19,746 nucleotides of DNA from a virus (taxonomy: Duplodnaviria > Heunggongvirae > Uroviricota > Caudoviricetes). Numbering within the stretch: the stretch's first letter is position 1; each line of letters opens with the position of its first letter. The stretch is taken from the IMG/VR virus record IMGVR_UViG_2671180921_000033, positions 1 to 19,746 of that record; one strand, written 5' to 3'. Both the position numbers and the translations under genes were made by a program. The notes beneath the pieces are model-generated. The model saw nothing but the letters and a program-made list of their open reading frames with translations. It was not told the origin of the DNA and did no database searches. Positions 1 through 19,746 of this stretch are shown piece by piece.

Positions 1-312
1 CAGCTCAATTTCATCCATATCGGGAAACTCTGTTTCATCCGGATGAAACTCAAAATCATGCATGAGCTCACGGTATCTTGCGGCCTGAGATTCACACAGC
101 AGCGCATTTCTTGCGGGACGAAGTGTGAGCGCGGTGAAAGCAACAATGATGACCACCAGCCCCTGTAACGCGGTATTACCCACATCTGCCAGAGCAAGCC
201 CACCAGCCAGCGTCAGAATAAAATAAAGCAGATATTCCAGCCTTCGGTACAGGGTCGCCATCATCGTTTCAAGATGAAAGGAATAGCGAACGTCAAACGA
301 CACATTACGCAT
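1..312 (-). CDS. Hypothetical protein, N-terminal 104 codons only (runs off the left edge); hydrophobic stretch suggests a membrane protein
   Basis: ATG at 312 on the minus strand with no stop through position 1. Translation begins MRNVSFDVRYSFHLETMMATLYRRLEYLLYFILTLAGGLALADV. Not in the ORF track because it is truncated. No family recognised. Confidence 0.4.
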   Translation of the reverse strand, partial: MRNVSFDVRYSFHLETMMATLYRRLEYLLYFILTLAGGLALADVGNTALQGLVVIIVAFTALTLRPARNALLCESQAARYRELMHDFEFHPDETEFPDMDEIEL

Positions 313-345
313 TGCGAATAACCTACATAAACGGTAATTGCGGAA

Positions 346-371
346 ACAAAAAAGGCCCGCCGAAGCGAGCC
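346..371 (-). terminator. Rho-independent terminator closing the tRNA operon
   Basis: Minus strand reads GGCTCGC-TTCG-GCGGGCC followed by TTTTTTGTTT, directly downstream of the tRNA-Gly 3' end. Confidence 0.5.
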
Positions 372-383
372 TGATGATAAATC

Positions 384-458
<75 letters not shown>

Positions 459-461
459 ATA

Positions 462-537
<76 letters not shown>

Positions 538-603
538 GTTGGTTCCTCGGGTGTGAGTGAGATGCCCGGACGCGTAATTTGCCCTTCCCTCGGAACCGCA
601 GAG

Positions 604-631
604 ATAATACAAATAAATAACAAGAATTCAA
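604..631 (-). promoter_or_regulatory. Candidate sigma70 promoter for the tRNA-Thr/tRNA-Gly operon
   Basis: Minus strand TTGAAT - 16 nt - TATTAT with an AT-rich upstream tract, about 60 nt upstream of the tRNA-Thr 5' end. Confidence 0.4.
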
Positions 632-727
632 TATTTGCTTATTCGTCTGTCGAAAAAGCCAGCAAGCTGAAAGACCGGTATTCGCAACCACCAGCGCGTT
701 TAATGTTCTGTGCTGTTTTTCGGGCAC

Positions 728-748
728 AAAAAACCCGCCAGTGGCGGG
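728..748 (-). terminator. Rho-independent terminator downstream of the MazF-like gene
   Basis: Minus strand hairpin CCCGCCACTGGCGGG followed by TTTTTT. Confidence 0.45.
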
Positions 749-771
749 GATCTTTTGATAAAAACGACAAA

Positions 772-793
772 GGCACCATCAAGGTGCCTTTTA
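772..793. terminator. Second hairpin terminator, bidirectional-looking
   Basis: GGCACC-ATCAA-GGTGCC followed by TTTTAC on plus; on minus the same hairpin is followed by TTTGTCGTTTTT. Confidence 0.35.
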
Positions 794-931
794 CACAGGG
801 GCAGCAGGCTTGTCATCACCTTATTGCTACTCCTGGCTTCCTGTTCGGAAGTCTCACAAGTCCCATCAGGGTACAGCGACAGTATCAGTCAACACACTAT
901 GTGTGTCAATATAAATTCATATCGAATTCGA

Positions 932-1333
932 TTATCGATACAGATAAGCCATCCCTATCCCGTGCAATACCGCCCGTTTAATATTCTCAAACTCATCTTC
1001 CGCGATCATAGGAACAATATAATTTCGCCCTTCCCAGGTTCTGGTTTTTATGCGATCCAGTCGGCTCAATGAAACCGTCATCAACATGTCACATTTTACC
1101 CAACAAGTAATATGCTCATTACCAGGAATGGGGTTTTCTGATAACTCATGATGGCAATCTCTGCGAGGGATCGGTTCAGTAGTGCTTATTGGTACCACTG
1201 TTACCAATTGATTGTTGTGTCTGTTTCTGGACACGACTACCACTGGCCTGACCTTGACTATTTCAGGAACAACCATTCCCCGAAAATCACACATTAAAAC
1301 AGAACGAACAGACGGCTGATACTTTAACACCAT
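932..1333 (-). CDS. MazF/PemK-like toxin (putative endoribonuclease), apparently without an adjacent antitoxin gene
   Basis: Translation from ATG at 1333: MVLKYQPSVRSVLMCDFRGMVVPEIVKVRPVVVVSRNRHNNQLVTVVPISTTEP... The pattern (RP-hydrophobic-VVS, NN, VVPITT) is typical of the MazF/PemK/Kid fold. The ORF-track version starts 26 codons upstream at a GTG. Confidence 0.5.
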   Translation of the reverse strand: MVLKYQPSVRSVLMCDFRGMVVPEIVKVRPVVVVSRNRHNNQLVTVVPISTTEPIPRRDCHHELSENPIPGNEHITCWVKCDMLMTVSLSRLDRIKTRTWEGRNYIVPMIAEDEFENIKRAVLHGIGMAYLYR

Positions 1334-1436
1334 AAATCTCTTTGCCTGATAATGACGACTTGTGAACTCCACTACAAACAAAATGATTCTGCTGAACAGG
1401 CAGTTCCGCACTGTGCATTATAACCTGTTAAGCCAA

Positions 1437-1460
1437 CAAAAAAACCCGCTCGGCGGCGGG
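1437..1460 (-). terminator. Rho-independent terminator after the ORF6N antirepressor-like gene
   Basis: Minus strand CCCGC-CGCCGA-GCGGG followed by TTTTTTTG. Confidence 0.55.
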
Positions 1461-1538
1461 TTTAAGCTGTGTGGCGTAGTAACCACTCTTAACAGGATAT
1501 TCAACTTTTTACGATCGTAAAGCGTTCAGGAAAAATTT

Positions 1539-2099
1539 TTAAAGCCGCATCAGTCGTTCCACCAGCTGATCTTTACGGGCAACGATCCAGCCGCGTTGTT
1601 CCAGATAAAATTTGAACCGTTCCAGAGTGCATACCATCGCATCGGCGGGCACTTTTTCCGCGAAGTCGACCTGACCGTGTTTATCGAAGTGGATCAGTAA
1701 TGCGCATCCATCATTTTCGGTGGGGGAGCTTTGTTTTGCTGGTGGCTGTTTCTGGCTGAAATAACAGTCTTCCAGTTTTTCGAACACTTCCCATGCCTGA
1801 TCGGTTTCGAGCATTTTGGCGTGGCGTGCTGCGCCTCGTTCTGTCCAGAGGACGAGGGAGCGGGCGCGTTTTGCAACTGACTTACTATCTGTAAGCCTGT
1901 TCTTGAATTCTCTTAGCTCCGTACCTTCGATTTTAAAAAAATGCTTACCTTCAATAAACCGCTCCCGATTCCGGGTATGGTTCACCTGAATATTTATAGC
2001 CTCAGTACCATATAGCTGAGCAAGTAGTTCGGTAGTGATAACGGGGATCTGGTTGTGGGTGATTGCAGGAAGAGTGTTGACAGAAATTTGAACAGTCAT
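1539..2099 (-). CDS. Phage antirepressor-like protein, ORF6N/KilA-N-type N-terminal domain plus a C-terminal domain shared with the Rha protein at 14908..15462
   Basis: N-terminus PVITTELLAQLYGTEAINIQVNHTRNRERFIEGKHFFKIEGTELREFKN matches the ORF6N-domain pattern. C-terminus LLIHFDKHGQVDFAEKVPADAMVCTLERFKFYLEQRGWIV parallels LVVHFDEHGNIRFTETVPDGALVCTLDTFRFYLEKQGWTLV in the Rha ORF. SD GAGGTCG precedes the ATG. Confidence 0.75.
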   Translation of the reverse strand: MTVQISVNTLPAITHNQIPVITTELLAQLYGTEAINIQVNHTRNRERFIEGKHFFKIEGTELREFKNRLTDSKSVAKRARSLVLWTERGAARHAKMLETDQAWEVFEKLEDCYFSQKQPPAKQSSPTENDGCALLIHFDKHGQVDFAEKVPADAMVCTLERFKFYLEQRGWIVARKDQLVERLMRL

Positions 2100-2260
2100 A
2101 ACGACCTCGCGTTTCGATAATTTTTACCTCACCACCGTCAGGTTCCAATCATCGGGTGGCGAACTGTGCAGGGTTGGAACTACCGGTCGAAACATCCGGC
2201 GCACCTTTCGGTGCCCCCACACAGTCCACCATAAATCGCGAATGTGACTGTGCTTAGCGC

Positions 2261-2283
2261 ATAAAAAAACCGCCAGCGCGGTT
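2261..2283 (-). terminator. tR'-like intrinsic terminator downstream of the late promoter
   Basis: Minus strand AACCGC-GCTG-GCGGTT followed by TTTTTTTA, about 75 nt downstream of the candidate PR' start. Confidence 0.6.
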
Positions 2284-2343
2284 ATGCACCGTTTCGATAT
2301 CCGGGGTTCCAATCCCGACGCCAGATTTTGCTGACGCGTGAGG

Positions 2344-2373
2344 AATATAGCCCCGGACAATGTGTCTGGTCAA
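2344..2373 (-). promoter_or_regulatory. PR'-like late promoter (candidate Q-utilisation region) immediately downstream of the Q gene
   Basis: Minus strand TTGACC - 17 nt - CTATAT starts 5 nt after the Q stop codon. The position is as in lambdoid PR'/qut/tR' modules. Confidence 0.45.
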
Positions 2374-2377
2374 GCAC

Positions 2378-2764
2378 CTACATAATTCGTTCTACGTATC
2401 TGTCCATCTCCAGCCGGATATCAAGCATCATCAACATGCCATCGATAACCCCTTCCGCTTTCTGCAGGCGCTTGCCAATACAGGTATCCGAACACCCATG
2501 CTTTCGTGCCAGTCCCATAAAAGTCATTCCACCTACGTAATAATCCACCAACAAATCGTGCAAATCCTGATTTTTCTTGTTCAACCGGGCCATACAGCCA
2601 CAAATTATCATTGCATCATTATCAGAACACTGAGGACGTGATTTCACTTTCGGCGGGATTAATCCTTTAAAACCAGCAGCGATTGACGCCCATGACACAT
2701 CTTCGTGGTTGTTTGCAGCCCATGCCCCCCACCGCTCCATCACCTGCTGAATATCACGCACCAT
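2378..2764 (-). CDS. Late-gene antiterminator Q (phage antitermination protein Q family)
   Basis: Translation [61 protein letters not shown]...DIRLEMD closely resembles, from memory, the Q homologues of E. coli cryptic prophages (QuuD-type). ATG at 2764; the ORF-track version starts at the GTG at 2773. Confidence 0.75.
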
Positions 2765-3131
2765 CGTTATCACCTGTAATTTCGTAAACCTTCACACCCA
2801 GCCGACCACCAGGAACGACCTGACCGCGCACTATATTGATTTCATCAAACTGCTCGTCGTCTATGAGTAGTCCTGCATGGGTCAGTGCATCCAGTGGTGC
2901 TTTCAACAGATTGTCCAGGTCACGACGGCGCTTATCCGGTGGCTCCACAATCATCTTTATCGCCAGCCTTCCGGACAGGTTTAATTTCAGCCACTGCTGG
3001 CGAACAATTAGCGCCACATCACGGCGATAACGCTTTCCTGCTTCCGAGATGAAATACGTATTGCCATGACGTCGCCAGTAGGTATTCACCGTCGGCGGGT
3101 AAGGCAAAACAAATTCTATGCGTTCAGTCAT
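2754..3131 (-). CDS. rusA: RusA Holliday-junction resolvase
   Basis: Translation [43 protein letters not shown]...[29 protein letters not shown] carries the RusA hallmark motifs (PP-NxYx[11 protein letters not shown]). Its start abuts the DUF968 stop. Confidence 0.8.
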
Positions 3132-4187
3132 TCATGCTTTCCACTTCAGGACACCCGAATTTCTCGCGTGCATTAAAAAACGAATCAGCAACAACAGCTG
3201 GCTGCCGTGTTTTTCTTCAAAATCTTTTACCCCGGCGTGCAGTTCGTTATGACATTTACGGCACAGCGGAATAACAAACAAATCATCAGCCTTTGTTCCC
3301 ATCCCTCCCAGTCCATGACCAATGATGTGATGCGGATCATCTGCCTGATTACCGCACGTCATGCATTTCTGCGTTTTTACCCAGCGCGTGTATACAGGCA
3401 TCTCTTCCCGTTGTGGTTTCTGGCGCTGGAGATACTGAGCCGGAGAATCCGGATCAACGGCAATGCTGACCACCGTCTTTTCCTGTGGCGGGTTTTGCTG
3501 GTGGGCGTGAGGCAGCGGCGCAAGATTTTTTGTGCGCTGCTTCAGTATGCTGGTGGCTGTCTGTTCTCCCGGTATGATGTCGCTTTCGCGGTACACCGAG
3601 CGGATTTTTTCCGCACGCAATCCCAGCGAACGACGCAATACCGCTTCCGGTAGCGCGTCCGCCACCTGATTGCGGACCGCCCACCAGGATAATTCAGCCA
3701 GAGATAATTCACGCTCCTGCGTACCGCTTATTGCGTGACCGATGACGTCAATCATCCATGCTGACAGGTTTTGATGAGCAAGTTGCTCGAGTGATTCGGC
3801 TGTCTGGTCACGCAACTGGTTGTCGCAGTGCCAGCACAACACCATCGCGCCGGTACCGTAACGATGTATGACGGTTTCGCTGTGGTGATAATCGCCGTGT
3901 GGCCACTGGCAGGATTTAATATGGCGCAACAGCCAGTCAGACAATGCGCCAGCGCCGCCAGCAGCACGAATCACCCGTGCGTTACTGAAAAACGGCAGCA
4001 ATGTTTTGTCTTCCACCAGTGGCTGGCGAACGGCGGGAACGACCCCGGACGGCAGATTACGCATGCTTTTCGGTTCAGGCTCCACCAGCACACGCCCCTG
4101 CATAAACAAAGGCATCGCATCAGGACCGGGCCTGAAAAGTACAATCCCCAGGCGGTGAGCAATTTCAGGAGTCACTAATACCCTCAC
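3132..4187 (-). CDS. DUF968-like prophage protein with a C-terminal HNH-like Cys/His motif
   Basis: 351 codons with a GTG start preceded by SD GGAGG. C-terminal CMTCGNQADDPHHIIGHGLGGMGTKADDLFVIPLCRKCHNELH. Size and position next to Q resemble YdfU-type prophage genes, as far as I recall. Confidence 0.55.
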   Translation of the reverse strand: MRVLVTPEIAHRLGIVLFRPGPDAMPLFMQGRVLVEPEPKSMRNLPSGVVPAVRQPLVEDKTLLPFFSNARVIRAAGGAGALSDWLLRHIKSCQWPHGDYHHSETVIHRYGTGAMVLCWHCDNQLRDQTAESLEQLAHQNLSAWMIDVIGHAISGTQERELSLAELSWWAVRNQVADALPEAVLRRSLGLRAEKIRSVYRESDIIPGEQTATSILKQRTKNLAPLPHAHQQNPPQEKTVVSIAVDPDSPAQYLQRQKPQREEMPVYTRWVKTQKCMTCGNQADDPHHIIGHGLGGMGTKADDLFVIPLCRKCHNELHAGVKDFEEKHGSQLLLLIRFLMHARNSGVLKWKA

Positions 4188-4188
4188 G

Positions 4189-4467
4189 TTACCTCCAGAT
4201 CCGTTGCTGGAATGTGCGGGACGGACGCGGTGGGCGCTCGGAGTACGGCAGCCTGACGGAGATTATCCAGTGTCGGAAGTCAAGACTGAGGTCTTTCCTG
4301 ACCTCGCGTCCGCGCCTGCGATAACACTGAATCAGCCACTCGGCCTGTTCTTCAGTGCATGGTGGGTGTTGGTACCAGTCGGTTTTAAATGCGTGAAAAC
4401 GCCGTCCGTGCATGCTGGCAAAGACGGCTGAATTATCAGGATTGTGTAGTCTGGAATTTTGCGCCAT
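4189..4467 (-). CDS. Hypothetical nin-region protein (92 aa)
   Basis: Intact ORF, co-oriented with and separated by 1 nt from the DUF968 gene. No family recognised. Confidence 0.4.
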   Translation of the reverse strand: MAQNSRLHNPDNSAVFASMHGRRFHAFKTDWYQHPPCTEEQAEWLIQCYRRRGREVRKDLSLDFRHWIISVRLPYSERPPRPSRTFQQRIWR

Positions 4468-4587
4468 CGGTTGTCTCTGCTGGCGCAGCAGGTGCCAGTT
4501 GTTCAGACTGGCGTGACAGATTATAACTCATAAAGAATAAAAATGACAAAATCTGCCAAAAAATAAAAATACGAAAAACAAGTTCTG

Positions 4588-4920
4588 TTACGACACCTTC
4601 CTGAAAATTGCCAGCGGTGTCATACCATAGGAAGTTCCTCTCCTCCCAATCATTTCCCGAATACCTTCAAGCATATAATCTATTGCAGATCTGATTTCGT
4701 TAGAAGGAATTTCTGGCTCTGAAACAGTCTCGTCACTTATATCCGGGAGCGCATCTATAACACCGATGACATACCATTCACCACGTATTCTTGAACCATA
4801 CTTTAATGCAAGATTTCCCACATCCAAAGCTAAATCATCAGCCTTGACCGACATCCAGAATATATTTTCTTGATCATCAAGAAGCTCTATCTGTGTAGAG
4901 AACGGGAGTAAAGAAAACAT
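4588..4920 (-). CDS. Hypothetical protein (110 aa), third gene of an AT-rich 3-gene cassette
   Basis: ORF starts 13 nt after the stop of the upstream gene. Acidic protein (MFSLLPFSTQIELLDDQENIFWMSVKADDLALDVGNL...). No family recognised. Confidence 0.5.
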   Translation of the reverse strand: MFSLLPFSTQIELLDDQENIFWMSVKADDLALDVGNLALKYGSRIRGEWYVIGVIDALPDISDETVSEPEIPSNEIRSAIDYMLEGIREMIGRRGTSYGMTPLAIFRKVS

Positions 4921-4933
4921 GTTAGCAGCAATT

Positions 4934-5416
4934 TTAGTATGATAAATTTCTTCTTGAATGTTTTTTTTTCTGATTTGGTGATTTAGTCTGCTTTAGCTCT
5001 TTTCGTTTTGCATCTTTATACATAGGAAAAACATCATGAGCCATTTTCACATCAAATAATTTGATATGCCCTTTTACCATCACCAGACTTCCAATTTCTG
5101 CATTTTCTAAGCTCGTTGCCACCAAGCCTTGTTCGTGCAACTTATCAAAAAAATTTAATGGTAAAGACCATGATGAGTCAAAATGCCGCTCTTGCGTTCT
5201 TGCAAAAGAATCACCCGCATTTTTCCTGGCATTAAATAATGAAACGCCACCTTTAAGTTCATTTAATGAATGCTCAGAACTGGACGAGATTTGTTTTACA
5301 GCATTCAATACTCCCGATGGAAATAATTGCGCAGTGAAGTAACCTACGCGCTCTTTGTCAAGATAAAGGTAATCAAATAGTGAATCTACAGCTTGACAAT
5401 CTTGATCCATTGGCAT
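4934..5416 (-). CDS. Hypothetical protein (about 160 aa), second gene of the AT-rich 3-gene cassette
   Basis: Start ATGCCAATGG preceded by SD AAAGAGGTG, overlapping the upstream small ORF by 44 nt. Lys-rich C-terminal tail. No family recognised. Confidence 0.5.
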   Translation of the reverse strand: MPMDQDCQAVDSLFDYLYLDKERVGYFTAQLFPSGVLNAVKQISSSSEHSLNELKGGVSLFNARKNAGDSFARTQERHFDSSWSLPLNFFDKLHEQGLVATSLENAEIGSLVMVKGHIKLFDVKMAHDVFPMYKDAKRKELKQTKSPNQKKKHSRRNLSY

Positions 5417-5552
5417 GCACCTCTTTGATCCTTGCTTTTTCCTCAGCAATTTTTCTTTGCTTTTCTTCGATTTCATCATACATCAATTGCATTTCAGCGA
5501 TGTCGAACGGCTTTGAACCACTTTTAAGCGATCTCACCAGTTTGCGGATCAT
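5373..5552 (-). CDS. Small hypothetical protein (59 aa), first gene of the AT-rich 3-gene cassette
   Basis: ATG at 5552 preceded by SD AGAGGGGA. Translation MIRKLVRSLKSGSKPFDIAEMQLMYDEIEEKQRKIAEEKARIKEV. Below the ORF-track length cutoff. Confidence 0.35.
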   Translation of the reverse strand: MIRKLVRSLKSGSKPFDIAEMQLMYDEIEEKQRKIAEEKARIKEVHANGSRLSSCRFTI

Positions 5553-5692
5553 TGCGTATCCCCTCTTAAATATCGTTCAAATTATGTTCAAACAAATTCT
5601 CAAACACAACAATGTGATACATCAATGTTTGGGTGCGTTGAGGATGCCTGACACATCAGAGGTGGCGAGGGATTTCTCCCCCGCCAGGTCTC

Positions 5693-5848
5693 TTACTCCT
5701 CAGGTTCGTAAGCTGTGAAGACAGCGACCTCCGTCTGGCCGGTTCGGATTCGTACCTCGCAGAGGTCTTTCCTCGTTACCAGTGCCGTCACAATGACGGT
5801 TAAACAGATGACGATCAGGGCGATTAACATCGCCTTTTGCTGCTTCAT
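5693..5848 (-). CDS. hok: Hok/Gef-family type I toxin
   Basis: Translation MKQQKAMLIALIVICLTVIVTALVTRKDLCEVRIRTGQTEVAVFTAYEPEE (51 aa) has the Hok signature: TM helix then RK-LCE-R-G-EVAAF. SD AAGGAGAAG precedes the ATG. Confidence 0.8.
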   Translation of the reverse strand: MKQQKAMLIALIVICLTVIVTALVTRKDLCEVRIRTGQTEVAVFTAYEPEE

Positions 5849-5894
5849 AGCCTGCTTCTCCTTGCCTTTCGGCACGTAAGAGGCTAACATCCAT
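5700..5894 (-). CDS. mok-like overlapping reading frame (translational coupler for hok)
   Basis: 64-codon frame starting at ATG 5894 and overlapping hok almost entirely, as in hok/mok/sok loci. Start choice within the 107-codon ORF-track frame is uncertain. Confidence 0.35.
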   Translation of the reverse strand: MDVSLLRAERQGEAGYEAAKGDVNRPDRHLFNRHCDGTGNEERPLRGTNPNRPDGGRCLHSLRT

Positions 5895-5965
5895 ATGTCT
5901 AGCATGAAATTGGCCTAAGTTTAATATTAAACGTCTTGCGGGACGCGTAATGTTAACTGGGCTTT
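5895..5965 (+). ncRNA. Possible Sok-like antisense RNA (approximate coordinates)
   Basis: Candidate plus-strand promoter TTGCCT - 17 nt - TAACAT (5862..5890) facing into the hok/mok leader. Ends not defined; inferred from hok/sok architecture. Confidence 0.2.
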
Positions 5966-6245
5966 TCTCTATCTGCCGTTGGTGTTCATGCCCGAGGCAG
6001 ATAGCCTCAAGCACACGCAGCAATTTTACTTAACTATTTTTCCGAAAAATTAATTATTACTAATGCATAGTTTATAAATCACACGATGATATTATAAATC
6101 TAGTGTAAGGGAACATTTAAGTTAAGAATCACATTTTACTAGCCAAAAACATAAAACAGATCTCTTAATAATAAGCAGCTTTTATATAAAAACCACGATG
6201 TGTTTTCATAATAATATGCAGTACCAGCTACTCAGCAATATGAGG

Positions 6246-6764
6246 TTATTCAGTCAAGCTTTTGCGCCCGTACGCACTTCTCAAACTTGCACATGTTTCT
6301 CTAATCCTAACAATTTGCATACAATCAGGTCTTAGAGGTCGGTTGTGAACATCACTATCATATGTCATGGCTTGGCGTAATTCCTTAAACAATTTTGCCT
6401 TATATTTTTCACCACCGGCCCTTTCAATTTCTTTAGCGATAGTAGTTAAACTCTTAACCTCCCTACTCATTTTTGCTAACGCCAGTGTAGGTTCTTTATT
6501 ATTATCTTCAGCCCAGAACTCTAAGGCAAAATCCTCAAGCAACTCCAGTTTTTGTCTAAACTCACCGATCCATTCATTATGAGCATCTTTAATAGCATCT
6601 CCTCTACTTTTTGTGGTTTGGAGATAAGCAATATATGCCGTAATCCCCCATCCAACTAAAACTAAAAACCAAGTTACATACTGATTTTCATCTTTAAACA
6701 AAGAAAAAAACTTACACCAAAAGTCTGCACTCCAAGTACAGACCTGGATACTTGAATTAGCCAT
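6246..6764 (-). CDS. Single-pass membrane protein (172 aa), fourth gene of the STAS/GHKL cassette
   Basis: Hydrophobic helix WFLVLVGWGITAYIAYL near the N-terminus, followed by a charged helical region. Its start overlaps the upstream gene stop as ATGGCTAA. Confidence 0.55.
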   Translation of the reverse strand: MANSSIQVCTWSADFWCKFFSLFKDENQYVTWFLVLVGWGITAYIAYLQTTKSRGDAIKDAHNEWIGEFRQKLELLEDFALEFWAEDNNKEPTLALAKMSREVKSLTTIAKEIERAGGEKYKAKLFKELRQAMTYDSDVHNRPLRPDCMQIVRIRETCASLRSAYGRKSLTE

Positions 6765-7071
6765 GAGATACCTTTATAGCGTCCTCGATATATTCATTTA
6801 TCTCGTCAATTAACTCAGGTTCTTCTTCTGAGATAAATTTAATCCCTTTAACCTTATCAGGACTCACGCCACGCCTAATCAATCCGCCAAAGCACTCCTC
6901 CAAGAAAGAAGAACCATACCCCTCCGTTCCATCAAGGTCTATTGTTAGATCTGGTGAATGTTTAAGCTCTCTTTCTACCCACTCACGAAACTCCTCACCA
7001 GAAGCGGGCCCCAATCTTTTAAAACGAGGTCCTGGGCAAGGATAACGACTGGCTACTTTTATAATTTTCAT
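6757..7071 (-). CDS. Small STAS-like (DUF4325-like) protein, 104 aa
   Basis: ATG at 7071, 1 nt after the GHKL gene stop. Segment DLTIDLDGTEGYGSSFLEECFGGLIRRG resembles the STAS-like core of anti-sigma-antagonist-type proteins. The domain call is by eye. Confidence 0.45.
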   Translation of the reverse strand: MKIIKVASRYPCPGPRFKRLGPASGEEFREWVERELKHSPDLTIDLDGTEGYGSSFLEECFGGLIRRGVSPDKVKGIKFISEEEPELIDEINEYIEDAIKVSHG

Positions 7072-7072
7072 A

Positions 7073-7552
7073 CTACTCAGTTTCCACCTCACAAGGAATT
7101 GTCCATTCAATTATAGTACCATTAACAGAGCTTTTGTAATCTCTAAGCACTTCGTTAATAATGCCAGTTTTCCCTTTGTAAATATAGCGCCCTTTTGATG
7201 AAAAAATCCCCATAAAACCATCACCTATTGAATCGATTACCGATTTGATATCATTCAAGCCTTTACCTCGGTTCAGCTCCCCAGTCCTCGTTTCCTGAAG
7301 TAACGTGGAAGCCTTTATATAAGTAGAATCCTTTACATTTGCTAATGGAACTCTAAGTTTTTTGAAGATGTTCATTAGCACACTTACACCTTGTGTTTTA
7401 GGCAATGTTGAAGGTATTCCCACTCCTTTATCACATATTACCACTGTAAGATTTTTGTCATGTATGCCAGCAAAGGTCCACCACTTAGCTGTTTCGTCAT
7501 CTTCCGTATGCATTAAATCATCAACATAAGCATGCTCGACAGAATTAGACAT
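7073..7552 (-). CDS. GHKL-family ATPase, anti-sigma-factor/serine-kinase-like (159 aa)
   Basis: Bergerat-fold motifs in order: N-box NSVEHAY, G1 VVICDKGVGIP, G2 RGKGLNDI, G3 NGTIIEW. Size similar to RsbW/SpoIIAB-type kinases. Confidence 0.65.
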   Translation of the reverse strand: MSNSVEHAYVDDLMHTEDDETAKWWTFAGIHDKNLTVVICDKGVGIPSTLPKTQGVSVLMNIFKKLRVPLANVKDSTYIKASTLLQETRTGELNRGKGLNDIKSVIDSIGDGFMGIFSSKGRYIYKGKTGIINEVLRDYKSSVNGTIIEWTIPCEVETE

Positions 7553-7556
7553 GGCC

Positions 7557-8240
7557 TCAGTAAAGCCACGGTATAATTTTTTTTGATGATTTTCTTTCTA
7601 ACTCTTTTTTTATTTCCACCATCATTTCTTTTGCTAAAAGAGGCTCAGAACAAGAACCTGATGTATATTTCCAAAAAGTCACATCATCATAACTTTCAGT
7701 TTCTCTTTTAGGTTTCCTTAATAGATCATAGAAACCGACTTGATTCAAAATGCTTTCAATTTTCTTGTCTTTCGGATGTGAAAACCCTATGGCATTTACT
7801 CCAAATTCACTTTTCTTAATAAGCACATCAACTTCAGCGAGAAAAGATAACATAGCAGCTGCACTTATATATTTAGTTGAAGAAAAATCTATATAAACAC
7901 GATTATTCTTCAACACGCAATCGCGTAAATTATTTAAAAATTTATTCATGATTTCAAAATCACGATCGTTGTAATAATTAATAGATATCGGAGCAGAAAA
8001 AACCACCCTTTTATTACTTGTTGTCAACTTTTTCTTCGAGACTCGTAGCTTACGAGTGCGTTTGTAATATTCCAGTTTTCTCTTCGCATTTTCTACTCCT
8101 TCCCAATCCGTGCTTTTCAGAGAATTAAATATCCCCCTCTTCAGTTTCGAAACTTGCCCGCGATAGTTTAGTTTTTGAACTTTTCTTCTTTTTTGCAGAT
8201 TCATAAATATTTTCACATTTGATAACATCGCAGATATCAT
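7557..8240 (-). CDS. Protein with a basic N-terminal region and a STAS-like domain (227 aa), first gene of the cassette
   Basis: Lys/Arg-rich N-terminus (KRRKVQKLNYRGQVSKLKRG...KRTRKLRVSKKKL), then RVYIDFSSTKYISAAAMLSFLAEVDVL...NAIGFSHPKDKKIESILNQVGFYDLL, which resembles a STAS/anti-sigma-antagonist fold. No clear SD, so the start is uncertain. Confidence 0.5.
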   Translation of the reverse strand: MISAMLSNVKIFMNLQKRRKVQKLNYRGQVSKLKRGIFNSLKSTDWEGVENAKRKLEYYKRTRKLRVSKKKLTTSNKRVVFSAPISINYYNDRDFEIMNKFLNNLRDCVLKNNRVYIDFSSTKYISAAAMLSFLAEVDVLIKKSEFGVNAIGFSHPKDKKIESILNQVGFYDLLRKPKRETESYDDVTFWKYTSGSCSEPLLAKEMMVEIKKELERKSSKKIIPWLY

Positions 8241-8476
8241 ATTTCACATGAAAAATTTTTTGTAGCCCCTCCATCAAAGAAAATCGCTGCCTTTATCAAA
8301 AACATTTCGAAATTGTCAGCAACTTAACGTTCCCCCACCCCAACAGTAAAATTGATCCCACTAGCTCAAGTGAAAGTCACCCCGTAACATCCTGTTGATA
8401 CCCAGCGCCTGCGCTTTCGCTCTTACAGCATAACAAGAACGATCGATCCCCCATATGCTTTCTACCGTCAACGTGC

Positions 8477-8938
8477 CTACACACTGACCTGAGTGCCATG
8501 ATTTCCCTCATGCATAACCTGTTCACCGAATACCTCTCGAAAACCATTCTGGTAAAACGCCAGTACGCGCTGCATAGCTTCGCTCCTCCGACACTCGCGA
8601 CAGATTATGTTCAGACGCCTGTCATAGCGGCGTATTTCTCCGTCTGGTAATGAATAAACCAGGTCCGGGTCGCTCTTTTTTTTCACTGCTGCTTTCGACA
8701 TCTTTTTGCGGGCCTTTATCCAGTCCTTACGTGCCTGTTCAGACGGAAATAACCCGTAGCCGGAGTTGTATAAATCGCCACTGGCAACCAGCTCTCTGGC
8801 AAGAACACTCATCAGATACCTTGTCGCACCTGTCTTAGCTTCCAGTTGTCGTAACGTCTCGCGCCCACTCTGGCGCACGAGCTCAACAACCTTCCCCTTA
8901 ATTTTTTCCCGCTCTTCTTGTGTAAATACTTTTGCCAT
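8477..8938 (-). CDS. Hypothetical nin-region phage protein (154 aa)
   Basis: ATG at 8938 preceded by SD GGAGG. Co-oriented with the replication genes. No family recognised. Confidence 0.5.
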   Translation of the reverse strand: MAKVFTQEEREKIKGKVVELVRQSGRETLRQLEAKTGATRYLMSVLARELVASGDLYNSGYGLFPSEQARKDWIKARKKMSKAAVKKKSDPDLVYSLPDGEIRRYDRRLNIICRECRRSEAMQRVLAFYQNGFREVFGEQVMHEGNHGTQVSV

Positions 8939-8953
8939 AAGCGCCTCCGGCAA

Positions 8954-9715
8954 TCACTTTTCCGATGCAACATGGCGGGAAGAATCAGTAATCTGTCGTA
9001 CAATATCCCTGTGCTTGTTCAACTCACGCAGCGCGGCGCAGACACGCTCCCACTTCTGGACATGATTTTTCGCCCGACGCAGTTCGCGGTTTGCCATATG
9101 CAGTGATGGTAAAACCAGGTCATCCGCTCGCGTTTCAGTAAACGATGGCAGCGACTGCACAATGTCCGCCACAGTTTCTGTTTTAATATCTTCCTGTGTT
9201 GCAGCCTCCTGTACTGGTAACGCAACACCTGCGGGCTGAGGAAAGGCCTTACCATCAGTTTCCGCTACCGATGCTGCTTTCGGCTCTGCTGGTAAATTAT
9301 CGCCCGGTATGCAGTAACGAAATTTACCGCCCTGATTTACGCGAATCAGACGACCTTTGCTGATTGCCATTGCCAACGTTGAAGCCACTTTGCGTGATGT
9401 GGTACCAAAAAATGTAGCCAGCTCATCCGCCGTTTGTGGTCCACGTTGTTCAATCGTCGCAGTTAAATCGCTCTCTGAAATTTTCGCGACTGTTGCCGTG
9501 GTAGTTTCTTCCGGCAGTTCTGCCGGCGCTGGCTGTTCCTGCTGAACGTTGTTATCAGCCACACGCCAGGTGTACGCGCTTTTATCAACGAAACCAGCCT
9601 TTTTCAGTTCCCATAGTTCGTTCAGCACTTCTTCACGACTGATATCAAGTCGCGCAGCAAGTTCTATGGATGTGGCTTTTCCCATCGCTTTCAGTGCGTC
9701 AAAAACAGTCTCCAT
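8954..9715 (-). CDS. Hypothetical phage protein, possibly a winged-helix DNA-binding protein (253 aa)
   Basis: ATG at 9715 preceded by SD GGGAGG. Two segments ([26 protein letters not shown] and [29 protein letters not shown]) look like HTH/winged-helix units. Confidence 0.5.
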
Positions 9716-9737
9716 TAAAATTTCCTCCCGGTAAAAA

Positions 9738-10484
9738 TCACTTCGCAATTCCTGGCTGGACGACATTCGGACGCCAGCTCTCCCAGTTAAAATTCACCCA
9801 TCGCCCGCCGTTCATGGTCATGCGGTCCATCACTCGCTCTCCCAGAAGGGTGCTCATCGCGGTATGGTTCAGGTTCGTCAGCATCCCGACACTGCGCATC
9901 GAAGCCGTTCTGCGGTCGACTATCTGGTTCAGAGTGACCTGTTCATTGCGTGTATCACGCTGCATGCCAATCTCATCCAGAACCAGCAGGTCAACGTTGC
10001 ACAATCCCTGCAAAAACTTTTCACCCGAGTTTTTGTTGTCGTAGCTGCCGTGCAACGCCAGCATCACATCAGCCACAGTGATCACAATCACACTCCGCCC
10101 CTTCGCCAGAAGATGGTTGCCGATGGCTGCCGCAAGGTGATTTTTTCCGGTACCCGGCTTACCGCTGAACACGAAATTTGTGCACCTGGTCATAAGTTCG
10201 TCCGCGATGGATTTTGCATGACTCAGCGCGTGGCGTTGCCCGTCGTTCTGCACCCGGTAATTCGCAAACGAACACTTCTGGTGCAACGGCTGGATACCCG
10301 AACGGTTCAGAATTTTTTCCGCATGAATCTTGTTATTCAGGCGATTAATCTCCTCACTACGTTTTCGCCCTTCAGCAAGCCACCACTCGTACCACTCTTC
10401 CCGTGTCCGGTACGGCGCGGTTACATGCTGTGGGGCCAGTCTGCGGATACGTTCAAGAACACCGCTTGCCGCAATATTTTTCAT
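9738..10484 (-). CDS. DnaC-like helicase loader (IstB-like AAA+ ATPase), lambda P equivalent
   Basis: Walker [18 protein letters not shown] and Walker [10 protein letters not shown]. Position immediately downstream of the O-like initiator. Confidence 0.85.
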
Positions 10485-10490
10485 GGTCAG

Positions 10491-11456
10491 TTACCCCCTG
10501 AAGCCTGGCGGAATTTCGGTATCCGGTTCAGAAATGTGATTCACACAACGCTGTGCCGGACCACGTCCCAGACGAATCACCAGCTCATCCCATTTTTCGC
10601 GGAGCTTTGACGGACTCATGATGTTTTTTACCCAGAATGAATCCCGCTGTACCCGACCAAACATTTCGCAAATTTGCCTGTGCGTTCTGCCATCCAGCAT
10701 CCGCATTGTGCGCACGTCATTGGCCCACGCGGTCCAGTTGGGTTCTTTCGGACGCGCGATCTCACCATCATCGCTGGCGGCCTGCTCGTAAAGACTCACG
10801 ATTCGTCCCCAGATCCACTGCGCACACGCCAAATCTTCCTGGCTGCCCCACTGGCGTTTTTTCGCACTGAACACAACCGCGTCAGGGTGTCGGGTTAAAA
10901 AATCCTGTTCAGCCGTCTGCGGGTCCGGTTGCGAAGCGTCCGGACGAGAAGTGTTTTTATTCTCTGTAGTAATCTCTGTTGTATTCTCTGTAAGATCATC
11001 GGGCCATTTTGACCCGATGACATTGGGTCGTTTTGAACCAATGGAGCGTGTCATTTTGGCCTCTTCCATCGTGTCATTTTGACCTGATGGAGCGGCGCAT
11101 TTTGACCTGATGGATTCGCTCGCTTTGCCACCATCTAAAAGCTCGCTCTCGTAATTAATCGTGTAAAAATTAGTCATGTCACGCTTTGATTTATTGAGCT
11201 TTTCGCAACGCAAAAGCCCCAGCGTTTTCAGACTTGCAAATGCGCGTTTTAACGTTGACTCTGACCAGAACGGGAACTGTTCCAGCCATTGTTCCGTTGT
11301 GTTATAAATCCAGCGAACACCGTCACACTCCATGCCGGAATTGGTATCTCTCAACCAGTAATGCAGCTGCTGCAACACGATGGCTTCGTTCAGACCTATT
11401 TTCATCGCCAGCTGCGTGTTTATAACCAGCGGGCGTTCAGCAAAAAGGAGCTTCAT
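10491..11456 (-). CDS. Replication initiator / replisome organiser (lambda O equivalent)
   Basis: N-terminal winged-helix-like segment LNEAIVLQQLHYWLRDTNSG, strong SD GGGGGAAGGG, and an internal iteron array (11001..11115) as in lambda O/ori. Confidence 0.7.
   Translation of the reverse strand: MKLLFAERPLVINTQLAMKIGLNEAIVLQQLHYWLRDTNSGMECDGVRWIYNTTEQWLEQFPFWSESTLKRAFASLKTLGLLRCEKLNKSKRDMTNFYTINYESELLDGGKASESIRSKCAAPSGQNDTMEEAKMTRSIGSKRPNVIGSKWPDDLTENTTEITTENKNTSRPDASQPDPQTAEQDFLTRHPDAVVFSAKKRQWGSQEDLACAQWIWGRIVSLYEQAASDDGEIARPKEPNWTAWANDVRTMRMLDGRTHRQICEMFGRVQRDSFWVKNIMSPSKLREKWDELVIRLGRGPAQRCVNHISEPDTEIPPGFRG
11001..11115. repeat. Iteron array (candidate phage origin) inside the O-like gene
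   Basis: Five copies of CATTTTGACC(C/T)GATGG-like repeats (two degenerate) spaced about 23-24 bp apart from 11005 to 11112, with shorter CTCTGT direct repeats just left of them. Confidence 0.55.
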
Positions 11457-11477
11457 CCCTTCCCCCGGAACACGTTA

Positions 11478-11903
11478 TCAATGCACCACCACGGCATTTC
11501 CTGCCGGACCACCGCGATTCATCTGGTCGAACAGAACGATCGCTGATGCAACGAACTCATCGATATCTTTCACCAGCCGATCCCGTCGCTCGACAATCTC
11601 CCGGTGATACTCCGAACTGTGACTGCGCATTCGGGCCACCAGCGGTGGCGGCATTGCCTTTTCGATCGCTGGTAACAACGCCTGAATTTTTTTAACCGCA
11701 TCAGGGGTGTCTTTCTCCACCCAGCGGAAAATCTTCTGAGTATTGCGAGCCAGGGCTTCTGGGTGTGAATCGTCGTACAGTTCCGGAAACGTCATTCCCA
11801 GCTCAAAATACGCTTTGGTAATCTCTGCAGCCGGAACTTTCTCGCCGTCCGGATGCGCCCAGGCATTCATCGCCATGCGGATGTGTTCATGCTTGATTTT
11901 CAT
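11478..11903 (-). CDS. YdaT-like prophage protein (CII-position gene)
   Basis: Begins MKIKHEHI and ends VVVH, as I recall for Rac YdaT. Start overlaps the upstream gene stop as ATGA. SD GGGAG. Confidence 0.5.
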   Translation of the reverse strand: MKIKHEHIRMAMNAWAHPDGEKVPAAEITKAYFELGMTFPELYDDSHPEALARNTQKIFRWVEKDTPDAVKKIQALLPAIEKAMPPPLVARMRSHSSEYHREIVERRDRLVKDIDEFVASAIVLFDQMNRGGPAGNAVVVH

Positions 11904-12160
11904 GAATCAACTCCCGCAGCTGGTTGTGTGTTAGCCTTAAACTCAGAAGGCAAGCCGTCGGTTGGGTTAGGATAAATATCTGGGCGGATTTCATGCGGGG
12001 TAACTTCCCACTTCATTAGTTGGCATAACGGAATTACCTGCTTTGGGGGAACGCCAAAGCTAAACCATTGCCAAACAGTCTGTTGAGCGACCCCCATATA
12101 ACGACCTATTTCAGCCTGAGTGTATTTCTGCCTAATTTTTTCGCGAGTGCTATCTAGCAT
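11900..12160 (-). CDS. Cro-like / YdaS-like HTH regulator
   Basis: HTH-like segment YTQAEIGRYMGVAQQTVWQWF. Divergent from the repressor gene across the operator region. SD GAGGAGGG. Confidence 0.6.
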   Translation of the reverse strand: MLDSTREKIRQKYTQAEIGRYMGVAQQTVWQWFSFGVPPKQVIPLCQLMKWEVTPHEIRPDIYPNPTDGLPSEFKANTQPAAGVDS

Positions 12161-12196
12161 TTTGCCCTCCTCTAAAAACTATAAGCAAAGCCTACA

Positions 12197-12229
12197 ATAA
12201 AAAACTGTATACGATCAACAGTTTTTTAT
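12197..12229. promoter_or_regulatory. Operator-like inverted repeat in the divergent promoter region
   Basis: Perfect 12-bp arms ATAAAAAACTGT - 9 bp - ACAGTTTTTTAT between the Cro-like and repressor genes. Confidence 0.5.
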
Positions 12230-12268
12230 TGTGATGCTTTTAACAGTATTTACCTGTAAAATTGAATA

Positions 12269-12670
12269 ATGATGAGCGCCCTAGAAGTATCTATGTACAG
12301 AATCAGCAAGCTTCTTCAGGAAACTGGATGGAGCCAGGCTGAGCTTGCCCGTAGAATTGGTGTGACACAACAAACTGTTCAACAATGGGTCAGCGGTAAG
12401 GCTACACCTAAAGCCTCAAGTTTGGATAAACTGGTTGAGGTTTCAGGGCATCCATTGCATTGGTTTTTATTGCCTCCTGAAGAGGGTGAGCAAATTTTCA
12501 CCCCTGACACGATGAAAATTGGTCCTCGCCAACGCGAACTGCTCCAAGCTTTTAGTGCGTTTCCTGAGGAAGACCAAGAAAAAATGCTTCAAGAAATCAA
12601 AGACAAGAAAAAATCAATGGAAGAAACCATTGCTCGGTGGCTGGCTGCACAAAAAAGCCGCCGGGCGTGA
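12269..12670 (+). CDS. XRE-family HTH repressor (PaaR-like; candidate prophage repressor)
   Basis: HTH segment WSQAELARRIGVTQQTVQQWVSGK. First gene of an operon with the antitoxin and toxin below. Start could be the ATG at 12269 or at 12293. Confidence 0.7.
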   Translation: MMSALEVSMYRISKLLQETGWSQAELARRIGVTQQTVQQWVSGKATPKASSLDKLVEVSGHPLHWFLLPPEEGEQIFTPDTMKIGPRQRELLQAFSAFPEEDQEKMLQEIKDKKKSMEETIARWLAAQKSRRA

Positions 12671-12697
12671 CCACAGTACAAGAAGAGGAGTTATGCC

Positions 12698-12889
12698 ATG
12701 GGTACAGCCCTTTCTCCGATAGTTTCAGAATTCGAAACTACCGAACAAGAAAACAGTTACAACGAATGGTTGCGCACTAAAGTAACGTCAAGCCTTGCAG
12801 GCACTCGCCCCGCAATTCCACATGACGAGGTAATGGCTGAAATGGAAAATCTTATTGCTCAAATTGCTGTAACTAACAGGAGCGAGTAA
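12698..12889 (+). CDS. PaaA2-like antitoxin
   Basis: 63 aa, MGTALSPIVSEFETTEQENSYNEWLRTKVTSSLAGTRPAIPHDEV; strong SD AAGAGGAG. Resembles, from memory, the PaaA2 antitoxin of E. coli three-component ParE systems. Confidence 0.65.
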   Translation: MGTALSPIVSEFETTEQENSYNEWLRTKVTSSLAGTRPAIPHDEVMAEMENLIAQIAVTNRSE

Positions 12890-13176
12890 TGTTACCCATT
12901 TTATGGCTACCGTCTGCTCGCGATGATTTGCGTCAGATCATAACTTACATCGCCAAGGAGAACCCACCGGCAGCACGTAGACTAAAAATACGCATTGAAA
13001 CATCGGTATTACCTCTATCTGAGCATCCGTACTTATATCCACCAAGCGAACGGGTTTCTGGATTGAGAGAGATCGTGACCCACCCTAACTACATAATCCT
13101 GTACAGAGTAGCTGCTTCAAGCATTGAGATTGTAAGCGTGACACATTCTCGGCGACAATTTCCCTTCTCTATCTGA
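12889..13176 (+). CDS. ParE/RelE-family toxin
   Basis: 95 aa, MLPILWLPSARDDLRQIITYIAKENPPAARRL...REIVTHPNYIILYRV. Its start overlaps the antitoxin stop by 1 nt (TAATG). Confidence 0.8.
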   Translation: MLPILWLPSARDDLRQIITYIAKENPPAARRLKIRIETSVLPLSEHPYLYPPSERVSGLREIVTHPNYIILYRVAASSIEIVSVTHSRRQFPFSI

Positions 13177-13194
13177 GTTGAACAATTTTCATAC

Positions 13195-13219
13195 TCCCTC
13201 TTTCGAGGGATTTTTTTTT
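13195..13219 (+). terminator. Rho-independent terminator of the repressor-antitoxin-toxin operon
   Basis: TCCCTC-TTTC-GAGGGA followed by nine T residues. Confidence 0.65.
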
Positions 13220-13233
13220 GCCCAAAACAACAA

Positions 13234-13272
13234 TTAAAAACTGTTGACATAAAACAGTTTTTAATTGTAGAT
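13234..13272 (+). promoter_or_regulatory. Second operator-like inverted repeat overlapping a candidate PL-like promoter
   Basis: Perfect 11-bp arms TTAAAAACTGT - 9 bp - ACAGTTTTTAA. TTGACA at 13244..13249 lies inside the repeat, with a weak -10 (GTAGAT/TAGATT) 17-18 nt downstream. Confidence 0.5.
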
Positions 13273-13455
13273 TACATACACCAACCACCCACCCCGCCCC
13301 ACAGAATGTCGGGCAATACTTCGAGTTACCCGGCAGTGGTCAGGGGTTAAGTAGCCAGCCCGAGGCGTAAGAACATGACGGCAGGGTTCAACTTTAATAA
13401 CTATGCAGCAGGTTTTTGTTCCGCTACCCCGGCGTTAAGGGGAAATGAGGTCAGC

Positions 13456-13611
13456 ATGGATACTATCGATCTTGGCAACAGCGAATCTCTGGTATGTGGC
13501 GTGTTCCCCAACCAAGACGGTACGTTCACCGCGATGACGTATACCAAAAGCAAAACGTTTAAAACCGAAGCTGGCGCGCGTCGTTGGGTGGCAAGACATT
13601 CAGGTGAATAA
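13456..13611 (+). CDS. Small early-left protein (51 aa)
   Basis: ATG at 13456 preceded by SD-like AGGGGAAATGAGG. Translation MDTIDLGNSESLVCGVFPNQDGTFTAMTYTKSKTFKTEAGARRWVARHSGE. The ORF-track version is a 78-codon extension. Confidence 0.4.
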   Translation: MDTIDLGNSESLVCGVFPNQDGTFTAMTYTKSKTFKTEAGARRWVARHSGE

Positions 13612-13612
13612 A

Positions 13613-13759
13613 ATGAACGAAACAGAATTAAAACACGTTATCGCTCTACTTCTGGAGGATACAAAACGCCTCCAGCAACTGGAACCAAATGCAGGCACTG
13701 AAGCCCGCATCTTGCTGGCATTGCGCGCTATTGAGTCAGGTCGTGATGATGAAGGTTAA
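13613..13759 (+). CDS. Small early-left protein (48 aa)
   Basis: ATG 2 nt after the previous stop. Translation MNETELKHVIALLLEDTKRLQQLEPNAGTEARILLALRAIESGRDDEG. Below the ORF-track cutoff. Confidence 0.3.
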   Translation: MNETELKHVIALLLEDTKRLQQLEPNAGTEARILLALRAIESGRDDEG

Positions 13760-14040
13760 GCATCATCTAAGTTTTTTACATAGCGCCCATTAGATTCGGT
13801 AACAAGAACTCCGGGATTTTTCTTAACTTTTGAGGCCACTGATTCAGCAAGGTTAGCAACAGATTCTTTGTCTTCATTCTTGCTTGAATATGTATATTCG
13901 GCATTAGGAAGTCGGTAGGTGTTCCCTGAAGAGGTTGTAATCGTTCTGGAGAATCCCTTTGCTTCCATTCGTTCATGAAGCTTATCGTAATCAGCGGAAC
14001 TGGAATCGCGAAGTTCGATCCTGACTGTAAATTTTGCCAT
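13756..14040 (-). CDS. Hypothetical protein (94 aa), oppositely oriented moron inside the early-left arm
   Basis: ATG at 14040 preceded by SD GGAGGA. Translation MAKFTVRIELRDSSSADYDKLHERMEAKGFSRTITTSSGNTYRLP... Its 3' end overlaps the convergent plus-strand ORF by 4 nt. Confidence 0.5.
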   Translation of the reverse strand: MAKFTVRIELRDSSSADYDKLHERMEAKGFSRTITTSSGNTYRLPNAEYTYSSKNEDKESVANLAESVASKVKKNPGVLVTESNGRYVKNLDDA

Positions 14041-14626
14041 TTTATCCTCCATTAAGGTTCTGGGTTAGAAATGGAGACCAACACGCTGCTACGTGTGGTC
14101 GTGCGCCGGACACGGATAAGAATCCGGCACTGACAGTTTACTGAAAAGATATATCCCTGAAAAATCAGGGCATAACACGAAAGCGCACGGCGAAGTCCTT
14201 CTCCCTTAGAGCTGTCGTTAAATTTAATTCGACCGTGCGCTTCCGGTTGTGGCAATCCGCGAAATGGCGCGGCGGTAAGTATGGCAGGGGTTATTTCTTT
14301 CTCCTGGTTAGGACGCCGGGTTGTCAGGTTGACCATACGCCTGAGTGACAACCCCGTCACAACATCTCCATGTTTGTTGGTTGGCACCGGGAACTTTGGC
14401 GGAATCAGTTTTTGCTTCGCTACTGCTCTTCCGCCCTTTTTTAAAGTGAATTTTGTGATGCGGTGAATGCGGCTCAGCGCACGCGGAACAGTTAAAAACA
14501 CAAGTGTTATGGGTGAATCATCCGGCGTTAATTGTTAACTGGTTAACGTCACCTGGAGGCACCAGGCACCGCATCAACAAAGTTCACTTCGGTGATGAAA
14601 GGTAGAGAAAATGTTGAATGTAGCTA

Positions 14627-14655
14627 TTGAAAACCTGAACGGGTGGAATTATAGT
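14627..14655 (+). promoter_or_regulatory. Second PR'-like promoter (homologous to the region downstream of Q)
   Basis: TTGAAA - 17 nt - TATAGT. The following roughly 250 bp align in patches with the reverse complement of 2100..2370. Confidence 0.4.
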
Positions 14656-14715
14656 GCATCCGCACCTCATAAAACGGGTGTCGGGCGTGGAAACCCGATG
14701 TTCACTAACGCGCAT

Positions 14716-14739
14716 AACCGCGCTCAGGCGGTTTTTTTA
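14716..14739 (+). terminator. tR'-like intrinsic terminator, second copy
   Basis: AACCGC-GCTCAG-GCGGTT followed by TTTTTTTA; near-identical to the minus-strand terminator at 2261..2283. Confidence 0.6.
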
Positions 14740-14907
14740 TGCGTAATGCACAGCCACATTCAGATTATGGTGGGACGTGCAGGGCAGCCGCAAGGCTGGC
14801 CGGGTTCGTTAGTGACCGGTATTTCCACCCCTGTACGTCTCACCACCCTTATGGTCGTGGAAAACCTTGGTGGTGAGTTAATCAAATTCACTAACGAGGC
14901 TGCTATC

Positions 14908-15462
14908 ATGGCTACTATCCCTACCCTTTCTCACCCTGACGTAACCATCAAAAATGGTCGCGCTGTCACTACGTCTGTTGCGGTTGCAGAGTTCTTCCGC
15001 AAAATGCACAAGGACGTTTTGCGCAAAATTGAAACGCTAGAATGCTCTGAAGATTTTAACGAGCGCAATTTTACGCCCGTTACCTACACCGACGCCAAAG
15101 GCGAAAAACGACCAATGTACCAAATCACCAAAAACGGCTTCGTTTTCCTGGTGATGGGTTTCACCGGCAAAAAAGCCGCCGCATTCAAAGAAGCCTACAT
15201 CGCTGAGTTCGACCGCATGGAGGCAGAGCTGCGTCAGAATAACACCCCGCCCGCTGACAAAATTATTCCGGGTGATGGTCGCACTCTCGTTGTTCACTTC
15301 GACGAACACGGCAACATCAGATTCACCGAAACCGTTCCTGACGGCGCTCTCGTCTGTACCCTGGATACCTTCCGCTTTTATCTGGAGAAACAGGGCTGGA
15401 CTCTTGTTAACCGTAGCGCAATTAAAAATATGACCGTCGAACAGTTGCTGGGTATTAAATAG
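14908..15462 (+). CDS. Rha-family phage regulatory protein (antirepressor)
   Basis: ATG at 14908 with SD GAGG. Translation MATIPTLSHPDVTIKNGRAVTTSVAVAEFFRKMHKDVLRKIETL...FNERNFTPVTY...ITKNGFVFLVMGFTGKKAAAFKEAYIAEF matches the Rha pattern. The ORF-track 5' extension to 14611 runs through a promoter and terminator and is rejected. Confidence 0.85.
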   Translation: MATIPTLSHPDVTIKNGRAVTTSVAVAEFFRKMHKDVLRKIETLECSEDFNERNFTPVTYTDAKGEKRPMYQITKNGFVFLVMGFTGKKAAAFKEAYIAEFDRMEAELRQNNTPPADKIIPGDGRTLVVHFDEHGNIRFTETVPDGALVCTLDTFRFYLEKQGWTLVNRSAIKNMTVEQLLGIK

Positions 15463-15508
15463 TTTTCCGGGATTTTCTTAATACGACAAATTCATTAAGG
15501 AGATAATT

Positions 15509-15730
15509 ATGATTGCTCATCACTTCGGAACCGATGAAATACCGCGTCAGTGTGTAACGCCCGGTGATTACGTTATGTATCAGGGAAGAACGTATGTTGC
15601 ATCTGTCAATGAAATCAAAAAACACCGGCTTTATATCCGGGGATTCTGCACTCAGCATTGCATTAAGGACACCATGATTAAGGTCTTCCTCGGTCGTGAC
15701 GGATTGCCCGCAAAAGCGGAATCATGGTGA
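15509..15730 (+). CDS. Small protein (73 aa) at the position and size of Rac KilR
   Basis: Strong SD AAGGAG 6 nt upstream of the ATG. Translation [32 protein letters not shown]... The KilR-like call rests on size and synteny, not on a verified alignment. Confidence 0.45.
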
Positions 15731-15871
15731 CGGGCAATTAAATGCGGAATCAGATTATATTTCCGTTATGACCGGATAAAACACAAAATTTATAAAACAC
15801 ACATTAACCATGAATTTATGCCAGCAATGGCAGGGATTTGTTCACCCTGAAAATGGTAATGAGGTTTATCA

Positions 15872-18325
15872 ATGAACGCTGATAATAAAGAAATTGCACT
15901 ATATTACGAAGCCAAAAATGACAAAGTCAGAAAACGCCTTGGAATTAAAGGCGGTTTTTGCTGGCGCACAGCAAAAAAATTATCGGTTGCAATATCACAC
16001 GGTATTGTCGCAATGGACGATGCCGGATTTGACGAAGAGGATTTTAAAAAACCCGTCCGCGTCCATTTACCCGTTGTGAATGACCTTCCTCCGGAAGGCG
16101 TGTTTGATACCGAATTCTGCAACCGATACGAAAAAGGCGGGGAAGATGGTATCACAATGGTACTTATCGCACCCTCGCCCTCTGTTCAGGACAAACCAGC
16201 CAGCACTGACAATACCAACGTCAACGGCGAAGACATGACTGAGATTGAGGACAATATGCTTCTGCCGGTTTCAGGTCAGATTCTGCCTGTTCGATGGCTG
16301 GCACAGCACGGCAGCGAAAAACCGGTCACGCACGTTTCACGGGACGAGCTGCGCGCATTACATAACGCACAGGAAGAAAAACTTCCCACTGTTACCGTGC
16401 TGGCCATCTCAAATAAAGCAGTGCAACTCGAACCGCTGGAGATTCGGGATTTGTACAAACTGGTGCGGGACACTGACAAGGTTTTTCCCGCCCCCGTAAA
16501 TTCAGACCTGGGGTTTATGACCGCCTTCATCGAAGCATACCTGGACGCTGACTACACCGATCGCGGTCTGCTTACAAAAGAGTGGATGAAGGGAAATCGT
16601 GTTTCGCGCATCAGCCGCACACCATCCGGCGCTAACGCTGGCGGCGGTATTCTTACCGATCGCGGCGAAGGTTTTGTACACGATAGTGCATCACTGGCGC
16701 GCGACGTAGCCACTGGCGTGCTGACCCGCTCAATGGACGTGGACATTTACAATCTTCATCCCGCGCACGCTAAACGCATTGAGGAAATTGTCGCTGAAAA
16801 TAAACCTCCCTTTTCTGTGTTTTTCAGCAAATTCATCACCATGCCTGGCGGGATGGACTATTCCCGCGCCATCGTGGTTGCCTCCGTGAAAGAAGCACCG
16901 GTTGGTATAGAGGCTATGCCCCACCGCGTCACCGAATATCTGAATAAAGTGCTGACCGAAACCGATCATGCCAACCCTGATCCGGAAATCGTGGATATTG
17001 CCTGCGGTCGCTCCTCCGCCCCGATGCCGCAGCGTGTAACAGAAGAAGAAAAACAGGATGATGAAGAAAAACCGCAACCATCTGGTGCAATGGCAGATGA
17101 ACAGGCAACGGCTGAAGCAATGGAGCCGGATACAACTGAACATCGCCAGAACACGCAATCGCTTGATGCTCAGGCACAGGTAAATTCTGTTGATGCGAAA
17201 TATCAGGAACTGCGGGCAGAACTCCATGAAGCCCGGAAAAACATTCCATCAAAAAATCCTGTCGATGCCGATAAATTGCTTGCTGCATCACGTGGTGAAT
17301 TTGTTGAGGGGATTAGCGACCCGAACGATCCGAAATGGGTGAAGGGGATTGCAACACACGATACTGTGAACCAGTGCCAGCAAGAATCGGAACAGAACGA
17401 CCAGAAAGCGGGACAAAACAGCCCGGATGCGCAACAAAACGAGCCAGAAGCGATACATCCGGAGCCGGAAGCGCAACACGTGCAGGAAAAACCATGTAAT
17501 GCTTGCGGGAAACATGGCGGCGGCAACTGCCCTGACTGTGGCACAGTGATGGGTGACGCAACACACCAGGAAATGTTCAATGAAGAGAATCAGCCTGAAG
17601 TTCAGGAAAATAATCCGGAGGAAATGGAAGGCTCTGCGCATCAGCACAAGGAGAACTCTGGTGGCAATCAGCATCATGCCAGCGATAGTGAAACTGGCGA
17701 GACGGCAAATCCCTTAATTAAGGTGACTGGTCATCATAAATATAAGTCCACCAGCAAAACGTGGTATCACCTGATGATCGACCTTGAGACGATGGGAACC
17801 AACACCAATGCGCCCATCGTGGTTATTGGGGCGGTTTTCTTCGACCCGCAGACAGGGAAAATCGGGCCGGTATTTTATATCGTTATCAGTCTGACTGACG
17901 CAATGAATACAGGAGCTGTTCCTGACGGTGGAACCATCGAATGGTGGCTGAAGCAGTCCAGTGAAGCCAGAGCTGCCATTTTAACAGACCAGGTGAAACT
18001 GAAAGATGCCCTTTTGCGCTTTCGGGAATTCGTCAATGAACACTCTGATGAAAAATTCGTTCAGGTGTGGGGGAATGGTGCAACGTTCGATAACTCAATT
18101 TTGCGCACCTCATACGAACGCCTGGGCATCCCCTGCCCGTGGCATTACAGCAACGATCGTGATGTACGCACGATCGTTGAGCTGGGGAAAACCATAGACT
18201 TCAATGCCAGAAGCGTAATTCCATTCGAAGGCGTACCCCACAATGCGCTGGATGACGCCCTTCACCAGGCAAAATACGTTACAGCCACTATTCAAAAACT
18301 GATCCCGAGTCAGGCTGATTTTTAA
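15872..18325 (+). CDS. RecE-like large protein whose C-terminal domain is a DEDDh 3'-5' exonuclease (817 aa)
   Basis: N-terminal two-thirds resemble, from memory, the Rac RecE N-terminal region (for example [50 protein letters not shown]). The last roughly 190 aa carry DEDDh motifs [20 protein letters not shown] and [12 protein letters not shown]. Confidence 0.7.
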
Positions 18326-18389
18326 TGTTCAACCCCGGTCGTCGCCCACCAGCTATAGTGGCGGCGACCATGATTAACAAACAACGCTC

Positions 18390-18638
18390 ATGGCAAGACT
18401 TATTCTGCTCACTGAGTGGGCAAAAGAGGAATTCGGCGATCCGATCCCTGCTCCGGGCACGTTAAGTAAATACGCTAAAGCCGGAATGATATTTCCTCTT
18501 CCCAAAAAAGTTGGAAGACGCTGGCGAGTGGATCCGCGAGCTCGCTTTGTCGGAATGGTAAACAAGCCGGAGGTGATCGCCACAGATCACCCAGCATTGA
18601 AGAGGATACTGGAAGATGGCGCGCCCGCGAAAATATAA
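18390..18638 (+). CDS. xis: Excisionase (lambda Xis-like)
   Basis: 82 aa, LLTEWAKEEFG...GMIFPLPKKVGRRWRVDPRARF parallels the lambda Xis core. 3' end overlaps the integrase start. Confidence 0.75.
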   Translation: MARLILLTEWAKEEFGDPIPAPGTLSKYAKAGMIFPLPKKVGRRWRVDPRARFVGMVNKPEVIATDHPALKRILEDGAPAKI

Positions 18639-19746
18639 AACTGATGTTCCGGGATTATCTCCGTATTTTGACAAAAGAAATAACAAAGTTTACTGGCGTT
18701 ACAAGCATCCCATAACAGGCAAAAATCACGGTCTCGGCAGTATTGAGCAGAAACTGGCAGAAACTATTGCAGCAGAAGCGAACAGCCGTCTTGCCAGGCA
18801 GCAAATGGAACAAATGCTCAGTCTGCAGGAGAAAATTATTAGAGATACCGGCGGTTCATCAACCGTTTCCATTTTTCTGAATAATTACAGAAAAATTCAA
18901 CAGGAAAGATATGAAAACGGAGAGATCAAACTCAACACGCTGAAACAAAAAGCGGCCCCTCTCAGGGTATTTGATGAACATTTTGGCACCAGACCGTTAG
19001 ATGCCATAACCGTAAAAGATGTGGTATCGGTGCTGGAAGAGTACAAGGCCAGAGGACATAACAGAATGGGACAAATTTTCAGGAAGGTATTGATCGATGT
19101 TTTCCGGGAGGCTCAACAAACGGGTGATGTCCCGCCAGGCTTTAACCCGGCTGAATCGGCAAAAAAACCGCAAGTGCGGATATCAAGACAGCGACTGACT
19201 TTTGATGAGTGGATGATGATTTATAACGCAGCGGAAAAGGATGGTTACTTTTTACAGCGCGGCATGCTGCTGGCACTGATGACGGGCCAGCGTCTTTCGG
19301 ATATTTGCAAAATGCAGTTTTCGGATATCCGGGATGGTTATCTTCATGTCGAACAGCAAAAAACAGGAGCCCGGATAGCCATTCCTCTGGCTCTGCGTTG
19401 CGACAAATTAAATCTTACCCTGGGTGACGTGGTGTCATCCTGTCGTGATTACATCCTTAGTCCGTGGTTATTGCACCATCATCACGCTAAGGGGATGGGT
19501 AAGCGCGGCGGGATGGTTAAACCAGCAACATTAACAGTCGCATTTAAAAAAGCCCGGGATTCTGTGGATTACAACTGGCGTGCTAATGGCACGCCACCCT
19601 CTTTCCATGAGCAAAGATCTTTATCAGAACGATTGTTCAGAGAACAGGGAATTGATACCAAAATTTTGCTGGGCCATTCGAATCAAAAAATGACCGATAT
19701 TTACAACGACGCACGCGGTAAAGAATGGAAAAAACTGGTTATTTGA
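18616..19746 (+). CDS. int: Tyrosine integrase (lambda Int family)
   Basis: 376 aa with catalytic-region motifs TGQRLSDI, FHEQRSLS and LLGHSNQKMTDIY. Stop codon at the window edge. Confidence 0.9.
   Translation: MARPRKYKTDVPGLSPYFDKRNNKVYWRYKHPITGKNHGLGSIEQKLAETIAAEANSRLARQQMEQMLSLQEKIIRDTGGSSTVSIFLNNYRKIQQERYENGEIKLNTLKQKAAPLRVFDEHFGTRPLDAITVKDVVSVLEEYKARGHNRMGQIFRKVLIDVFREAQQTGDVPPGFNPAESAKKPQVRISRQRLTFDEWMMIYNAAEKDGYFLQRGMLLALMTGQRLSDICKMQFSDIRDGYLHVEQQKTGARIAIPLALRCDKLNLTLGDVVSSCRDYILSPWLLHHHHAKGMGKRGGMVKPATLTVAFKKARDSVDYNWRANGTPPSFHEQRSLSERLFREQGIDTKILLGHSNQKMTDIYNDARGKEWKKLVI

What the first reader, a model, noticed from the sequence alone, without database searches (positions are those of the whole stretch)
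932..1333. Solitary MazF/PemK-like toxin with no room for an upstream antitoxin
The protein has the MazF-fold sequence pattern, but only about 100 nt separate its start from the preceding terminator and two terminators follow its stop. There is no small partner ORF on either side, so it is an orphan toxin, a toxin with a trans-acting or RNA antitoxin, or an inactivated homologue.
Basis: partly seen in the sequence, partly recalled or inferred. Interest (0 to 1): 0.45.

Follow-up and report, generated by a model that had tools for sequence, protein, structure and literature searches.

The report
MazF-like toxin with RNA partner
The apparently partnerless MazF-type RNA-cutting toxin gene in this prophage is followed by a conserved, separately transcribed structured small RNA that accompanies this toxin family across many bacteria, and that RNA is probably its missing antitoxin.

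Summary
A 133-aa PemK/MazF-fold protein is encoded on the minus strand at 1333..932, with a terminator about 100 nt upstream, two terminators downstream and no partner protein gene. It is not an orphan, though. The 170 nt between its stop codon and the "first terminator" are a 113-nt structured RNA gene (874..762, minus strand). That RNA has its own promoter (TTGACA-17-GATACT) and its own intrinsic terminator.

A covariance model built here finds this RNA directly downstream of 73 of 79 usable toxin homologues. They come from species-dereplicated genomes of Alpha-, Beta-, Gamma- and Deltaproteobacteria and others. In the reverse direction, 45 of 64 model-confirmed RNA copies from metagenomes have the toxin just upstream. 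The RNA shows strong covariation: 96% of cells are paired against 41-55% in slid controls, and 21 pairs carry compensatory changes. It is absent from Rfam 15, and I found no description of it in the searchable literature.

The toxin keeps the MazF catalytic Arg and Ser/Thr pair. Its AlphaFold model (pLDDT 95.5) matches only MazF structures.

Best reading: a two-part toxin-RNA module, carried here as a prophage moron downstream of Q, in which the RNA neutralises the nuclease, most likely by direct binding (type III-like). The mechanism is inferred and not shown.

The parts
932..1333 (-). MazF/PemK-fold protein gene (133 aa), the putative endoribonuclease toxin.
   Evidence: Pfam PF02452, 52.6 bits. 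AlphaFold model with pLDDT 95.5, whose top 50 PDB matches are all MazF, TM 0.68-0.83. R29 and S50 align to E. coli MazF R29 and T52 and are invariant in 66 homologues.
1334..1441 (-). 5' leader of the toxin gene. It has a perfect -10-like TATAAT at 1422..1417 but no good -35. The stretch GUCGUCAUUAUC, about 16-27 nt upstream of the ATG, is partly complementary to loop L3 of the RNA.
   Evidence: Read from the sequence. No minus-strand promoter was called here by the scan. The leader is partly conserved in enteric homologues. Complementarity analysis.
1442..1463 (-). Intrinsic terminator that forms the upstream edge of the cassette and insulates the toxin gene from transcription of the ORF6N gene.
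   Evidence: Terminator scan. A terminator sits at the same relative position in the E. coli, Enterobacter, Klebsiella and Xenorhabdus cassettes.
881..909 (-). Promoter of the RNA gene: -35 TTGACA (909..904), 17-nt spacer, -10 GATACT (886..881).
   Evidence: Promoter scan, 10 of 12 matches. A promoter at the same fixed distance is conserved in every lineage: 76% of 86 distinct upstream regions score at least 8/12, against 2% of random positions.
762..874 (-). Structured small RNA of 113 nt. P1 860-874, J1/2 CUUGUGAGAC about 852-860, P2 837-851, P3 796-835 with loop L3 GAUGACAAG at 809-817, terminator hairpin 769-791, tail UUUGUCGUUU 762-771.
   Evidence: Model R1 scores 100.9 bits, E=5e-19. 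MFE is -43.9 kcal/mol with z=-4.27. Covariation. No Rfam family matches.
734..748 (.). Second, bidirectional terminator at the downstream edge of the cassette.
   Evidence: Terminator scan, both strands. It lies inside the block 648..1463 that is about 96% identical in E. coli prophages.
2268..2373 (-). Context: late promoter-like site (2373..2344) and terminator (2283..2268) directly downstream of the Q antiterminator gene (2378..2773). This places the cassette inside the Q-dependent late transcription unit.

Best explanation
The locus is a two-gene module. The first gene encodes a MazF-fold endoribonuclease (1333..932). The second encodes a roughly 113-nt structured RNA (874..762) that starts about 58 nt after the stop codon, is transcribed from its own sigma-70 promoter and ends at its own intrinsic terminator.

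Inferred mechanism: the RNA is made in excess from a near-consensus promoter, while the toxin has only a weak promoter behind an insulating terminator. The RNA keeps the nuclease inactive, most likely by binding the protein directly, as the RNA antitoxins of type III systems do. Its invariant single-stranded motifs would act as the recognition or pseudo-substrate surface: L3 GAUGACAAG, J1/2 CUUGUGAGAC and the unusual 3' tail UUUGUC(A/G)UUU. If RNA synthesis stops or the RNA is degraded, for example after phage shut-off of host transcription or loss of the element, the more stable protein would be freed to cut RNA.

In this window the module is a moron in a lambdoid prophage, between Q and the tRNA and lysis region. 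Q-modified polymerase would therefore also read through it late after induction.

Shown here: the protein family and fold, retention of the catalytic residues, the existence, structure and promoter of the RNA, and the tight two-way linkage of RNA and toxin gene. Inferred: toxicity, neutralisation by the RNA, direct binding, and any defence role.
For: (1) Toxin to RNA. Model R1 finds the RNA on the same strand, 1-101 nt after the stop codon, in 73 of 80 species-level genome loci of homologues; one of the seven misses is a truncated contig. The genera include Pseudomonas, Caulobacter/Brevundimonas, Neisseria, Haemophilus, Vogesella, Massilia, Cupriavidus and Geobacter, plus Anaerolineales and Saccharibacteria MAGs. 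Scores are 46-103 bits. It is also found in every enteric and phage copy and weakly in a Vibrio element.

(2) RNA to toxin. Of 64 model-confirmed RNA copies from metagenomes with enough upstream sequence, 45 (70%) have the toxin gene directly upstream.

(3) Asymmetry typical of toxin-antitoxin pairs. RNA occurs without toxin: clean deletions of the toxin gene in at least 9 E. coli genomes and Pseudomonas LysR-RNA loci. No Enterobacterales copy of the toxin lacks the RNA.

(4) The RNA is a real structured RNA. 96.1% of cells are paired against 41-55% in slid controls; 21 of 33 pairs have double changes; there are 325 compensatory cells; 0 of 500 shuffles reach the observed values.

(5) Independent transcription. 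A promoter lies at a fixed distance in all lineages, even where it overlaps the last toxin codons and the stop codon.

(6) The protein looks active. R29 and S50 are invariant. The equivalent Arg/Thr pair is essential in MazF-bs and MazF-sth (PMC10893535).

(7) Antisense control of the toxin mRNA is not a family feature. Complementarity between L3 and the translation-initiation region has a median percentile of 0.74, and 3 of 74 loci fall below 0.05. This leaves protein binding as the simplest common mechanism.
Against: There is no experimental or transcriptomic evidence that the RNA is made, that the protein is toxic, or that the two interact.

The RNA also exists without the toxin: 30% of metagenome copies, and phage contigs where it lies in the late leader after an antiterminator gene or behind unrelated morons. 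It may therefore have a function of its own.

Known type III antitoxins are mostly tandem repeats upstream of the toxin and are processed by it. This RNA is single-copy and downstream.

A sister subclade of the toxins (6 loci) has no such RNA yet keeps the catalytic residues.

The proposed L3-tail pseudoknot is 90.5% paired but almost invariant, so covariation neither supports nor refutes it.
Confidence: 0.45

Rival explanations
1. Type I-like control. The RNA acts as an antisense regulator: its loop L3 pairs with the toxin mRNA leader next to the ribosome-binding site and blocks translation. The same pairing could act in cis as a 5'-3' fold-back, because the toxin transcript runs into the RNA and shares its terminator.
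For: In the Enterobacter/Klebsiella clade the leader carries AUUGUCAUCACCA at -29..-14. That is 12 contiguous base pairs with L3, with a chance expectation of about 1e-3 by my estimate. The window's leader keeps 9 pairs, two of them G-U, at the homologous position.
Against: The pairing is absent in Xenorhabdus and Atlantibacter. Across 74 diverse loci, complementarity between L3 and the initiation region is no better than with random windows of the same locus: median percentile 0.74, and 3 of 74 below 0.05.
Confidence: 0.15
2. No functional link. The RNA is an independent mobile-element or phage RNA, such as a late-leader or terminator module or a regulatory sRNA. The toxin gene is one of several cargo genes that tend to be inserted just upstream of it.
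For: RNA-only copies sit about 115 nt after P22 gp23-type antiterminator genes, downstream of a pR'-like promoter (L122, L127, L149, L108, L110). Others lie behind unrelated ORFs in a tail-gene cluster (L147, L153, L154) or after HigA-like genes. Toxin-plus L132 and toxin-minus L127 are near-identical from the RNA -10 box onward.
Against: It does not explain why 92% of toxin homologues across several bacterial classes keep the RNA within 1-101 nt. It does not explain RNA promoters embedded in the toxin's last codons. It does not explain why enteric toxin copies are never found without the RNA.
Confidence: 0.15
3. The protein is not a growth-inhibiting toxin. It is a dedicated binding or processing factor for this RNA, forming a ribonucleoprotein whose function is unknown and is carried by the RNA.
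For: Linkage is tight in both directions. In Pseudomonas the pair sits at a conserved chromosomal position next to housekeeping-type genes, not only on mobile elements. The RNA motifs are far more conserved than an antitoxin would strictly need.
Against: The catalytic residues of a general endoribonuclease family are invariant. The toxin gene is repeatedly lost while the RNA stays, which is the pattern expected for a harmful gene.
Confidence: 0.15
4. A true orphan toxin. The gene is kept silent only by flanking terminators and a weak promoter, and is expressed solely by Q-antiterminated late transcription, when the host is doomed. No antitoxin is needed.
For: Enteric homologues lie directly after the late antiterminator gene and before the lysis genes, behind a terminator. 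No sigma-70 promoter was called in the leader.
Against: It ignores the conserved RNA. Many homologues are chromosomal, with no phage context.
Confidence: 0.07

Closest known systems
Type II MazEF / PemIK (Kid-Kis) toxin-antitoxin systems
   Same: The toxin belongs to the same Pfam family (PF02452). It has the same fold (Foldseek TM 0.68-0.83 to S. aureus, B. subtilis, M. tuberculosis and E. coli MazF) and the same catalytic Arg and Ser/Thr positions.
   Different: There is no MazE/PemI-type protein antitoxin gene upstream or anywhere nearby, here or in homologues. A structured RNA gene lies downstream instead. Sequence similarity to solved MazFs is marginal (profile E=0.02-0.5). The family is the one that JGI labels 'YifN (PemK superfamily)'.
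Type III toxin-antitoxin systems (ToxIN, CptIN, TenpIN; also AvcID)
   Same: A protein toxin is paired with a non-coding RNA encoded next to it. Both sit on mobile elements. A terminator is part of the architecture. An abortive-infection role is plausible. From memory, ToxN and CptN have Kid/MazF-related folds.
   Different: Known type III antitoxins lie upstream of the toxin and, in ToxIN, CptIN and TenpIN, are tandem repeats processed by the toxin. Here the RNA is single-copy and downstream, with its own promoter and four helices, and there are no repeats. The toxin is a bona fide PF02452 member, not a ToxN/AbiQ, CptN or TenpN protein. Direct binding is untested.
Type I systems with non-overlapping sRNA antitoxins (e.g. 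tisB/istR-1, zor/orz) and the hok/sok fold-back
   Same: A small RNA gene with its own promoter lies beside the toxin gene. In one clade there is a 12-nt complementarity to the toxin leader near the ribosome-binding site.
   Different: Type I toxins are usually small hydrophobic peptides. The complementarity here is not conserved across the family.
Myxococcus xanthus solitary MazF-mx
   Same: A MazF homologue without an adjacent antitoxin gene (mentioned in PMC2701414).
   Different: From memory, that toxin is controlled by a protein (MrpC) encoded elsewhere. Here a conserved adjacent RNA is the candidate partner.
Lambdoid late-leader RNAs (lambda 6S RNA; StxS of Stx phages)
   Same: In toxin-less phage contigs the RNA lies between the late promoter after the antiterminator gene and the first terminator, so it would be made as a short constitutive transcript. 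That these known RNAs are short constitutive pR'-tR' transcripts is from memory.
   Different: The RNA here is conserved far outside phages and independently of antiterminator type. It has its own promoter in toxin-bearing cassettes and no Rfam match.

Membership tests
MazF/PemK toxin family (Pfam PF02452) | Significant match to the family profile | tested here: met
   E=6.1e-14, 52.6 bits against a gathering cut-off of 23.1, residues 12-95. All 111 homologues carry PF02452.
MazF/PemK toxin family (Pfam PF02452) | MazF/Kid SH3-like barrel fold | tested here: met
   AlphaFold2 model with pLDDT 95.5 and pTM 0.89. The top 50 Foldseek PDB hits are all MazF, best E=7.5e-8.
MazF/PemK toxin family (Pfam PF02452) | Catalytic Arg (end of the beta1-beta2 loop) and Thr/Ser (beta3-beta4) | tested here: met
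   R29 and S50 align to E. coli MazF R29 and T52 and are invariant in 66 sequences. The role of these residues is described in PMC10893535.
MazF/PemK toxin family (Pfam PF02452) | Sequence-specific endoribonuclease activity and growth inhibition | not testable with these tools
   Needs expression and cleavage assays.
Type II toxin-antitoxin system (MazEF/PemIK) | Adjacent co-transcribed protein antitoxin gene | tested here: not met
   No conserved small ORF lies on either side in the window or in the homologue loci examined. Gene calls show none. ORF clustering found none. Pfam scans of 23 of the larger window ORFs found no MazE/AbrB domain.
Type III toxin-antitoxin system | Non-coding RNA gene genetically linked to the toxin gene | tested here: met
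   73 of 79 usable toxin loci have the RNA, and 45 of 64 RNA loci have the toxin.
Type III toxin-antitoxin system | RNA antitoxin made of tandem direct repeats upstream of the toxin, separated from it by a terminator | tested here: not met
   No tandem repeats in 1..3200. The RNA is single-copy and downstream. The upstream terminator is preceded by a protein gene (ORF6N), not by repeats.
Type III toxin-antitoxin system | RNA binds and inhibits the toxin protein | not testable with these tools
   Needs co-expression rescue, co-purification or EMSA, or a structure.
Type I toxin-antitoxin system | Conserved base-pairing between the RNA and the toxin mRNA | tested here: not met
   Present in one clade only. 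There is no enrichment across 74 loci.
Any Rfam 15 RNA family | Score at or above the gathering threshold for the RNA region | tested here: not met
   No hit covers window 796-874 even at E<=10. The only overlaps are sub-threshold hits on the terminators at its 3' end (isrK 18.3 bits against a gathering score of 50). Nothing passes gathering in five diverse loci. Only terminator-like noise appears in Pseudomonas L024.

The most novel reading that the evidence does not exclude
This is a previously undescribed, widespread class of toxin-antitoxin module. A genuine MazF/PemK endoribonuclease is neutralised by a dedicated, single-copy, structured RNA encoded downstream of it, acting as a pseudo-substrate or protein-binding antitoxin. 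Temperate phages would use it both ways. Toxin plus RNA would serve as a moron for exclusion or abortive infection. The RNA alone, placed in the constitutive late-leader transcript, would serve as a counter-defence that disarms the toxin of resident elements.
Probability: 0.35. Interest if true: 0.85.

Novelty: new variant of a known kind. Interest (0 to 1): 0.75.

Why it matters
MazF toxins are the textbook type II toxins, always pictured with a protein antitoxin. "Orphan" MazF/PemK genes are routinely annotated as type II toxins and left unexplained. In some records a spurious "hypothetical protein" is called across this RNA.

If the RNA is the antitoxin, a whole subfamily would have to be re-filed as an RNA-controlled system. 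That subfamily, the YifN-type, has relatives in about 500 of 185,579 species genomes in the one scan made here. Such a system would bridge type II toxins and type III logic and add a new structured RNA family.

It would also give a concrete, easily tested explanation for solitary MazF genes in prophages. RNA-only phages would then look like molecular-mimicry anti-defence elements.

Everything needed for a test is defined here: coordinates, promoter, structure and conserved motifs.

Tried and rejected
- **Type III-style repeat array.** Tandem Repeats Finder found nothing in 1..3200.
- **Overlooked protein antitoxin.** ORFs of at least 20 aa on both flanks are not conserved. The 159-aa GTG-extended ORF and the 43-aa ORF at 1418..1287 are not conserved. 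The "MTSLLPL..." micro-ORF inside the RNA changes frame and sense between genera. Apparent conserved peptides downstream of distant homologues ("GACETLRIL", "AMTS") turned out to be translations of the RNA.
- **Known RNA family.** Rfam 15 gave nothing.
- **Known defence system.** PADLOC has no hit for the toxin.
- **Sequence-level relatives in the PDB.** None with the single sequence.
- **Antisense mechanism as the general rule.** Tested and rejected.
- **J1/2-L3 tertiary pairing.** Two lineages (L039, L059) change J1/2 without compensation, so I did not claim it.
- **First pass of the RNA-first test.** It gave 41% with toxin, but 49 of the 120 pattern hits were chance matches. After confirmation with the model the figure is 70%.
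- **E. coli K-12 yifN pseudogene.** No RNA match there, so the K-12 locus is not a usable model.
- **Isolated phage genomes (INPHARED).** No close copy of the cassette or the RNA. Only distant Vibrio elements carry a relative.
- **Literature.** Eight searches found no description of an RNA partner for PemK/YifN-type proteins. Subscription-only papers could not be searched.

Full report
**1. What is at the coordinates**

The finding's ORF is real and lies on the minus strand, with ATG at 1333 and the stop codon ending at 932. It encodes 133 aa beginning MVLKYQPSVRSVLMCDF. It matches Pfam PemK_toxin (PF02452) at E=6.1e-14, 52.6 bits against a cut-off of 23.1. It matches an uncharacterised phage family, phrog_15698, over its full length at E=1.3e-47, and more weakly the "MazF-like growth inhibitor" phrog_1936.

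PADLOC has no model for it. A single-sequence search of PDB sequences finds nothing. A 66-sequence profile reaches only marginal similarity to E. coli, M. tuberculosis and S. aureus MazF (E 0.02-0.5). The alignment nevertheless places R29 on MazF R29 and S50 on MazF T52.

Both residues are invariant in the 66-sequence alignment. The corresponding Arg/Thr pair is essential for catalysis in MazF-bs and MazF-sth (PMC10893535). An AlphaFold2 model built on that alignment is confident (pLDDT 95.5, pTM 0.89). Its top 50 Foldseek matches in the PDB are all MazF proteins (TM 0.68-0.83, best E=7.5e-8). The protein is therefore a MazF-fold protein that looks catalytically intact. The "inactivated homologue" option is not supported.

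**2.

A minus-strand intrinsic terminator lies at 1463..1442, 108 nt upstream of the ATG. Two more lie at 791..769 and 748..734. There are no tandem repeats. No small ORF on either side is conserved in relatives. Pfam scans of 23 of the larger ORFs of the window show no MazE/AbrB-type protein.

**3. Context**

The window is a mosaic Rac/lambdoid prophage. It carries a RecE-like exonuclease, an HTH repressor, YdaS/YdaT, a ParE-family ORF, Hok/Gef, DUF968, RusA and a Q antiterminator. It is about 87% identical to E. coli prophages.

On the minus strand the order is:
- Q (2773..2378)
- a pR'-like promoter (2373..2344) and terminator (2283..2268)
- an ORF6N/Ant-like gene (2099..1539)
- a terminator
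- the MazF-like gene
- the terminators
- tRNA-Thr and tRNA-Gly (537..384)

The block 648..1463 recurs at about 96% identity in 24 of 5,426 complete E. coli genomes, always just downstream of a Q gene. Homologues at 63-79% protein identity in Enterobacter, Klebsiella and Xenorhabdus prophages occupy the same slot between the late antiterminator and the holin. The antiterminator there is either Q-type or P22 gp23-type. The gene is thus a moron-like cassette in the promoter-proximal part of the late operon.

**4. The family is "solitary" everywhere**

JGI labels the homologues "uncharacterized protein YifN (PemK superfamily)". A scan of one genome per species found 501 loci encoding relatives, of which 80 were fetched. 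Gene calls around Pseudomonas, Geobacter, Atlantibacter and enteric copies show no adjacent small protein gene. ORF clustering found no recurring partner protein. The absence of a protein antitoxin is a property of the family and not an accident of this prophage.

**5. The overlooked partner**

Aligning the region downstream of the stop codon across five genera revealed a non-coding block far better conserved than the coding sequence. In the window it consists of three parts:
- a promoter: -35 TTGACA at 909..904, 17-nt spacer, -10 GATACT at 886..881, 10 of 12 matches
- about 110 nt of conserved sequence starting GUACCC at 874
- the "first terminator" at 791..769, followed by the unusual conserved tail UUUGUCGUUU

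The same element then turned up hidden inside spurious "ORFs" downstream of distant homologues. Their translations "..GACETLRIL.." and "..AMTS.." correspond to the RNA motifs GGGnCUUGUGAGAC and AUGACAAGC.

**6. Is it a structured RNA?**

RNAalifold on 32 diverse sequences predicts four helices, and 17 of 26 pairs show compensatory changes. On a model-based alignment of 90 copies:
- 96.1% of cells form standard pairs, against 41-55% when partners are slid by 1-3 columns
- 21 of 33 pairs have changes on both sides
- there are 325 compensatory cells
- none of 500 shuffles reaches the observed values

Because this alignment was fitted to the model's structure, its pair counts lean towards that structure. 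The slid-partner control addresses this only in part.

The window copy folds into the same structure (MFE -43.9 kcal/mol, z=-4.27). The parts are:
- P1, a CCC/GGG stem with stable tetraloops (UGAU, GAAA, UUCG)
- the conserved junction CUUGUGAGAC
- P2, of variable length
- P3, closing the near-invariant loop GAUGACAAG
- P4, the terminator

A pairing of the loop with the 3' tail (GAUGACA with UGUC(A/G)UU) is 90.5% satisfied. It is nearly invariant, so covariation cannot judge it.

No Rfam 15 family matches the RNA in the window or in Pseudomonas, Brevundimonas, Oxalobacteraceae or Enterobacter loci.

**7. Is it transcribed on its own?**

In every lineage a sigma-70-type promoter sits at a fixed distance, with the -10 ending about 6 nt before the G of GUUCCC. 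This holds even where the promoter overlaps the toxin's last codons and stop codon, as in Brevundimonas (GGTTGCAA-N17-CATATCTAG). Quantitatively, 76% of 86 distinct upstream regions score at least 8/12, against 2% of random positions. These are consensus matches and not measurements, but their positional conservation is hard to explain otherwise.

**8. Linkage, both ways**

Starting from the toxin, model R1 finds the RNA on the same strand, 1-101 nt after the stop codon, in 73 of 80 species-level loci (46-103 bits). One miss is a truncated contig. The other six form a distinct sister subclade that keeps the catalytic residues. All enteric and phage copies have the RNA, and a Vibrio element has a weak match.

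Starting from the RNA, a two-motif pattern scan of metagenome contigs gave 120 loci, 71 of which the model confirms. Of the 64 with at least 480 nt upstream, 45 (70%) have a toxin homologue directly upstream. This sample is biased by the pattern towards certain subtypes.

RNA-only copies fall into several groups:
- clean deletions of the toxin gene in at least 9 E. coli genomes, with an ATG microhomology junction that removes the equivalent of window ~904-1385
- Pseudomonas loci where LysR is followed directly by the RNA
- phage contigs where the RNA lies in the late leader about 115 nt after a gp23-type antiterminator gene (L122, L127, L149; E. coli E9 and Z1323)
- copies behind other cargo genes (L145, L147, L153, L154; HigA-like genes)

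In Enterobacterales I found no toxin copy without the RNA. This asymmetry, in which the toxin needs the RNA but the RNA does not need the toxin, is what toxin-antitoxin logic predicts.

**9. Mechanism**

I tested the antisense (type I-like) idea. In the Enterobacter/Klebsiella clade the toxin leader carries a perfect 12-nt complement of loop L3 at -29..-14. The window keeps 9 pairs, including two G-U. The pairing is absent in Xenorhabdus and Atlantibacter. Across 74 loci it is not enriched over random windows (median percentile 0.74, 3 of 74 below 0.05). It may be a lineage-specific extra layer, but it cannot be the common mechanism.

The simplest common mechanism is direct action of the RNA on the protein, as in type III systems. 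The invariant single-stranded motifs would be the contact or pseudo-substrate surface. From memory and untested: L3 (G/A/U)ACAAG contains ACA, the E. coli MazF cleavage triplet, and resembles the 16S rRNA 3' segment UAACAAGG.

I rate "RNA antitoxin acting on the protein" at 0.45. The rivals are antisense control (0.15), no functional link (0.15), a non-toxic RNA-protein pair (0.15) and a true orphan toxin (0.07).

In this prophage the upstream terminator and weak leader promoter would keep toxin levels low in the lysogen, while the near-consensus RNA promoter supplies excess RNA. Q-antiterminated transcription would read through the whole cassette after induction. These last steps are inference.

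**10. Comparison with known systems and novelty**

The toxin is a member of the MazF/PemK family: profile, fold and catalytic residues were all tested and met. The locus is not a type II system, because the adjacent protein antitoxin was tested for and not found. It shares the defining idea of type III systems but fails their usual anatomy of upstream tandem repeats, and binding is untested. I therefore describe it as working like a type III system without filing it as ToxIN, CptIN or TenpIN.

Eight full-text searches found no description of an RNA partner for PemK/YifN-type proteins. The nearest precedent for a partnerless MazF is the M. xanthus protein noted in PMC2701414. Papers behind paywalls could not be searched, so prior description cannot be excluded.

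I classify the locus as a new variant of a known kind and score interest at 0.75. The finding turns a routine "orphan toxin" annotation into a defined, testable toxin-RNA module with a new, well-supported RNA family.

Noticed in passing
window 5693-5905 (-): A Hok/Gef family ORF (Pfam PF01848, E=2.9e-23). This is a type I toxin gene in the same prophage. I did not look for its Sok-like RNA.
   Followed up: no
window 12889-13176 (+): A ParE-family toxin ORF (PF05016, E=2.9e-17) next to the immunity region. Its antitoxin partner was not identified.
   Followed up: no
window 6246-7552 (-): A DUF4325 (STAS-like) ORF at 6757-7110, flanked by two ORFs with no Pfam match. This could be an accessory or defence cassette in the early region.
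   Followed up: no
window 1539-2099 (-): An ORF6N/anti-repressor-like gene sits between the Q late leader and the toxin cassette. It has weak PADLOC matches to the candidate system PDC-S05 (E about 1e-7). Related prophages (L003) carry this gene without the toxin cassette.
   Followed up: partly
L089 about 3972-3985; L101 about 2972-2984; window about 1349-1360: In the Enterobacter/Klebsiella clade the toxin leader holds a perfect 12-nt complement (AUUGUCAUCACC) of RNA loop L3, just upstream of the ribosome-binding site. The window has a weaker 9-bp version. The pairing is lineage-specific and not a family feature.
   Followed up: yes
L122, L127, L128, L129, L141, L143, L149 (viral contigs); L108 and L110 at 2498-2610: The RNA occurs without the toxin about 90-115 nt after P22 gp23-type antiterminator genes, downstream of a pR'-like promoter (TTGATT-N17-TATGCT). 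It would then be the short constitutive late-leader transcript of those phages, which could be an orphan antitoxin or a counter-defence RNA.
   Followed up: partly
L107 2964-3075 (E. coli S19-651) and at least 8 other genomes: A precise deletion of the toxin gene (window ~904-1385 equivalent) at an ATG microhomology. It leaves the RNA body and both cassette edges but removes the RNA's -35 box.
   Followed up: yes
L001 3977-4174: RefSeq annotates a 66-aa 'hypothetical protein' (WP_134790173.1) over part of the RNA and the terminators downstream of it. It is most likely a spurious call.
   Followed up: partly
L070, L078 (Alysiella, Kingella); L075, L076, L079, L083 (Pseudomonas): A sister subclade of the toxin family keeps the catalytic residues but has no R1-type RNA downstream, only a plain terminator in the Pseudomonas loci. 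Its partner, if any, is unknown.
   Followed up: partly
L181, L211, L256, L258 (metagenome contigs): RNA copies lie directly after the C-terminus of HigA/HI1420-like antidote genes instead of the MazF-like gene. In L172, L204 and L254 the upstream antidote-like ORF appears truncated at the RNA.
   Followed up: no
L277 2995-3673 (Vibrio phage 10N.239.311.A09_PE001): A 37%-identical homologue sits at the end of a 13.5-kb Vibrio element, after cro-like and LexA-like genes. A weak RNA match (21.4 bits, E=2.8e-4) lies 134 nt downstream.
   Followed up: partly
L012 8225-8349; L109 2490-2598: Extra RNA copies have no toxin homologue within 700 nt upstream. One is a second copy 3.8 kb downstream in an Oxalobacteraceae genome. 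The other lies between a Panacea-domain gene and a ParDE pair in E. coli A34, which also has a terminator with the same UUUGUCAU tail about 150 nt upstream.
   Followed up: partly
L156 1513-1961 (E. coli K-12 yifN): The K-12 yifN pseudogene, which gives the COG its name, is a distant and disrupted relative. No R1-type RNA lies nearby.
   Followed up: yes

What the first reader, a model, noticed from the sequence alone, without database searches (positions are those of the whole stretch)
1539..2099. Two antirepressor-like proteins share a C-terminal domain but carry different N-terminal domains
The ORF6N-type protein here and the Rha-type protein at 14908..15462 end in clearly related segments (…HFDKHGQVDFAEKVPADAMVCTLERFKFYLEQRGW… versus …HFDEHGNIRFTETVPDGALVCTLDTFRFYLEKQGW…), while their N-terminal domains are unrelated. 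Together with the shared upstream leader this looks like modular shuffling of a leader-plus-tail cassette around different DNA-binding heads.
Basis: seen in the sequence. Interest (0 to 1): 0.4.

Follow-up and report, generated by a model that had tools for sequence, protein, structure and literature searches.

The report
Two RNA-gated antirepressor genes sharing one tail
One lambdoid prophage carries two copies of a known antisense-RNA-controlled "antirepressor" gene cassette whose proteins share a small, unannotated C-terminal domain behind different N-terminal domains; this is a clean but ordinary case of the domain swapping already described for this protein network.

Summary
The ORF6N protein (1539-2099, minus strand) and the Rha protein (14908-15462) align only over their last ~85 residues (41% identity, E=1e-21). 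The heads belong to different Pfam families.

The "shared leader" is a known RNA cassette: own promoter, IsrK sRNA (a1/b1 sites plus terminator), C4 antisense RNA, then a2/b2 sites at the ribosome-binding site. Protein A is the orthologue of Gifsy-1 AnrP (59% identity, same Q-isrK-C4-gene layout).

The two C4 RNAs have different recognition sequences. Each matches only its own leader, so the two cassettes are probably regulated independently.

In other prophages the same tail follows ORF6N, two Rha types and AntA heads. The same leader and head also occur with other tails (e.g. P22_AR_C). DNA identity by module shows leader, head and tail exchange separately, not as a "leader-plus-tail" unit.

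The tail has no Pfam model and no structural match. It is a narrow enterobacterial family with a weak, unproven link to the small antirepressor Rem.

Domain swapping in this "Bro network" and its link to C4/isrK RNAs are published. Verdict: a new member of a known kind, of modest interest.

The parts
2344..2373 (-). Cassette A promoter (TTGACC-18-TATATT), immediately after the Q gene stop
   Evidence: 10/12 consensus match; aligns with the cassette B promoter
2263..2337 (-). IsrK-type sRNA of cassette A. Carries C4 target sites a1 (2306-2312, TTGGAAC) and b1 (2291-2297, TCGAAAC) and an intrinsic terminator (2268-2283 plus T-run)
   Evidence: Rfam isrK 74.9 bits (GA 50); c4-a1b1 47.8 bits at 2298-2350; terminator; complementarity
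2152..2236 (-). C4 antisense RNA of cassette A; recognition elements GTTTCGA (b') and GTTCCAA (a')
   Evidence: Rfam C4 73.9 bits (GA 45); elements
2105..2148 (-). Downstream C4 targets of cassette A: a2 (2142-2148), b2 (2111-2117), then SD GAGG (2105-2108), which sits two bases after b2
   Evidence: Exact complements of the C4-A elements; sequence read directly
1539..2099 (-). Gene A, AnrP orthologue, 186 aa. ORF6N winged-helix-like head (aa 1-112 = 1764-2099), disordered linker (aa 113-130 = 1710-1763), shared tail (aa 131-186 = 1542-1709)
   Evidence: 59% identity to Gifsy-1 STM2616 over 98%; AF2 domain boundaries
1442..1463 (-). Terminator-like hairpin after gene A
14627..14655 (+). Cassette B promoter (TTGAAA-17-TATAGT)
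   Evidence: 10/12 consensus match
14662..14738 (+). IsrK-type sRNA of cassette B, with a1 (14687-14693, GTGGAAA), b1 (14702-14710, TCACTAACG) and terminator (14716-14733 plus T-run)
   Evidence: Rfam isrK 63.6 bits (GA 50)
14763..14850 (+). C4 antisense RNA of cassette B; recognition elements CGTTAGTGA (b') and TTTCCAC (a')
   Evidence: Rfam C4 80.3 bits
14857..14899 (+). Downstream C4 targets of cassette B: a2 (14857-14863) and b2 (14888-14897), which overlaps SD GAGG (14896-14899)
   Evidence: sequence read directly
14908..15462 (+). Gene B, 184 aa. Phage_pRha head (about aa 1-108), linker, shared tail (BLAST-aligned from aa 101 = 15208; folded core about aa 125-184)
14611..14907 (+). Open frame through leader B, in frame with gene B ('Ash'-like translation of the isrK/C4 region); its ATG lies upstream of the cassette promoter
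   Evidence: Pfam Phage_ASH 56 bits; open in all B-type loci
12269..12670 (+). Prophage repressor, short DicA/Gifsy class (133 aa, no cleavage domain); presumed target of antirepression (context, inferred)
   Evidence: 28% identity to DicA over 111 aligned residues (query 22-129), E=3e-12; PHROG repressor hits

Best explanation
Shown: the window is a Rac/Qin-like lambdoid prophage with two paralogous copies of the isrK/C4 (P1 immI-type, Gifsy-1 isrK-anrP-type) antisense-RNA-gated cassette. One lies just after Q; the other lies in the pL operon before kil/recE. Each cassette has its own promoter, an IsrK sRNA (a1/b1 sites plus terminator), a C4 antisense RNA, a2/b2 sites beside or overlapping the SD, and a single gene. 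Each gene encodes a two-domain 'Bro-network' protein: a winged-helix-like head (ORF6N in A, Rha in B), a disordered linker of about 20 residues, and a common small alpha/beta tail of about 55 residues. Leader, head and tail are separately exchangeable modules. The exchange points lie between leader and head and in the linker between head and tail (the latter is the protein junction seen). The two C4 RNAs have non-cross-reacting recognition sequences. Inferred: C4 pairs with a2/b2 and blocks translation of its own gene only, so the two genes are held off independently. IsrK, which carries the same sites, may titrate C4, as suggested by the Gifsy-1 result that IsrK supplied in trans activates anrP translation. 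Once made, the proteins act like AnrP, as antirepressors that relieve the non-cleavable DicA/Gifsy-type repressor. I judge it most likely, though unproven, that the shared tail is the common protein-protein interaction module, either contacting the repressor or mediating oligomerisation, and that the heads supply DNA tethering or specificity.
For: RNA parts: Rfam isrK and C4 are above gathering score at both loci, and promoters and terminators are present. Each C4 has two elements whose exact complements sit at homologous upstream and downstream positions in its own leader only. Across 22 cassettes the elements vary (at least 9 a' types) and always co-vary with their targets. Orthology: Gifsy-1 has Q-isrK-C4-STM2616(AnrP)-tRNA, and protein A is 59% identical over 98% of its length. 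AnrP expression raises antQ mRNA, and IsrK in trans activates anrP translation (PMC4825925). Modularity: tail similarity E=1e-21; the same tail follows ORF6N, two Rha types and AntA; per-module DNA identities; the same leader and head carry P22_AR_C or another tail. The AF2 model shows two domains and a linker with pLDDT below 50. The head resembles winged-helix DNA binders. Target class: the window repressor is DicA-like, and all four repressor types next to B-type cassettes are short DicA-like proteins. Rem, the antirepressor of DicA, belongs to phrog_340 (4e-21), which both tails hit at about 1e-5 (PMC10448788).
Confidence: 0.6

Rival explanations
1. The proteins are DNA-binding transcription regulators (repressors or activators, like the Bro-network protein CapR) rather than antirepressors. 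On this view the shared tail is simply a dimerisation domain that lets winged-helix heads bind palindromic sites.
For: The head A model matches MerR, Par, RacA, Xis and Dachshund winged-helix DNA binders. The layout of DNA-binding head, flexible linker and small C-terminal domain is typical of dimeric repressors. PHROGs label many relatives 'transcriptional regulator'. CapR is a Bro-network repressor (PMC10111431). Tail type does not track repressor type.
Against: AnrP, the orthologue of A, increased transcription of the repressor-controlled antQ operon when expressed (PMC4825925). The cassette is the one that controls ant in P1/P7 (my knowledge of the P1 literature). The prophage repressor is of the class that depends on antirepressors.
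Confidence: 0.3
2. The tail is a fused Rem/GfoA-like small antirepressor and is the actual effector. It binds a conserved part of DicA/Gifsy-class repressors, and the heads are accessory.
For: Both tails hit phrog_340 (E about 1e-5, profile columns 33-73), and Rem is a strong member of it (4e-21). hhalign places Rem's 'LREGEFVTSLQALK' on the tail's 'VPDGALVCTLDTFR'. Sister prophages carry Rem where this window lacks it. The tail is constant across four DicA-like repressor types, which share a C-terminal motif. P0049 shows the tail can occur without a Bro head.
Against: Profile-profile significance is poor (probability 2%). There is no PF27490 assignment and no structural comparison was possible. 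ORF6N heads with quite different tails are also annotated as antirepressors.
Confidence: 0.2
3. There was no shuffling: the two genes are an old whole-gene duplication in which the heads diverged beyond recognition while the tails stayed similar.
For: Both heads match the same columns of phrog_373 and phrog_63, so they may be distant homologues. The leaders are also homologous.
Against: Tails that are 87% identical in DNA sit behind heads at background identity in other prophages. The tail also follows an AntA head. The same head carries P22_AR_C. C4 specificity, head and tail assort independently.
Confidence: 0.05

Closest known systems
Gifsy-1 isrK-orf45-anrP locus (Salmonella; PMC4825925)
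   Same: Cassette A has the same order: Q gene, promoter, isrK, C4 region ('orf45'), then a 186/187-aa ORF6N protein with a colinear tail, then tRNA genes. Protein A is 59% identical to STM2616/AnrP.
   Different: The AnrP tail is a divergent variant (about 30% identity to tail A, my estimate from the alignment). No isrJ was detected after gene A. In A, the small ORF that starts at the C4 5' AUG ends about 50 nt before the gene start (read from the sequence) rather than overlapping it. This prophage also has a second cassette (B), with a Rha head, in the pL operon.
P1/P7 immI operon (c4-icd-ant), the antisense C4 paradigm (my knowledge of the literature; Rfam RF01695 and RF03163)
   Same: A C4 RNA with two recognition elements, a1/b1 upstream and a2/b2 at the translation start of the controlled gene. 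Specificity differs between cassettes through compensatory changes, as between P1 and P7.
   Different: There is no icd-like coupled ORF: only 52-57 nt separate C4 from the gene. An IsrK terminator lies between a1/b1 and C4. The controlled proteins have a different architecture. Two heteroimmune cassettes sit in a single lambdoid prophage.
[quoted passage not shown]
   Same: The heads are ORF6N and Phage_pRha. Domains recombine freely. The genes are associated with C4/isrK immunity RNAs, and the leader translation hits Phage_ASH.
   Different: The shared tail is not among the ten listed Pfam domains and has no Pfam or NCBIfam model in the copies searched. That paper's own extra 'b' segments were not checked.
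Stx-phage ORF6N + P22_AR_C antirepressor (Stx2a_F451 BAT32104.1)
   Same: The isrK and C4 leader is 88% identical to leader A, and the ORF6N head is 71% identical in DNA.
   Different: The C-terminal domain is P22_AR_C rather than this tail, and the cassette sits in the nin region before roi.
Rem (Qin) and GfoA-type small antirepressors of DicA/Gifsy-class repressors (PMC10448788; PMC3121763 was listed but not read)
   Same: They occur in prophages with short, non-cleavable repressors like the one here. Rem and the tail both match phrog_340.
   Different: Rem is a standalone 83-aa protein at a different locus (between hok and DUF968). Homology to the tail is not established.

Membership tests
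isrK/C4 (P1 immI-type) antisense-RNA-controlled cassette | C4 antisense RNA gene upstream of the controlled gene | tested here: met
   Rfam RF01695 scores 73.9 bits (A) and 80.3 bits (B) against a gathering score of 45
isrK/C4 (P1 immI-type) antisense-RNA-controlled cassette | Upstream a1/b1 target element / IsrK sRNA with terminator | tested here: met
   isrK scores 74.9 and 63.6 bits (GA 50). c4-a1b1 scores 47.8 bits in A (GA 46.7) but only 23.3 bits in B.
isrK/C4 (P1 immI-type) antisense-RNA-controlled cassette | Two C4 elements complementary to sites both upstream and at the translation start, co-varying between cassettes | tested here: met
   Exact 7-9 nt complements at homologous positions in each cassette's own leader only. 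Across 22 cassettes at least one element (a') always has complements on both sides; both elements were found in 13 of them.
isrK/C4 (P1 immI-type) antisense-RNA-controlled cassette | icd-like ORF translationally coupled to ant (P1), or orf45 whose stop overlaps the start of anrP (Gifsy-1) | tested here: not met
   Only 52-57 nt separate C4 from the ATG. In A the ORF starting at the C4 AUG stops about 50 nt before the gene (read). In B it runs in frame into the gene.
isrK/C4 (P1 immI-type) antisense-RNA-controlled cassette | C4 actually represses, and the product actually antagonises a repressor | not testable with these tools
   Requires reporter and binding assays
AnrP family (Gifsy-1 STM2616/SL2578) | Full-length colinear homology: ORF6N head plus C-terminal domain, about 186 aa | tested here: met
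   For A: 59% identity over 185 residues, E=2e-71. For B: only the tail region aligns, and weakly (E=0.14), so B is a paralogue with a different head rather than an AnrP orthologue.
AnrP family (Gifsy-1 STM2616/SL2578) | Position directly downstream of the Q antiterminator gene, behind isrK | tested here: met
   A: Q at 2378-2773, then the cassette. B: not met, because it lies in the pL operon.
Bro network / Pfam ORF6N and Phage_pRha | Pfam hit above the curated cut-off | tested here: met
   ORF6N 75.9 bits (cut-off 27.8); Phage_pRha 108.7 bits (cut-off 29.9); TIGR02681 108 bits
Rem / PF27490 small antirepressors (for the tail) | Significant sequence or profile similarity to Rem | tested here: inconclusive
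   Both tails hit phrog_340 at 1e-5 to 4e-5, and Rem hits it at 4e-21. hhalign gives E=0.025 and probability 2%. No PF27490 is listed in the precomputed domains.
Rem / PF27490 small antirepressors (for the tail) | Same fold as Rem | not tested
PDB and BFVD gave no neighbours.

The most novel reading that the evidence does not exclude
The shared tail is a Rem-like effector that binds a conserved C-terminal surface of DicA/Gifsy-class repressors. Bro-network heads are then interchangeable adaptors, and one prophage uses two orthogonal C4 RNA locks to gate the same effector through two independent channels, one in the early-left operon and one next to Q. This would link the small Gifsy/Rem antirepressors to the large Bro-network antirepressors and assign a function to an unannotated domain.
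Probability: 0.2. Interest if true: 0.55.

Novelty: new member of a known kind. Interest (0 to 1): 0.3.

Why it matters
The value is mainly in annotation and in giving an experimental handle.

1. The C-terminal domain of AnrP-type proteins is a distinct, recurrent module of about 55 residues. It has no Pfam model in the copy searched, so it could be defined as a family.
2. The window is a compact natural example of two heteroimmune C4/IsrK switches in one prophage. It gives ready-made orthogonal pairs for testing how C4, IsrK and the a/b sites interact.
3. Gene callers often fuse the isrK/C4 leader to the downstream gene, producing 'Ash family' or 280-aa 'Rha' proteins. Recognising the RNA genes would correct those annotations.

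None of this overturns current understanding of prophage induction.

Tried and rejected
- **Word-indexed homologue search with the tail profile:** it returned mostly fragments. I replaced it with the exhaustive representative search.
- **The search for related loci with the 11-sequence tail alignment:** The species-representative genome set gave only 5 loci.
- **Rem-tail homology:** not significant with a single Rem sequence or with the Rem-family profile. I kept it only as a lead.
- **Head-to-head homology by local hhalign:** not significant (E=0.18) with shallow alignments of Neff about 2. Pfam gives no cross-hits even at E<=1.
- **Sequence search of the PDB with both proteins:** no hits at E<=1.
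- **LexA boxes as an induction input:** only one-mismatch matches, at chance frequency.
- **Co-variation of repressor type with head or tail type:** none found.
- **The cassette A promoter as the Q-dependent late promoter pR':** considered but not pursued, because the same cassette occurs away from Q in other phages (nin region in F451, pL operon here).

Full report
**1. Observation.**
The ORF at 1539-2099 lies on the minus strand and encodes a 186-aa protein, "A". The ORF at 14908-15462 on the plus strand encodes a 184-aa protein, "B". Pfam assigns ORF6N to A13-96 (E=3e-21) and Phage_pRha to B21-105 (E=2e-31), and NCBIfam agrees for B. BLASTP aligns only A106-186 with B101-183: 35 of 85 residues identical, E=1e-21.

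**2. Context.**
The window is a Rac/Qin-like lambdoid prophage, only about 87% identical to E. coli relatives. The one 100%-identical fragment of A in the protein collection is from Escherichia marmotae.
- On the minus strand are cro-like, cII-like, replication and nin genes, a hok/sok module, DUF968/HNH, RusA and Q (2378-2773). Cassette A follows, then a PemK/MazF-like ORF and two tRNAs.
- On the plus strand are a 133-aa repressor (12269-12670), cassette B, kil, recE and int.
- The repressor is DicA-like over most of its length (28% identity, E=3e-12). This is the short, non-cleavable class that is controlled by antirepressors (PMC10448788).
- No LexA box occurs above chance.

**3. The "shared leader" is a known RNA cassette.**
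Rfam finds isrK (74.9 and 63.6 bits; GA 50) and C4 antisense RNA (73.9 and 80.3 bits; GA 45) directly upstream of both genes, and c4-a1b1 above threshold for A. The two leaders align over about 260 nt. Each has a sigma-70-like promoter matching 10 of 12 consensus positions and an intrinsic terminator at the end of isrK.

Each C4 has two exposed elements whose exact complements lie at homologous positions upstream (a1, b1, inside isrK) and downstream (a2, b2):

| Cassette | a' element / target | b' element / target |
|---|---|---|
| A | GTTCCAA / TTGGAAC | GTTTCGA / TCGAAAC |
| B | TTTCCAC / GTGGAAA | CGTTAGTGA / TCACTAACG |

Site b2 sits two bases before the Shine-Dalgarno sequence in A and overlaps it in B. 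There is no cross-complementarity at these sites between the two cassettes. So the two cassettes are predicted to be heteroimmune, in the P1-versus-P7 sense. Only 52-57 nt separate C4 from the start codon, so there is no icd-like ORF.

**4. Orthology to AnrP.**
The best phage match to A is Gifsy-1 STM2616: 98% coverage, 59% identity, E=2e-71 pairwise. It lies in the same order, Q-isrK-C4-gene-tRNA. This is the isrK-orf45-anrP locus. There, IsrK supplied in trans activates anrP translation about 140-fold, and anrP expression raises antQ mRNA (PMC4825925). That paper notes that the orf45 nucleotide sequence is conserved while its amino-acid sequence varies, and that an 80-nt processed species exists. 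Both fit "orf45" overlapping the C4 gene, which is where Rfam places C4 in Gifsy-1. That reading is my inference.

**5. The tail.**
- It has no Pfam or NCBIfam model. It matches PHROGs 2379, 995, 25059, 22471 and 340.
- An exhaustive HMMER scan of 1.84 billion representatives found only 21 hits at E<=1e-3 and 11 at E<=1e-10, so the family is narrow.
- The architectures found are ORF6N+tail, Rha+tail, AntA+tail (P0042), and a 171-aa protein with the tail at its N-terminus (P0049).
- The AF2 model of the tail alone has pLDDT 76. It shows a beta-hairpin, a short strand, a helix, then short C-terminal helices; the full-length model adds a strand between them.
- The full-length A model has a confident head (residues 1-112, pLDDT 80-92), a disordered linker (111-130, pLDDT below 50) and a separate tail.

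**6. Modular exchange.**
The 85 loci encoding the tail gave 52 distinct open frames. A-type tails with long identical stretches follow ORF6N heads and a second Rha type (55% identical to head B). B-type tails follow several Rha variants. The middle of each head is itself mosaic between conserved ends. There are also truncated and pseudogene forms.

DNA identity by module:

| Pair | Leader | Head | Tail |
|---|---|---|---|
| window A vs window B | 61% | 43% (background) | 59% |
| L047 (Rha + tail A) vs L025 (ORF6N + tail A) | 62% | 43% (background) | 87% |
| Stx2a_F451 vs window A | 88% | 71% | 45% (background) |

The F451 protein carries P22_AR_C instead of this tail, and VT2phi_272 carries yet another tail. 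Both have the isrK/C4 leader.

All 18 representative tail loci, and Gifsy-1, have isrK and C4 upstream of the tail-bearing gene. So in this sample the tail always comes with the leader, but the leader is not specific to the tail.

C4 specificity types (at least 9 a' and 10 b' variants) assort independently of head and tail. In the sister prophage L091, a second, inverted Rha-head gene ends in 213 nt that are 91% identical to tail A. Conserved tails and leaders could therefore act as homology arms for swapping heads; this is an inference.

**7. Are the heads unrelated?**
BLAST and Pfam show no similarity, and hhalign with shallow alignments is not significant (E=0.18). However, both heads match the same columns of phrog_373 (E=9e-21 and 8e-29) and of phrog_63. 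Both families are also listed as members of the published "Bro network". Distant homology is likely but not demonstrated here.

**8. Function of the tail.**
Rem, the Qin antirepressor of DicA, is a strong member of phrog_340 (4e-21). Both tails hit that family at about 1e-5. hhalign aligns the expected motif but without significance (probability 2%). Sister prophages that are 97.5% identical over window positions 1-4488 carry Rem between hok and DUF968, whereas this window has none.

Across the B-type loci, tail B stays 89-92% identical while the neighbouring repressors fall into four short DicA-like types. Head variants do not map one-to-one onto repressor types. This is compatible with the tail contacting a conserved repressor surface. 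It is equally compatible with a dimerisation role or with a target acting in trans.

**9. Comparison with what is known, and novelty.**
Domain swapping among ORF6N, Rha, AntA, Bro-N, KilA-N, ANT and P22_AR proteins, and their association with C4/isrK-type immunity RNAs, is published. So is the P4 case in which the CI RNA lies inside the Bro-network gene eta (PMC10111431). The AnrP locus has been characterised.

What this analysis adds:
- It delimits the AnrP C-terminal domain as a separate, unannotated and narrowly distributed module.
- It shows that one prophage carries two cassettes with orthogonal C4 specificities and homologous tails.
- It shows that leader, head and tail are exchanged separately.

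**10. Verdict.**
This is a new member of a known kind, with interest about 0.3. The most novel reading that remains open is a Rem-like effector tail gated by two orthogonal RNA locks. I give it a probability of about 0.2.

Noticed in passing
window 14611-14907 (+): The reading frame through leader B (isrK and C4) is open and in frame with the Rha gene, giving a 283-aa ORF. Its translation hits Pfam Phage_ASH (56 bits). The frame is open in all the distinct B-type open frames recovered from other loci, and its ATG lies upstream of the cassette promoter. It could therefore be translated only from pL read-through, which recalls P4 eta/CI. Many database 'Ash family' or long 'Rha' proteins may be this leader translated.
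   Followed up: partly
window 4588-5479 (-) compared with L091-L093 303-566: Sister prophages that are 97.5% identical over window positions 1-4488 carry a Rem (PF27490) antirepressor gene between hok and the DUF968 gene. This window has no Rem homologue anywhere. Two ORFs matching phrog_9699 occupy that position instead.
   Followed up: partly
L091 6112-6324 compared with window 1543-1755: In a sister prophage, a second Rha-head gene in inverted orientation about 2.5 kb from the ORF6N gene ends in 213 nt that are 91% identical to tail A DNA. That is a possible substrate for recombination or inversion between tails.
   Followed up: no
window 5843-6016 (-) and 5693-5905 (-): A hok/sok-type toxin-antisense module: sok RNA scores 95 bits (GA 59), next to a 70-aa Hok-like ORF in the nin region.
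   Followed up: no
window 14385-14436 and 14449-14581 (+): DicF-like (37.8 bits) and STnc100-like (38.9 bits) RNA matches, both below Rfam gathering scores, lie just upstream of cassette B. They overlap the 149-aa minus-strand ORF 14052-14501, which has no PHROG hit and may not be a real gene.
   Followed up: no
window 12192-12232 and 13230-13270: Two 41-nt palindromic repeats (83% complementary; each contains CTGT-N9-ACAG) flank the repressor gene and the 95-aa ORF at 12889-13176 that follows it. They are probably the OR and OL operators. The second contains a TTGACA hexamer.
   Followed up: no
window 384-537 (-): tRNA-Gly(TCC) and tRNA-Thr(TGT) lie downstream of Q and cassette A, in the position where Stx and Gifsy phages carry tRNAs.
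   Followed up: yes
window 2152-2231 (-): The conserved AUG at the 5' end of C4-A opens a 27-codon ORF (MVDCVGAPKG...ATR*) that ends about 50 nt before gene A. This differs from Gifsy-1 orf45, whose stop codon overlaps the anrP start. Read by eye from the sequence.
   Followed up: no
loci L011/L072 (one contig) and L077 (both strands): Other prophages also carry two tail-bearing cassettes. In both cases where both leaders were available, the two C4 specificities differ, as in this window. With at least 9 types this is expected by chance, so it is not evidence of selection.
   Followed up: partly
L090 1370-1453 (+) (Escherichia phage P13357): Here an ORF6N-head gene is preceded by a match to Rfam sRNA-Xcc1 (79.6 bits) rather than C4, and a separate isrK and C4 pair lies about 900 nt upstream. 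sRNA-Xcc1 may be a C4-like relative doing the same job.
   Followed up: no

What the first reader, a model, noticed from the sequence alone, without database searches (positions are those of the whole stretch)
4470..8476. AT-rich compositional island splitting the early-right operon
Between the 92-aa nin ORF and the 154-aa nin ORF the sequence is visibly more AT-rich than the flanking replication, RusA and Q genes, and holds all three accessory modules. Long AT-rich intergenic stretches (about 5900..6245 and 8241..8476) look like H-NS-type silenced promoter regions. This suggests a horizontally acquired moron block rather than core phage genes.
Basis: seen in the sequence. Interest (0 to 1): 0.45.

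Follow-up and report, generated by a model that had tools for sequence, protein, structure and literature searches.

The report
Two AT-rich cargo cassettes flanking hok/sok
The AT-rich stretch is real, but it is two separately acquired accessory gene cassettes on either side of a normal-composition hok/sok toxin locus, in a slot of a lambda-like prophage where relatives carry other toxin-antitoxin or anti-phage genes; this is an ordinary kind of phage mosaicism with one moderately interesting passenger.

Summary
Observation confirmed. Window 4470-8476 is 38.3% GC against about 50% in the flanks. The best two-breakpoint fit is 4520-8330. Third-position GC is 28-36% against 45-64%, and synonymous codon usage differs at p about 1e-31.

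Interpretation partly supported. The region is not one block. Six related prophages give the same junctions: cassette A at 4516-5630, a hok/sok anchor at 5631-6036 with 50.7% GC, and cassette B at 6037-8531.

- Cassette A holds a 59-aa ORF plus a DUF6414 gene. It occurs in 6 of 5426 complete E. coli genomes.
- Cassette B holds a STAS+GHKL kinase, a DUF4325 STAS-like protein and a single-pass membrane protein. It occurs in 24 of 5426 genomes.
- No complete genome carries both cassettes.
- Relatives fill the same slot with HicAB, IteAS, beta/sce7726 or methyltransferase cargo.

Cassette B resembles the recently described VapKSC kinase-controlled toxin-antitoxin defence, but has a membrane protein where the PIN toxin would be.

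In this window both main cargo genes carry +1 frameshifts in poly-A runs. The same alleles appear in independent assemblies.

The "H-NS-silenced promoter" idea is untested. Promoter-like sites are not enriched. Half of 8241-8476 has normal GC, and 5906-6036 is the hok/sok RNA region.

The parts
4189..4467 (-). 92-aa Rem-like ORF. This is the last backbone gene on the left (promoter-distal) side of the slot.
   Evidence: ORF. Annotated 'toxin to Rem'/hypothetical next to YdfU (DUF968) in relatives. 55% GC. Backbone homology in L004, L006 and L007 ends at 4512-4515.
4516..5630 (-). Cassette A: an AT-rich (36.8% GC) two-gene cargo unit of a 59-aa ORF plus DUF6414.
5373..5552 (-). 59-aa ORF that overlaps the start of the DUF6414 gene and is its conserved partner.
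   Evidence: Homologous 58-59-aa ORFs overlap DUF6414 genes in Enterobacter, Serratia and Citrobacter loci. Alignment.
4588..5410 (-). DUF6414 gene disrupted by a +1 frameshift, A9 instead of A8, at 4961-4969. It reads as ORFs 4934-5410 and 4588-4920.
   Evidence: Pfam DUF6414 gives 21.8 bits for the N-terminal fragment and 35.2 bits for the intact 274-aa relative. Deleting one A restores a 273-aa ORF collinear with relatives. All 30 homologues are 254-297 aa, 28 of them covering 99-100% of the repaired query. The same A9 allele is in at least 5 independent assemblies.
4520..4549 (-). Best promoter-like site in the region (TTGTCA-18-TATAAT). It lies at the left end of cassette A and faces rem/ydfU/rusA/Q.
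   Evidence: 11 of 12 consensus matches. It lies in cassette-specific sequence 4516-4587, which is 24% GC. A related sequence is present in L002. Function not shown.
5631..6036 (-). hok/sok type I toxin-antitoxin locus. It has normal GC (50.7%) and serves as the conserved anchor and recombination site between the two cassettes.
   Evidence: Pfam HOK_GEF E 2.9e-23 for ORF 5693-5905. Rfam sok RF01794 scores 95 bits at 5843-6016. Homology to L001, L002, L003, L004, L005 and L007 is bounded at 5631 (5679 in L005) and 6028-6043. Eight differences from L001 fall in 5653-5895, then near-identity follows.
6037..8531 (-). Cassette B: AT-rich (36.8% GC) three-gene operon of K (STAS+GHKL kinase), S (DUF4325) and a membrane protein, plus its flanking non-coding DNA.
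   Evidence: 99.8-99.9% identical in 24 of 5426 complete E. coli genomes. Other relatives carry different cargo here. The same three-gene order occurs in Vibrio, Klebsiella/Raoultella and Serratia loci.
7073..8204 (-). K gene: an N-terminal STAS-like domain fused to an RsbW/SpoIIAB-like GHKL kinase domain. It is disrupted by a +1 frameshift, A8 instead of A7, at 7577-7584. It reads as ORFs 7557-8204 (or to 8240) and 7073-7552.
6757..7071 (-). S gene: a 104-aa STAS-like DUF4325 protein with an invariant GSSFLEE motif.
   Evidence: Pfam DUF4325 E 7.4e-12. Invariant residues. VapS of VapKSC belongs to the same Pfam family, E 2.7e-17. VapS Ser48 aligns with the first Ser of GSSF.
6246..6764 (-). 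172-aa protein with one predicted transmembrane helix (residues 30-48). It is the third gene of the operon and the candidate effector.
   Evidence: No Pfam, NCBIfam or PADLOC family. Homologues of 150-175 aa (38-40% identity) follow DUF4325 genes in three other genera. Kyte-Doolittle maximum 1.73.
6037..6245 (-). 27% GC non-coding tail of cassette B, between the membrane-protein stop codon and the hok/sok locus.
   Evidence: GC. Only a weak A/U hairpin and no canonical terminator; fold z-scores are -0.1 and 0.7.
8205..8531 (-). Upstream non-coding region of cassette B. 8205-8330 is 31% GC and 8331-8531 is 50% GC. It includes a 15-codon cassette-linked extension of the DUF977 gene.
   Evidence: GC. 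No minus-strand promoter match at threshold. DUF977 C-terminal alignment. Backbone homology resumes at 8532-8549.
8477..8938 (-). DUF977 (LygF-like) gene. This is the last backbone gene on the right (promoter-proximal) side of the slot.
   Evidence: Pfam DUF977 E 2e-28. 50% GC. Conserved in all relatives, with a variable C-terminal tail.

Best explanation
**What it is.** The window is a Rac/Qin-like lambdoid prophage whose early-right operon runs on the minus strand. The order is a cro-like gene, replication genes, DUF1627, DUF977, then rem, ydfU, rusA and Q. Between DUF977 and rem lies a hypervariable cargo slot. In this prophage the slot holds three units with separate histories:
- Cassette A (4516-5630): a 59-aa ORF plus DUF6414.
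- A conserved, normal-GC hok/sok type I toxin-antitoxin locus (5631-6036).
- Cassette B (6037-8531): a kinase, STAS-like protein and membrane-protein operon.

**How it arose.** The two AT-rich cassettes are mobile accessory modules that keep about 36-41% GC wherever they occur. The comparisons suggest they are shuffled between prophages by recombination in the conserved flanks (rem, hok/sok, and DUF977/DUF1627/dnaC-like). The right half of the slot, about 5900-9766, was exchanged very recently with a COL60J-type prophage.

**Inferred function.** The slot carries toxin-antitoxin and anti-phage cargo. Cassette B most likely works like VapKSC. In that model a cue activates the STAS+GHKL kinase, which phosphorylates the conserved serine of the DUF4325 protein. 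This releases the third protein, here a small membrane protein rather than a PIN nuclease, to stop cell growth.

**State in this lineage.** The kinase gene and the DUF6414 gene both carry +1 frameshifts in poly-A runs. Both cassettes are therefore probably switched off or decaying.

**Shown versus inferred.** Shown: composition, junctions, distribution, domain content and the frameshifts. Inferred: recombination as the exchange mechanism, the defence function, the kinase-antitoxin-toxin logic, and H-NS or Rho silencing.
For: - **Composition and codon bias:**
- **Junctions reproduced in six relatives:** 4512-4515, 5631, 6028-6043 and 8532-8549.
- **Alternative cargo at the same junctions:** methyltransferase/HNH/DUF551; beta plus sce7726; small ORFs; a DNA-binding protein; iteA/iteS, named 'anti-phage' by NCBI; HicAB. 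relBE is inserted at hokD in K-12 Qin (PMC6379469).
- **Cargo GC is generally lower than backbone:** 37-47.5% versus 49-53% across the relatives.
- **Disjoint and rare distribution:** A in 6 and B in 24 of 5426 genomes, with no overlap and none covering the whole region.
- **Identity profile against L001:** 99.9% over cassette B through DUF1627, 98% in hok/sok, 78.6% in the dnaC-like gene.
- **Both cassettes are self-contained units in unrelated contexts.** Cassette B is in a Vibrio island, a Klebsiella element beside a D5 primase, and a Serratia chromosome. Cassette A sits directly after the repressor gene in Serratia and Citrobacter prophages, and beside SduA_C/PemK in Enterobacter. Both have sporadic homologues in phages of other genera.
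- **K-S homology to VapK and VapS:**, with PMC13373217.
- **Frameshifts:**
Against: - No promoter or terminator pair delimiting either cassette was found, and no repeats or att-like sites were noticed at the one junction pair inspected (no repeat search was run). The insertion mechanism is therefore inferred only from the mosaic pattern.
- No PADLOC model matches any island protein.
- The S-to-VapS profile match is weak (E 0.0077), and the STAS half of K did not align to VapK by hhalign.
- The third protein has no demonstrated toxicity.
- Both key genes are frameshifted here, so the cassettes may have no function in this strain.
- The 8331-8531 segment travels with cassette B but has normal GC, which the 'AT-rich cargo' picture does not explain.
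Confidence: 0.8

Rival explanations
1. One reading: the whole 4 kb, including hok/sok, is one horizontally acquired moron block inserted once into the operon, and its AT-rich intergenic regions are H-NS-silenced promoters.
For: One continuous low-GC trough fits well as a single segment, 4520-8330. All genes are co-oriented. In AR_0069 a single cargo (iteAS) spans the whole rem-DUF977 interval, so the slot can be filled in one piece. The draft assemblies GCA_001606755.1 and GCA_016997975.1 carry the same full combination.
Against: Cassettes A and B occur in non-overlapping sets of complete genomes and at very different identities. hok/sok is 50.7% GC and is shared with prophages that have neither cassette. 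A crossover lies inside hok/sok. Promoter-like sites are not enriched. 8331-8476 is 51% GC. 5906-6036 is hok/sok RNA.
Confidence: 0.07
2. The region is decaying junk: former cargo now being lost. Its AT-richness and frameshifts reflect relaxed selection and AT-biased mutation rather than functional accessory modules.
For: Both largest genes are frameshifted. At least three independent frameshift alleles of the K gene exist in different assemblies. The cassettes are rare in E. coli.
Against: Apart from the single-base indel, the K gene has no substitutions relative to the intact allele over 1131 bp, so inactivation is very recent. Intact full-length homologues dominate: the P0001 cluster has 153 members, most of the 120 listed homologues are about 350-390 aa, and all DUF6414 homologues are full length. 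The S, membrane-protein, 59-aa and hok ORFs are intact. Low GC is shared by intact copies in other genera, so it is not a product of local decay.
Confidence: 0.1
3. The frameshifts, and hence the 'split genes', are homopolymer sequencing or assembly errors, and both cassettes are intact in the real genome.
For: Both indels are single-base length changes in the two longest homopolymers of the island, A9 and A8. This is the typical error site for some platforms.
Against: The window's K allele (7,8) recurs in a second independent assembly, GCA_016997975.1. The DUF6414 A9 allele recurs in six contigs from at least five samples, including Logan read-set assemblies. Another run of the same length, T8 at 8676-8683, agrees with L001.
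Confidence: 0.03

Closest known systems
Morons and mosaic accessory modules of lambdoid phages (Juhala et al. 2000 and Hendrix et al. 2000, recalled from memory; homeologous recombination model of Martinsohn et al. 2008, PMC2327257)
   Same: Extra genes are present in some phages and absent at the same position in close relatives. Their base composition differs from the neighbours. Patches of very high identity are flanked by moderately diverged 'shoulders': 99.9% next to 78.6% in the dnaC-like gene. The phage encodes a RecE-type exonuclease, the 15872-18325 ORF, which corresponds by position to genes annotated exonuclease/Exonuc_VIII in relatives and in the source contig.
   Different: No flanking promoter/terminator pair was detectable. 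The cargo genes are collinear with, and embedded in, the early-right transcript rather than in the late operon where the classic morons lie.
hokD-relBE region of the E. coli K-12 Qin prophage
   Same: Same backbone order of ydfU, rem and hok, with a toxin-antitoxin cargo placed next to hok (PMC6379469). The gene order in K-12 is recalled from memory.
   Different: Here hok/sok is complete, with the 70-codon ORF and a full-length sok model. The neighbours are DUF6414 and K-S-membrane cassettes instead of relBE.
VapKSC kinase-regulated toxin-antitoxin defence (Chambers et al., EMBO J 2026, PMC13373217)
   Same: A three-gene operon in the order kinase, STAS protein, effector. The kinase is a STAS + GHKL fusion resembling anti-sigma-factor kinases. 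The second protein is a Pfam DUF4325 member of about 105-116 aa with a conserved serine at the VapS Ser48 position. It is found in mobile elements and defence neighbourhoods.
   Different: The third gene is a 172-aa single-pass membrane protein, not a PIN nuclease. K is about 80 aa longer at its N terminus than VapK. Only the GHKL half aligned by profile. The paper describes no membrane-effector variant. No activity was tested, and K is frameshifted in this window.
Dodola defence system (DolA = DUF6414 protein, DolB = ClpB-like; as summarised in bioRxiv 10.1101/2024.10.26.620412)
   Same: The intact relatives of the cassette A protein pass the Pfam DUF6414 threshold (35.2 bits versus 25).
   Different: There is no ClpB-like partner; the partner is a conserved overlapping 59-aa ORF. 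No PADLOC model hits. The fold search is uninformative.
Variable cargo hotspots of P2-like phages and P4-like satellites (Rousset et al. 2022, PMC9122126)
   Same: A fixed position in a temperate-phage backbone where different strains carry different defence-type cargo. One relative carries a 'beta family protein', the family name of the P4 gop-beta-cII system.
   Different: The phage family and location differ: this is the nin-type region of a lambdoid early-right operon. The slot has an internal conserved hok/sok anchor that divides it in two. I found no paper describing this particular slot, but the literature search was limited.

Membership tests
Moron (lambdoid phage accessory insert) | Present in some phages and absent from close relatives at the same position | tested here: met
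   Cassette A is absent in L004, where 57 bp take its place. Cassette B is replaced by other genes in L002-L007.
Moron (lambdoid phage accessory insert) | Base composition distinct from the neighbouring phage genes | tested here: met
   36.8% GC for each cassette versus about 50-52% in the flanks. Codon chi-square p 1.6e-31.
Moron (lambdoid phage accessory insert) | Own sigma-70 promoter upstream and intrinsic terminator downstream | tested here: inconclusive
   No minus-strand promoter match upstream of either cassette, and no canonical terminator downstream. Site counts are not above shuffles. Upstream regions are not conserved between genera.
Moron (lambdoid phage accessory insert) | Expressed from the repressed prophage | not testable with these tools
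   Needs transcript data from the lysogen.
hok/sok type I toxin-antitoxin | Hok/Gef family toxin ORF | tested here: met
   Pfam HOK_GEF E 2.9e-23, 81.6 bits.
hok/sok type I toxin-antitoxin | Conserved hok leader/sok antisense RNA structure | tested here: met
   Rfam RF01794 scores 95 bits against a gathering threshold of 59, with the full-length model at 5843-6016.
VapKSC-type kinase-controlled toxin-antitoxin | Kinase with a STAS domain fused to an anti-sigma-factor-like GHKL domain | tested here: met
VapKSC-type kinase-controlled toxin-antitoxin | Small STAS (DUF4325) protein with a conserved phospho-acceptor serine | tested here: met
   The window protein hits DUF4325 at E 7.4e-12 and VapS hits it at E 2.7e-17. 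The invariant Ser in GSSFLEE aligns with VapS Ser48. Phosphorylation itself was not tested.
VapKSC-type kinase-controlled toxin-antitoxin | Third gene is a VapC-like PIN nuclease toxin | tested here: not met
   The third gene encodes a 172-aa protein with one TM helix and no PIN or other family match.
VapKSC-type kinase-controlled toxin-antitoxin | Anti-phage protection and activation by ssDNA or DNA damage | not testable with these tools
   Requires plaque assays, kinase assays and toxicity assays.
Dodola defence system | DolA-type DUF6414 protein | tested here: inconclusive
   Pfam DUF6414 gives 35.2 bits for the intact relative and 21.8 bits, below the cut-off, for the window fragment. No PADLOC model hits at E <= 1.
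Dodola defence system | Adjacent ClpB-like DolB | tested here: not met
   None is present in the window or in the three homologous loci. The conserved partner is a 58-59-aa ORF.
H-NS-silenced xenogeneic DNA | AT content clearly above that of the surrounding genome | tested here: met
H-NS-silenced xenogeneic DNA | H-NS occupancy and derepression in an hns mutant | not testable with these tools
   The TCGATAAATT-like motif is not enriched: 28 matches versus 27 expected, 7 of them inside the island. This neither supports nor excludes binding.

The most novel reading that the evidence does not exclude
Cassette B is an undescribed effector variant of the VapKSC-type kinase-controlled toxin-antitoxin defence. 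In this reading a STAS+GHKL kinase and a DUF4325 antitoxin control a small membrane protein instead of a PIN nuclease. The two neighbouring A7 tracts in the linker between the kinase's STAS and GHKL domains would act as a slippage-prone on/off or splitting switch. Four allele states occur on otherwise identical genes: (7,7), (7,8), (8,7) and (6,7). Each frameshift leaves a restart ATG, preceded by GAGG, exactly at the start of the GHKL domain.
Probability: 0.3. Interest if true: 0.6.

Novelty: new member of a known kind. Interest (0 to 1): 0.35.

Why it matters
For the finding as stated, little is new. Low-GC accessory cargo at variable positions of lambdoid prophages is textbook mosaicism.

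Three useful results came out of the check:
1. A precisely delimited two-compartment cargo slot (rem | hok/sok | DUF977) in Rac/Qin-like prophages. In the few genomes sampled it already holds HicAB, IteAS, beta/sce7726, methyltransferase, DUF6414 and kinase-STAS cassettes. It could therefore be mined as a defence and toxin-antitoxin hotspot.
2. A widespread three-gene relative of VapKSC with a membrane protein in the effector position. This would extend a 2026 discovery to a second effector class.
3. Recurrent single-base frameshifts in poly-A tracts of that kinase gene. These bear on how costly such cargo is, or on whether it is phase-variable.

Tried and rejected
- **PADLOC** scans of all island proteins and of the intact relatives gave nothing significant. 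NCBIfam gave nothing above threshold.
- **Promoter/terminator scan** of 4000-9000: counts equal to or below shuffles.
- **H-NS motif search:** no enrichment.
- **Folding of cassette-end RNAs:** no canonical terminator. The one clear terminator is in the empty site of L004, which cassette A replaces.
- **Alignment of regions upstream of the K gene** from four genera: no conserved element.
- **PDB sequence searches** with the S protein and the K profile: nothing below E 0.4.
- **Literature searches** for IteA/IteS and for STAS + anti-phage + GHKL terms returned nothing. DUF4325 and DUF6414 are each mentioned in only 1-3 papers.
- **Insertion scars:** the sequences at the cassette A junctions and the matching empty site in L004 were read and nothing repeat-like stood out. 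No repeat search was run, so this is not a test.
- **The single-block hypothesis** was considered and rejected on distribution and identity data.

Full report
**Context.** The genes in and around the finding lie on the minus strand. Reading right to left, the order is:
- a cI-like repressor (12269-12670, plus strand) facing a cro/YdaS-like gene (11900-12160);
- a YdaT-like gene, an O-like gene and a DnaC-like gene;
- DUF1627 (8954-9766) and DUF977/LygF-like (8477-8938);
- the island;
- a Rem-like 92-aa ORF (4189-4467), YdfU/DUF968 (3132-4187), RusA (2754-3131) and an antiterminator Q gene.

This is a Rac/Qin-type lambdoid prophage. Window 1-17552 is 100% identical to contig LOCS01000154.1 of assembly GCA_001606755.1.

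**Observation.** The composition claim is correct and strong.
- GC is 38.3% for 4470-8476, against 49.8% and 48.7% for the rest of the window and 52.5% and 51.5% for the nearest 2 kb on each side.
- The best two-breakpoint segmentation is 4520-8330, with a log-likelihood gain of 82.6.
- GC3 is 0.28-0.36 for the island genes (0.42 for the 59-aa ORF) and 0.45-0.64 for the flanking genes.
- Synonymous codon usage differs with chi-square 248.6, 41 df, p 1.6e-31. A/T-ending codons are 68% versus 45%.
- The dinucleotide signature of cassette B lies outside all 200 size-matched backbone samples. Cassette A lies about 2 SD out.

The island is not homogeneous, however. Positions 5631-6036 are 50.7% GC.

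**Anatomy.** Pfam and Rfam identify that GC-normal core as a complete hok/sok locus. HOK_GEF scores E 2.9e-23, and sok RF01794 scores 95 bits at 5843-6016.

To its left (downstream in the operon) is a 59-aa ORF overlapping a DUF6414 gene. To its right are three genes: a 376-aa 'ATP-binding protein' in relatives, a 104-aa STAS-like DUF4325 protein, and a 172-aa protein with one predicted transmembrane helix.

**Junctions from related prophages.** I compared the window with seven annotated loci:
- E. coli COL60J (L001), A19 (L002) and ETEC1703 (L003);
- phages vB_EcoS-813R8 (L004) and vB_EcoS-666R9 (L005);

Backbone homology ends at 4512-4515 in L004, L006 and L007. It resumes for hok/sok at 5631 (5679 in L005) and ends at 6028-6043. 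It resumes again at 8532-8549, within the last codons of DUF977. This defines cassette A as 4516-5630 and cassette B as 6037-8531.

The contents of the two sub-slots in the relatives are:

| Locus | rem-to-hok sub-slot | hok-to-DUF977 sub-slot |
|---|---|---|
| Window | 59-aa ORF + DUF6414 (cassette A) | kinase, STAS-like and membrane protein (cassette B) |
| L004 | 57 bp with an intrinsic terminator, no cargo | small ORFs |
| L007 | a hypothetical gene plus HicAB | DUF551, Ea22-like and DUF4406 genes |
| L002 | DUF6414 cassette | methyltransferase, HNH and DUF551 genes |
| L003 | DUF6414 cassette | 'beta family' and sce7726 proteins |
| L005 | different backbone on this side | a DNA-binding protein |
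| L001 | different backbone on this side (hypothetical protein, DUF1367) | cassette B |

In L006 the iteA/iteS pair, which NCBI names anti-phage, fills the whole interval and there is no hok. In K-12 Qin, relBE is reported to have inserted at hokD (PMC6379469). Cargo in this slot is generally lower in GC (37-47.5%) than the backbone (49-53%).

**Independent histories.**
- Cassette A occurs in 6 of 5426 complete E. coli genomes at 94-95% identity.
- Cassette B occurs in 24 genomes at 99.8-99.9% identity.
- The two accession lists do not overlap, and no complete genome covers 80% of 3100-9800.
- Against L001 the window is 99.9% identical over cassette B, 99.8% over DUF977 and DUF1627, 98% over hok/sok with all eight differences left of 5896, and 78.6% in the dnaC-like gene.

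The recent exchange unit is therefore about 5900-9766. One crossover lies inside hok/sok and the other near the DUF1627/dnaC-like boundary. This is the 'identical patch with diverged shoulder' pattern that Martinsohn et al. attribute to phage-recombinase-driven homeologous recombination (PMC2327257). The window's 15872-18325 ORF corresponds by position to the genes annotated exonuclease or Exonuc_VIII (RecE-type) in relatives and in the source contig.

**The cassettes are portable units.**
- K-S-membrane operons with all three proteins homologous occur in a Vibrio fluvialis island, next to a transposase and a D5 primase in Klebsiella/Raoultella, and between housekeeping genes in Serratia. The Vibrio island lies beside AlpA, YagK/YfjJ and HipA genes and holds a second, more diverged cassette of an unannotated protein, a DUF4325 protein and a small protein.
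- The 59-aa ORF + DUF6414 pair lies immediately after the repressor gene in Serratia and Citrobacter prophages, and beside SduA_C and PemK genes in Enterobacter.
- Distant homologues occur sporadically in phages of Marinobacter, Bordetella, Moraxella, Acinetobacter and Clostridium.
- In all these places the cassettes are 35-41% GC, with flanks ranging from 40 to 55%. Low GC is a property of the cassettes, not of this locus.

**What cassette B probably does.** The AlphaFold model of the intact kinase (pLDDT 82, pTM 0.81) has two parts.
- An N-terminal domain matches STAS domains: SulP STAS at 9.9 and RsbV at 9.1.

A 2026 paper describes exactly this pairing. CapK/VapK are STAS+GHKL kinases that phosphorylate a STAS partner. 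VapKSC is a three-gene toxin-antitoxin defence in which phosphorylation of VapS Ser48 releases the PIN toxin VapC. It gives about 2 logs of protection against phage Bas42 (PMC13373217).

I took VapK and VapS sequences from that paper's appendix and found:
- VapS is a Pfam DUF4325 member at E 2.7e-17, the same family as the window's S protein.
- The K profile aligns to the VapK GHKL domain with 89% probability.
- VapS Ser48 aligns with the invariant first serine of GSSFLEE.

The third gene is not a PIN nuclease but a small membrane protein. The paper describes no such variant. I therefore file cassette B as 'works like VapKSC, not a member'. The kinase-antitoxin-membrane-toxin logic is inference.

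**What cassette A probably does.** This is much less clear. DUF6414 is the family of Dodola DolA. But there is no ClpB-like partner, no PADLOC hit and no informative fold match. Its position after cI in other prophages suggests a lysogen-expressed exclusion or defence function. That is inference only.

**Both cassettes are damaged here.**
- The K gene has A8 where L001 has A7 (window 7577-7584). That is the only difference across the gene. It splits the gene into 215/227-aa and 159-aa ORFs.
- The DUF6414 gene has A9 where a relative has A8 (4961-4969). Removing one A restores a 273-aa ORF.
- Homologues of both proteins are overwhelmingly full length.
- The alleles are probably real. The K allele recurs in GCA_016997975.1. 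The DUF6414 allele recurs in six contigs from at least five samples.
- Other assemblies carry different frameshifts, A8 or A6, in a second A7 tract 27 nt upstream in the K gene, again with no other change.

Either the gene is repeatedly lost, or the tracts behave as a switch, or some of these alleles are platform errors. I cannot separate these possibilities.

**The intergenic and H-NS claim.** Region 5900-6245 is part hok/sok leader (5906-6036, 44% GC) and part cassette B tail (6037-6245, 27% GC). Region 8241-8476 is 33% GC up to 8330 and 51% GC beyond. Promoter-like sites are not enriched (11 versus 11.8 +/- 2.8). None lies on the gene strand upstream of cassette B. The single strong site (4549-4520) points out of cassette A toward rem. 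The H-NS high-affinity motif is at chance level. That H-NS would coat DNA of 27-37% GC in an enterobacterium is a fair expectation from established knowledge. It applies to the whole of both cassettes and remains untested.

**Verdict.** This is horizontally exchanged accessory cargo, but as two independent cassettes around a conserved hok/sok anchor in a hypervariable slot, not as a single moron block with silenced promoters. The phenomenon is ordinary. The VapKSC-like membrane-effector operon and its recurrent poly-A frameshifts are the only parts that merit follow-up.

Noticed in passing
window 7577-7584 and 7605-7611; loci L016, L018, L019, L021: The kinase gene of cassette B occurs in four length states of two neighbouring poly-A tracts: (7,7) intact, (7,8) in the window, (8,7), and (6,7). 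These come from different assemblies and there are no other differences over 1131 bp. Every frameshift leaves a 159-aa ORF that restarts at the GHKL domain, with GAGG just upstream of its ATG.
   Followed up: partly
window 12698-13176 (+): A PaaA2-like antitoxin (63 aa) and a ParE toxin (95 aa) sit directly downstream of the cI-like repressor gene. This is another accessory toxin-antitoxin module, lying outside the AT-rich island. The region is 42-46% GC.
   Followed up: partly
window 2152-2350 (-) and 14662-14850 (+): There are two copies of an isrK-like plus C4-antisense-like RNA pair. One lies next to the Q gene and one lies upstream of or overlapping the Ash/Rha-type regulator gene (14611-15462). 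The first copy also has a c4-a1b1 target match.
   Followed up: no
window 932-1411 (-), 13756-14052 (-), 384-537 (-): A PemK/MazF-like toxin ORF, a weak GhoS-like ORF, and tRNA-Gly(TCC) plus tRNA-Thr(TGT) genes lie downstream of Q.
   Followed up: no
window 8331-8531: A 200-bp segment travels with cassette B, being present only in COL60J-type relatives, but has normal GC (50%). It adds a 15-residue tail to the DUF977 protein. Its origin is unexplained.
   Followed up: partly
L004 3920-3976 versus window 4516-5630: In the phage that lacks cassette A, hok is followed by a canonical intrinsic terminator (AACCCGC-UUCG-GCGGGUU followed by a U-run). Cassette A replaces it. In the window, transcripts through hok may therefore read on into the 59-aa ORF and DUF6414.
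   Followed up: partly
L008 8120-9455 (Vibrio fluvialis): A second, more diverged cassette lies directly after the first K-S-membrane operon. It holds a 187-aa protein, a DUF4325 protein and a 147-aa protein. This suggests tandem paralogous systems.
   Followed up: no

What the first reader, a model, noticed from the sequence alone, without database searches (positions are those of the whole stretch)
4588..5552. Uncharacterised three-gene cassette with overlapping starts next to hok in the AT-rich island
Three minus-strand ORFs (59, about 160 and 110 aa) are coupled by a 44-nt overlap and a 13-nt gap, the first two with good SD sequences. Composition is AT-rich relative to the flanking phage genes and none matches a family I recognise. 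The position (nin region, beside a type I TA and the STAS/GHKL cassette) is typical of accessory defence or toxin-antitoxin cargo.
Basis: partly seen in the sequence, partly recalled or inferred. Interest (0 to 1): 0.55.

Follow-up and report, generated by a model that had tools for sequence, protein, structure and literature searches.

The report
Frameshifted two-gene prophage cargo module
The "three-gene cassette" is really two genes, a 59-residue protein and a DUF6414-type protein whose gene is split here by one extra A in a run of A's; the pair belongs to a widespread uncharacterised module that temperate phages usually carry next to their repressor, so it is a candidate phage-exclusion system.

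Summary
The three minus-strand ORFs exist at the stated coordinates, but the cassette has two genes, not three. ORF2 (4934-5410) and ORF3 (4588-4920) are the N- and C-terminal parts of one ~273-aa DUF6414-family gene. It is split by a +1 frameshift in a poly(A) run: A9 at 4961-4969, against A8 or A6GA in intact relatives. Six independent assemblies carry the same A9 allele, so it is an inherited mutation and not a read error.

The real unit is the 59-aa gene plus the 273-aa gene, with a conserved 38-nt overlap. The small gene is found just upstream, in the same relative frame, in 51 of 52 viral contigs and 35 of 39 other loci. These come from Proteobacteria, Bacteroidota, Acidobacteriota and Binatia. 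Clostridial phages have the same layout with a divergent small protein. The small protein ends in a conserved tail, G-[AS]-R-x-T-K-H-R-F-[TR]-[IL].

In 34 of 50 viral loci the module lies directly downstream of a CI-type repressor, the rexAB position of lambda. Here it sits in a variable slot beside hokD.

No ClpB-like Dodola partner, PADLOC hit, solved-fold match or RexA homology was found. My best reading is a lysogen-expressed exclusion or toxin-antitoxin-like module, uncharacterised as a family and probably inactive in this window.

The parts
5373..5552 (-). Small gene (59 aa, pI 9.6). It is predicted to be a short helix plus a long helix (residues 18-49) followed by an unstructured conserved C-terminal tail (NGSRLSSCRFTI here). 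It is intact in the window.
   Evidence: ORF list. phrog_29688 match over the full length, E 6e-17. Homologues directly upstream of the large gene in 51/52 viral and 35/39 other loci. Structure model.
5560..5567 (-). Shine-Dalgarno sequence AAGAGGGG of the small gene, 7 nt before its ATG at 5552.
   Evidence: Read directly from the sequence.
4588..5410 (-). DUF6414-family gene, disrupted. Removing one A from the run restores a 273-aa reading frame that keeps every family-invariant residue.
   Evidence: Alignment to intact E. coli orthologues. In-silico repair. phrog_9699 matched by both halves. Pfam DUF6414 for the orthologues.
5418..5423 (-). Shine-Dalgarno sequence GAGGTG of the large gene. 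It lies inside the small gene (its K-E-V/E codons), 7 nt before the ATG at 5410.
   Evidence: Sequence. The same arrangement, GAGGAG, is present in relatives.
5373..5410 (-). 38-nt dual-coding overlap. The conserved tail of the small protein is read in frame 0. The first 12 codons of the large protein are read in frame +1.
   Evidence: The same overlap and frame relation recur across phyla. In 56 distinct variants the small-protein tail is better conserved than large-protein residues 1-9.
4934..5410 (-). N-terminal fragment as encoded in the window: 149 native residues plus 9 out-of-frame residues (HSRRNLSY), then a stop.
4961..4969 (-). A9 homopolymer, the site of the +1 insertion. Intact relatives have A8 (strain A19) or A6GA (ETEC1703, RM10740).
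   Evidence: The same A9 is present in six independent assemblies, L015-L020.
4588..4920 (-). C-terminal part of the large gene, listed as a 110-aa ORF from an internal Met with no recognisable SD. It carries 15 of the 21 invariant residues, including the C-terminal GRxxxSYGMTPLxIFR motif.

Best explanation
The locus is one copy of a conserved two-gene prophage cargo module.

Anatomy (shown). Gene 1 encodes a ~60-aa basic protein: a long helix followed by a conserved C-terminal tail, consensus G-[AS]-R-x-T-K-H-R-F-[TR]-[IL]-stop. Gene 2 encodes a ~275-aa acidic soluble protein of the DUF6414 superfamily with its own conserved C-terminal motif, GRxxxSYGxTPLxIFR. Gene 2 starts 38 nt before the stop of gene 1, in the +1 frame, and its ribosome-binding site lies inside gene 1.

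Expression (inferred). This layout should couple the two translationally and fix their ratio.

Function (inferred). The family sits mostly just downstream of, and co-oriented with, the CI-type repressor of temperate phages, or in other moron slots. I therefore infer that it is expressed in the lysogen and acts as a phage-exclusion (abortive-infection or toxin-antitoxin-like) pair. In this reading the large protein is the effector or sensor, and the small protein is its obligate partner, most likely holding it in check or adapting it through the conserved tail.

State in this window (shown, with an inferred consequence). Gene 2 carries a +1 insertion in a lysine-codon A-run (A8 to A9). Normal decoding therefore yields only a 158-aa truncated product that lacks 15 of the 21 invariant residues. 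The module is most likely inactive or strongly attenuated in this lineage.
For: Two genes, not three:
- ORF2 and ORF3 match positions 1-149 and 164-268 of phrog_9699.
- Six E. coli genomes have a single 273-274-aa 'DUF6414 family protein' at ~94-95% DNA identity.
- The only disruption is A9 against A8 or A6GA, and removing one A gives a complete 273-aa protein.
- Of 79 homologous loci, 77 have an uninterrupted large ORF.

Real mutation: the A9 allele occurs in six separately sequenced assemblies.

Obligate pairing:
- The small ORF lies upstream in the same relative frame in 35/39 loci from genomes and phages and in 51/52 viral contigs; the one exception is cut by a contig end.
- The loci were retrieved with motifs of the large protein only.
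- Pairing persists down to 25-30% identity of the large protein and into Clostridium phages.
- In the dual-coded stretch the small-protein tail has lower entropy than residues 1-9 of the large protein. Those residues are also disordered in the model. The small protein is therefore under selection of its own.

Lysogen-expressed cargo:
- The nearest upstream ORF of 85 aa or more is an HTH_3 repressor in 34/50 viral loci. It carries Peptidase_S24 in 23 and Phage_CI_repr in 20.
- The Rac-like, lambdoid and Clostridium HM T examples show the same strand and position as lambda rexAB. That site is a known hotspot holding the abortive-infection systems RexAB and BstA (PMC8585504).
- Other copies lie in a P2-like prophage between gpD and the repressor/ogr region, next to integrases, among tail or lysis genes, and in an Enterobacter island with a Shedu-type SduA_C gene.
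- In this window the slot between hokD and the 92-aa ORF is variable cargo space.
- There are essentially no plasmid copies.

Link to a known defence protein: Pfam DUF6414 is the domain reported for one component of the Dodola system (bioRxiv 10.1101/2024.10.26.620412).
Against: - No experiment or paper addresses this family. The defence role rests on position and on a weak domain link.
- PADLOC models, including those for Dodola, give no hit to the intact protein even at E<=10.
- Known defence genes are not strikingly enriched among the 103 flanking ORFs of the genomic loci; there are only a few single hits.
- The fold has no significant match in the PDB or BFVD, so no biochemical activity can be assigned.
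- The window copy is not next to a repressor. It lies in the early-right (nin) region, and no good sigma-70 promoter was found directly upstream of it, so expression in the lysogen is not shown here.
- Which partner is toxic, if either, is unknown.
Confidence: 0.55

Rival explanations
1. The pair is a prophage-stabilising toxin-antitoxin (addiction) module rather than an anti-phage system. The small protein would be a labile antitoxin and the large protein a toxin, and loss of the prophage would kill the cell, as with the neighbouring hok/sok.
For: The architecture fits: a small gene comes first, overlapping and coupled to a larger gene. The same slot holds a 59-aa ORF plus a Doc-family toxin in strain EC42405. 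The module lies next to hok/sok. Inactivation of the larger gene by frameshift is a common fate of toxins.
Against: The small protein has no DNA-binding or known antitoxin domain. The large protein matches no toxin family. The module is essentially absent from 72,556 plasmid records, where addiction modules abound. Its preferred position downstream of the repressor is typical of exclusion genes. The two roles are not mutually exclusive.
Confidence: 0.2
2. The window allele is still functional. Either RNA-polymerase slippage on the A9 run restores the frame in a fraction of transcripts, acting as an attenuated or phase-variable switch, or the two half-proteins are both made and reassemble.
For: Runs of nine A or T are the length at which transcriptional slippage becomes significant in many bacteria, and disrupted ORFs can be rescued this way (PMC1088944). 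A run of 11 A's rescues tssM in Citrobacter (PMC4256274). Apart from the extra A the gene keeps every invariant residue. The allele persists in six assemblies. The ATG of ORF3 lies 13 nt after the stop of ORF2, so reinitiation is conceivable. The break falls in the predicted helical hairpin between two folded halves.
Against: Only this lineage has the split; 77 of 79 homologous loci have one uninterrupted ORF and close relatives have A8 or A6GA. The arrangement is therefore not a conserved recoding device. ORF3 has no Shine-Dalgarno sequence. Slippage at A9 usually rescues a minority of transcripts. No expression data exist.
Confidence: 0.12
3. The module serves the phage's own life cycle, for example by tuning the lysis-lysogeny decision, induction or replication, rather than acting on competitors or on the host.
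For: It is tightly linked to the immunity region in most phage contigs. It is found almost only in temperate-phage contexts.
Against: It occupies many unrelated positions: after the repressor, next to the integrase, among tail genes, between holin and endolysin, in the nin region and in a P2-like prophage. It is absent from most related phages (6 of 4,624 matching E. coli genomes hold it). That pattern fits dispensable cargo, not a core regulator. It also tolerates a frameshift in this lineage.
Confidence: 0.08
4. One reading: three independent, translationally coupled genes.
For: Three ORFs with start codons are present.
Against: Both downstream ORFs map to consecutive parts of one family profile and of one gene in relatives. 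One nucleotide explains the split. No homologous locus has a three-ORF layout.
Confidence: 0.02
5. The frameshift is a sequencing or assembly error in a homopolymer, and the gene is intact in the organism.
For: Homopolymer length errors are common with some sequencing platforms. The difference is a single A in a run of nine.
Against: The identical A9 run is found in six assemblies from different accessions, including two assemblies made directly from public read sets.
Confidence: 0.03

Closest known systems
Dodola anti-phage system: a DUF6414 protein plus a ClpB-like ATPase
   Same: The large protein belongs to the same Pfam superfamily, DUF6414 (PF19952; 32-35 bits for intact orthologues). 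Both are two-gene systems of unknown mechanism. Dodola was reported to protect Bacillus subtilis against phage SPP1 (PMC11514479; bioRxiv 10.1101/2024.10.26.620412).
   Different: No ClpB-like or AAA+ partner lies next to any of roughly 130 loci examined. The partner is instead a ~60-aa helical protein with a conserved tail. PADLOC models do not recognise the large protein. The module is prophage cargo rather than a chromosomal island system.
Lambda RexAB and Salmonella BstA: abortive-infection genes downstream of the cI repressor
   Same: The genomic position and orientation match in most phage copies: directly after the CI-type repressor and on the same strand (PMC8585504). The large protein is similar in size to RexA (273 against 279 aa).
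   Different: There is no sequence relationship to RexA (hhalign probability 0.14%). Neither partner has a membrane segment, unlike RexB. No solved structure gives a significant fold match. The window copy is in the nin region, not beside the repressor.
Type II toxin-antitoxin pairs, such as the Doc-family pair in the same hokD-adjacent slot of E. coli EC42405
   Same: A small upstream gene overlaps a larger downstream gene, and the pair is mobile cargo in the same slot.
   Different: There is no recognisable antitoxin DNA-binding domain and no known toxin fold. The overlap is unusually long (38 nt), dual-coding and conserved across phyla.
Genes rescued by transcriptional slippage at A/T runs, such as Citrobacter tssM, IS-element transposases and Thermus dnaX
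   Same: A run of nine A's lies exactly at the point where the two reading frames must be joined (PMC1088944, PMC4256274).
   Different: In those cases the run and the two-frame layout are conserved among homologues. Here they are confined to one lineage, and relatives are in frame.

Membership tests
Pfam DUF6414 (PF19952) | Whole-protein score at or above the curated gathering score (25 bits) | tested here: met
   Intact orthologues at ~93% protein identity score 32.1 and 35.2 bits. Most family members carry the precomputed PF19952 label. The window's N-terminal fragment alone scores 21.8 bits, below the cut-off, and the C-terminal fragment does not hit.
Dodola defence system | DUF6414 component recognised by the defence-system HMMs (PADLOC-DB 2.0) | tested here: not met
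   No PADLOC family hit for two intact orthologues at E<=10 or for the window fragments at E<=1.
Dodola defence system | Adjacent ClpB-like ATPase partner gene | tested here: not met
   None is present in the window. None was found among the flanking ORFs of 27 genomic loci, 52 viral loci or the individually inspected loci. The AAA hits seen were one FtsH-like gene and a non-adjacent, non-conserved AAA gene in two Serratia prophages.
Dodola defence system | Protection against phage when expressed | not testable with these tools
   Needs a plaque assay.
Lambda RexAB-type exclusion | Located downstream of, and co-oriented with, the prophage repressor | tested here: inconclusive
   Met for the family: 34/50 viral loci have an HTH_3 repressor as the nearest upstream ORF. 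Not met for the window copy, which lies between hokD and DUF968 in the nin region.
Lambda RexAB-type exclusion | Homology of the large protein to RexA | tested here: not met
Lambda RexAB-type exclusion | Membrane-protein partner (RexB-like) | tested here: not met
   The maximum 19-residue hydropathy of the small protein is -0.03 and that of the large protein is 0.93. Neither has a transmembrane segment.
Type II toxin-antitoxin | Small antitoxin gene immediately upstream of, and coupled to, the toxin gene | tested here: met
   The 59-aa gene overlaps the large gene by 38 nt, and the arrangement is conserved.
Type II toxin-antitoxin | Components belong to known toxin and antitoxin superfamilies | tested here: not met
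   There are no Pfam, NCBIfam or PADLOC toxin or antitoxin hits. The small protein is a helix plus a tail, without a recognisable DNA-binding fold.
Type II toxin-antitoxin | Toxicity of one partner neutralised by the other | not testable with these tools
   Needs expression experiments.
Programmed frameshift or slippage gene | Slippery run and two-frame layout conserved among homologues | tested here: not met
   77 of 79 homologous loci have one uninterrupted ORF. Close relatives have A8 or A6GA in frame.

The most novel reading that the evidence does not exclude
The small-protein plus DUF6414-like pair is a distinct, unnamed and very widespread anti-phage (abortive-infection) system of temperate phages. 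It would be a 'ClpB-less' relative of Dodola in which a ~60-aa protein with a conserved C-terminal tail, dual-coded with the start of the effector gene, controls an effector of a fold not yet seen in solved structures. It would be expressed from the repressor operon, as rexAB is.
Probability: 0.4. Interest if true: 0.7.

Novelty: new variant of a known kind. Interest (0 to 1): 0.5.

Why it matters
The window copy is a broken gene and of little interest in itself. The family behind it is worth attention for several reasons.
- A profile search found 1,354 clusters (at 50% identity) at E<=0.001 and 467 at E<=1e-30.
- The two genes are almost invariably paired, with a dual-coding overlap kept across bacterial phyla.
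- The module prefers the most highly expressed spot of a prophage.
- There is no literature, no defence-database hit and no solved-structure relative.

If it is a defence system, it adds a compact, easily testable two-gene module to the prophage immunity repertoire. It would also give a second, simpler context in which to study the DUF6414 domain of Dodola, whose mechanism is unknown. The case also shows that homopolymer frameshifts can make a single gene look like a coupled gene pair when ORFs are read from one sequence.

Tried and rejected
- PADLOC on the fragments, on intact orthologues and on neighbours: nothing for the module.
- NCBIfam: only noise.
- Fold searches of the AlphaFold model (pLDDT 77, pTM 0.72):
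  - Foldseek against the PDB and BFVD gave nothing at E<=0.001.
  - The AFDB libraries were unavailable.
- Profile against PDB sequences: noise only.
- RexA homology: rejected.
- A second homologue search with a 150-sequence profile did not reach further. A search seeded with the Clostridium phage protein recovered clostridial members with the same two-gene layout, not Dodola-type loci. The sequence path from this family to bona fide Dodola proteins was therefore not traced.
- tblastn of a small-protein homologue (Enterobacter, L004) against phage records found nothing, probably because the query is short and of low complexity.
- Literature searches by domain, accession and PHROG number found no study of this family.
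- A +1 ribosomal frameshift fusing the small and large ORFs was considered and set aside. The large ORF has its own SD and ATG at a conserved position, and the small protein's tail beyond any possible shift site is conserved as protein.
- The promoter scan found no convincing sigma-70 site directly upstream of the small gene.

Full report
**1. The observation**

The ORF list and the minus-strand sequence confirm three consecutive minus-strand ORFs:
- 5373-5552, 59 aa.
- 4934-5479, 181 aa from the first ATG. Internal ATGs lie at 5416 and 5410.
- 4588-4920, 110 aa.

The gap between the second and third ORF is 13 nt.

GC content falls to 0.35-0.38 across the cassette, against 0.50-0.56 on the DUF968 side. 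The upstream neighbour is hok (PF01848) with a full-length sok match (RF01794). The description is therefore accurate as a description of ORFs.

**2. Two genes, not three**

- Against PHROGs, ORF2 matches positions 1-149 and ORF3 positions 164-268 of the same 270-position family, phrog_9699.
- ORF2 also gives a sub-threshold Pfam DUF6414 hit.
- A megablast search of complete E. coli genomes found only 6 of 4,624 matching genomes that cover the cassette, at ~94-95% identity.
- In those genomes the annotation is hokD, a 59-aa hypothetical protein, one 273-274-aa 'DUF6414 family protein', a ~90-aa hypothetical protein, DUF968 and RusA.
- The three-way DNA alignment shows a single length difference inside the coding region that explains the split. 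The window has GAAAAAAAAAC (A9, 4961-4969). Strain A19 has A8, and ETEC1703 and RM10740 have A6GA.
- Deleting one A in silico gives a 273-aa protein that retains all family-invariant residues.
- As encoded, the window yields 149 native residues plus 9 aberrant ones. This product lacks 15 of the 21 invariant positions, including the C-terminal GRxxxSYGMTPLxIFR motif.
- The 110-aa 'ORF3' starts at an internal methionine and has no ribosome-binding site.

**3. A real mutation**

The exact 110-aa product is called in six assemblies from different accessions, including two assemblies built directly from public read sets. All six carry the same A9 run. A one-off homopolymer miscall is therefore unlikely.

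The split is lineage-specific. Of 79 homologous loci, 77 have an uninterrupted large ORF.

A9 is a length at which RNA-polymerase slippage is known to matter in bacteria (PMC1088944; PMC4256274). Low-level rescue cannot be excluded, but nothing suggests that it is a designed feature.

**4. The real unit and its conservation**

The large protein has about 40 close clusters at 90% identity, all 250-315 aa. A profile search over 1.84 billion representatives found 1,354 proteins at E<=0.001 and 467 at E<=1e-30.

In every context inspected, a 58-63-aa ORF lies directly upstream, and in most it overlaps the large ORF by 38 nt. The contexts were:
- an Enterobacter island;
- Rac-like prophages;
- Methylomagnum, where the annotated start leaves a short gap;
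- a P2-like prophage;
- Serratia lambdoid prophages.

I then collected loci using motifs of the large protein only: 29 from species-representative genomes and 52 from viral contigs.
- The small ORF was found in the same relative frame (the large ORF is +1) in 35 of 39 genome and phage loci.
- With an HMM of the small protein, it was found in 51 of 52 viral loci. The exception is truncated by the contig end.
- Hosts include Enterobacterales, Neisseriales, Xanthomonadales, Alphaproteobacteria, Bacteroidota, Acidobacteriota and Binatia.
- Clostridial phages and prophages keep the layout (40-46-nt overlap), but the small protein's tail is divergent in the one translated (phage HM T).

The small protein is predicted to be a long helix followed by a free tail. 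Its last 11 residues are the best conserved part, G-[AS]-R-x-T-K-H-R-F-[TR]-[IL].

In the dual-coded 38 nt, that tail has lower per-site entropy than residues 1-9 of the large protein. Those residues are also disordered in the structure model. From residue 10 onward (D-S-[LV]-[YF]-D) the large protein is conserved as well.

The Shine-Dalgarno sequence of the large gene (GAGGTG or GAGGAG) is formed by conserved Lys-Glu-Glu codons of the small gene, 7 nt before the ATG at 5410. The true overlap is therefore 38 nt, and the two cistrons are set up for coupled translation.

**5. Where the module lives**

- Among the 50 viral loci with an upstream neighbour, the nearest ORF of 85 aa or more has HTH_3 in 34, Peptidase_S24 in 23 and Phage_CI_repr in 20. 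YdaT/YdaS (cro and cII-like) genes lie just beyond it.
- Individual loci show the module on the repressor's strand, between the repressor and the early-left genes (kilR, ydaE, recET). In Clostridium phage HM T it lies after the repressor-like HMT_7.
- This is the rexAB position of lambda. It is a recognised hotspot that also holds the abortive-infection gene bstA, and it is among the most highly transcribed regions of a prophage (PMC8585504).
- Other copies sit beside integrases, among tail genes, between holin and endolysin, in a P2-like prophage between gpD and the repressor/ogr region, and in an Enterobacter island with SduA_C (Shedu) and PemK-like genes.
- In the window and its six E. coli relatives it fills a slot between hokD and a 92-aa ORF. 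That slot is empty in most E. coli and holds a 59-aa ORF plus a Doc-family toxin in EC42405.
- Plasmids essentially lack the module: one hit, in a 5.4-Mb record.

**6. What it is not**

- PADLOC models give no hit.
- No ClpB-like or AAA+ partner is adjacent in any locus (and the individual loci). The locus therefore fails the two testable defining features of Dodola, even though the large protein passes Pfam DUF6414, the domain reported for one Dodola component.
- It is unrelated to RexA, and neither protein has a membrane segment.
- The AlphaFold model (pLDDT 77, pTM 0.72) has a mixed alpha/beta core, a long helical hairpin at residues 121-166, where the frameshift falls, and a disordered loop at 43-74. 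It has no significant match in the PDB or BFVD, and the profile finds no solved relative.

**7. Most likely function**

Shown: a strictly paired, translationally coupled small-plus-large gene module that is temperate-phage cargo, usually in the repressor operon position.

Inferred: it is expressed in lysogens and excludes other phages, or acts as a toxin-antitoxin-like pair. The soluble acidic large protein would be the effector or sensor. The basic small protein would be an obligate partner acting through its conserved tail.

I put about 0.55 on this defence or exclusion reading, about 0.2 on a purely addictive toxin-antitoxin role, and less on a role in the phage's own life cycle. Independently of function, I put about 0.85 on the window copy being non-functional or strongly attenuated, and about 0.12 on meaningful rescue by slippage or fragment complementation.

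**8. Novelty and score**

The window feature itself is ordinary, a frameshifted cargo gene. The family is uncharacterised: no paper mentions it beyond the DUF number. It differs from the one known system that shares its domain.

I rate it a new variant of a known kind (two-gene prophage exclusion or toxin-antitoxin-like cargo) and set interest at 0.5. It is a well-defined, cheap-to-test candidate rather than a demonstrated new mechanism.

Noticed in passing
window 6246-8240 (-): An AT-rich four-ORF cassette lies just upstream of hok: 172 aa, 117 aa with a DUF4325 STAS-like domain, 159 aa and 227 aa. It has no PADLOC hits and no other Pfam hits. In the E. coli relatives L001 and L002, the same side of hokD instead holds a 'sce7726 family' plus 'beta family protein' pair. 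This looks like a second variable cargo slot.
   Followed up: partly
window 2152-2350 (-) and 14662-14850 (+): Rfam finds two isrK plus C4-antisense RNA pairs in opposite orientation about 12 kb apart, plus a c4-a1b1 target match at 2298-2350. These are P1/P7-type antisense immunity elements flanking the early region.
   Followed up: no
window 387-537 (-): Two tRNA genes lie downstream of the Q/late-region end of the window (Rfam RF00005).
   Followed up: no
window 4520-4549 (-): A near-consensus sigma-70 promoter-like site, TTGTCA-18 nt-TATAAT (11 of 12), lies immediately downstream of the module and ahead of the conserved 92-aa ORF (4189-4467) and DUF968. No comparably good site precedes the small gene.
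   Followed up: no
window 5693-6016 (-): The hok/sok type I toxin-antitoxin locus appears complete: HOK_GEF ORF at 5693-5905 and a full-length sok model match at 5843-6016.
   Followed up: partly
L054 2774-3457 (E. coli EC42405): The slot that holds the module in the window carries a 59-aa ORF plus a Doc-family (death-on-curing) toxin in this strain. The 59-aa protein shows no obvious resemblance to the small protein studied here by eye; no comparison was run.
   Followed up: partly
CP125156.1 1194485-1195317 (Klebsiella pneumoniae; a 5.4-Mb record in the plasmid collection): The only 'plasmid' hit to the large protein is in a chromosome-sized record. It comes as two tblastn pieces lying over three annotated hypothetical proteins, so it may be another disrupted copy.
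   Followed up: no
L109 3517-6677 and L110 134-2568 (Clostridium prophages): In clostridial prophages the homologous gene is inserted between the holin and endolysin genes (L109) or just after an amidase gene (L110). In L110 the caller lists the overlapping small ORF (62 aa); in L109 no small ORF was called and I did not check for one. This is a different moron site from the repressor-adjacent one that dominates in Proteobacteria.
   Followed up: partly

What the first reader, a model, noticed from the sequence alone, without database searches (positions are those of the whole stretch)
6246..8240. Four-gene STAS / GHKL-kinase / STAS-like / membrane-protein cassette in the prophage nin region: candidate undescribed partner-switching system
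Four co-oriented minus-strand genes are packed with 4-nt, 1-nt and overlapping (ATGGCTAA) junctions inside an AT-rich block that interrupts the replication-to-Q operon. Gene 1 (7557..8240) has a K/R-rich N-terminus and a STAS-like segment (RVYIDFSSTKYISAAAMLSFL). Gene 2 (7073..7552) has all four Bergerat ATPase motifs (NSVEHAY, VVICDKGVGIP, RGKGLNDI, NGTIIEW) and is the size of RsbW/SpoIIAB serine kinases. Gene 3 (6757..7071) is a roughly 100-aa STAS-like/DUF4325-like protein (DLDGTEGYGSSFLEECFGG). Gene 4 (6246..6764) is a single-pass membrane protein. The arrangement recalls an RsbR-RsbT-RsbS stressosome module with a membrane output, but sits where lambdoid prophages carry defence or abortive-infection morons. 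I do not recognise it as a named system.
Basis: partly seen in the sequence, partly recalled or inferred. Interest (0 to 1): 0.85.

Follow-up and report, generated by a model that had tools for sequence, protein, structure and literature searches.

The report
Broken kinase–STAS–membrane prophage defence cassette
The "four-gene" cassette is really a conserved three-gene prophage unit: a serine-kinase-like ATPase (split here by one extra base), a small STAS protein with an invariant serine, and a single-pass membrane protein. It is an untested relative, with a different third gene, of the VapKSC anti-phage system published in 2026.

Summary
The ORFs, the AT-rich block, the Bergerat motifs and the DUF4325 match are real. 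"Gene 1" and "gene 2" are two halves of one gene. The window carries one extra base in a homopolymer (T8 at 7577-7584; T7 in 24 other complete E. coli genomes). Those genomes encode a single 376-aa "ATP-binding protein".

The intact protein models as a basic helical hairpin, a STAS-topology domain and a GHKL domain. Its closest solved folds are the anti-sigma serine kinases SpoIIAB and RsbW. A profile comparison links both domains to VapK (97%, E 1e-10). Gene 3 is Pfam DUF4325, like VapS, and its Ser54 aligns with the VapS phospho-site Ser48 in 43 of 43 sequences.

The order kinase, DUF4325, ~150-180-aa protein is kept in all 48 testable viral loci; most third proteins have an N-terminal membrane helix. 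The unit sits in classic prophage defence positions: the P2 old/tin hotspot, between cI and int, after cI-like repressors, and in a P4-like satellite. Rousset et al. 2022 listed a homologous cassette as an untested hotspot system.

Best reading: a phosphorylation-gated system in which the membrane protein replaces the VapC nuclease as effector. This copy is probably inactive. It is a new variant of a known kind, of moderate interest.

The parts
7073..8204 (-). One kinase gene (STAS + GHKL serine-kinase-like ATPase; 376 aa when intact), frameshifted in this window into ORFs 7557..8240 and 7073..7552. The start follows PGAP's call in UMNF18 (MNLQKRRK...); an alternative upstream ATG at 8240 gives 388 aa.
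8010..8204 (-). N-terminal lysine/arginine-rich helical hairpin of the kinase (residues 1-65). I suggest it is a nucleic-acid-binding or regulatory element; that is inference.
   Evidence: helices 3-31 and 34-50, pLDDT about 88-94. (charge count). (basic in all family members). (the VapK alignment starts only at residue 70).
7656..8009 (-). STAS-topology alpha/beta domain of the kinase (residues 66-183), containing the segment RVYIDFSSTKYISAAAMLSFLAEV.
   Evidence: strand/helix order beta-beta-alpha-beta-alpha-beta-alpha-beta. (aligned to the N-terminal domain of VapK, which PMC13373217 describes as STAS). No independent fold match was obtained, and there is no significant profile match to DUF4325.
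7577..7584 (-). Frameshift site: an A8 run on the coding strand (T8 on +), against A7 in the aligned intact relative. It ends the upstream reading frame at 7557 and leaves L210-A217, including catalytic E216, in neither product.
   Evidence: position and run length. (read-through in UMNF18...SSKKLYRGFTEAMSNSVEHAY...). (the 159-aa fragment WP_244498983.1 is on 9 contigs from NCBI, ENA and Logan; intact forms are on well over 100).
7073..7640 (-). GHKL (Bergerat) ATP-binding domain of the kinase (residues 189-376 of the intact protein), interrupted by the frameshift. Motifs: N-box EAMSNSVEHAY, G1 CDKGVGIP, G2 NRGKGL, G3 NGTIIEW.
   Evidence: invariant motif residues. (GHKL fold matches). (sub-threshold HATPase_c_2 and HATPase_c hits that span the junction). 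(hhalign to VapK, 94.8%).
6757..7071 (-). STAS-like DUF4325 protein (104 aa), the predicted kinase substrate. It has an acidic C-terminal helix (EEEPELIDEINEYIEDA; net charge -8 over residues 80-104).
   Evidence: PF14213, E 5.6e-12. (VapS matches the same Pfam family, E 2.7e-17). (alignment with VapS). (charge).
6910..6912 (-). Codon of Ser54 in the motif GYGSSFLEE, the predicted phospho-acceptor. It aligns with VapS Ser48.
   Evidence: Ser in 43 of 43 aligned sequences, VapS included. PMC13373217 (S48 is required for VapKSC defence, and S48E releases VapC). Codon position read.
6246..6764 (-). Single-pass membrane protein (172 aa). It has a short N-terminal segment, a TM helix at about residues 29-51 (window 6612-6680) and a roughly 120-aa cytoplasmic four-helix bundle. 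It is the predicted effector.
   Evidence: AF2 pLDDT 79; best 19-residue Kyte-Doolittle mean 1.73, starting at residue 30. (conserved family). (always the third gene). (only generic helical-bundle fold matches).
5906..8476 (.). Low-GC inserted block (moron) that carries the cassette and its flanking non-coding DNA, between the DUF977 gene (8477..8953) and the hok/gef toxin gene (5693..5905).
   Evidence: GC 0.34-0.37 against about 0.51. (the whole block is in only 24 of 5426 complete E. coli genomes, while about 2000 genomes share only the 140-bp hok-side flank). (DUF977 and Hok/gef).

Best explanation
The region is one three-gene, horizontally acquired prophage cassette. It encodes (1) a 376-aa kinase with a basic helical hairpin, a STAS domain and a SpoIIAB/RsbW-type GHKL serine-kinase domain, (2) a 104-aa STAS-like DUF4325 protein, and (3) a 172-aa single-pass membrane protein with a cytoplasmic helical bundle.

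It is a distant relative of the VapKSC anti-phage system, with the membrane protein in place of the VapC nuclease. The proposed mechanism follows.
- In uninfected lysogens the unphosphorylated STAS protein holds the membrane protein inactive (inferred).
- A cue from phage infection activates the kinase (inferred). The cue is possibly a nucleic acid sensed through the STAS/GHKL interface or the basic hairpin.
- The kinase phosphorylates Ser54 of the STAS protein. The site and the kinase type are shown by homology; the reaction itself is inferred.
- The membrane protein is released and damages or depolarises the membrane, which aborts the infection. This resembles lambda RexAB in logic (inferred).

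In this window a +1 insertion in an A-run splits the kinase and removes its catalytic Glu. This copy is therefore most likely switched off. That outcome is harmless to the host if the kinase is the activator.
For: Single gene and frameshift.

Kinase type:
- GHKL motifs are invariant.
- The AF2 model has pLDDT 83.9.

Relation to VapK: hhalign against the VapK family gives 97.0%, E 1.1e-10, over 269 columns covering both domains.

STAS partner: DUF4325, like VapS. Ser54 aligns with VapS S48 and is invariant in 43 of 43 sequences.

Published mechanism for the module: CapK phosphorylates CapS. In VapKSC, the phosphomimetic VapS S48E no longer binds VapC or neutralises its toxicity. The operon gives about 2-log protection against phage Bas42 (PMC13373217).

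Unit conservation:
- 48 of 48 IMG/VR loci with enough downstream DNA have kinase, then DUF4325, then an ORF of 149-179 aa.
- 39 of those 48 third ORFs match the gene-4 profile.
- The other 9 are 164-168 aa with an N-terminal TM helix.
- The same order holds in Cronobacter, Vibrio, Raoultella, Citrobacter, Marinobacter phage AS1 and Francisella phage KIRK.

Defence-type positions:
- The P2 gpA/portal old-tin hotspot (with PMC9122126).
- Between 186-type cI and int.
- Directly after S24 cI-like repressors.
- A P4-like satellite.
- Next to a type I restriction gene.

Prior listing: a hotspot candidate in Rousset 2022.

Family size: 3394 cluster representatives at E <= 1e-3.
Against: - No experiment exists for this cassette.
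- No protein hits any PADLOC model.
- The third protein has no recognisable toxin or pore domain and gives only generic helical-bundle matches.
- In the most divergent clade the third protein is not detectably homologous to gene 4.
- STAS binding to the membrane protein was not tested, because no complex prediction was available.
- The aromatic residue needed for ssDNA sensing in VapK (F54) aligns to a non-conserved column here, so the trigger may differ.
- In Rousset's system 69 the first serine of the motif is Arg (YGRSF), so the acceptor may shift by one residue in some clades.
- The copy in this window is frameshifted, so nothing can be said about its activity in this strain.
Confidence: 0.6

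Rival explanations
1. The cassette serves the prophage's own life cycle rather than defence. For example, it could be a phosphorylation switch that times lysis or controls lysogeny and induction through a holin- or antiholin-like membrane protein.
For: It is always phage-borne and often sits in the immunity region next to cI, cro and int. The third protein is a small single-TM protein, as some holins and antiholins are. CapK-type kinases respond to DNA damage, which is also the induction signal (PMC13373217).
Against: The cassette sits at very different positions in different phage types: the P2 old/tin hotspot, the nin-like region here, a P4-like satellite and beside an integrase. It is present in only 24 of 5426 complete E. 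coli genomes. That is the behaviour of an accessory moron, not a core lysis or lysogeny function. It is not next to the lysis genes. The P2 and P4 sites are experimentally established anti-phage hotspots (PMC9122126).
Confidence: 0.12
2. The membrane protein is the input (sensor or anchor), not the output. It would detect envelope perturbation or DNA injection and control the kinase. The output would then be phosphorylation or sequestration of a host or phage target by the kinase/STAS pair.
For: The third protein has no toxin signature. It is replaced by a non-homologous protein of the same shape in a divergent clade. The kinase has an extra basic hairpin of unknown role. In classical partner switching the STAS protein frees the kinase to bind another partner.
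Against: No other output protein is conserved in the unit. In the one characterised three-gene relative the third gene is the effector and the STAS protein is its inhibitor (PMC13373217). In known phage-defence operons small TM proteins are usually effectors (PMC9122126).
Confidence: 0.15
3. One reading: four separate proteins (STAS protein, small RsbW-size kinase, second STAS protein, membrane output) forming a stressosome-like RsbR-RsbT-RsbS module.
For: Four ORFs exist in this window. A stand-alone 193-aa GHKL-only kinase with its own DUF4325 and TM partners does exist next to a full cassette in Vibrio fluvialis, so small kinases of this family are viable.
Against: The ORF 1/ORF 2 split results from one extra base in a homopolymer. 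It is absent from 24 of 24 complete-genome relatives, and the homologues are single proteins. ORF 2 starts inside the N-box helix and lacks E216. The Vibrio stand-alone kinase has about 50 residues before its N-box. No RsbR-type sensor domain, phosphatase or sigma factor is present.
Confidence: 0.03
4. The A8 run is an assembly error and the strain actually carries an intact, functional cassette.
For: The frameshift lies in a homopolymer. A second accessory gene 2.6 kb away (DUF6414) is also split at a homopolymer, T9 at 4961-4969. That pattern is typical of homopolymer miscalls.
Against: The exact truncated products occur on several independent public contigs. The 159-aa fragment is on 9 contigs from NCBI, ENA and Logan. 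The 227-aa fragment is on 2 Logan contigs, which are assembled directly from public sequencing runs. This suggests a real allele in one lineage.
Confidence: 0.2

Closest known systems
VapKSC (VapK kinase, VapS STAS antitoxin, VapC PIN toxin); Chambers et al., EMBO J 2026, PMC13373217
   Same: - Three-gene operon in the same order: kinase, small STAS protein, third protein.
- The kinase has STAS + GHKL domains, and a profile comparison aligns both (97%, E 1.1e-10).
- The STAS protein belongs to the same Pfam family, DUF4325, with the serine at the VapS S48 position and a C-terminal helix after the STAS core.
- It occurs near defence genes and in mobile elements.
   Different: - The third gene encodes a single-pass membrane protein, not a PIN nuclease.
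- The kinase carries an extra ~65-residue basic helical hairpin.
- Pairwise similarity to VapK is only 23% over the GHKL domain (E 0.83).
- The VapK ssDNA-sensing residue F54 aligns to a variable column.
- No experimental data exist.
CapK/CapS regulators of immune operons (same paper)
   Same: A GHKL kinase with an internal STAS domain phosphorylates a conserved serine on helix 2 of a STAS partner encoded just downstream.
   Different: - CapS carries a winged-helix DNA-binding domain and represses a downstream immune operon; gene 3 here is 104 aa with no such domain.
- CapK has an N-terminal HTH rather than a basic hairpin.
- No CBASS, Bub or Thoeris operon follows the cassette.
SpoIIAB-SpoIIAA and RsbW-RsbV partner-switching pairs
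   Different: There is no sigma factor and no PP2C phosphatase. The kinase is fused to its own STAS domain. The system is phage-borne. The output is a membrane protein.
Rousset et al. 2022 P4-hotspot system 69, 'HATPase_c | DUF4325' (Table S1B of PMC9122126)
   Same: - The kinase is homologous (E 8.9e-35 to the family profile).
- The DUF4325 protein is homologous (E 8e-20).
- The third protein has one TM helix and a similar size.
- 'hypothetical + hypothetical + DUF4325' arrangements are also listed for the P2 hotspot.
   Different: It is a catalogue entry only. DUF4325 occurs only in the two hotspot inventory tables among the supplementary files searched, so I found it in no list of cloned systems. 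Its third protein is not detectably homologous to gene 4. Its motif reads YGRSF instead of YGSSF.
Lambda RexAB (functional analogy only)
   Same: A prophage-encoded cytoplasmic sensor paired with a membrane protein. In several relatives the cassette lies directly downstream of the cI repressor, as rexAB does. The proposed outcome is membrane depolarisation and abortive infection. The Rex biology is from my own knowledge.
   Different: There is no sequence or fold relationship. RexB has four TM helices. Rex has no kinase or STAS component.

Membership tests
GHKL / Bergerat-fold ATPases, SpoIIAB/RsbW-type serine kinases | N-box (E...N...H), G1 (DxGxG), G2 and G3 motifs | tested here: met
   E216, N220, H224, D258, G260, G262, R312-G-K-G315 and G362-T363 are invariant in 45 sequences. 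In this window the N-box is cut by the frameshift, and E216 is in neither product.
GHKL / Bergerat-fold ATPases, SpoIIAB/RsbW-type serine kinases | Bergerat fold closest to the anti-sigma-factor kinases | tested here: met
GHKL / Bergerat-fold ATPases, SpoIIAB/RsbW-type serine kinases | Pfam HATPase_c or HATPase_c_2 match above the curated cut-off | tested here: not met
   The intact E. coli protein scores 17.1 and 15.6 bits against cut-offs of 27.4 and 26.4. ORF 2 alone gives no hit. Some homologues do carry precomputed PF13581 or PF02518 hits.
GHKL / Bergerat-fold ATPases, SpoIIAB/RsbW-type serine kinases | Serine-kinase activity on a STAS partner | not testable with these tools
   Needs a biochemical assay.
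STAS-like DUF4325 (PF14213) | Profile match above the gathering score | tested here: met
   45.6 bits against a cut-off of 23, E 5.6e-12.
STAS-like DUF4325 (PF14213) | Conserved Ser/Thr at the start of helix 2 (phospho-acceptor) | tested here: met
   Ser54 is present in 43 of 43 aligned sequences, including VapS S48. Exception noted: Rousset system 69 has R-S at this position.
VapKSC | VapK-like kinase with STAS + GHKL domains | tested here: met
   hhalign of family against family: 97.0%, E 1.1e-10, A1 positions 70-375 against VapK 13-290. The homology is remote; BLASTP gives E 0.83.
VapKSC | VapS-like STAS protein with a C-terminal inhibitory region | tested here: inconclusive
   Same Pfam family and the same serine. 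A conserved acidic C-terminal helix is present. Its role and its partner were not tested.
VapKSC | VapC (PIN-domain) toxin as the third gene | tested here: not met
   Gene 4 has no PIN match in Pfam, NCBIfam, PHROGs or PADLOC. It models as a TM helix plus a helical bundle.
VapKSC | Conserved aromatic residue for ssDNA activation (VapK F54, CapK W68) | tested here: not met
   F is invariant in the VapK family. It aligns to position 112 here, which is Tyr in E. coli but K, F, L, Q, S or others elsewhere in the family.
VapKSC | Protection against phage | not testable with these tools
   Needs plaque assays.
CapK/CapS transcriptional regulators | CapS has a winged-helix DNA-binding domain, and the pair lies upstream of an immune operon | tested here: not met
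   Gene 3 is 104 aa and consists of DUF4325 only. It is followed by gene 4 and then hok, with no immune operon.
RsbR-RsbS-RsbT stressosome | Separate RsbR and RsbS STAS proteins with an RsbT kinase, a downstream PP2C phosphatase and a sigma factor | tested here: not met
No phosphatase or sigma factor lies in or near the cassette.
Catalogued anti-phage systems (PADLOC-DB v2.0.0) | Profile match of any component | tested here: not met
   No family matched ORFs 1-3 at E <= 1. ORF 4 gave only a chance-level Cas1 hit, E 0.026.

The most novel reading that the evidence does not exclude
The cassette is the founding example of a widespread, still untested class of prophage immunity: a phosphorylation-gated membrane effector. 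The family has about 3400 cluster representatives at 50% identity and occurs in P2-like, 186-like and lambdoid phages, in P4-like satellites and in marine phages. In this reading a SpoIIAB-type kinase with its own basic hairpin sensor detects a cue other than the ssDNA sensed by VapK. It phosphorylates a STAS 'antitoxin' and releases a new kind of single-pass membrane killer, giving a kinase-driven functional equivalent of lambda Rex.
Probability: 0.4. Interest if true: 0.65.

Novelty: new variant of a known kind. Interest (0 to 1): 0.5.

Why it matters
If the model holds, the kinase-STAS switch just described for CapKS and VapKSC is a general, modular trigger. Phages would plug it into different effectors, here a membrane protein.

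The cassette would then become a testable defence candidate that sits in the best-known prophage hotspots of enterobacteria. It would offer a tractable case of serine-phosphorylation signalling in bacterial immunity. It would also explain a recurrent 'ATP-binding protein / STAS-like protein / hypothetical protein' trio in RefSeq annotation.

The frameshift matters in practice. Anyone cloning from this strain would obtain a dead kinase and should use the A7 allele.

Tried and rejected
- PADLOC, NCBIfam and Pfam scans of the separate ORFs gave nothing for ORFs 1, 2 and 4.
- Sequence searches of the PDB with the intact kinase, with its family profile and with gene 3 found no significant match, not even to VapS or CapS.
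- BLASTP of the kinase against VapK and of gene 3 against VapS was not significant on its own. Only profile methods showed the relation.
- hhalign of the kinase N-domain against the DUF4325 alignment was not significant (probability 1.9%). Both fold searches of the whole kinase returned only GHKL matches among the hits shown. The STAS fold of the N-domain therefore rests on topology and on the VapK alignment.
- The third proteins of the divergent clade show no homology to gene 4 beyond the TM helix.
- The promoter and terminator scan found no more sites than shuffled controls and no obvious cassette promoter in 8241-8476.
- Megablast against phage genomes matched only the hok-side flank. tblastn found a single isolated phage with the cassette, Marinobacter phage AS1.
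- Literature searches for DUF4325, STAS-like + phage, GHKL + STAS + phage, partner-switching + anti-phage, and STAS domain + phage defense found no description of the membrane-protein variant.
- The validated Rousset '3 hypothetical proteins' system was considered as a possible identity. I could not link it to this cassette: DUF4325 occurs only in the hotspot inventory tables, and no PADLOC model matched.
Full report
**1. What is in the sequence**

The block is AT-rich: GC is 0.366 for 6246-8240, against about 0.51 in the replication genes upstream and about 0.52 in the genes downstream. The ORF 2/3 junction is TAG-T-ATG, and ORFs 3 and 4 overlap in ATGGCTAA. On the coding strand the block lies between a DUF977 gene (8477..8953), upstream, and a hok/gef toxin gene (5693..5905), downstream.

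**2. ORFs 1 and 2 are one gene**

- PHROG 3364, a 304-position profile, matches ORF 1 at positions 3-138 and ORF 2 at positions 157-291.
- Megablast of 5900-8560 against 5426 complete E. coli genomes finds the whole block in 24 of them at 99.7-99.9% identity. Every one of these matches is one base shorter over the query than the window.
- In E. coli UMNF18, RefSeq annotates three genes: a 376-aa 'ATP-binding protein', a 104-aa 'STAS-like domain-containing protein' and a 172-aa hypothetical protein.
- A base-by-base alignment places the only indel in a homopolymer: T8 at window 7577-7584 against T7 in UMNF18.
- All 120 listed homologues are single proteins. Most are 344-417 aa and cover most of the query, and a few are truncated or partial.
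- The window's ORF 2 begins at M218 of the intact protein, inside the N-box helix. Residues L210-A217, including the invariant E216, are in neither product.
- The truncated products are in public databases. The 159-aa fragment is on 9 contigs from NCBI, ENA and Logan, while intact forms are on well over 100. The frameshift is therefore probably a real minority allele rather than an error.
- A second homopolymer frameshift lies nearby (section 9), so an assembly artefact cannot be excluded.

**3. The kinase**

- The 45-sequence family alignment has invariant GHKL residues: E216, N220, H224, D258xG260xG262, R312-G-K-G315 and G362-T363.
- AlphaFold2 on that alignment gives pLDDT 83.9 and pTM 0.84, with three parts:
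  - a helical hairpin at residues 3-50;
  - an alpha/beta domain at 66-183, whose strand and helix order is that of STAS;
  - a GHKL domain at 189-370.
- Foldseek returned only GHKL chains among the hits shown.
- Pfam HATPase_c hits on the E. coli protein stay below the curated cut-offs.

**4. The STAS partner and the link to published work**

ORF 3 is DUF4325. A full-text search led to Chambers et al., EMBO J 2026 (PMC13373217). That paper describes two systems.
- CapK (HTH-STAS-GHKL) phosphorylates a conserved serine of CapS (STAS-wHTH) after DNA damage.
- VapKSC comprises VapK (STAS-GHKL), VapS (STAS plus a C-terminal tail) and VapC (PIN toxin).
  - VapS inhibits VapC, and the phosphomimetic S48E releases it.
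  - VapK F54 is a predicted ssDNA contact.
  - The operon protects about 100-fold against phage Bas42.

I took the VapK and VapS sequences from the paper's supplementary model file.
- VapS is DUF4325 at E 2.7e-17.
- Pairwise BLASTP between the two systems is not significant.
- The kinase family profile matches VapK at 94.8% probability.
- It matches a 24-sequence VapK family alignment at 97.0%, E 1.1e-10, over 269 columns that cover both the N-terminal domain and the GHKL domain.
- Ser54 of ORF 3, in the motif GYGSSFLEE, aligns with VapS S48 and is invariant in 43 of 43 sequences.
- The column aligned to VapK F54 is not conserved in this family.
- The first ~65 residues have no VapK counterpart.

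**5. The third protein**

ORF 4 has one hydrophobic helix at about residues 29-51, followed by a cytoplasmic helical bundle (AF2 pLDDT 79). Fold matches are generic bundles. Its family is well conserved among close relatives. The third protein of the most divergent clade has the same size and an N-terminal TM helix, but no detectable homology.

**6. The unit is conserved and sits in defence-type positions**

Fifty-one IMG/VR loci encode a relative of the kinase. Of these, 48 have enough downstream DNA to test.
- In all 48 the next ORF matches the DUF4325 profile (E <= 2e-18), and the ORF after that is 149-179 aa.
- 39 of the 48 third ORFs match the gene-4 profile.
- The remaining 9 are 164-168 aa with an N-terminal TM helix.

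The same order holds in Cronobacter, Vibrio fluvialis, Raoultella/Klebsiella, Citrobacter and a metagenomic phage. It also holds in Marinobacter phage AS1. Going by its published gene table, it holds in Francisella phage KIRK as well.

The neighbours identified are:
- P2 gpA on one side and portal plus terminase on the other, which is the old/tin hotspot (PMC9122126);
- a 186-type cI upstream and an integrase downstream;
- S24 cI-like repressors directly upstream;
- a P4-like primase;
- a type I restriction subunit.

Rousset et al. 2022 list a homologous cassette as P4-hotspot system 69, 'HATPase_c | DUF4325, 1 TM in protein 3', and list DUF4325 arrangements for the P2 hotspot. Among the supplementary files searched, DUF4325 occurs only in those two inventory tables, so I found no record that it was cloned. 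The kinase family has 3394 cluster representatives at E <= 1e-3.

**7. Mechanism**

Shown by comparison:
- a SpoIIAB-type kinase with intact catalytic motifs in relatives;
- a STAS partner with the acceptor serine;
- a strictly linked small membrane protein;
- accessory-gene behaviour in prophage defence hotspots.

Inferred by analogy with VapKSC:
- the STAS protein inhibits the membrane protein until it is phosphorylated;
- the kinase is activated by an infection cue;
- the released membrane protein aborts infection.

The trigger is open, because the VapK ssDNA residue is not conserved. The basic hairpin is a candidate sensor. In this window the kinase lacks E216, so the switch is probably stuck in the off state. 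Under the model that is harmless to the host.

**8. Verdict**

The partner-switching and defence reading is partly supported. The stressosome analogy and the claim of an unrecognised system are not. This is a new, untested variant of the kinase-STAS systems published in 2026, with a different third gene. The copy here is damaged. Interest is moderate.

**9. Side observations**

- A DUF6414 gene 1.3 kb downstream is also split at a homopolymer.
- The window carries a hok/gef toxin gene.
- Two tRNA genes lie at 384-537.
- Vibrio fluvialis carries a second, minimal cassette with a GHKL-only kinase next to the full one.

Noticed in passing
window 4588-5479 (ORFs 4934..5479 and 4588..4920, minus strand; T9 run at 4961-4969): A second AT-rich accessory gene, of the DUF6414 family (phrog_9699), is also split into two ORFs of 181 and 110 aa. 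A 94.8%-identical relative in E. coli ETEC1703 has one intact 273-aa gene. The only indel inside the gene lies next to the T9 run. Two homopolymer frameshifts within 3 kb point either to prophage decay or to homopolymer sequencing errors.
   Followed up: partly
window 5693-5905 (minus strand) and about 5900-6040: A Hok/gef-family type I toxin gene (PF01848, E 2.9e-23) lies just downstream of the cassette. The adjacent ~140 bp is the only part of the query shared with about 2000 E. coli genomes and with Stx phages, where it is annotated mokW/sokW.
   Followed up: partly
window 384-458 and 462-537 (minus strand): Two adjacent tRNA genes, tRNA-Gly (TCC) and tRNA-Thr (TGT), at the low-coordinate end of the window. 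They are possibly prophage-borne or the attachment region.
   Followed up: no
L004 8102-9455 (Vibrio fluvialis island; same in L005): Directly after a full cassette lies a second, minimal one. It has a 193-aa stand-alone GHKL kinase (family profile positions 185-371, E 3e-12) with no hairpin or STAS domain, a DUF4325 protein (110 aa) and a 147-aa TM protein distantly related to gene 4. Natural kinase-only versions of the system therefore exist, in tandem with full ones.
   Followed up: partly
Rousset et al. 2022 Table S1B, system 69 (sequence read); related loci L053-L063: In this divergent clade the STAS motif reads YGRSF rather than YGSSF. The serine aligned with VapS S48 is Arg and only the following Ser remains. 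The third protein is not detectably homologous to gene 4. This could mean a shifted phospho-site and a swapped effector.
   Followed up: partly
L065 3492-5870 (Marinobacter phage AS1, genes AS1_42 to AS1_39): This is the only isolated, sequenced phage in the INPHARED set that carries the full cassette (kinase E 1e-109, STAS 8e-31, TM protein 1.5e-20 to the family profiles). All three genes are annotated as hypothetical. The cassette sits next to the Cro/CI switch and could serve as an experimental model.
   Followed up: partly
window 15872-18325 (plus strand): An 817-aa ORF with a long acidic, low-complexity middle part lies upstream of the integrase gene (18616 onward). I did not examine it.
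   Followed up: no

What the first reader, a model, noticed from the sequence alone, without database searches (positions are those of the whole stretch)
7073..7560. The GHKL protein starts at its N-box; no hidden N-terminal extension
The N-box (NSVEHAY) lies within the first 10 residues of gene 2, whereas RsbW/SpoIIAB-type kinases carry roughly 40 residues before it. In the gene-2 reading frame a TAG lies 16 codons upstream of the ATG, so a longer form is not available. The preceding gene ends 4 nt upstream in another frame, and its C-terminal roughly 50 aa (LLAKEMMVEIKKELERKSS...) lie beyond its STAS-like domain. This could be a minimal kinase, a split gene whose N-terminal helix is supplied by the preceding gene, or a fusion disrupted by a frameshift.
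Basis: partly seen in the sequence, partly recalled or inferred. Interest (0 to 1): 0.4.

Follow-up and report, generated by a model that had tools for sequence, protein, structure and literature searches.

The report
Frameshift-split STAS-GHKL kinase gene in prophage
The "kinase that starts at its N-box" is the back half of one ordinary 376-residue kinase gene that an extra A in a run of seven A's has cut in two, so the short form is a broken gene and not a new minimal enzyme.

Summary
The literal observations hold. On the minus strand, ORF 7073-7552 starts MSNSVEHAY, a TAG lies 16 codons upstream in its frame, and the preceding ORF ends 4 nt upstream.

The 15 codons between that TAG and the ATG read KENHQKKLYRGFTEA. 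This is the missing half of the N-box helix, including the Glu of ExxxN.

The window differs from 24 complete E. coli genomes by one base over 2.1 kb: coding-strand A8 (window 7577-7584) instead of A7. With A7, the two ORFs form one 376-aa "ATP-binding protein".

Homologues in Enterobacterales, Vibrio and other bacteria are single proteins, mostly 350-390 aa. LYRGFxEAMSNSVEHAY spans the break, and the "start" Met is the invariant internal M218. No homologue starts at the N-box.

The same allele, with two linked SNPs, occurs in three independent datasets, so it is probably a real inherited mutation. Three other indel alleles hit this tract or a second A7 tract 27 nt upstream. The tracts are not conserved in homologues, so the shift is not programmed.

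The intact protein models as basic helices + STAS + SpoIIAB-like GHKL. It heads a conserved prophage cassette with a DUF4325 STAS protein and a one-TM protein. The architecture resembles VapKSC/CapKS, but the function is untested.

As a finding this is ordinary.

The parts
7073..8204 (-). Whole disrupted gene 'K': STAS-GHKL kinase, 376 aa when intact. An alternative upstream ATG lies at 8240.
   Evidence: The intact orthologue WP_223718946.1 is annotated as one CDS in UMNF18 and EcPNK006. It is 100% identical to the window except for one base.
7557..8204 (-). It carries basic N-terminal helices, the STAS-like domain and GHKL strand 1 + helix 1, then six out-of-frame residues (IIPWLY) and a stop.
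7577..7584 (-). Homopolymer tract 2: coding-strand A8 here, A7 in the intact allele. This is the frameshift site.
   Evidence: It is the only difference from L001 across 6200-8300. A8 also occurs in L004, L009 and L011, and A6 in L010.
7605..7611 (-). Homopolymer tract 1: coding-strand A7, wild type in this window. It is a second indel hot spot 27 nt upstream of tract 2 (tract start to tract start).
   Evidence: A8 in L003, L005, L007 and L012; A6 in L006 and L008.
7553..7597 (-). 15 sense codons upstream of gene 2's ATG in gene 2's frame (KENHQKKLYRGFTEA). The last 10, KKLYRGFTEA (7553-7582), are the first half of the N-box helix and include the Glu of ExxxN (E216).
   Evidence: L210, E216 invariant and Y211 nearly invariant (at least 90%) in alignment A1.
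7598..7600 (-). TAG stop in gene 2's frame, 16 codons upstream of its ATG. In the intact gene it is out of frame.
7073..7552 (-). It is the GHKL domain from the middle of the N-box helix onward, and its ATG is the invariant internal Met218.
   Evidence: It gets no Pfam hit on its own, whereas the rejoined protein gives weak HATPase_c/HATPase_c_2 hits.
6757..7071 (-). Gene 'S': 104-aa DUF4325 STAS-like protein with the G-Y-G-S54-S55-F-L-E-E motif. It is the presumed kinase substrate.
   Evidence: Pfam PF14213 at 7e-12. S55 is invariant and S54 nearly so in 13 cassettes. The best PDB profile hit is Escherichia VapS 9z7o_A at E 0.07, with S54 aligned to the VapS Ser at chain position 66, which I infer to be phospho-site S48 if the crystallised construct carries an 18-residue N-terminal tag.
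6246..6764 (-). Gene 'T': 172-aa protein with one hydrophobic helix (about residues 28-50) followed by a helical bundle. It is the presumed effector.
   Evidence: A gene of the same size and position with an N-terminal hydrophobic segment follows S in every cassette examined; sequence similarity to window T was shown only for the closer relatives.

Best explanation
**What it is.** 'Gene 1' and 'gene 2' are the two halves of one gene for a 376-residue STAS-GHKL serine-kinase-like protein (K). A +1 insertion in a coding-strand A7 run (now A8, window 7577-7584) cut it just before the N-box helix. This is most simply replication slippage.

**What the break does.**
- Translation from the true start ends six out-of-frame codons later.
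- The 159-aa ORF is called only because the invariant internal Met218 is the first ATG after an out-of-frame TAG.
- Neither product contains L210-A217, which includes the ExxxN Glu. The downstream piece also lacks GHKL strand 1, helix 1 and half of the N-box helix.
- The kinase is therefore most likely dead in this strain (inferred).

**Likely function of the intact cassette (inferred from architecture only).** The intact gene heads a conserved three-gene prophage/satellite cassette, K-S-T. K would phosphorylate the conserved Ser of the DUF4325 STAS protein S on sensing infection or DNA damage. That would release or activate the one-TM protein T. This is a VapKSC-like kinase-triggered toxin/abortive-infection module. 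Losing K would leave S and T intact but untriggerable.
For: **The split is a single-base frameshift of one gene.**
- The window differs by a single base from 24 complete E. coli genomes. All 24 matches span 2100 nt rather than 2101. A7 was checked directly in two of them.
- Those genomes annotate one 1131-nt CDS.
- Gene 2's frame reads KKLYRGFTEA immediately upstream of the ATG.

**The fused form is the conserved form.**
- One search found 125 homologues. The full-length ones are single proteins of about 350-390 aa.
- L210, E216, M218, N220, V222-Y226, D258, G260, G262 and R312-G315 are invariant.
- The family has 3264 representatives at 50% identity. The best 150 all span both the STAS and GHKL regions.

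**Fold.**
- The AF2 model places the N-box helix at 207-226, with strand 179-183 and helix 188-201 before it.
- Weak RsbW/SpoIIAB model hits put K residue 215 at model positions 43-48.

**The mutation is real and inherited.**
- The window is 100% identical to GCA_001606755.1.
- The same A8 plus two linked SNPs occurs in ERR2777517 and SRR18965774.
- S and T are untouched.

**The cassette is conserved and sits in mobile elements.**
- K-S-T is conserved in all loci examined.
- It lies next to prophage repressors, in a P4-like satellite and in Marinobacter phage AS1.
- S has an invariant Ser.
- The VapKSC/CapKS precedent is PMC13373217.
Against: - A homopolymer +1 is also the classic sequencing error, and I could not see reads.
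- One of the other indel alleles (L008) carries three homopolymer deletions and is probably read error.
- The AF2 model is weak exactly around the junction, with pLDDT about 48-62 for residues 181-230.
- Nothing here tests kinase activity, S phosphorylation, T toxicity or phage defence.
- PADLOC has no model for any of the three proteins.
- Similarity of S to VapS is below significance (E 0.07).
- A trickle of full-length K from transcriptional slippage on A8 cannot be excluded.
Confidence: 0.9

Rival explanations
1. Sequencing or assembly error: the living strain has A7 and an intact gene, and the extra A is a homopolymer miscall in this draft assembly.
For: - The change is a 1-nt length change in a homopolymer.
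- Another contig with a split gene (L008) has three homopolymer deletions within 2.4 kb, typical of read error.
- All 24 complete genomes are intact.
Against: - The same A8 with the same two linked SNPs is found in three independent datasets: GCA_001606755.1, ERR2777517 and SRR18965774.
- The 17.5 kb shared with L004 shows normal-length neighbouring genes and no other frameshifts.
- RefSeq holds both fragments as proteins (WP_244498983.1 and WP_244498984.1).
Confidence: 0.1
2. Contingency switch or recoding: the two A7 tracts act as a reversible on/off switch for the cassette, or the A8 allele still makes full-length K by transcriptional slippage or +1 ribosomal frameshifting.
For: - There are four different indel alleles, all at the two A7 tracts that sit 27 nt apart in the STAS-GHKL linker. 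They lie on at least five backgrounds.
- Runs of 8-9 A can slip during transcription and are hypermutable in replication (PMC1088944).
- Switching off K would be the safe way to disarm a toxin module.
Against: - The tracts are not conserved in position or length in homologues. The same residues are coded by AAAAAG, AGAAGG and similar.
- These are simply the two longest homopolymers in an AT-rich (35% GC), Lys-rich gene.
- Only 13 contigs carry the split ORF, against more than 460 with the intact protein.
- A7/A8 is shorter than typical A/T contingency tracts.
- Rejoining the frames needs a +1 shift, not the -1 shift favoured at A_AAA_AAA.
- No stimulatory structure was looked for or seen.
Confidence: 0.06
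3. Genuine two-gene arrangement: a stand-alone STAS protein plus a minimal GHKL that starts at the N-box, either working alone or with gene 1's C-terminal helix supplied in trans.
For: - The ORFs are adjacent (4 nt apart), and a GAGG lies just upstream of the ATG.
- A stand-alone short GHKL does exist in a sister cassette in Vibrio.
Against: - Among the full-length family members and the best 150 representatives, none is split or starts at the N-box.
- The Vibrio short form still has about 45 residues, including ExxxN, before the N-box His-Ala-Tyr.
- Invariant L210 and E216 and nearly invariant Y211 are encoded by neither ORF.
- The GAGG is only 2 nt from the ATG, and it is simply the Thr-Glu-Ala codons of the intact gene.
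- The rest of the 2.1 kb is 100% identical to intact alleles, so the split is recent and not an evolved arrangement.
Confidence: 0.03

Closest known systems
VapKSC (VapK STAS-GHKL kinase / VapS STAS antitoxin / VapC PIN toxin), Chambers et al., EMBO J 2026 (PMC13373217)
   Same: - It is a three-gene operon in the same order: a fused STAS-GHKL kinase, then a small single-domain STAS protein with a conserved Ser at the start of helix 2, then a third protein.
- It is found in mobile or defence contexts.
- The S-family profile's best PDB hit is VapS (9z7o_A), with S54 aligned to the VapS Ser that I infer to be phospho-site S48, assuming an 18-residue tag on the crystallised construct.
   Different: - The third gene here is a one-TM helical-bundle protein, not a PIN nuclease.
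- K has an extra basic two-helix N-terminus of about 60 aa.
- Sequence similarity to VapS is not significant (E 0.07), and no VapK sequence was available to compare.
- ssDNA activation and phage protection are untested.
- In this window the kinase gene is broken.
CapK/CapS (HTH-STAS-GHKL kinase + STAS-wHTH repressor), same paper
   Same: - The kinase has the same domain order and size: N-terminal helical module, STAS, then GHKL.
- The active-site Asn is at about 218-220 in both.
- The kinase gene is followed immediately by a STAS protein with a conserved Ser at about position 54.
   Different: - S here is 104 aa with no wHTH DNA-binding domain.
- The cassette is not placed upstream of CBASS, Bub or other immune operons.
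- The N-terminal helices were not shown to be an HTH.
SpoIIAB/RsbW anti-sigma kinases with SpoIIAA/RsbV STAS antagonists
   Same: - The N-box ExxxN, the G1 box DxGxG and a Ser-bearing STAS partner are all present.
   Different: - Kinase and STAS are fused in one chain, and there is also a second, separate STAS protein.
- There is no sigma-factor gene in the cassette.
- NCBIfam RsbW and SpoIIAB models score 13 bits against cut-offs of 135-145.
Homopolymer-slippage pseudogenes, and frameshifted genes rescued by polymerase slippage (Baranov et al. 2005, PMC1088944)
   Same: - The change is a single-base length change in an A run inside a coding region, which splits an ORF.
- There are recurrent independent indels at the same tracts.
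   Different: - The tract is only 7-8 nt and is not conserved among homologues.
- There is no evidence of rescue.

Membership tests
GHKL (Bergerat-fold) ATPase/kinase superfamily | N-box ExxxN on helix 2 | tested here: met
   E216 and N220 are invariant in 31 homologues. In this window, E216 lies upstream of gene 2's ATG, so the 159-aa ORF alone does not meet this feature.
GHKL (Bergerat-fold) ATPase/kinase superfamily | G1 box DxGxG and G2-type glycine loop | tested here: met
   D258, G260 and G262 (CDKGVGIP) and R312-G313-K314-G315 are invariant.
GHKL (Bergerat-fold) ATPase/kinase superfamily | Fold match to solved GHKL domains | tested here: met
   [not shown]
GHKL (Bergerat-fold) ATPase/kinase superfamily | Pfam HATPase_c / HATPase_c_2 at the gathering score | tested here: not met
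   The rejoined protein scores 15.8 and 15.4 bits against cut-offs of 27.4 and 26.4, and gene 2 alone gets no hit. Several family members carry precomputed PF13581/PF02518 hits.
SpoIIAB/RsbW anti-sigma factor kinases | Partner STAS protein with a phospho-acceptor Ser encoded next to the kinase | tested here: met
   A DUF4325 gene follows directly downstream. S55 is invariant and S54 nearly invariant.
SpoIIAB/RsbW anti-sigma factor kinases | Cognate sigma-factor gene in the operon, and binding to it | tested here: not met
   No sigma-factor gene appears in any of the cassettes examined. Binding itself is not testable here.
SpoIIAB/RsbW anti-sigma factor kinases | Equivalog-level sequence match | tested here: not met
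   13.4 and 13.5 bits against cut-offs of 145 and 135.
VapKSC / CapKS kinase-STAS systems (PMC13373217) | Kinase with STAS and GHKL domains fused in one chain | tested here: met
   [not shown]
VapKSC / CapKS kinase-STAS systems (PMC13373217) | Immediately followed by a STAS protein with an absolutely conserved Ser/Thr | tested here: met
VapKSC / CapKS kinase-STAS systems (PMC13373217) | Sequence homology to VapS/CapS/VapK/CapK | tested here: inconclusive
   The S profile hits VapS 9z7o_A as the best PDB match, but at E 0.07. The K profile finds nothing in the PDB.
   Gene T is a one-TM helical bundle with no PIN hit. S is 104 aa and consists of the STAS domain only.
VapKSC / CapKS kinase-STAS systems (PMC13373217) | ssDNA-activated phosphorylation of S; protection against phage | not testable with these tools
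   This needs kinase assays and plaque assays.
Programmed frameshift / phase-variable contingency locus | Slippery tract conserved among homologues, with both frames maintained | tested here: not met
   The tracts are absent or differently placed in 11 homologous genes. All full-length homologues are single ORFs.
Programmed frameshift / phase-variable contingency locus | High frequency of off-state alleles or mixed populations | tested here: inconclusive
   13 contigs carry the split ORF and more than 460 carry the intact protein. There are four allele types at two tracts. No read-level population data were available.
Known anti-phage systems in PADLOC-DB v2.0.0 | HMM match of any cassette protein | tested here: not met
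   No hit for the two fragments of K (gene 1, gene 2) or for S at E up to 1; the rejoined K construct gave only a chance-level match (BrxHI E 0.04, 10.2 bits), and T only a chance-level match (Cas1 E 0.026).

The most novel reading that the evidence does not exclude
The K-S-T cassette is an uncharacterised, widespread prophage defence module. In it, a CapK/VapK-like kinase phosphorylates a DUF4325 STAS protein to unleash a membrane effector. The family has more than 3000 clusters at 50% identity. The paired A7 tracts in the E. coli kinase gene would serve as a reversible slippage switch, or allow low-level transcriptional rescue, that lets lysogens turn the suicide trigger off and on.
Probability: 0.1. 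Interest if true: 0.55.

Novelty: new variant of a known kind. Interest (0 to 1): 0.22.

Why it matters
**For annotation.**
- Two 'hypothetical protein' records (WP_244498983.1 and WP_244498984.1) are fragments of one gene and should be flagged as a frameshifted pseudogene.
- A GHKL that 'starts at its N-box' should not be taken as evidence for a minimal kinase.

**For biology.** The interest lies in the intact cassette rather than in the split.
- It combines a fused STAS-GHKL kinase, a DUF4325 STAS protein and a one-TM protein.
- It is conserved across Gammaproteobacteria and reaches Arcobacter and a Marinobacter phage.
- It usually sits beside the prophage repressor or in satellite hot spots.
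- It would extend the recently described kinase-STAS control logic (CapKS/VapKSC) to a membrane effector.
- Recurrent loss of only the kinase gene fits that logic. Disarming the trigger is harmless, whereas losing the STAS partner might not be.

All functional statements here are inference.

Tried and rejected
- **Minimal kinase or natural split.** Rejected. No homologue is short, and the Vibrio stand-alone GHKL keeps its N-terminal 45 residues.
- **Programmed frameshift.** Rejected. The tracts are not conserved.
- **Known defence system.** PADLOC gave nothing for any cassette protein. NCBIfam gave only sub-threshold RsbW/SpoIIAB hits. Pfam recognises only DUF4325.
- **PDB by sequence.** The K profile found nothing at E up to 1. 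S as a single sequence gave only chance hits. The S profile gave VapS at E 0.07.
- **Phage collection by DNA.** No match. By protein, one hit only, Marinobacter phage AS1.
- **Promoter/terminator scan of 6000-8700.** Counts were no different from shuffles.
- **Literature.** DUF4325 appears in three unrelated papers. No paper in the library describes this cassette. The CapK paper does not mention a membrane-protein variant.
Full report
**1. What is in the sequence**

All genes of interest are on the minus strand. There are four of them:
- ORF 7557..8240 is 227 aa. The RefSeq-type start is the Met at 8204.
- ORF 7073..7552 is 159 aa and begins MSNSVEHAY.
- ORF 6757..7071 is 104 aa. It matches DUF4325, a STAS-like domain, at Pfam 7e-12.
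- ORF 6246..6764 is 172 aa with one hydrophobic helix.

- The N-box residues fall within the first nine residues of the 159-aa ORF.
- A TAG (7598-7600) lies 16 codons upstream of the ATG in that frame.
- The upstream ORF stops at 7557-7559, 4 nt before the ATG.

In gene 2's own frame they read KENHQKKLYRGFTEA. The frame therefore reads ...KKLYRGFT-E-A-M-S-N-SVEHAY. This is a complete GHKL N-box (ExxxN) whose Glu lies upstream of the supposed start codon.

The gene 1 frame and the gene 2 frame meet in a coding-strand run of eight A's. On the window's + strand this is T8 at 7577-7584.

**2. It is one gene with a one-base insertion**

The 2.1-kb stretch 6200-8300 occurs in 24 of 5426 complete E. 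coli genomes at 99.9% identity or better. In every case the match spans 2100 nt rather than 2101.

Direct comparison with two of these genomes (UMNF18, EcPNK006) gives three results:
- UMNF18 differs from the window only in that run, A7 instead of A8. EcPNK006 has the same A7 plus at least one substitution.
- Both genomes annotate a single 1131-nt CDS, 'ATP-binding protein' WP_223718946.1 or WP_250269058.1, of 376 aa.
- The DUF4325 gene and the 172-aa gene follow it in both.

With A7 the reading is ...ERKSSKK-LYRGFTEAMSNSVEHAY... without a break.

**3. The fused form is the conserved form**

- A search of 5.8 billion proteins found 125 homologues. They come from Escherichia, Cronobacter, Leclercia, Plesiomonas, Citrobacter, Pantoea, Serratia, Proteus, Yersinia, Vibrio, Aeromonas, Pseudoalteromonas and others.
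- The full-length ones are single proteins of about 350-390 aa. The few shorter hits are labelled partial or come from short contigs.
- In an alignment of 31 of them, down to 29% identity, the segment across the window's break is the most conserved part of the protein. L210, E216, M218, N220 and V222-E223-H224-A225-Y226 are invariant.
- Gene 2's 'start' is therefore the invariant internal Met218.
- An exhaustive profile search of 1.84 billion cluster representatives found 3264 family members at E up to 1e-3, and 854 at E up to 1e-30. The best 150 all match across both the STAS and GHKL regions, and none starts at the N-box.
- A second cassette in Vibrio fluvialis has a stand-alone 193-aa GHKL. 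It is related to K residues 208-369 (E 5e-7) and still has about 45 residues, including ExxxN, ahead of its H-H-A-Y.

**4. Structure**

An AlphaFold2 model of the intact protein has mean pLDDT 74 and pTM 0.73. It is weak, at pLDDT 48-62, over residues 181-230. The model shows:
- two long basic helices (3-49);
- an alpha/beta domain (66-161);
- a second alpha/beta domain beginning with strand 179-183, helix 188-201 and helix 207-226, the last being the N-box helix.

- Next come the RsbW domain of Rv1364c, B. subtilis RsbW, UsfX and SiaB.

Weak NCBIfam hits place K residue 215 at position 48 of RsbW and position 43 of SpoIIAB. They are K residues ~170-217. In this window, those up to K209 are encoded by 'gene 1' and L210-A217 by neither ORF.

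The 159-aa ORF starts in the middle of the N-box helix and lacks strand 1, helix 1 and the catalytic Glu. The upstream product ends ...SSKK-IIPWLY*. Residues L210-A217 are thus in neither polypeptide.

I infer that the kinase is inactive and that the two pieces cannot reconstitute it.

**5. Real mutation or sequencing error?**

- The window is 100% identical over 17,552 nt to contig LOCS01000154.1 of assembly GCA_001606755.1.
- The 159-aa product is on record for 13 contigs. The intact protein is on more than 460 contigs.
- Comparison of ten of those contigs with the intact allele is informative:

| Contigs | Change relative to the intact allele | Reading |
|---|---|---|
| Window / L004, L009 (ERR2777517), L011 (SRR18965774) | tract-2 A8 plus the same two SNPs | one inherited haplotype in three independent datasets |
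| L003, L005 | tract-1 A8 plus a non-homopolymer +G in gene T | a second lineage with two broken genes |
| L007, L012 | tract-1 A8 on a different background | a further event |
| L006 | tract-1 A6 | a further event |
| L010 | tract-2 A6 | a further event |
| L008 | three homopolymer deletions | probably read error |

- Tract 1 is a second A7 run (window 7605-7611), starting 27 nt upstream of tract 2.
- Neighbouring genes in the window's contig have normal lengths.

I conclude, with about 0.8-0.9 confidence, that the window's A8 is a genuine, recent, inherited slippage mutation. The rest of the 2.1 kb, including S and T, is unchanged. Read-level confirmation is still needed.

**6. Programmed or not?**

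- In 11 homologous genes the equivalent codons are not homopolymeric, or the runs lie elsewhere.
- These genes are 24-42% GC and Lys-rich, so A runs are scattered.
- In the E. coli gene, the two A7 runs are simply its longest homopolymers.
- Rejoining the frames in the A8 allele needs a +1 shift, or a transcript with one A fewer.
- Runs of nine A/T are where selection against slippage becomes evident in many bacteria. Eight A's can be productive in some IS elements, and such runs are also hypermutable in replication (PMC1088944).

A little transcriptional rescue, or reversion, is therefore possible but unsupported. I give the switch/recoding idea about 6%.

**7. What the intact thing probably does (inference)**

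The order K (350-390 aa), then S (DUF4325, about 105-115 aa), then T (130-198 aa, with an N-terminal TM helix and a helical bundle) is kept in every locus examined.

These loci are of four kinds:
- **Mobile islands and satellites:** a Vibrio fluvialis island and a Klebsiella/Raoultella P4-like satellite.
- **Repressor-adjacent prophage sites:** P2-like prophages of Citrobacter, Erwinia and Providencia, and a repressor-like gene in Arcobacter. In Citrobacter and Erwinia an integrase gene follows directly; in Providencia and Arcobacter only the upstream repressor-like ORF was seen, and no family search was run on the L027-L029 neighbours.
- **Other chromosomal loci:** Amphritea, Psychromonas, Pseudoalteromonas, Pantoea and a Thiohalomonadaceae MAG.
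- **A bona fide phage:** Marinobacter phage AS1, directly downstream of the putative repressor.

In this window the cassette sits in a Rac-like prophage, between the replication genes and hokD.

Features of the three proteins:
- S carries G-(Y/F)-G-S-S-F-L-E-E, with S55 invariant and S54 nearly so.
- The S profile's best PDB hit is Escherichia VapS (9z7o_A, E 0.07, not significant). S54 aligns with the VapS Ser at chain position 66, which I infer to be phospho-site Ser48 assuming an 18-residue tag.
- K keeps all GHKL catalytic motifs.
- T models as a long TM-containing helix plus a four-helix bundle. Its fold matches are only generic.

The closest characterised systems are CapK/CapS and VapKSC (Chambers et al., EMBO J 2026, PMC13373217). 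There, an (HTH-)STAS-GHKL kinase activated by ssDNA phosphorylates a conserved Ser of an adjacent STAS protein. In VapKSC this releases a PIN toxin and gives about 2 logs of phage protection.

By analogy, K would phosphorylate S to release or activate T at the membrane. Differences and gaps:
- The third gene is not a PIN nuclease.
- S has no wHTH.
- Homology to VapK/CapK could not be tested.
- No PADLOC model matches.
- The paper does not mention such a variant.

I put about 0.5 on this mechanism.

**8. Verdict**

- The headline interpretation (a GHKL that begins at its N-box with no extension) is wrong.
- As a finding this is an ordinary homopolymer-slippage pseudogene, so interest is low.
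- The underlying intact cassette is an uncharacterised variant of the kinase-STAS control systems and may deserve its own look.

Noticed in passing
L013/L014 8102-9455 (Vibrio fluvialis): Directly after the K-S-T cassette lies a second, 'short' cassette. It has a stand-alone 193-aa GHKL (no STAS domain, N-box at about residues 48-58), another DUF4325 protein (110 aa) and a 147-aa one-TM protein. This suggests a wider GHKL-DUF4325-TM family with and without the fused STAS domain.
   Followed up: partly
L030 3444-5370 (Marinobacter phage AS1, MK088078.1, genes AS1_41/40/39); also L019, L027, L028, L029: The cassette repeatedly sits immediately downstream of the prophage CI-type repressor. In AS1 it is divergent from cro. 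In the P2-like prophages L019 and L028 it lies between the repressor and the integrase; in L027 and L029 only an upstream repressor-like ORF was seen. This is the position occupied by rexAB-type exclusion genes in lambda, and it hints at expression in the lysogen.
   Followed up: partly
window 7605-7611 and 7577-7584; L003-L012: Two A7 tracts whose starts are 27 nt apart in the STAS-GHKL linker collect four different indel alleles (+1 or -1 at either tract) across public assemblies. L003 and L005 additionally carry a non-homopolymer +G that truncates gene T to 151 aa.
   Followed up: yes
window 5693-5905 (-) and 5843-6016 (-): A hok-type toxin ORF (annotated hokD in related genomes) with its sok antisense RNA (Rfam RF01794, 95 bits) lies just downstream of the cassette.
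   Followed up: no
window 2152-2350 (-) and 14662-14850 (+): There are two isrK + C4 antisense RNA modules (Rfam RF01394, RF01695, RF03163) in opposite orientation about 12 kb apart. These are P1/P7-type antirepressor-control RNAs, so this prophage region has duplicated immunity-control elements.
   Followed up: no
window 387-537 (-): Two adjacent tRNA genes lie near the left end of the window (Rfam RF00005, 65 and 74 bits).
   Followed up: no
window 1-19746 vs E. coli complete genomes: No complete E. coli genome covers more than 56% of the window in one place. The prophage is a mosaic, and only the 2.1-kb cassette is shared at 99.9% or better, by 24 genomes from pigs, chickens, mice, cattle, humans and river water.
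   Followed up: partly
K residues 1-60 (window about 8025-8204, -): The N-terminal ~60 residues of K are very basic (K/R-rich) and model as two long helices. They occupy the place of CapK's HTH and could bind nucleic acid. This was not tested.
   Followed up: no

What the first reader, a model, noticed from the sequence alone, without database searches (positions are those of the whole stretch)
12197..13264. Two copies of a perfect AAAAACTGT-N9-ACAGTTTTT inverted repeat flank the repressor operon
One copy lies in the divergent promoter region (12197..12229). The other (13234..13264) lies just after the operon terminator and overlaps a TTGACA -35 facing the early-left genes. This is an OR/OL-like arrangement with a single operator type. 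The CTGT/ACAG core mimics a LexA box but the spacer is 9 bp, not 8.
Basis: seen in the sequence. Interest (0 to 1): 0.45.

Follow-up and report, generated by a model that had tools for sequence, protein, structure and literature searches.

The report
Prophage repressor operators at OR and OL
The two palindromes are real, but each is a pair of adjacent 15-bp binding sites for a small prophage repressor and its Cro-like partner, arranged around the early promoters as in phage lambda; this is an uncharacterised specificity variant of a known prophage switch, not a LexA site.

Summary
Observation confirmed. AAAAACTGT-N9-ACAGTTTTT occurs exactly twice (12200-12226, 13236-13262; 0.04 expected). Each copy extends to a perfect 39-bp palindrome (12194-12232, 13230-13268).

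The OR/OL reading is supported. The parse as one 27-bp operator that mimics a LexA box is not.

The conserved unit is a 15-bp site, ACA(A/G)N-N5-N(C/T)TGT. The window has three at OR (12194, 12218, 12243) and two at OL (13230, 13254). Within-site spacing never varies; between-site spacing is 23 or 24 bp. In E. coli variants 9% diverged, 0 of 75 operator positions changed against 20 of 157 other non-coding positions.

The repressor (133 aa) has a 434-like HTH (helix TQQTVQQ) fused to the C-terminal domain of PaaR2. It heads a paaA-parE toxin-antitoxin operon, very probably the CP-933M homologue of the studied CP-933P switch, whose operators are different. Repressor helix, Cro helix and half-site co-vary.

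No LexA box is present. This is a new member of a known kind; moderate interest.

The parts
12194..12208 (.). OR1: 15-bp operator ACAATAAAAAACTGT. It fills the spacer of the rightward-type promoter PR (which faces ydaS) and touches its -10.
   Evidence: Exact match to ACARN7YTGT. Same offset (-75, or -74 in L061, from the repressor ATG) in 6 of the 7 homologous loci; L007 is offset at -82. ACA/TGT columns are invariant. Unchanged in 9%-diverged E. coli variants.
12218..12232 (.). OR2: 15-bp operator ACAGTTTTTTATTGT, the exact reverse complement of OR1. It abuts the PR -35 and the weak -35 region of the repressor promoter.
   Evidence: (offset -51 in 6 of the 7 homologous loci; L007 has no exact site there).
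12243..12257 (.). OR3: weaker 15-bp operator ACAGTATTTACCTGT (one half-site is ACAGG). It overlaps the first base of the repressor promoter's -10.
Evidence: (offset -26 in 5 of the 7 homologous loci).
13230..13244 (.). OL2: 15-bp operator ACAATTAAAAACTGT, immediately upstream of and overlapping the first T of the PL -35.
   Evidence: (AACA...TGTTGAC invariant in 7 loci).
13254..13268 (.). OL1: 15-bp operator ACAGTTTTTAATTGT, the exact reverse complement of OL2. It fills the PL spacer and overlaps the first T of the -10.
13244..13273 (+). PL-like promoter: TTGACA, 18 bp, TAGATT. It faces ydfA, the Rha/Ash regulator, exonuclease, xis and int.
   Evidence: Promoter scan, 10 of 12 matches. TTGAC is invariant in the OL alignment. 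Positional equivalent of the published PL933P.
12189..12218 (-). PR-like promoter (inferred): -35 TTGATC (12218 to 12213), 18 bp, -10 TAGGCT (12194 to 12189), facing ydaS-ydaT.
   Evidence: The minus strand of OR aligns with the plus strand of OL over 41 nt at 83% (I1). Equivalent hexamers occur in homologues. Only 7 of 12 to consensus, so not listed. An alternative -10, TATAGT, lies at 12184 to 12179.
12257..12262 (+). PRM-like -10, TAAAAT, 6 nt before the repressor ATG (leaderless mRNA inferred). There is no good -35, so dependence on an activator is inferred.
   Evidence: Sequence. TGTA(A/G)(A/G)AT is conserved in 7 loci. PaaR2 and lambda cI are leaderless.
12269..12670 (+). Repressor, 133 aa: N-terminal 434-type HTH (helix TQQTVQQ), disordered linker, C-terminal PaaR2/DicA-type helical hairpin. 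No peptidase domain.
12698..12889 (+). PaaA-type antitoxin (63 aa).
   Evidence: PF21217, E = 2.3e-17.
12889..13176 (+). ParE-type toxin (95 aa), roughly 70% identical to ParE2 of CP-933P.
   Evidence: PF05016. Match to PDB 5cw7_B, E = 3e-36.
13195..13220 (+). Intrinsic terminator of the repressor operon.
11900..12160 (-). Cro-like YdaS (86 aa). Its recognition helix AQQTVWQW matches that of the repressor.
   Evidence: PF15943, helix comparison.
11478..11903 (-). YdaT (CII equivalent), 91% identical to CP-933P YdaT.
11893..11910 (.). YdaT operator TTGATTTTCATGAATCAA at the ydaS/ydaT junction.
   Evidence: Only exact match to the published TTGATT-N6-AATCAA motif in the window (motif from PMC9986795).

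Best explanation
The two 39-bp palindromes are the core of the right and left operators of a lambdoid prophage immunity switch. Each palindrome is two adjacent 15-bp operators, ACA(A/G)N-N5-N(C/T)TGT, 24 bp apart and in mirrored orientation.

Inferred mechanism:
1. One dimer of the 133-aa repressor binds each 15-bp site through a 434-like helix-turn-helix. The two Gln residues at the start of the recognition helix read ACA, and helix position 39 reads half-site positions 4-5.
2. The Cro-like YdaS, which has a near-identical recognition helix, competes for the same sites.
3. At OR, OR1 and OR2 cover the spacer and flank the -35 of the promoter for ydaS-ydaT, so occupancy shuts off the lytic-side genes.
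4. OR2 sits next to the poor -35 of the leaderless repressor promoter and probably activates it.
5. The weaker OR3 overlaps that promoter's -10 and would give negative autoregulation at high repressor levels.
6. At OL, OL2 and OL1 bracket the -35 and fill the spacer of a strong promoter (TTGACA/TAGATT) for the left-arm genes.
7. The C-terminal domain is shared with PaaR2, which is an octamer in solution. Four dimers on OR1, OR2, OL1 and OL2 probably form one octamer that loops out the 1,036 bp carrying the repressor-paaA-parE operon.

Shown here: the sites, their conservation, their positions relative to promoter elements, and the covariation. Inferred: the binding itself, activation, and looping.
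For: 1. Site statistics. ACARN7YTGT has 6 exact hits in the window against 1.58 expected, and 5 of them lie in the two regulatory regions.
2. Conservation of layout. The seven homologous loci with the same recognition helix are E. coli O121, Salmonella, K. michiganensis, Pluralibacter, Morganella, L061 and Arsenophonus.
   - Five have exact sites at -75 (-74 in L061), -51 and -26 from the repressor ATG; Morganella lacks an exact third site, and Arsenophonus has two exact sites at shifted offsets (-82, -33).
   - Six have a pair 23-24 bp apart after the repressor operon; L061's contig ends after the first of that pair.
   - This holds whatever cargo lies between.
3. Conserved columns. The invariant columns are the ACA and TGT triplets of each 15-bp site plus promoter hexamers. 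The N9 spacer and the A/T runs vary.
4. Fine-scale footprint. In E. coli variants 9% diverged, 0 of 75 operator positions changed against 20 of 157 other non-coding positions (P about 4e-5). Substitutions do occur inside the N9 spacers.
5. Protein. Sequence matches the 434 repressor (E = 3e-5) with Gln28, Gln29 and Gln33 retained. The model shows the five-helix XRE fold. The C-terminal ~48 residues are about 62% identical to PaaR2, while the N-terminus is unrelated.
6. Covariation. Repressors with helix ..QQW use ACA(A/G)T. The two loci with ..QRW, in both the repressor and the Cro-like protein, use ACAC(A/G) at OR and, in L003, also at OL. Loci with ..QKW use ACAAC.
7. Independent check. Clostridial HTH fusion proteins with helix VSQQSVQKW have a single ACAAC-N5-GTTGT site upstream in 37 of 44 loci (0.019 expected per locus), with 30 different central pentamers. 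So one 15-bp site is a complete unit.
8. Functional precedent. In CP-933P, PaaR2 and YdaS footprint OR, repress PR and PL, and activate PRM at low dose; PaaR2 is an octamer (PMC8630535). The dicB promoter of Qin has the same layout of two operators flanking the -35.
Against: - No binding data exist for this repressor. All site assignments are computational.
- PR as assigned matches consensus at only 7 of 12 positions and was not called by the promoter scan.
- 434 operators are 14 bp, not 15, so the contact model is an analogy only.
- The covariation is not clean. L055 (K helix) and L058 (R helix) have mixed half-sites.
- No third OL site is seen, although CP-933P is reported to have three.
- The perfect mirror symmetry of the paired sites in E. 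coli is not explained by independent dimer sites.
Confidence: 0.8

Rival explanations
1. One reading: each copy is one operator. A single repressor dimer recognises AAAAACTGT-N9-ACAGTTTTT, with CTGT/ACAG as the contacted core.
For: The pattern is exact and occurs twice. In the E. coli lineage the whole 39 bp is a perfect palindrome at both places. The one difference between OR and OL is mirrored in both arms.
Against: - The pattern is not conserved in homologues with the identical recognition helix. Salmonella has AATTACTGT-N9-ACAATAATT, and Klebsiella has ACTCTTGT-N9-ACAGTTAT.
- The spacer between the inner half-sites is 8 or 9 bp in different loci, while the ACA-N9-TGT spacing never varies.
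- The inner half-site centres are 14 bp apart, off one face of the helix. Within a 15-bp site they are 10 bp apart.
- The invariant outer ACA/TGT triplets lie outside this motif.
- A third site (OR3) and the isolated single sites in Clostridia are complete 15-bp units.
Confidence: 0.07
2. The sites are LexA (SOS) boxes or LexA decoys, tying the switch directly to DNA damage.
For: CTGT and ACAG are the LexA box core. The repressor has no self-cleavage domain, so an SOS input must come from elsewhere. Gifsy prophages use LexA-controlled antirepressors (PMC3121763).
Against: - The spacing is CTGT-N9-ACAG, not N8.
- The window has no exact CTGT-N8-ACAG. The 5 one-mismatch hits equal chance (5.7 expected), and none lies in a regulatory region of the switch.
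- The resemblance disappears in homologues.
- The explanation above accounts for all five sites without LexA.
Confidence: 0.02
3. The 39-bp element is the functional unit. A preassembled, two-fold symmetric tetramer or octamer reads two mirrored sites together, so the palindromy itself is selected and is not two independent sites.
For: - Perfect 15-nt arms at both OR and OL, with a mirrored A/T difference between the two places. That is about 1 in 500 per pair if only the half-sites and an AT-rich centre were constrained.
- The sites are unchanged in 9%-diverged variants.
- Mirror matches slightly exceed direct matches in other genera (59 against 51 of 90). Salmonella OR and Morganella OL reach 8 of 9.
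- PaaR2 is an octamer in solution.
Against: Most homologues do not keep the mirror symmetry, and the spacing varies between 23 and 24 bp. OR3 and the clostridial sites stand alone. This is a refinement of the best explanation rather than a true alternative.
Confidence: 0.15
4. The palindromes act as hairpins (RNA terminators or DNA cruciforms), not as protein-binding sites.
For: The terminator scan lists the OL palindrome on the minus strand as a 16-pair stem followed by a T-rich tail.
Against: - The stem has only 3 G-C pairs.
- Neither palindrome lies within the transcripts predicted from PR, PRM or PL.
- In homologues the two arms are often not complementary, while the 15-bp sites persist.
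- No gene converges on OL from the minus strand.
Confidence: 0.02

Closest known systems
The PaaR2 / YdaS / YdaT switch with paaR2-paaA2-parE2 in prophage CP-933P of E. coli O157:H7 (Jurenas et al. 2021, PMC8630535; Hallez et al. 2010)
   Same: - Same gene order: ydaT, ydaS, OR, repressor, paaA, parE, terminator, PL, left-arm genes.
- ParE roughly 70% and YdaT 91% identical; the repressor's C-terminal domain is about 62% identical.
- Leaderless-type repressor promoter.
- The same DNA resumes right after PL, and the YdaT operator is identical.
- Very probably this is the 'homologue on CP-933M' (paaR1-paaA1-parE1). The module is at least 98.7% identical in typical O157:H7 strains at about 1.17 Mb, and strain E2865 has both modules.
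   Different: [quoted passage not shown]
- The published operators (18-bp palindromes, half-site GTTTAGTAA) are absent here. These are 15-bp ACA(A/G)N-N5-N(C/T)TGT sites, so the two prophages should be heteroimmune.
- OL has two sites here, against three reported there.
- I found no description of these operators in the searchable literature. Hallez 2010 could not be read.
Phage 434 repressor and Cro with their ACAA-N6-TTGT operators
   Same: - Closest solved relative of the HTH domain by sequence (E = 3e-5).
- The recognition helix TQQTVQQ resembles TQQSIEQ, with the three base-contacting Gln residues retained.
- ACA(A) half-sites with an uncontacted AT-rich centre.
- Repressor and Cro share the helix motif. 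The 434 contact assignments are from my own knowledge of the crystal structures.
   Different: - The sites are 15 bp, not 14.
- Position 4 may be A or G.
- There is no C-terminal RecA-dependent cleavage domain; the C-terminus is the PaaR2/DicA type.
- OL has two sites.
Phage lambda OR/OL with CI octamer looping
   Same: - Three sites at the divergent promoters, with the weakest over the repressor promoter.
- 24-bp spacing between OR1 and OR2.
- Operators over PL downstream of the repressor operon, and cargo genes co-transcribed with the repressor.
- Leaderless repressor mRNA.
   Different: - Unrelated oligomerisation domain, 15-bp rather than 17-bp sites, and only two OL sites.
- The loop is about 1.0 kb rather than 2.4 kb.
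- No self-cleavage.
- Looping is inferred here, not shown.
Short non-cleavable lambdoid repressors: DicA (Qin) and GfoR/GtgR (Gifsy), inactivated by antirepressors (PMC10448788, PMC3121763)
   Same: - About 135 aa, an HTH plus a C-terminal ELL..F.ALPE..Q helical domain. DicA is 28% identical (E = 3e-12).
- The downstream operon begins with ydfA.
- Two operators flank the -35 of the left promoter.
   Different: - Different operator specificity (DicA: TGTTAG-type, P22-like).
- An antirepressor for this repressor is not identified. The ORF6N anti-repressor-like gene at 1539-2099 has no LexA box.
LexA SOS box (CTGT-N8-ACAG)
   Same: Contains CTGT and ACAG tetramers around an AT-rich stretch.
   Different: The spacer is one base too long, the two tetramers belong to different operators, and the resemblance is not conserved in homologues.

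Membership tests
PaaR-PaaA-ParE three-component module in a lambdoid immunity region (CP-933P type) | Operon of an HTH regulator, a PaaA-type antitoxin and a ParE toxin | tested here: met
   HTH_3, PF21217 PaaA2 and PF05016 ParE in consecutive genes at 12269-13176. ParE matches PDB 5cw7_B at E = 3e-36.
PaaR-PaaA-ParE three-component module in a lambdoid immunity region (CP-933P type) | Regulator homologous to PaaR2 | tested here: inconclusive
   Only the C-terminal ~55 residues are homologous (42% over 98 aligned residues, about 62% over the last 48). [quoted passage not shown]
PaaR-PaaA-ParE three-component module in a lambdoid immunity region (CP-933P type) | Divergent ydaS-ydaT pair, with the YdaT operator TTGATT-N6-AATCAA at their junction | tested here: met
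   PF15943 and PF06254 hits. YdaT is 91% identical. One exact site at 11893-11910. YdaS itself is not similar to the CP-933P protein.
PaaR-PaaA-ParE three-component module in a lambdoid immunity region (CP-933P type) | Operators of the published GTTTAGTAA type | tested here: not met
   The CP-933P OR and PL sequences have GTTTAGT repeats. The window has ACA(A/G)N-N5-N(C/T)TGT sites instead.
PaaR-PaaA-ParE three-component module in a lambdoid immunity region (CP-933P type) | Repressor binds OR and OL, represses PR and PL, and forms an octamer | not testable with these tools
   Needs protein and reporter assays. Shown for PaaR2 only.
434-type repressor and operator | Five-helix XRE-type HTH domain with Gln-Gln at the start of the recognition helix and Gln at its sixth position | tested here: met
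   phmmer alignment to 2r63/1per. Model helices at 4-19, 23-30, 34-41, 49-59 and 63-67. Foldseek hit to 1pra, rmsd 1.6 A, 32% identity.
434-type repressor and operator | 14-bp operators ACAA-N6-TTGT | tested here: not met
   The sites are 15 bp, ACA(A/G)-N7-(C/T)TGT, in the window and in all homologues.
434-type repressor and operator | C-terminal domain with RecA-stimulated self-cleavage | tested here: not met
   133 aa with no peptidase family hit. The C-terminus is a helical hairpin of the PaaR2/DicA type.
Lambda-type OR/OL operator system | Several operators between divergent repressor and cro promoters, overlapping both promoters | tested here: met
   Three sites at 12194, 12218 and 12243 relative to the PR and PRM elements. 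This is sequence evidence only.
Lambda-type OR/OL operator system | A second operator set over a leftward early promoter beyond the repressor operon | tested here: met
   Two sites bracket TTGACA/TAGATT at 13230-13273, after the terminator.
Lambda-type OR/OL operator system | Long-range OR-OL looping by a repressor octamer | not testable with these tools
   Inferred from the shared PaaR2 C-terminal domain and the published PaaR2 octamer.
LexA SOS box | CTGT-N8-ACAG (CTG-N10-CAG) with an AT-rich centre | tested here: not met
   The spacer is 9. There is no exact LexA core in the window, and one-mismatch hits are at the chance level.
Gifsy/DicA-type short repressors controlled by antirepressors | Repressor of about 135 aa without a cleavage motif, homologous to DicA | tested here: met
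   133 aa; 28% identity to DicA over 111 residues, E = 3e-12.
Gifsy/DicA-type short repressors controlled by antirepressors | A cognate antirepressor, LexA-controlled in Gifsy | tested here: inconclusive
   Candidates are present: ORF6N 'anti-repressor' at 1539-2099 and a Rha/Ash protein at 14611-15462. There is no LexA box and no way to test the interaction.

The most novel reading that the evidence does not exclude
In the E. coli lineage the functional unit is the whole 39-bp perfect palindrome. A preformed, two-fold symmetric PaaR-type tetramer or octamer would read two mirrored 15-bp sites at once, at both OR and OL. Selection would then act on the palindromy itself: the single OR/OL difference is mirrored in both arms, and the elements are frozen in diverged variants. 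That would be a symmetric 'super-operator' variant of lambda-type looping, one that could bind in either loop orientation. A simple recognition code would go with it (helix position 39: Q reads ACA(A/G)T, K reads ACAAC, R reads ACAC(A/G)), and that code extends to clostridial HTH-enzyme fusions.
Probability: 0.18. Interest if true: 0.5.

Novelty: new member of a known kind. Interest (0 to 1): 0.35.

Why it matters
- **Relevance.** This immunity module sits in about one in ten complete E. coli genomes, including typical O157:H7, O121 and O45 Shiga-toxin strains. It controls a ParE toxin-antitoxin pair together with prophage early genes.
- **What is new.** Its sister module in CP-933P has been studied in detail, but the exact sequences recognised there remain unresolved. 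Here the operators can be read cleanly from comparative data: five 15-bp sites with clear half-sites, and a residue-to-base covariation.
- **What it enables.** This gives a directly testable map for footprinting and for heteroimmunity between co-resident prophages. It also gives a handle for testing whether PaaR-type octamers loop DNA.
- **Limits.** It does not change the general picture of lambdoid switches.

Tried and rejected
- **LexA.** I scanned for true LexA cores and read the DNA upstream of the anti-repressor-like gene. Nothing beyond chance, so a LexA role is rejected.
- **Published CP-933P operators.** I compared the GTTTAGTAA-type sequences. They are not present in the window, so this is not the same immunity type.
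- **Solved structures.** I looked for a PaaR2 or PaaR1 structure by sequence. None was found; only generic XRE/434 matches appeared.
- **Literature.**
  - Hallez 2010, the original paaR1/paaR2 paper, is not held.
  - Searches for PaaR1 or CP-933M operators found no description.
  - A CP-933M hit in PMC5829826 concerned only expression changes.
- **Promoter scan.** It confirmed PL but not PR, whose assignment therefore rests on its alignment with PL and on the homologues.
- **Conservation of the mirror symmetry.** Outside E. coli there is only a weak trend.
- **Hairpin or terminator reading of the palindrome.** Rejected: the stem is weak, the region is not transcribed from the mapped promoters, and the arms are not complementary in homologues.
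- **Whole-window search.** No complete E. coli genome carries this exact mosaic, so the source prophage was not identified.
- **Site at 17176-17190.** This sixth ACARN7YTGT hit, inside the exonuclease gene, is taken as chance (1.6 expected).
Full report
**1. The observation**

The pattern AAAAACTGT-N9-ACAGTTTTT occurs at 12200-12226 and 13236-13262 and nowhere else in the 19.7-kb window, even when 3 mismatches are allowed. The expected number is 0.04, and none of 200 shuffles gave two hits.

Each copy is larger than reported. The arms are 15 nt and perfect, giving 39-bp palindromes at 12194-12232 (ACAATAAAAAACTGT atacgatca ACAGTTTTTTATTGT) and 13230-13268 (ACAATTAAAAACTGT tgacataaa ACAGTTTTTAATTGT).

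The first copy lies between divergent genes. The second lies 10 bp after an intrinsic terminator (13195-13220). Its spacer holds TTGACA, which pairs with TAGATT at 18 bp as a 10-of-12 promoter on the plus strand.

**2. The setting**

The window is the left half of a lambdoid prophage. In order it carries:
- Q antiterminator, RusA, DUF968, hok, DUF977, DUF1627, a DnaC-like protein and an O-like protein;
- YdaT (11478-11903, minus strand) and YdaS (11900-12160, minus strand);
- OR;
- an HTH repressor (12269-12670), a PaaA antitoxin (12698-12889) and a ParE toxin (12889-13176);
- a terminator, then OL/PL;
- ydfA, a Rha/Ash regulator, exonuclease, xis and int.

This is the layout of the paaR2-paaA2-parE2 immunity region of CP-933P in E. 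coli O157:H7. There PaaR2, YdaS and YdaT act as equivalents of CI, Cro and CII. PaaR2 and YdaS footprint OR and repress PR and an OL/PL-like promoter after parE2, and PaaR2 is an octamer (PMC8630535).

**3. Not the same immunity type as CP-933P**

I fetched the CP-933P locus through a published primer and compared it with the window.
- ParE is roughly 70% identical, and YdaT is 91% identical.
- The DNA after PL is shared.
- The published YdaT operator, TTGATT-N6-AATCAA, occurs exactly once in the window, at the ydaS/ydaT junction (motif from PMC9986795).
- The repressor aligns with PaaR2 only over its C-terminal part (42% over 98 residues, about 62% over the last 48).
- The repressor's N-terminal HTH and the whole YdaS are unrelated to those of CP-933P.
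- The published CP-933P operators (18-bp palindromes, half-site GTTTAGTAA) are absent from the window.

The module (12161-13300) is at least 98.7% identical in about 445 complete E. coli genomes. These include typical O157:H7 strains at about 1.17 Mb, and one strain carries both modules. It is therefore very probably the 'homologue on CP-933M' (paaR1-paaA1-parE1) mentioned in the literature. That identification is an inference, because Hallez 2010 could not be read. I found no description of its operators.

**4. What the repeated unit really is**

The repressor has homologues at 42-82% identity in Salmonella, Klebsiella, Raoultella, Pluralibacter, Morganella, Rahnella, Pectobacterium, Arsenophonus and others. 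I fetched 14 such loci.

Seven loci share the recognition helix TQQT(V/I)QQ.
- Five have three exact sites matching ACA(A/G)N-N5-N(C/T)TGT at -75 (-74 in L061), -51 and -26 from the repressor ATG. Morganella has the first two, with a degenerate third (ACAGTTTTTATCGGT). Arsenophonus has two exact sites at -82 and -33.
- Six have a pair of such sites 23-24 bp apart beyond the repressor operon; L061's contig ends after the first of that pair.
- The pair is present whether PaaA/ParE, other cargo or nothing lies between.

Salmonella OR reads ACAGTAAATTACTGT-N9-ACAATAATTTACTGT, and Klebsiella reads ACAAGATACTCTTGT-N9-ACAGTTATTTCTTGT.

In alignments of OR and OL, the invariant columns are the ACA and TGT triplets of each 15-bp site plus the promoter hexamers. 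The spacing within a site never varies. The spacing between sites is 23 or 24 bp for the first pair and 25 bp to the third site.

In the window the pattern ACARN7YTGT has six exact hits against 1.58 expected, and only 1 of 200 shuffles reached six. Five of the hits are at 12194, 12218, 12243, 13230 and 13254.

So each 39-bp palindrome is two neighbouring 15-bp operators in mirrored orientation. A third OR site was missed.

**5. Fine-scale footprint**

In two E. coli variants whose module is 9% diverged, all five sites are identical to the window: 0 of 75 positions changed. By contrast 20-21 of the other 157 non-coding positions changed, including positions inside both N9 spacers (12210, 12211, 12213, 13250). 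P is about 4e-5.

**6. The reader of the sites**

- The N-terminal domain matches the 434 repressor best among solved structures (E = 3e-5). The helix TQQTVQQ resembles TQQSIEQ.
- The AlphaFold model (mean pLDDT 81) shows five helices, a disordered linker (residues 76-83) and a C-terminal helical hairpin.
- Fold search returns XRE, SinR and 434 domains.
- From my own knowledge of the 434 complexes, Gln28, Gln29 and Gln33 read ACAA. All three are kept here, as Q34, Q35 and Q39.
- The divergent YdaS has almost the same helix (AQQTVWQW). Likewise the CP-933P pair share their own, different helix. This is what a repressor/Cro pair competing for common sites should look like.

Half-site centres within a 15-bp site are 10 bp apart, one helical turn.

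**7. Covariation**

| Helix position 39 | Loci | Half-site |
|---|---|---|
| Gln | window and seven loci (38 sites) | position 4 only A or G |
| Arg (SQQTVQRW; Cro also ..SRW) | Rahnella L003, L059 | ACAC(A/G) at OR, and at OL in L003 |
| Lys | L004, L005 | ACAAC |

The pattern is not perfect: L055 and L058 are mixed.

An unplanned check supports the 15-bp unit. The locus search also returned 44 clostridial loci that encode ~525-aa fusions of an HTH to an ADP-ribosylglycohydrolase, with helix VSQQSVQKW. Thirty-seven of them have a single ACAAC-N5-GTTGT site (at most one mismatch) within 260 nt upstream, against 0.019 expected per locus. The 37 sites have 30 different central pentamers. So the 15-bp geometry goes with this helix type across phyla, and one 15-bp site is a complete unit.

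**8. How it most likely works**

- **PL.** OL2 ends on the first T of the -35 (TGT|TGACA). OL1 fills the 18-bp spacer and ends on the first T of the -10.
- **PR.** The minus strand of OR aligns with the plus strand of OL (41 nt, 83%). This gives PR as TTGATC, 18 bp, TAGGCT, with OR2 and OR1 in the same positions. PR matches consensus at only 7 of 12 positions, so this assignment is inferred.
- **PRM.** The repressor promoter has the -10 TAAAAT at 12257-12262, 6 nt before the ATG, and no good -35. A leaderless mRNA is inferred, as for PaaR2 and cI.
  - OR2 abuts the -35 region; its centre is about -44. This suggests activation.
  - OR3 overlaps the -10. This suggests autorepression.
- **Looping.** With the PaaR2-type C-terminal domain, four dimers on the four strong sites could form the octamer and loop out 1,036 bp.
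- **Precedent.** DicA of Qin is 28% identical with the same C-terminal motif, and its dicB promoter shows the same layout of two operators flanking the -35.

Binding, activation and looping are inferences. The sites, their conservation and their geometry are shown.

**9. LexA**

The window has no exact CTGT-N8-ACAG. One-mismatch hits are at the chance level (5 against 5.7 expected) and lie elsewhere. The N9 resemblance is lost in the homologues.

The repressor lacks a cleavage domain. It belongs with the short repressors DicA, GfoR and GtgR, which are inactivated by antirepressors. Candidate antirepressor-like genes exist at 1539-2099 and 14611-15462, but without a LexA box. How this switch is induced remains open.

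**10. What remains unexplained**

In the E. coli lineage OR1 is exactly the reverse complement of OR2, and OL2 of OL1. OR and OL differ at one position per arm, and that change is mirrored. Other genera show only a weak tendency (59 mirrored against 51 direct matches of 90), although Salmonella OR and Morganella OL reach 8 of 9. This may reflect a two-fold symmetric tetramer, or it may simply be history.

**11. Verdict**

The parse as a single 27-bp operator that mimics a LexA box is not.

This is an uncharacterised specificity variant of a known prophage switch, with well-supported and directly testable operator assignments. Novelty: new member of a known kind. Interest: about 0.35.

Noticed in passing
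L008-L051 (clostridial MAG contigs), about 90 nt upstream of the HTH gene; for example L010:2396-2410 and L024:2388-2402: Proteins of about 525 aa fuse an XRE-type HTH (helix VSQQSVQKW) to an ADP-ribosylglycohydrolase domain (PF03747). In 37 of 44 loci they carry a single ACAAC-N5-GTTGT palindrome upstream (0.019 expected per locus), with 30 different central pentamers. This looks like an autoregulatory operator of an enzyme-fused regulator.
   Followed up: partly
window 11893-11910: An exact copy of the published YdaT (CII-equivalent) operator, TTGATTTTCATGAATCAA, sits at the ydaS/ydaT junction. YdaT is 91% identical to the CP-933P protein although ydaS is unrelated, so a mosaic boundary lies at the 3' end of ydaS.
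   Followed up: partly
window 12194-12232 and 13230-13268: In the E. coli lineage the paired operators are exact reverse complements of each other at both OR and OL, and the one OR/OL difference (A or T at arm position 6) is mirrored in both arms. Other genera mostly lack this symmetry. No explanation so far.
   Followed up: partly
window 1539-2099 (minus strand) and 2100-2377: An ORF6N 'anti-repressor' gene (phrog_2379, E = 3e-89) lies just downstream of the Q antiterminator and a terminator-like hairpin. There is no LexA box upstream, only a GC-rich one-mismatch match at 2209-2224. It may be the inducer of this non-cleavable repressor, but that is untested.
   Followed up: partly
window 14611-15462 (plus strand): A 283-aa protein with Ash and Rha domains (phrog_995, E = 7e-137) lies in the PL operon, so it would be under direct control of the OL operators.
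   Followed up: no
window 932-1411, 5693-5905, 6757-7110, 13756-14052: Further small cargo genes: a PemK/MazF-like toxin, hok, a DUF4325 STAS-like protein and a GhoS-like protein. With paaA-parE, the half-prophage therefore carries several toxin-antitoxin-type genes.
   Followed up: no
window 13276-13300 and L002:3116-3140: A C-rich leader (CCAACC(A)CCCACCCCGCCCCACAGAA) directly after PL is shared with CP-933P. The CAAC core is invariant, and the flanking C-rich bases largely conserved, in the OL alignment of seven loci. It may be a nut-like or processing signal.
   Followed up: no
L061:2420-2457, L054:4083-4120, L007:2966-3003: In the three cases where the spacer between paired operators is 8 bp rather than 9, the inner right half-site is ACAA, not ACAG. 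None of them therefore creates a true LexA core, CTGT-N8-ACAG. With three cases this could be chance.
   Followed up: no
window 1-19746: No complete E. coli genome holds the whole window as one block (best: 56% covered at 87.5% identity), although the immunity module is about 99% identical to that of STEC prophages. The window is a different mosaic around the same immunity cassette.
   Followed up: partly
window 17176-17190: A sixth exact ACARN7YTGT match (ACAGGTAAATTCTGT) lies inside the exonuclease gene. It is probably chance (1.6 expected per window).
   Followed up: no

Follow-up and report, generated by a model that had tools for sequence, protein, structure and literature searches.

A lambdoid immunity region of presumed PaaR1 type with a paaA-parE toxin-antitoxin pair in the rex position: candidate operators, promoters and modular variation

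The immunity region of a 19,746-nt stretch of Caudoviricetes DNA (IMG/VR record IMGVR_UViG_2671180921_000033, positions 1 to 19,746; hereafter the window) is very probably a lambdoid prophage switch of the kind found in CP-933M and CP-933P. That is, a CI-like repressor would control lysogeny and, from the same promoter, the expression of a paaA-parE toxin-antitoxin (TA) pair. This reading draws on the gene content of the window, on homology, on the geometry and conservation of operators and promoters, and on modularity; repressor function, the leaderless start, bistability and addiction are taken from experiments on the paralogue. Neither the gene trio nor the idea of a shared switch is new, since the trio was named in 2010 and the switch was demonstrated for the paralogue in 2021. 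What we add is a sequence-level operator and promoter map of the PaaR1-type immunity cassette (Table 1), evidence for a block-swap origin of heteroimmune variants, and evidence for the TA pair as interchangeable cargo of the rex slot. These could guide cross-immunity experiments and searches for defence genes expressed in lysogens.

In the proposed mechanism, the 133-aa CI-like repressor would act at OR and OL and silence two promoters: PR, which serves ydaS/ydaT and the replication genes, and PL, which serves ydfA and the early-left genes. The weak promoter of the repressor gene itself, PRM, would likewise be under its control; the PRM transcript is probably leaderless, beginning at the ATG. 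This transcript would run on through paaA and parE, placed in the slot held by rexA-rexB in lambda, to a terminator just before OL/PL, so that antitoxin and toxin would be made whenever the lysogenic repressor is made. YdaS would compete as the Cro analogue, and YdaT (the CII analogue) could open a second route into the operon from a TTGATT-N6-AATCAA site at the ydaS/ydaT junction. With a labile PaaA and a stable ParE, a cell in which the cassette is lost or replaced would be poisoned by the ParE set free, and the immunity region would be stabilised.

Table 1. Annotated and predicted features of the immunity region (window coordinates)
Feature	Position	Strand	Basis
ydaT-like gene (lambda CII analogue), 141 aa	11478..11903	-	Pfam YdaT_toxin, 39.1 bits
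Candidate YdaT operator TTGATTTTCATGAATCAA, ydaS/ydaT junction (OM-like, PRE region)	11893..11910	.	motif match
ydaS-like gene (Cro analogue), 86 aa	11900..12160	-	Pfam YdaS_toxin, 39 bits
Putative PR	12189..12218	-	-35 TTGATC (12213-12218), 18-nt spacer, -10 TAGGCT (12189-12194)
OR1-like operator ACAATAAAAAACTGT, within PR spacer	12194..12208	.	repeats, cross-genus alignment
OR2-like operator ACAGTTTTTTATTGT, adjoins PR -35 and weak PRM -35 region	12218..12232	.	repeats, alignment
OR3-like operator ACAGTATTTACCTGT, overlaps PRM -10	12243..12257	.	repeats, alignment
Putative PRM: -10 TAAAAT (12257-12262), start at A of ATG (12269)	12257..12269	+	alignment
paaR-type immunity repressor (presumably PaaR1-type), 133 aa	12269..12670	+	XRE HTH N-terminal and PaaR C-terminal domain
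paaA antitoxin, 63 aa	12698..12889	+	Pfam PaaA2; without DNA-binding domain
parE toxin, 95 aa	12889..13176	+	Pfam ParE_toxin; homology to ParE2 (PDB 5cw7)
Intrinsic terminator (tImm-like), TCCCTC-TTTC-GAGGGA then T9	13195..13219	+	terminator scan, folding
Putative OL/PL region	13230..13273	+	PL -35 TTGACA (13244-13249), -10 TAGATT (13268-13273)
OL operator ACAATTAAAAACTGT	13230-13244		repeats
OL operator ACAGTTTTTAATTGT	13254-13268		repeats

The predicted operon and its place among the PaaR paralogues

An earlier note on this DNA had described an XRE-family repressor, a 63-aa antitoxin and a ParE-family toxin on the plus strand, and the three open reading frames are indeed there, each supported by Pfam. 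The regulator matches HTH_3 (47.5 bits, cutoff 23) and, barely above the model cutoff, Phage_CI_repr (23.2 bits vs 22); the Pfam search returned no match to Peptidase_S24, the LexA/S24 autocleavage domain. PaaA2 (PF21217) is the sole Pfam match of the antitoxin (63.1 bits, cutoff 27), which also matches the PaaA2 structure 3zbe in the PDB (E 1.4e-19). The toxin belongs with ParE_toxin (PF05016, RelE/ParE superfamily; 63.5 bits, cutoff 23) and matches 5cw7_B, ParE2 of E. coli O157:H7 (E 3e-36). A sequence search of the PDB found no PaaR structure, the regulator matching only generic HTH proteins (434 repressor and HipB).

The three genes are closely spaced. Only 27 nt lie between the regulator stop and paaA, Shine-Dalgarno sequences precede paaA (GAGGAG, 12685-12690) and parE (AGGAG, 12878-12882), and the paaA stop TAA (12887-12889) and the parE ATG (12889-12891) have one base in common, which is the 1-nt TAATG overlap given in the note. 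Between the genes there is no plus-strand terminator. From this short gap, the overlap, the lack of an internal plus-strand terminator and the presence of a sole terminator after parE, we infer that regulator, antitoxin and toxin share one transcript; co-transcription was shown for the paralogue, according to PMC4803016. The terminator had been called strong. It is present and canonical (hairpin at 13195-13210 followed by T9), but with a folding energy of -10 kcal/mol and a z-score of -2.65 it is not exceptionally strong. In two other E. coli loci (L003 and L005) the same interval holds G+C-rich hairpins followed by a T-rich stretch, as read by eye.

As in the type II parDE systems of RK2 and Vibrio cholerae, a ParE-fold toxin gene here directly follows the antitoxin gene and is translationally coupled to it. 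Unlike in parDE, the antitoxin has no DNA-binding domain, and transcription would be under a separate phage repressor, not under the antitoxin-toxin complex. Neutralisation of ParE toxicity (SOS induction or topoisomerase poisoning) by the cognate antitoxin is known for the paralogue ParE2 and is predicted for the present ParE.

Two paaR-paaA-parE paralogues were named in E. coli O157:H7 by Hallez 2010, as summarised in PMC4803016, according to which PaaA1 and PaaA2 reportedly do not neutralise the toxin of the other system. To place the window between them we used locus L004, which we take as the authentic PaaR2 locus because its encoded proteins are identical to the PDB entries for PaaA2 and ParE2 and its regulator starts with MQKKE, the N-terminus determined experimentally for PaaR2. 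The comparison with PaaR2/PaaA2/ParE2, which the earlier note had proposed as a check, gives 42% identity for the regulator (BLASTP, over 98 aa, E 1e-20), 68% for PaaA and 67% for ParE (over 92 aa). Nearly all of the similarity between the regulators falls in the last ~45 residues, with strong conservation from about 88 to 133; their N-terminal HTH domains differ and give no convincing alignment. The description of the module as PaaA2/ParE-like thus stands as homology, but the regulator is not PaaR2 and belongs to the other O157:H7-type paralogue.

A copy with 99.4-99.6% identity to the paaA-parE DNA of the window is present in 438 complete E. coli genomes, among which are many of O157:H7; in those O157:H7 records the query matched two places. 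The PaaR2-type locus was found at 99.8% in other O157:H7 records, including EDL933, the two types being documented in separate records. By elimination (two copies in O157:H7, the window's being the non-PaaR2 one), the window locus is presumably of the paaR1-paaA1-parE1 type. The nearest protein found for the regulator is P0001 from E. coli, at 99% identity. In O157:H7 ATCC 43894 (L002), the 133-aa WP_000986592.1 is annotated at the regulator position and the gene order is that of the window, ydaT-ydaS / regulator-paaA-parE / ydfA. The paaR1-paaA1-parE1 system of the cryptic prophage CP-933M (Hallez et al. 2010) is apparently the same system, the TA DNA being 99.4% identical in O157:H7 genomes. 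Only the surrounding modules of the window differ: ydaS/ydaT, the replication and the early-left genes diverge, with 96.3% identity over 95% of a 2-kb query and no more than 56% coverage of the whole window.

With an HTH domain, the C-terminal domain shared with PaaR2 and no S24 domain, the regulator falls within the PaaR family. Its DNA-binding specificity is another matter: PaaR2 uses operators of the GTTTAGTAA type, and the window has no GTTTAGT repeats and carries ACAGT-N5-ACTGT sites instead. Different operators together with a different N-terminal domain point to a different immunity type within the family. Compared with the CP-933P locus paaR2-paaA2-parE2/ydaS-ydaT (Jurenas et al. 2021; PDB 5cw7, 3zbe), the gene order, the PaaR C-terminal domain and the YdaT operator agree, as do the missing S24 peptidase domain, a -10 placed for a leaderless repressor mRNA and a terminator followed by OL/PL. 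The repressor N-terminal DNA-binding domain and YdaS do not, and the four 18-bp palindromes of CP-933P contrast with 15-bp sites in the window, three at OR and two at OL.

Predicted operators and promoters of the switch

The earlier note had placed the repressor divergent from a Cro-like gene, where a cI gene would be, and genes of the YdaS and YdaT families do occupy the opposite strand there (Table 1). The window YdaT is 91% identical to that of the PaaR2-type (CP-933P-type) locus. The YdaS proteins, on the other hand, share only 23% identity, which is not significant (E 0.026), and this dissimilarity suggests that YdaS is part of the variable immunity cassette. The candidate YdaT operator is a perfect match to TTGATT-N6-AATCAA, the only perfect one in the window, and an identical 18-mer lies at the same junction in L004; in the published system this operator was mapped at the ydaS/ydaT junction (Prolic-Kalinsek et al. 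2023; PMC9986795).

A repeat search revealed a 39-41-bp palindrome in the intergenic region (12194-12232), which recurs past the terminator, at 13230-13268. A single 39-bp palindrome per promoter was considered and rejected, because in the cross-genus alignment each arm proves to have 5-5-5 symmetry of its own and PRM is covered by a third site. We reinterpret each palindrome as two adjacent 15-bp ACAGT-N5-ACTGT sites. The operator repeats of the earlier note are borne out in this form: with up to one mismatch allowed, the window contains six copies of the motif where 0.37 would be expected, and OR and OL account for five of them. The start-to-start spacing is 24 bp from the OR1-like to the OR2-like site and 25 bp from the latter to the OR3-like site. 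The alignment comprises six loci with the same repressor type, from E. coli and from Salmonella (81% identity), Pluralibacter, Morganella and Klebsiella (about 69%), and across these five genera the operators align ungapped; in Klebsiella, the first site and the third carry a variant, ACAAG/CTTGT, that is also symmetric. Most likely, the 133-aa repressor binds these 15-bp operators, three at OR and two at OL. Control by the SOS response through a LexA box was also considered and rejected, as the core is CTGT-N9-ACAG and not N8, with zero CTGT-N8-ACAG sites in the window.

PL reads TTGACA-18-TAGATT, with one operator in the spacer and another abutting the -35, and is predicted to drive ydfA and the early-left genes. 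The same OL/PL arrangement is present in the Morganella loci, and paired sites are present in Salmonella. PR was assigned as TTGATC-18-TAGGCT because the minus-strand layout of OR equals that of PL; its TAnnnT hexamer and the TTGA of its -35 are kept at the same alignment columns in five genera. A promoter consensus scan of the window made no call for PR or PRM, the PR -10 TAGGCT and the PRM -35 being poor matches. For PRM, a TAAAAT or TAGAAT hexamer (TAAAAT in the window, TAGAAT in two genera) lies exactly 6 nt 5' of an invariant ATGATG in all six loci, and in none of the six is there a Shine-Dalgarno sequence before the repressor ATG. A -10 at this distance without a Shine-Dalgarno sequence predicts a leaderless repressor mRNA, as for paaR2 and lambda cI, with its start at 12269 in the window. 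A start at the internal Met9, preceded by AGAAG as a Shine-Dalgarno sequence, was rejected, because conservation of the protein extends over residues 1-8 and relatives have Thr, Ala or Arg in place of Met9.

Altogether, a repressor divergent from cro/cII-like genes, repeated operators overlapping both promoters and a further operator set at PL make this a lambdoid immunity region. Like lambda cI-rexA-rexB, the locus has divergent PRM and PR with three operators about 24 bp apart, a repressor followed by two cargo genes, a terminator and then OL/PL in the same direction, a leaderless repressor mRNA (predicted here) and Cro and CII analogues on the other strand. Unlike lambda, it shows no sequence homology to CI, Cro, CII or Rex, its repressor lacks a RecA-cleavable S24 domain, and its cargo is a type II TA pair. 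The proposed map of a PaaR1-type switch with three lambda-like 15-bp operators is apparently new, as we found no earlier mapping.

A separate observation concerns the ~100 bp between PL and ydfA (13274-13374, CAACCACCCACCCCGCCCCACAGAA...GGTCAGGGGTTAAGTAGCCAGCCCGAGGCGTAAGAAC), which are nearly invariant in L002-L005, across all immunity types, although the adjacent operators differ completely. The interval, which has no Rfam match at the gathering threshold, could act as a leader RNA or a nut-like element.

A probable immunity repressor, block exchange and the proposed cargo slot

In CP-933P, PaaR2 occupies the cI position and is the CI analogue, with YdaS and YdaT as the Cro and CII analogues (Jurenas et al. 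2021; PMC8630535). The same study established experimentally that the paaR2 mRNA is leaderless and reported footprints of PaaR2 on the paaR2-ydaS intergenic region, octamerisation and OR-OL DNA looping. PaaR2 represses PR (ydaST) and the downstream PL, activates its own promoter at low dose and autoregulates the operon that carries the TA genes, which places the TA pair under the immunity switch. The immunity locus is bistable, and the whole CP-933P region is addictive, stabilising an unstable plasmid by post-segregational killing (PMC8630535). The suggestion of the earlier note that prophage maintenance and addiction share one switch therefore corresponds to a published model, demonstrated for this paralogue, which would extend to the window by homology. 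The toxin activity of ParE2 is known, and in neither switch state was ParE2 activity detectable (PMC8630535), which leaves the biological payoff of the TA pair uncertain.

How the locus varies bears directly on what it is. Among the E. coli loci L002-L005, the repressor N-terminal domain, the OR and OL operators and YdaS vary jointly, and YdaT, the repressor C-terminal domain and the sequence past PL are conserved. Variation of this kind is classic for heteroimmune lambdoid phages. These data are evidence that heteroimmune variants arise when one block, comprising YdaS, the operators and the repressor N-terminal domain, is swapped and YdaT and the C-terminal domain are kept. The paaA-parE pair is found behind repressors with at least three types of N-terminal domain. 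Conversely, the PaaR1-type repressor (69-81% identity) keeps its position and operators in four other genera, where unrelated small genes lie downstream and paaA-parE is missing.

These observations weigh on the oldest interpretation, in which the three genes form a self-contained TA system and the HTH protein is a dedicated TA regulator (a split antitoxin) rather than an immunity repressor. The family was first described as a three-component TA system (Hallez 2010, as summarised in PMC4803016), PaaA lacks a DNA-binding domain of its own, and the three genes stay together in more than 400 E. coli genomes. Nevertheless, we regard this interpretation as very improbable: the same repressor type sits in the cI position over the same operators in four genera without paaA-parE, paaA-parE follows repressors with other DNA-binding domains, the operators also cover a second promoter, PL, which faces early-left prophage genes, and PaaR2 represses ydaST and PL (PMC8630535). 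The earlier note had likewise spoken of a three-component TA in the immunity region; the three genes are in place, but the locus is best described as an immunity repressor that would carry the TA pair as exchangeable cargo in the rex slot. Still less probable is an inert remnant, i.e. decayed genes of a cryptic prophage with no current function. CP-933M and CP-933P have been described as cryptic (PMC8630535), and the window is a mosaic, of which complete E. coli genomes cover at most 56%, at 87.5% identity. Against decay, no open reading frame is broken and Shine-Dalgarno sequences are present, 438 genomes preserve the TA DNA to at least 99%, the operators and promoter geometry are conserved across genera, and the exact regulator protein recurs in 1143 collection blocks, in prophages with differing flanks, replication/recombination modules and integration sites.

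A reading closer to ours keeps the same regulation and assigns paaA-parE mainly to phage exclusion, triggered by infection as a rexAB-like module, rather than to addiction or to opposing recombination. The pair occupies the rexAB slot, and paaA2-parE2 has been described as replacing rexA-rexB (PMC9986795); other genera have variable, mostly unannotated cargo in this slot, a typical trait of prophage defence hotspots, and activation of ParE2 was seen in neither switch state (PMC8630535). Post-segregational killing has, however, been shown to stabilise a plasmid in the paralogue (PMC8630535), and PADLOC models match neither the TA proteins nor the alternative cargo (nor, in the same scan, two neighbouring ORFs). 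We consider an exclusion role of this kind rather unlikely as the main function.

More tentatively, and less likely than not, the position 3' of PaaR-family repressors might be a lambda-rex-like cargo hotspot of which paaA-parE is one of several occupants. The alternative cargo in L006-L014 (Salmonella, Klebsiella, Pluralibacter, Morganella) includes a 112/120-aa protein with a marginal EACC1 match, an overlapping pair of 84 aa and 170 aa, and proteins of 152 aa and 143 aa; the marginal match is the only one to Pfam among these genes. Such uncharacterised cargo, under the lysogenic promoter, could encode novel functions in exclusion or defence. On the same view, ParE in the window may act in phage exclusion or protect the immunity region from being replaced.

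One E. coli locus departs from the single-repressor layout. In strain 00-3076 (L005, 2174-3026), two tandem repressor genes lie 5' of paaA-parE, one PaaR2-like (123 aa) and the other PaaR1-like (153 aa) with an extended C-terminus that overlaps the paaA start. A scar of recombination, or a cassette conferring dual immunity, may account for this arrangement.

Other features of the window

Rfam searches placed two modules, each of isrK plus C4 antisense RNA, above gathering scores, at 14662-14850 (+) and 2152-2350 (-). Each is found on the 5' side of an antirepressor-like gene, the former with 14611-15462 (+), an ORF of the Rha/Ash family, and the latter with 1539-2099 (-), an ORF6N ORF, and looks like the antirepressor control of P1 immI. 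These modules could offer an induction route for a repressor without a RecA-cleavable domain. A 98-aa ORF (13756-14052, -) with a marginal Pfam match to GhoS, a type V antitoxin (21.8 bits vs cutoff 21), abuts a 149-aa ORF (14052-14501, -) with no family match. The two occupy the interval from PL to the Rha gene, in opposite orientation to it, and this block is absent from the O157:H7 loci. A sok antisense RNA of the hok/sok type I TA system (5843-6016, -; 95 bits) brings the TA systems of the window to at least two. Near the late-gene side, adjacent genes for tRNA-Gly(TCC) and tRNA-Thr(TGT) occupy 384-537 (-), downstream of a Q antiterminator gene at 2378-2773.
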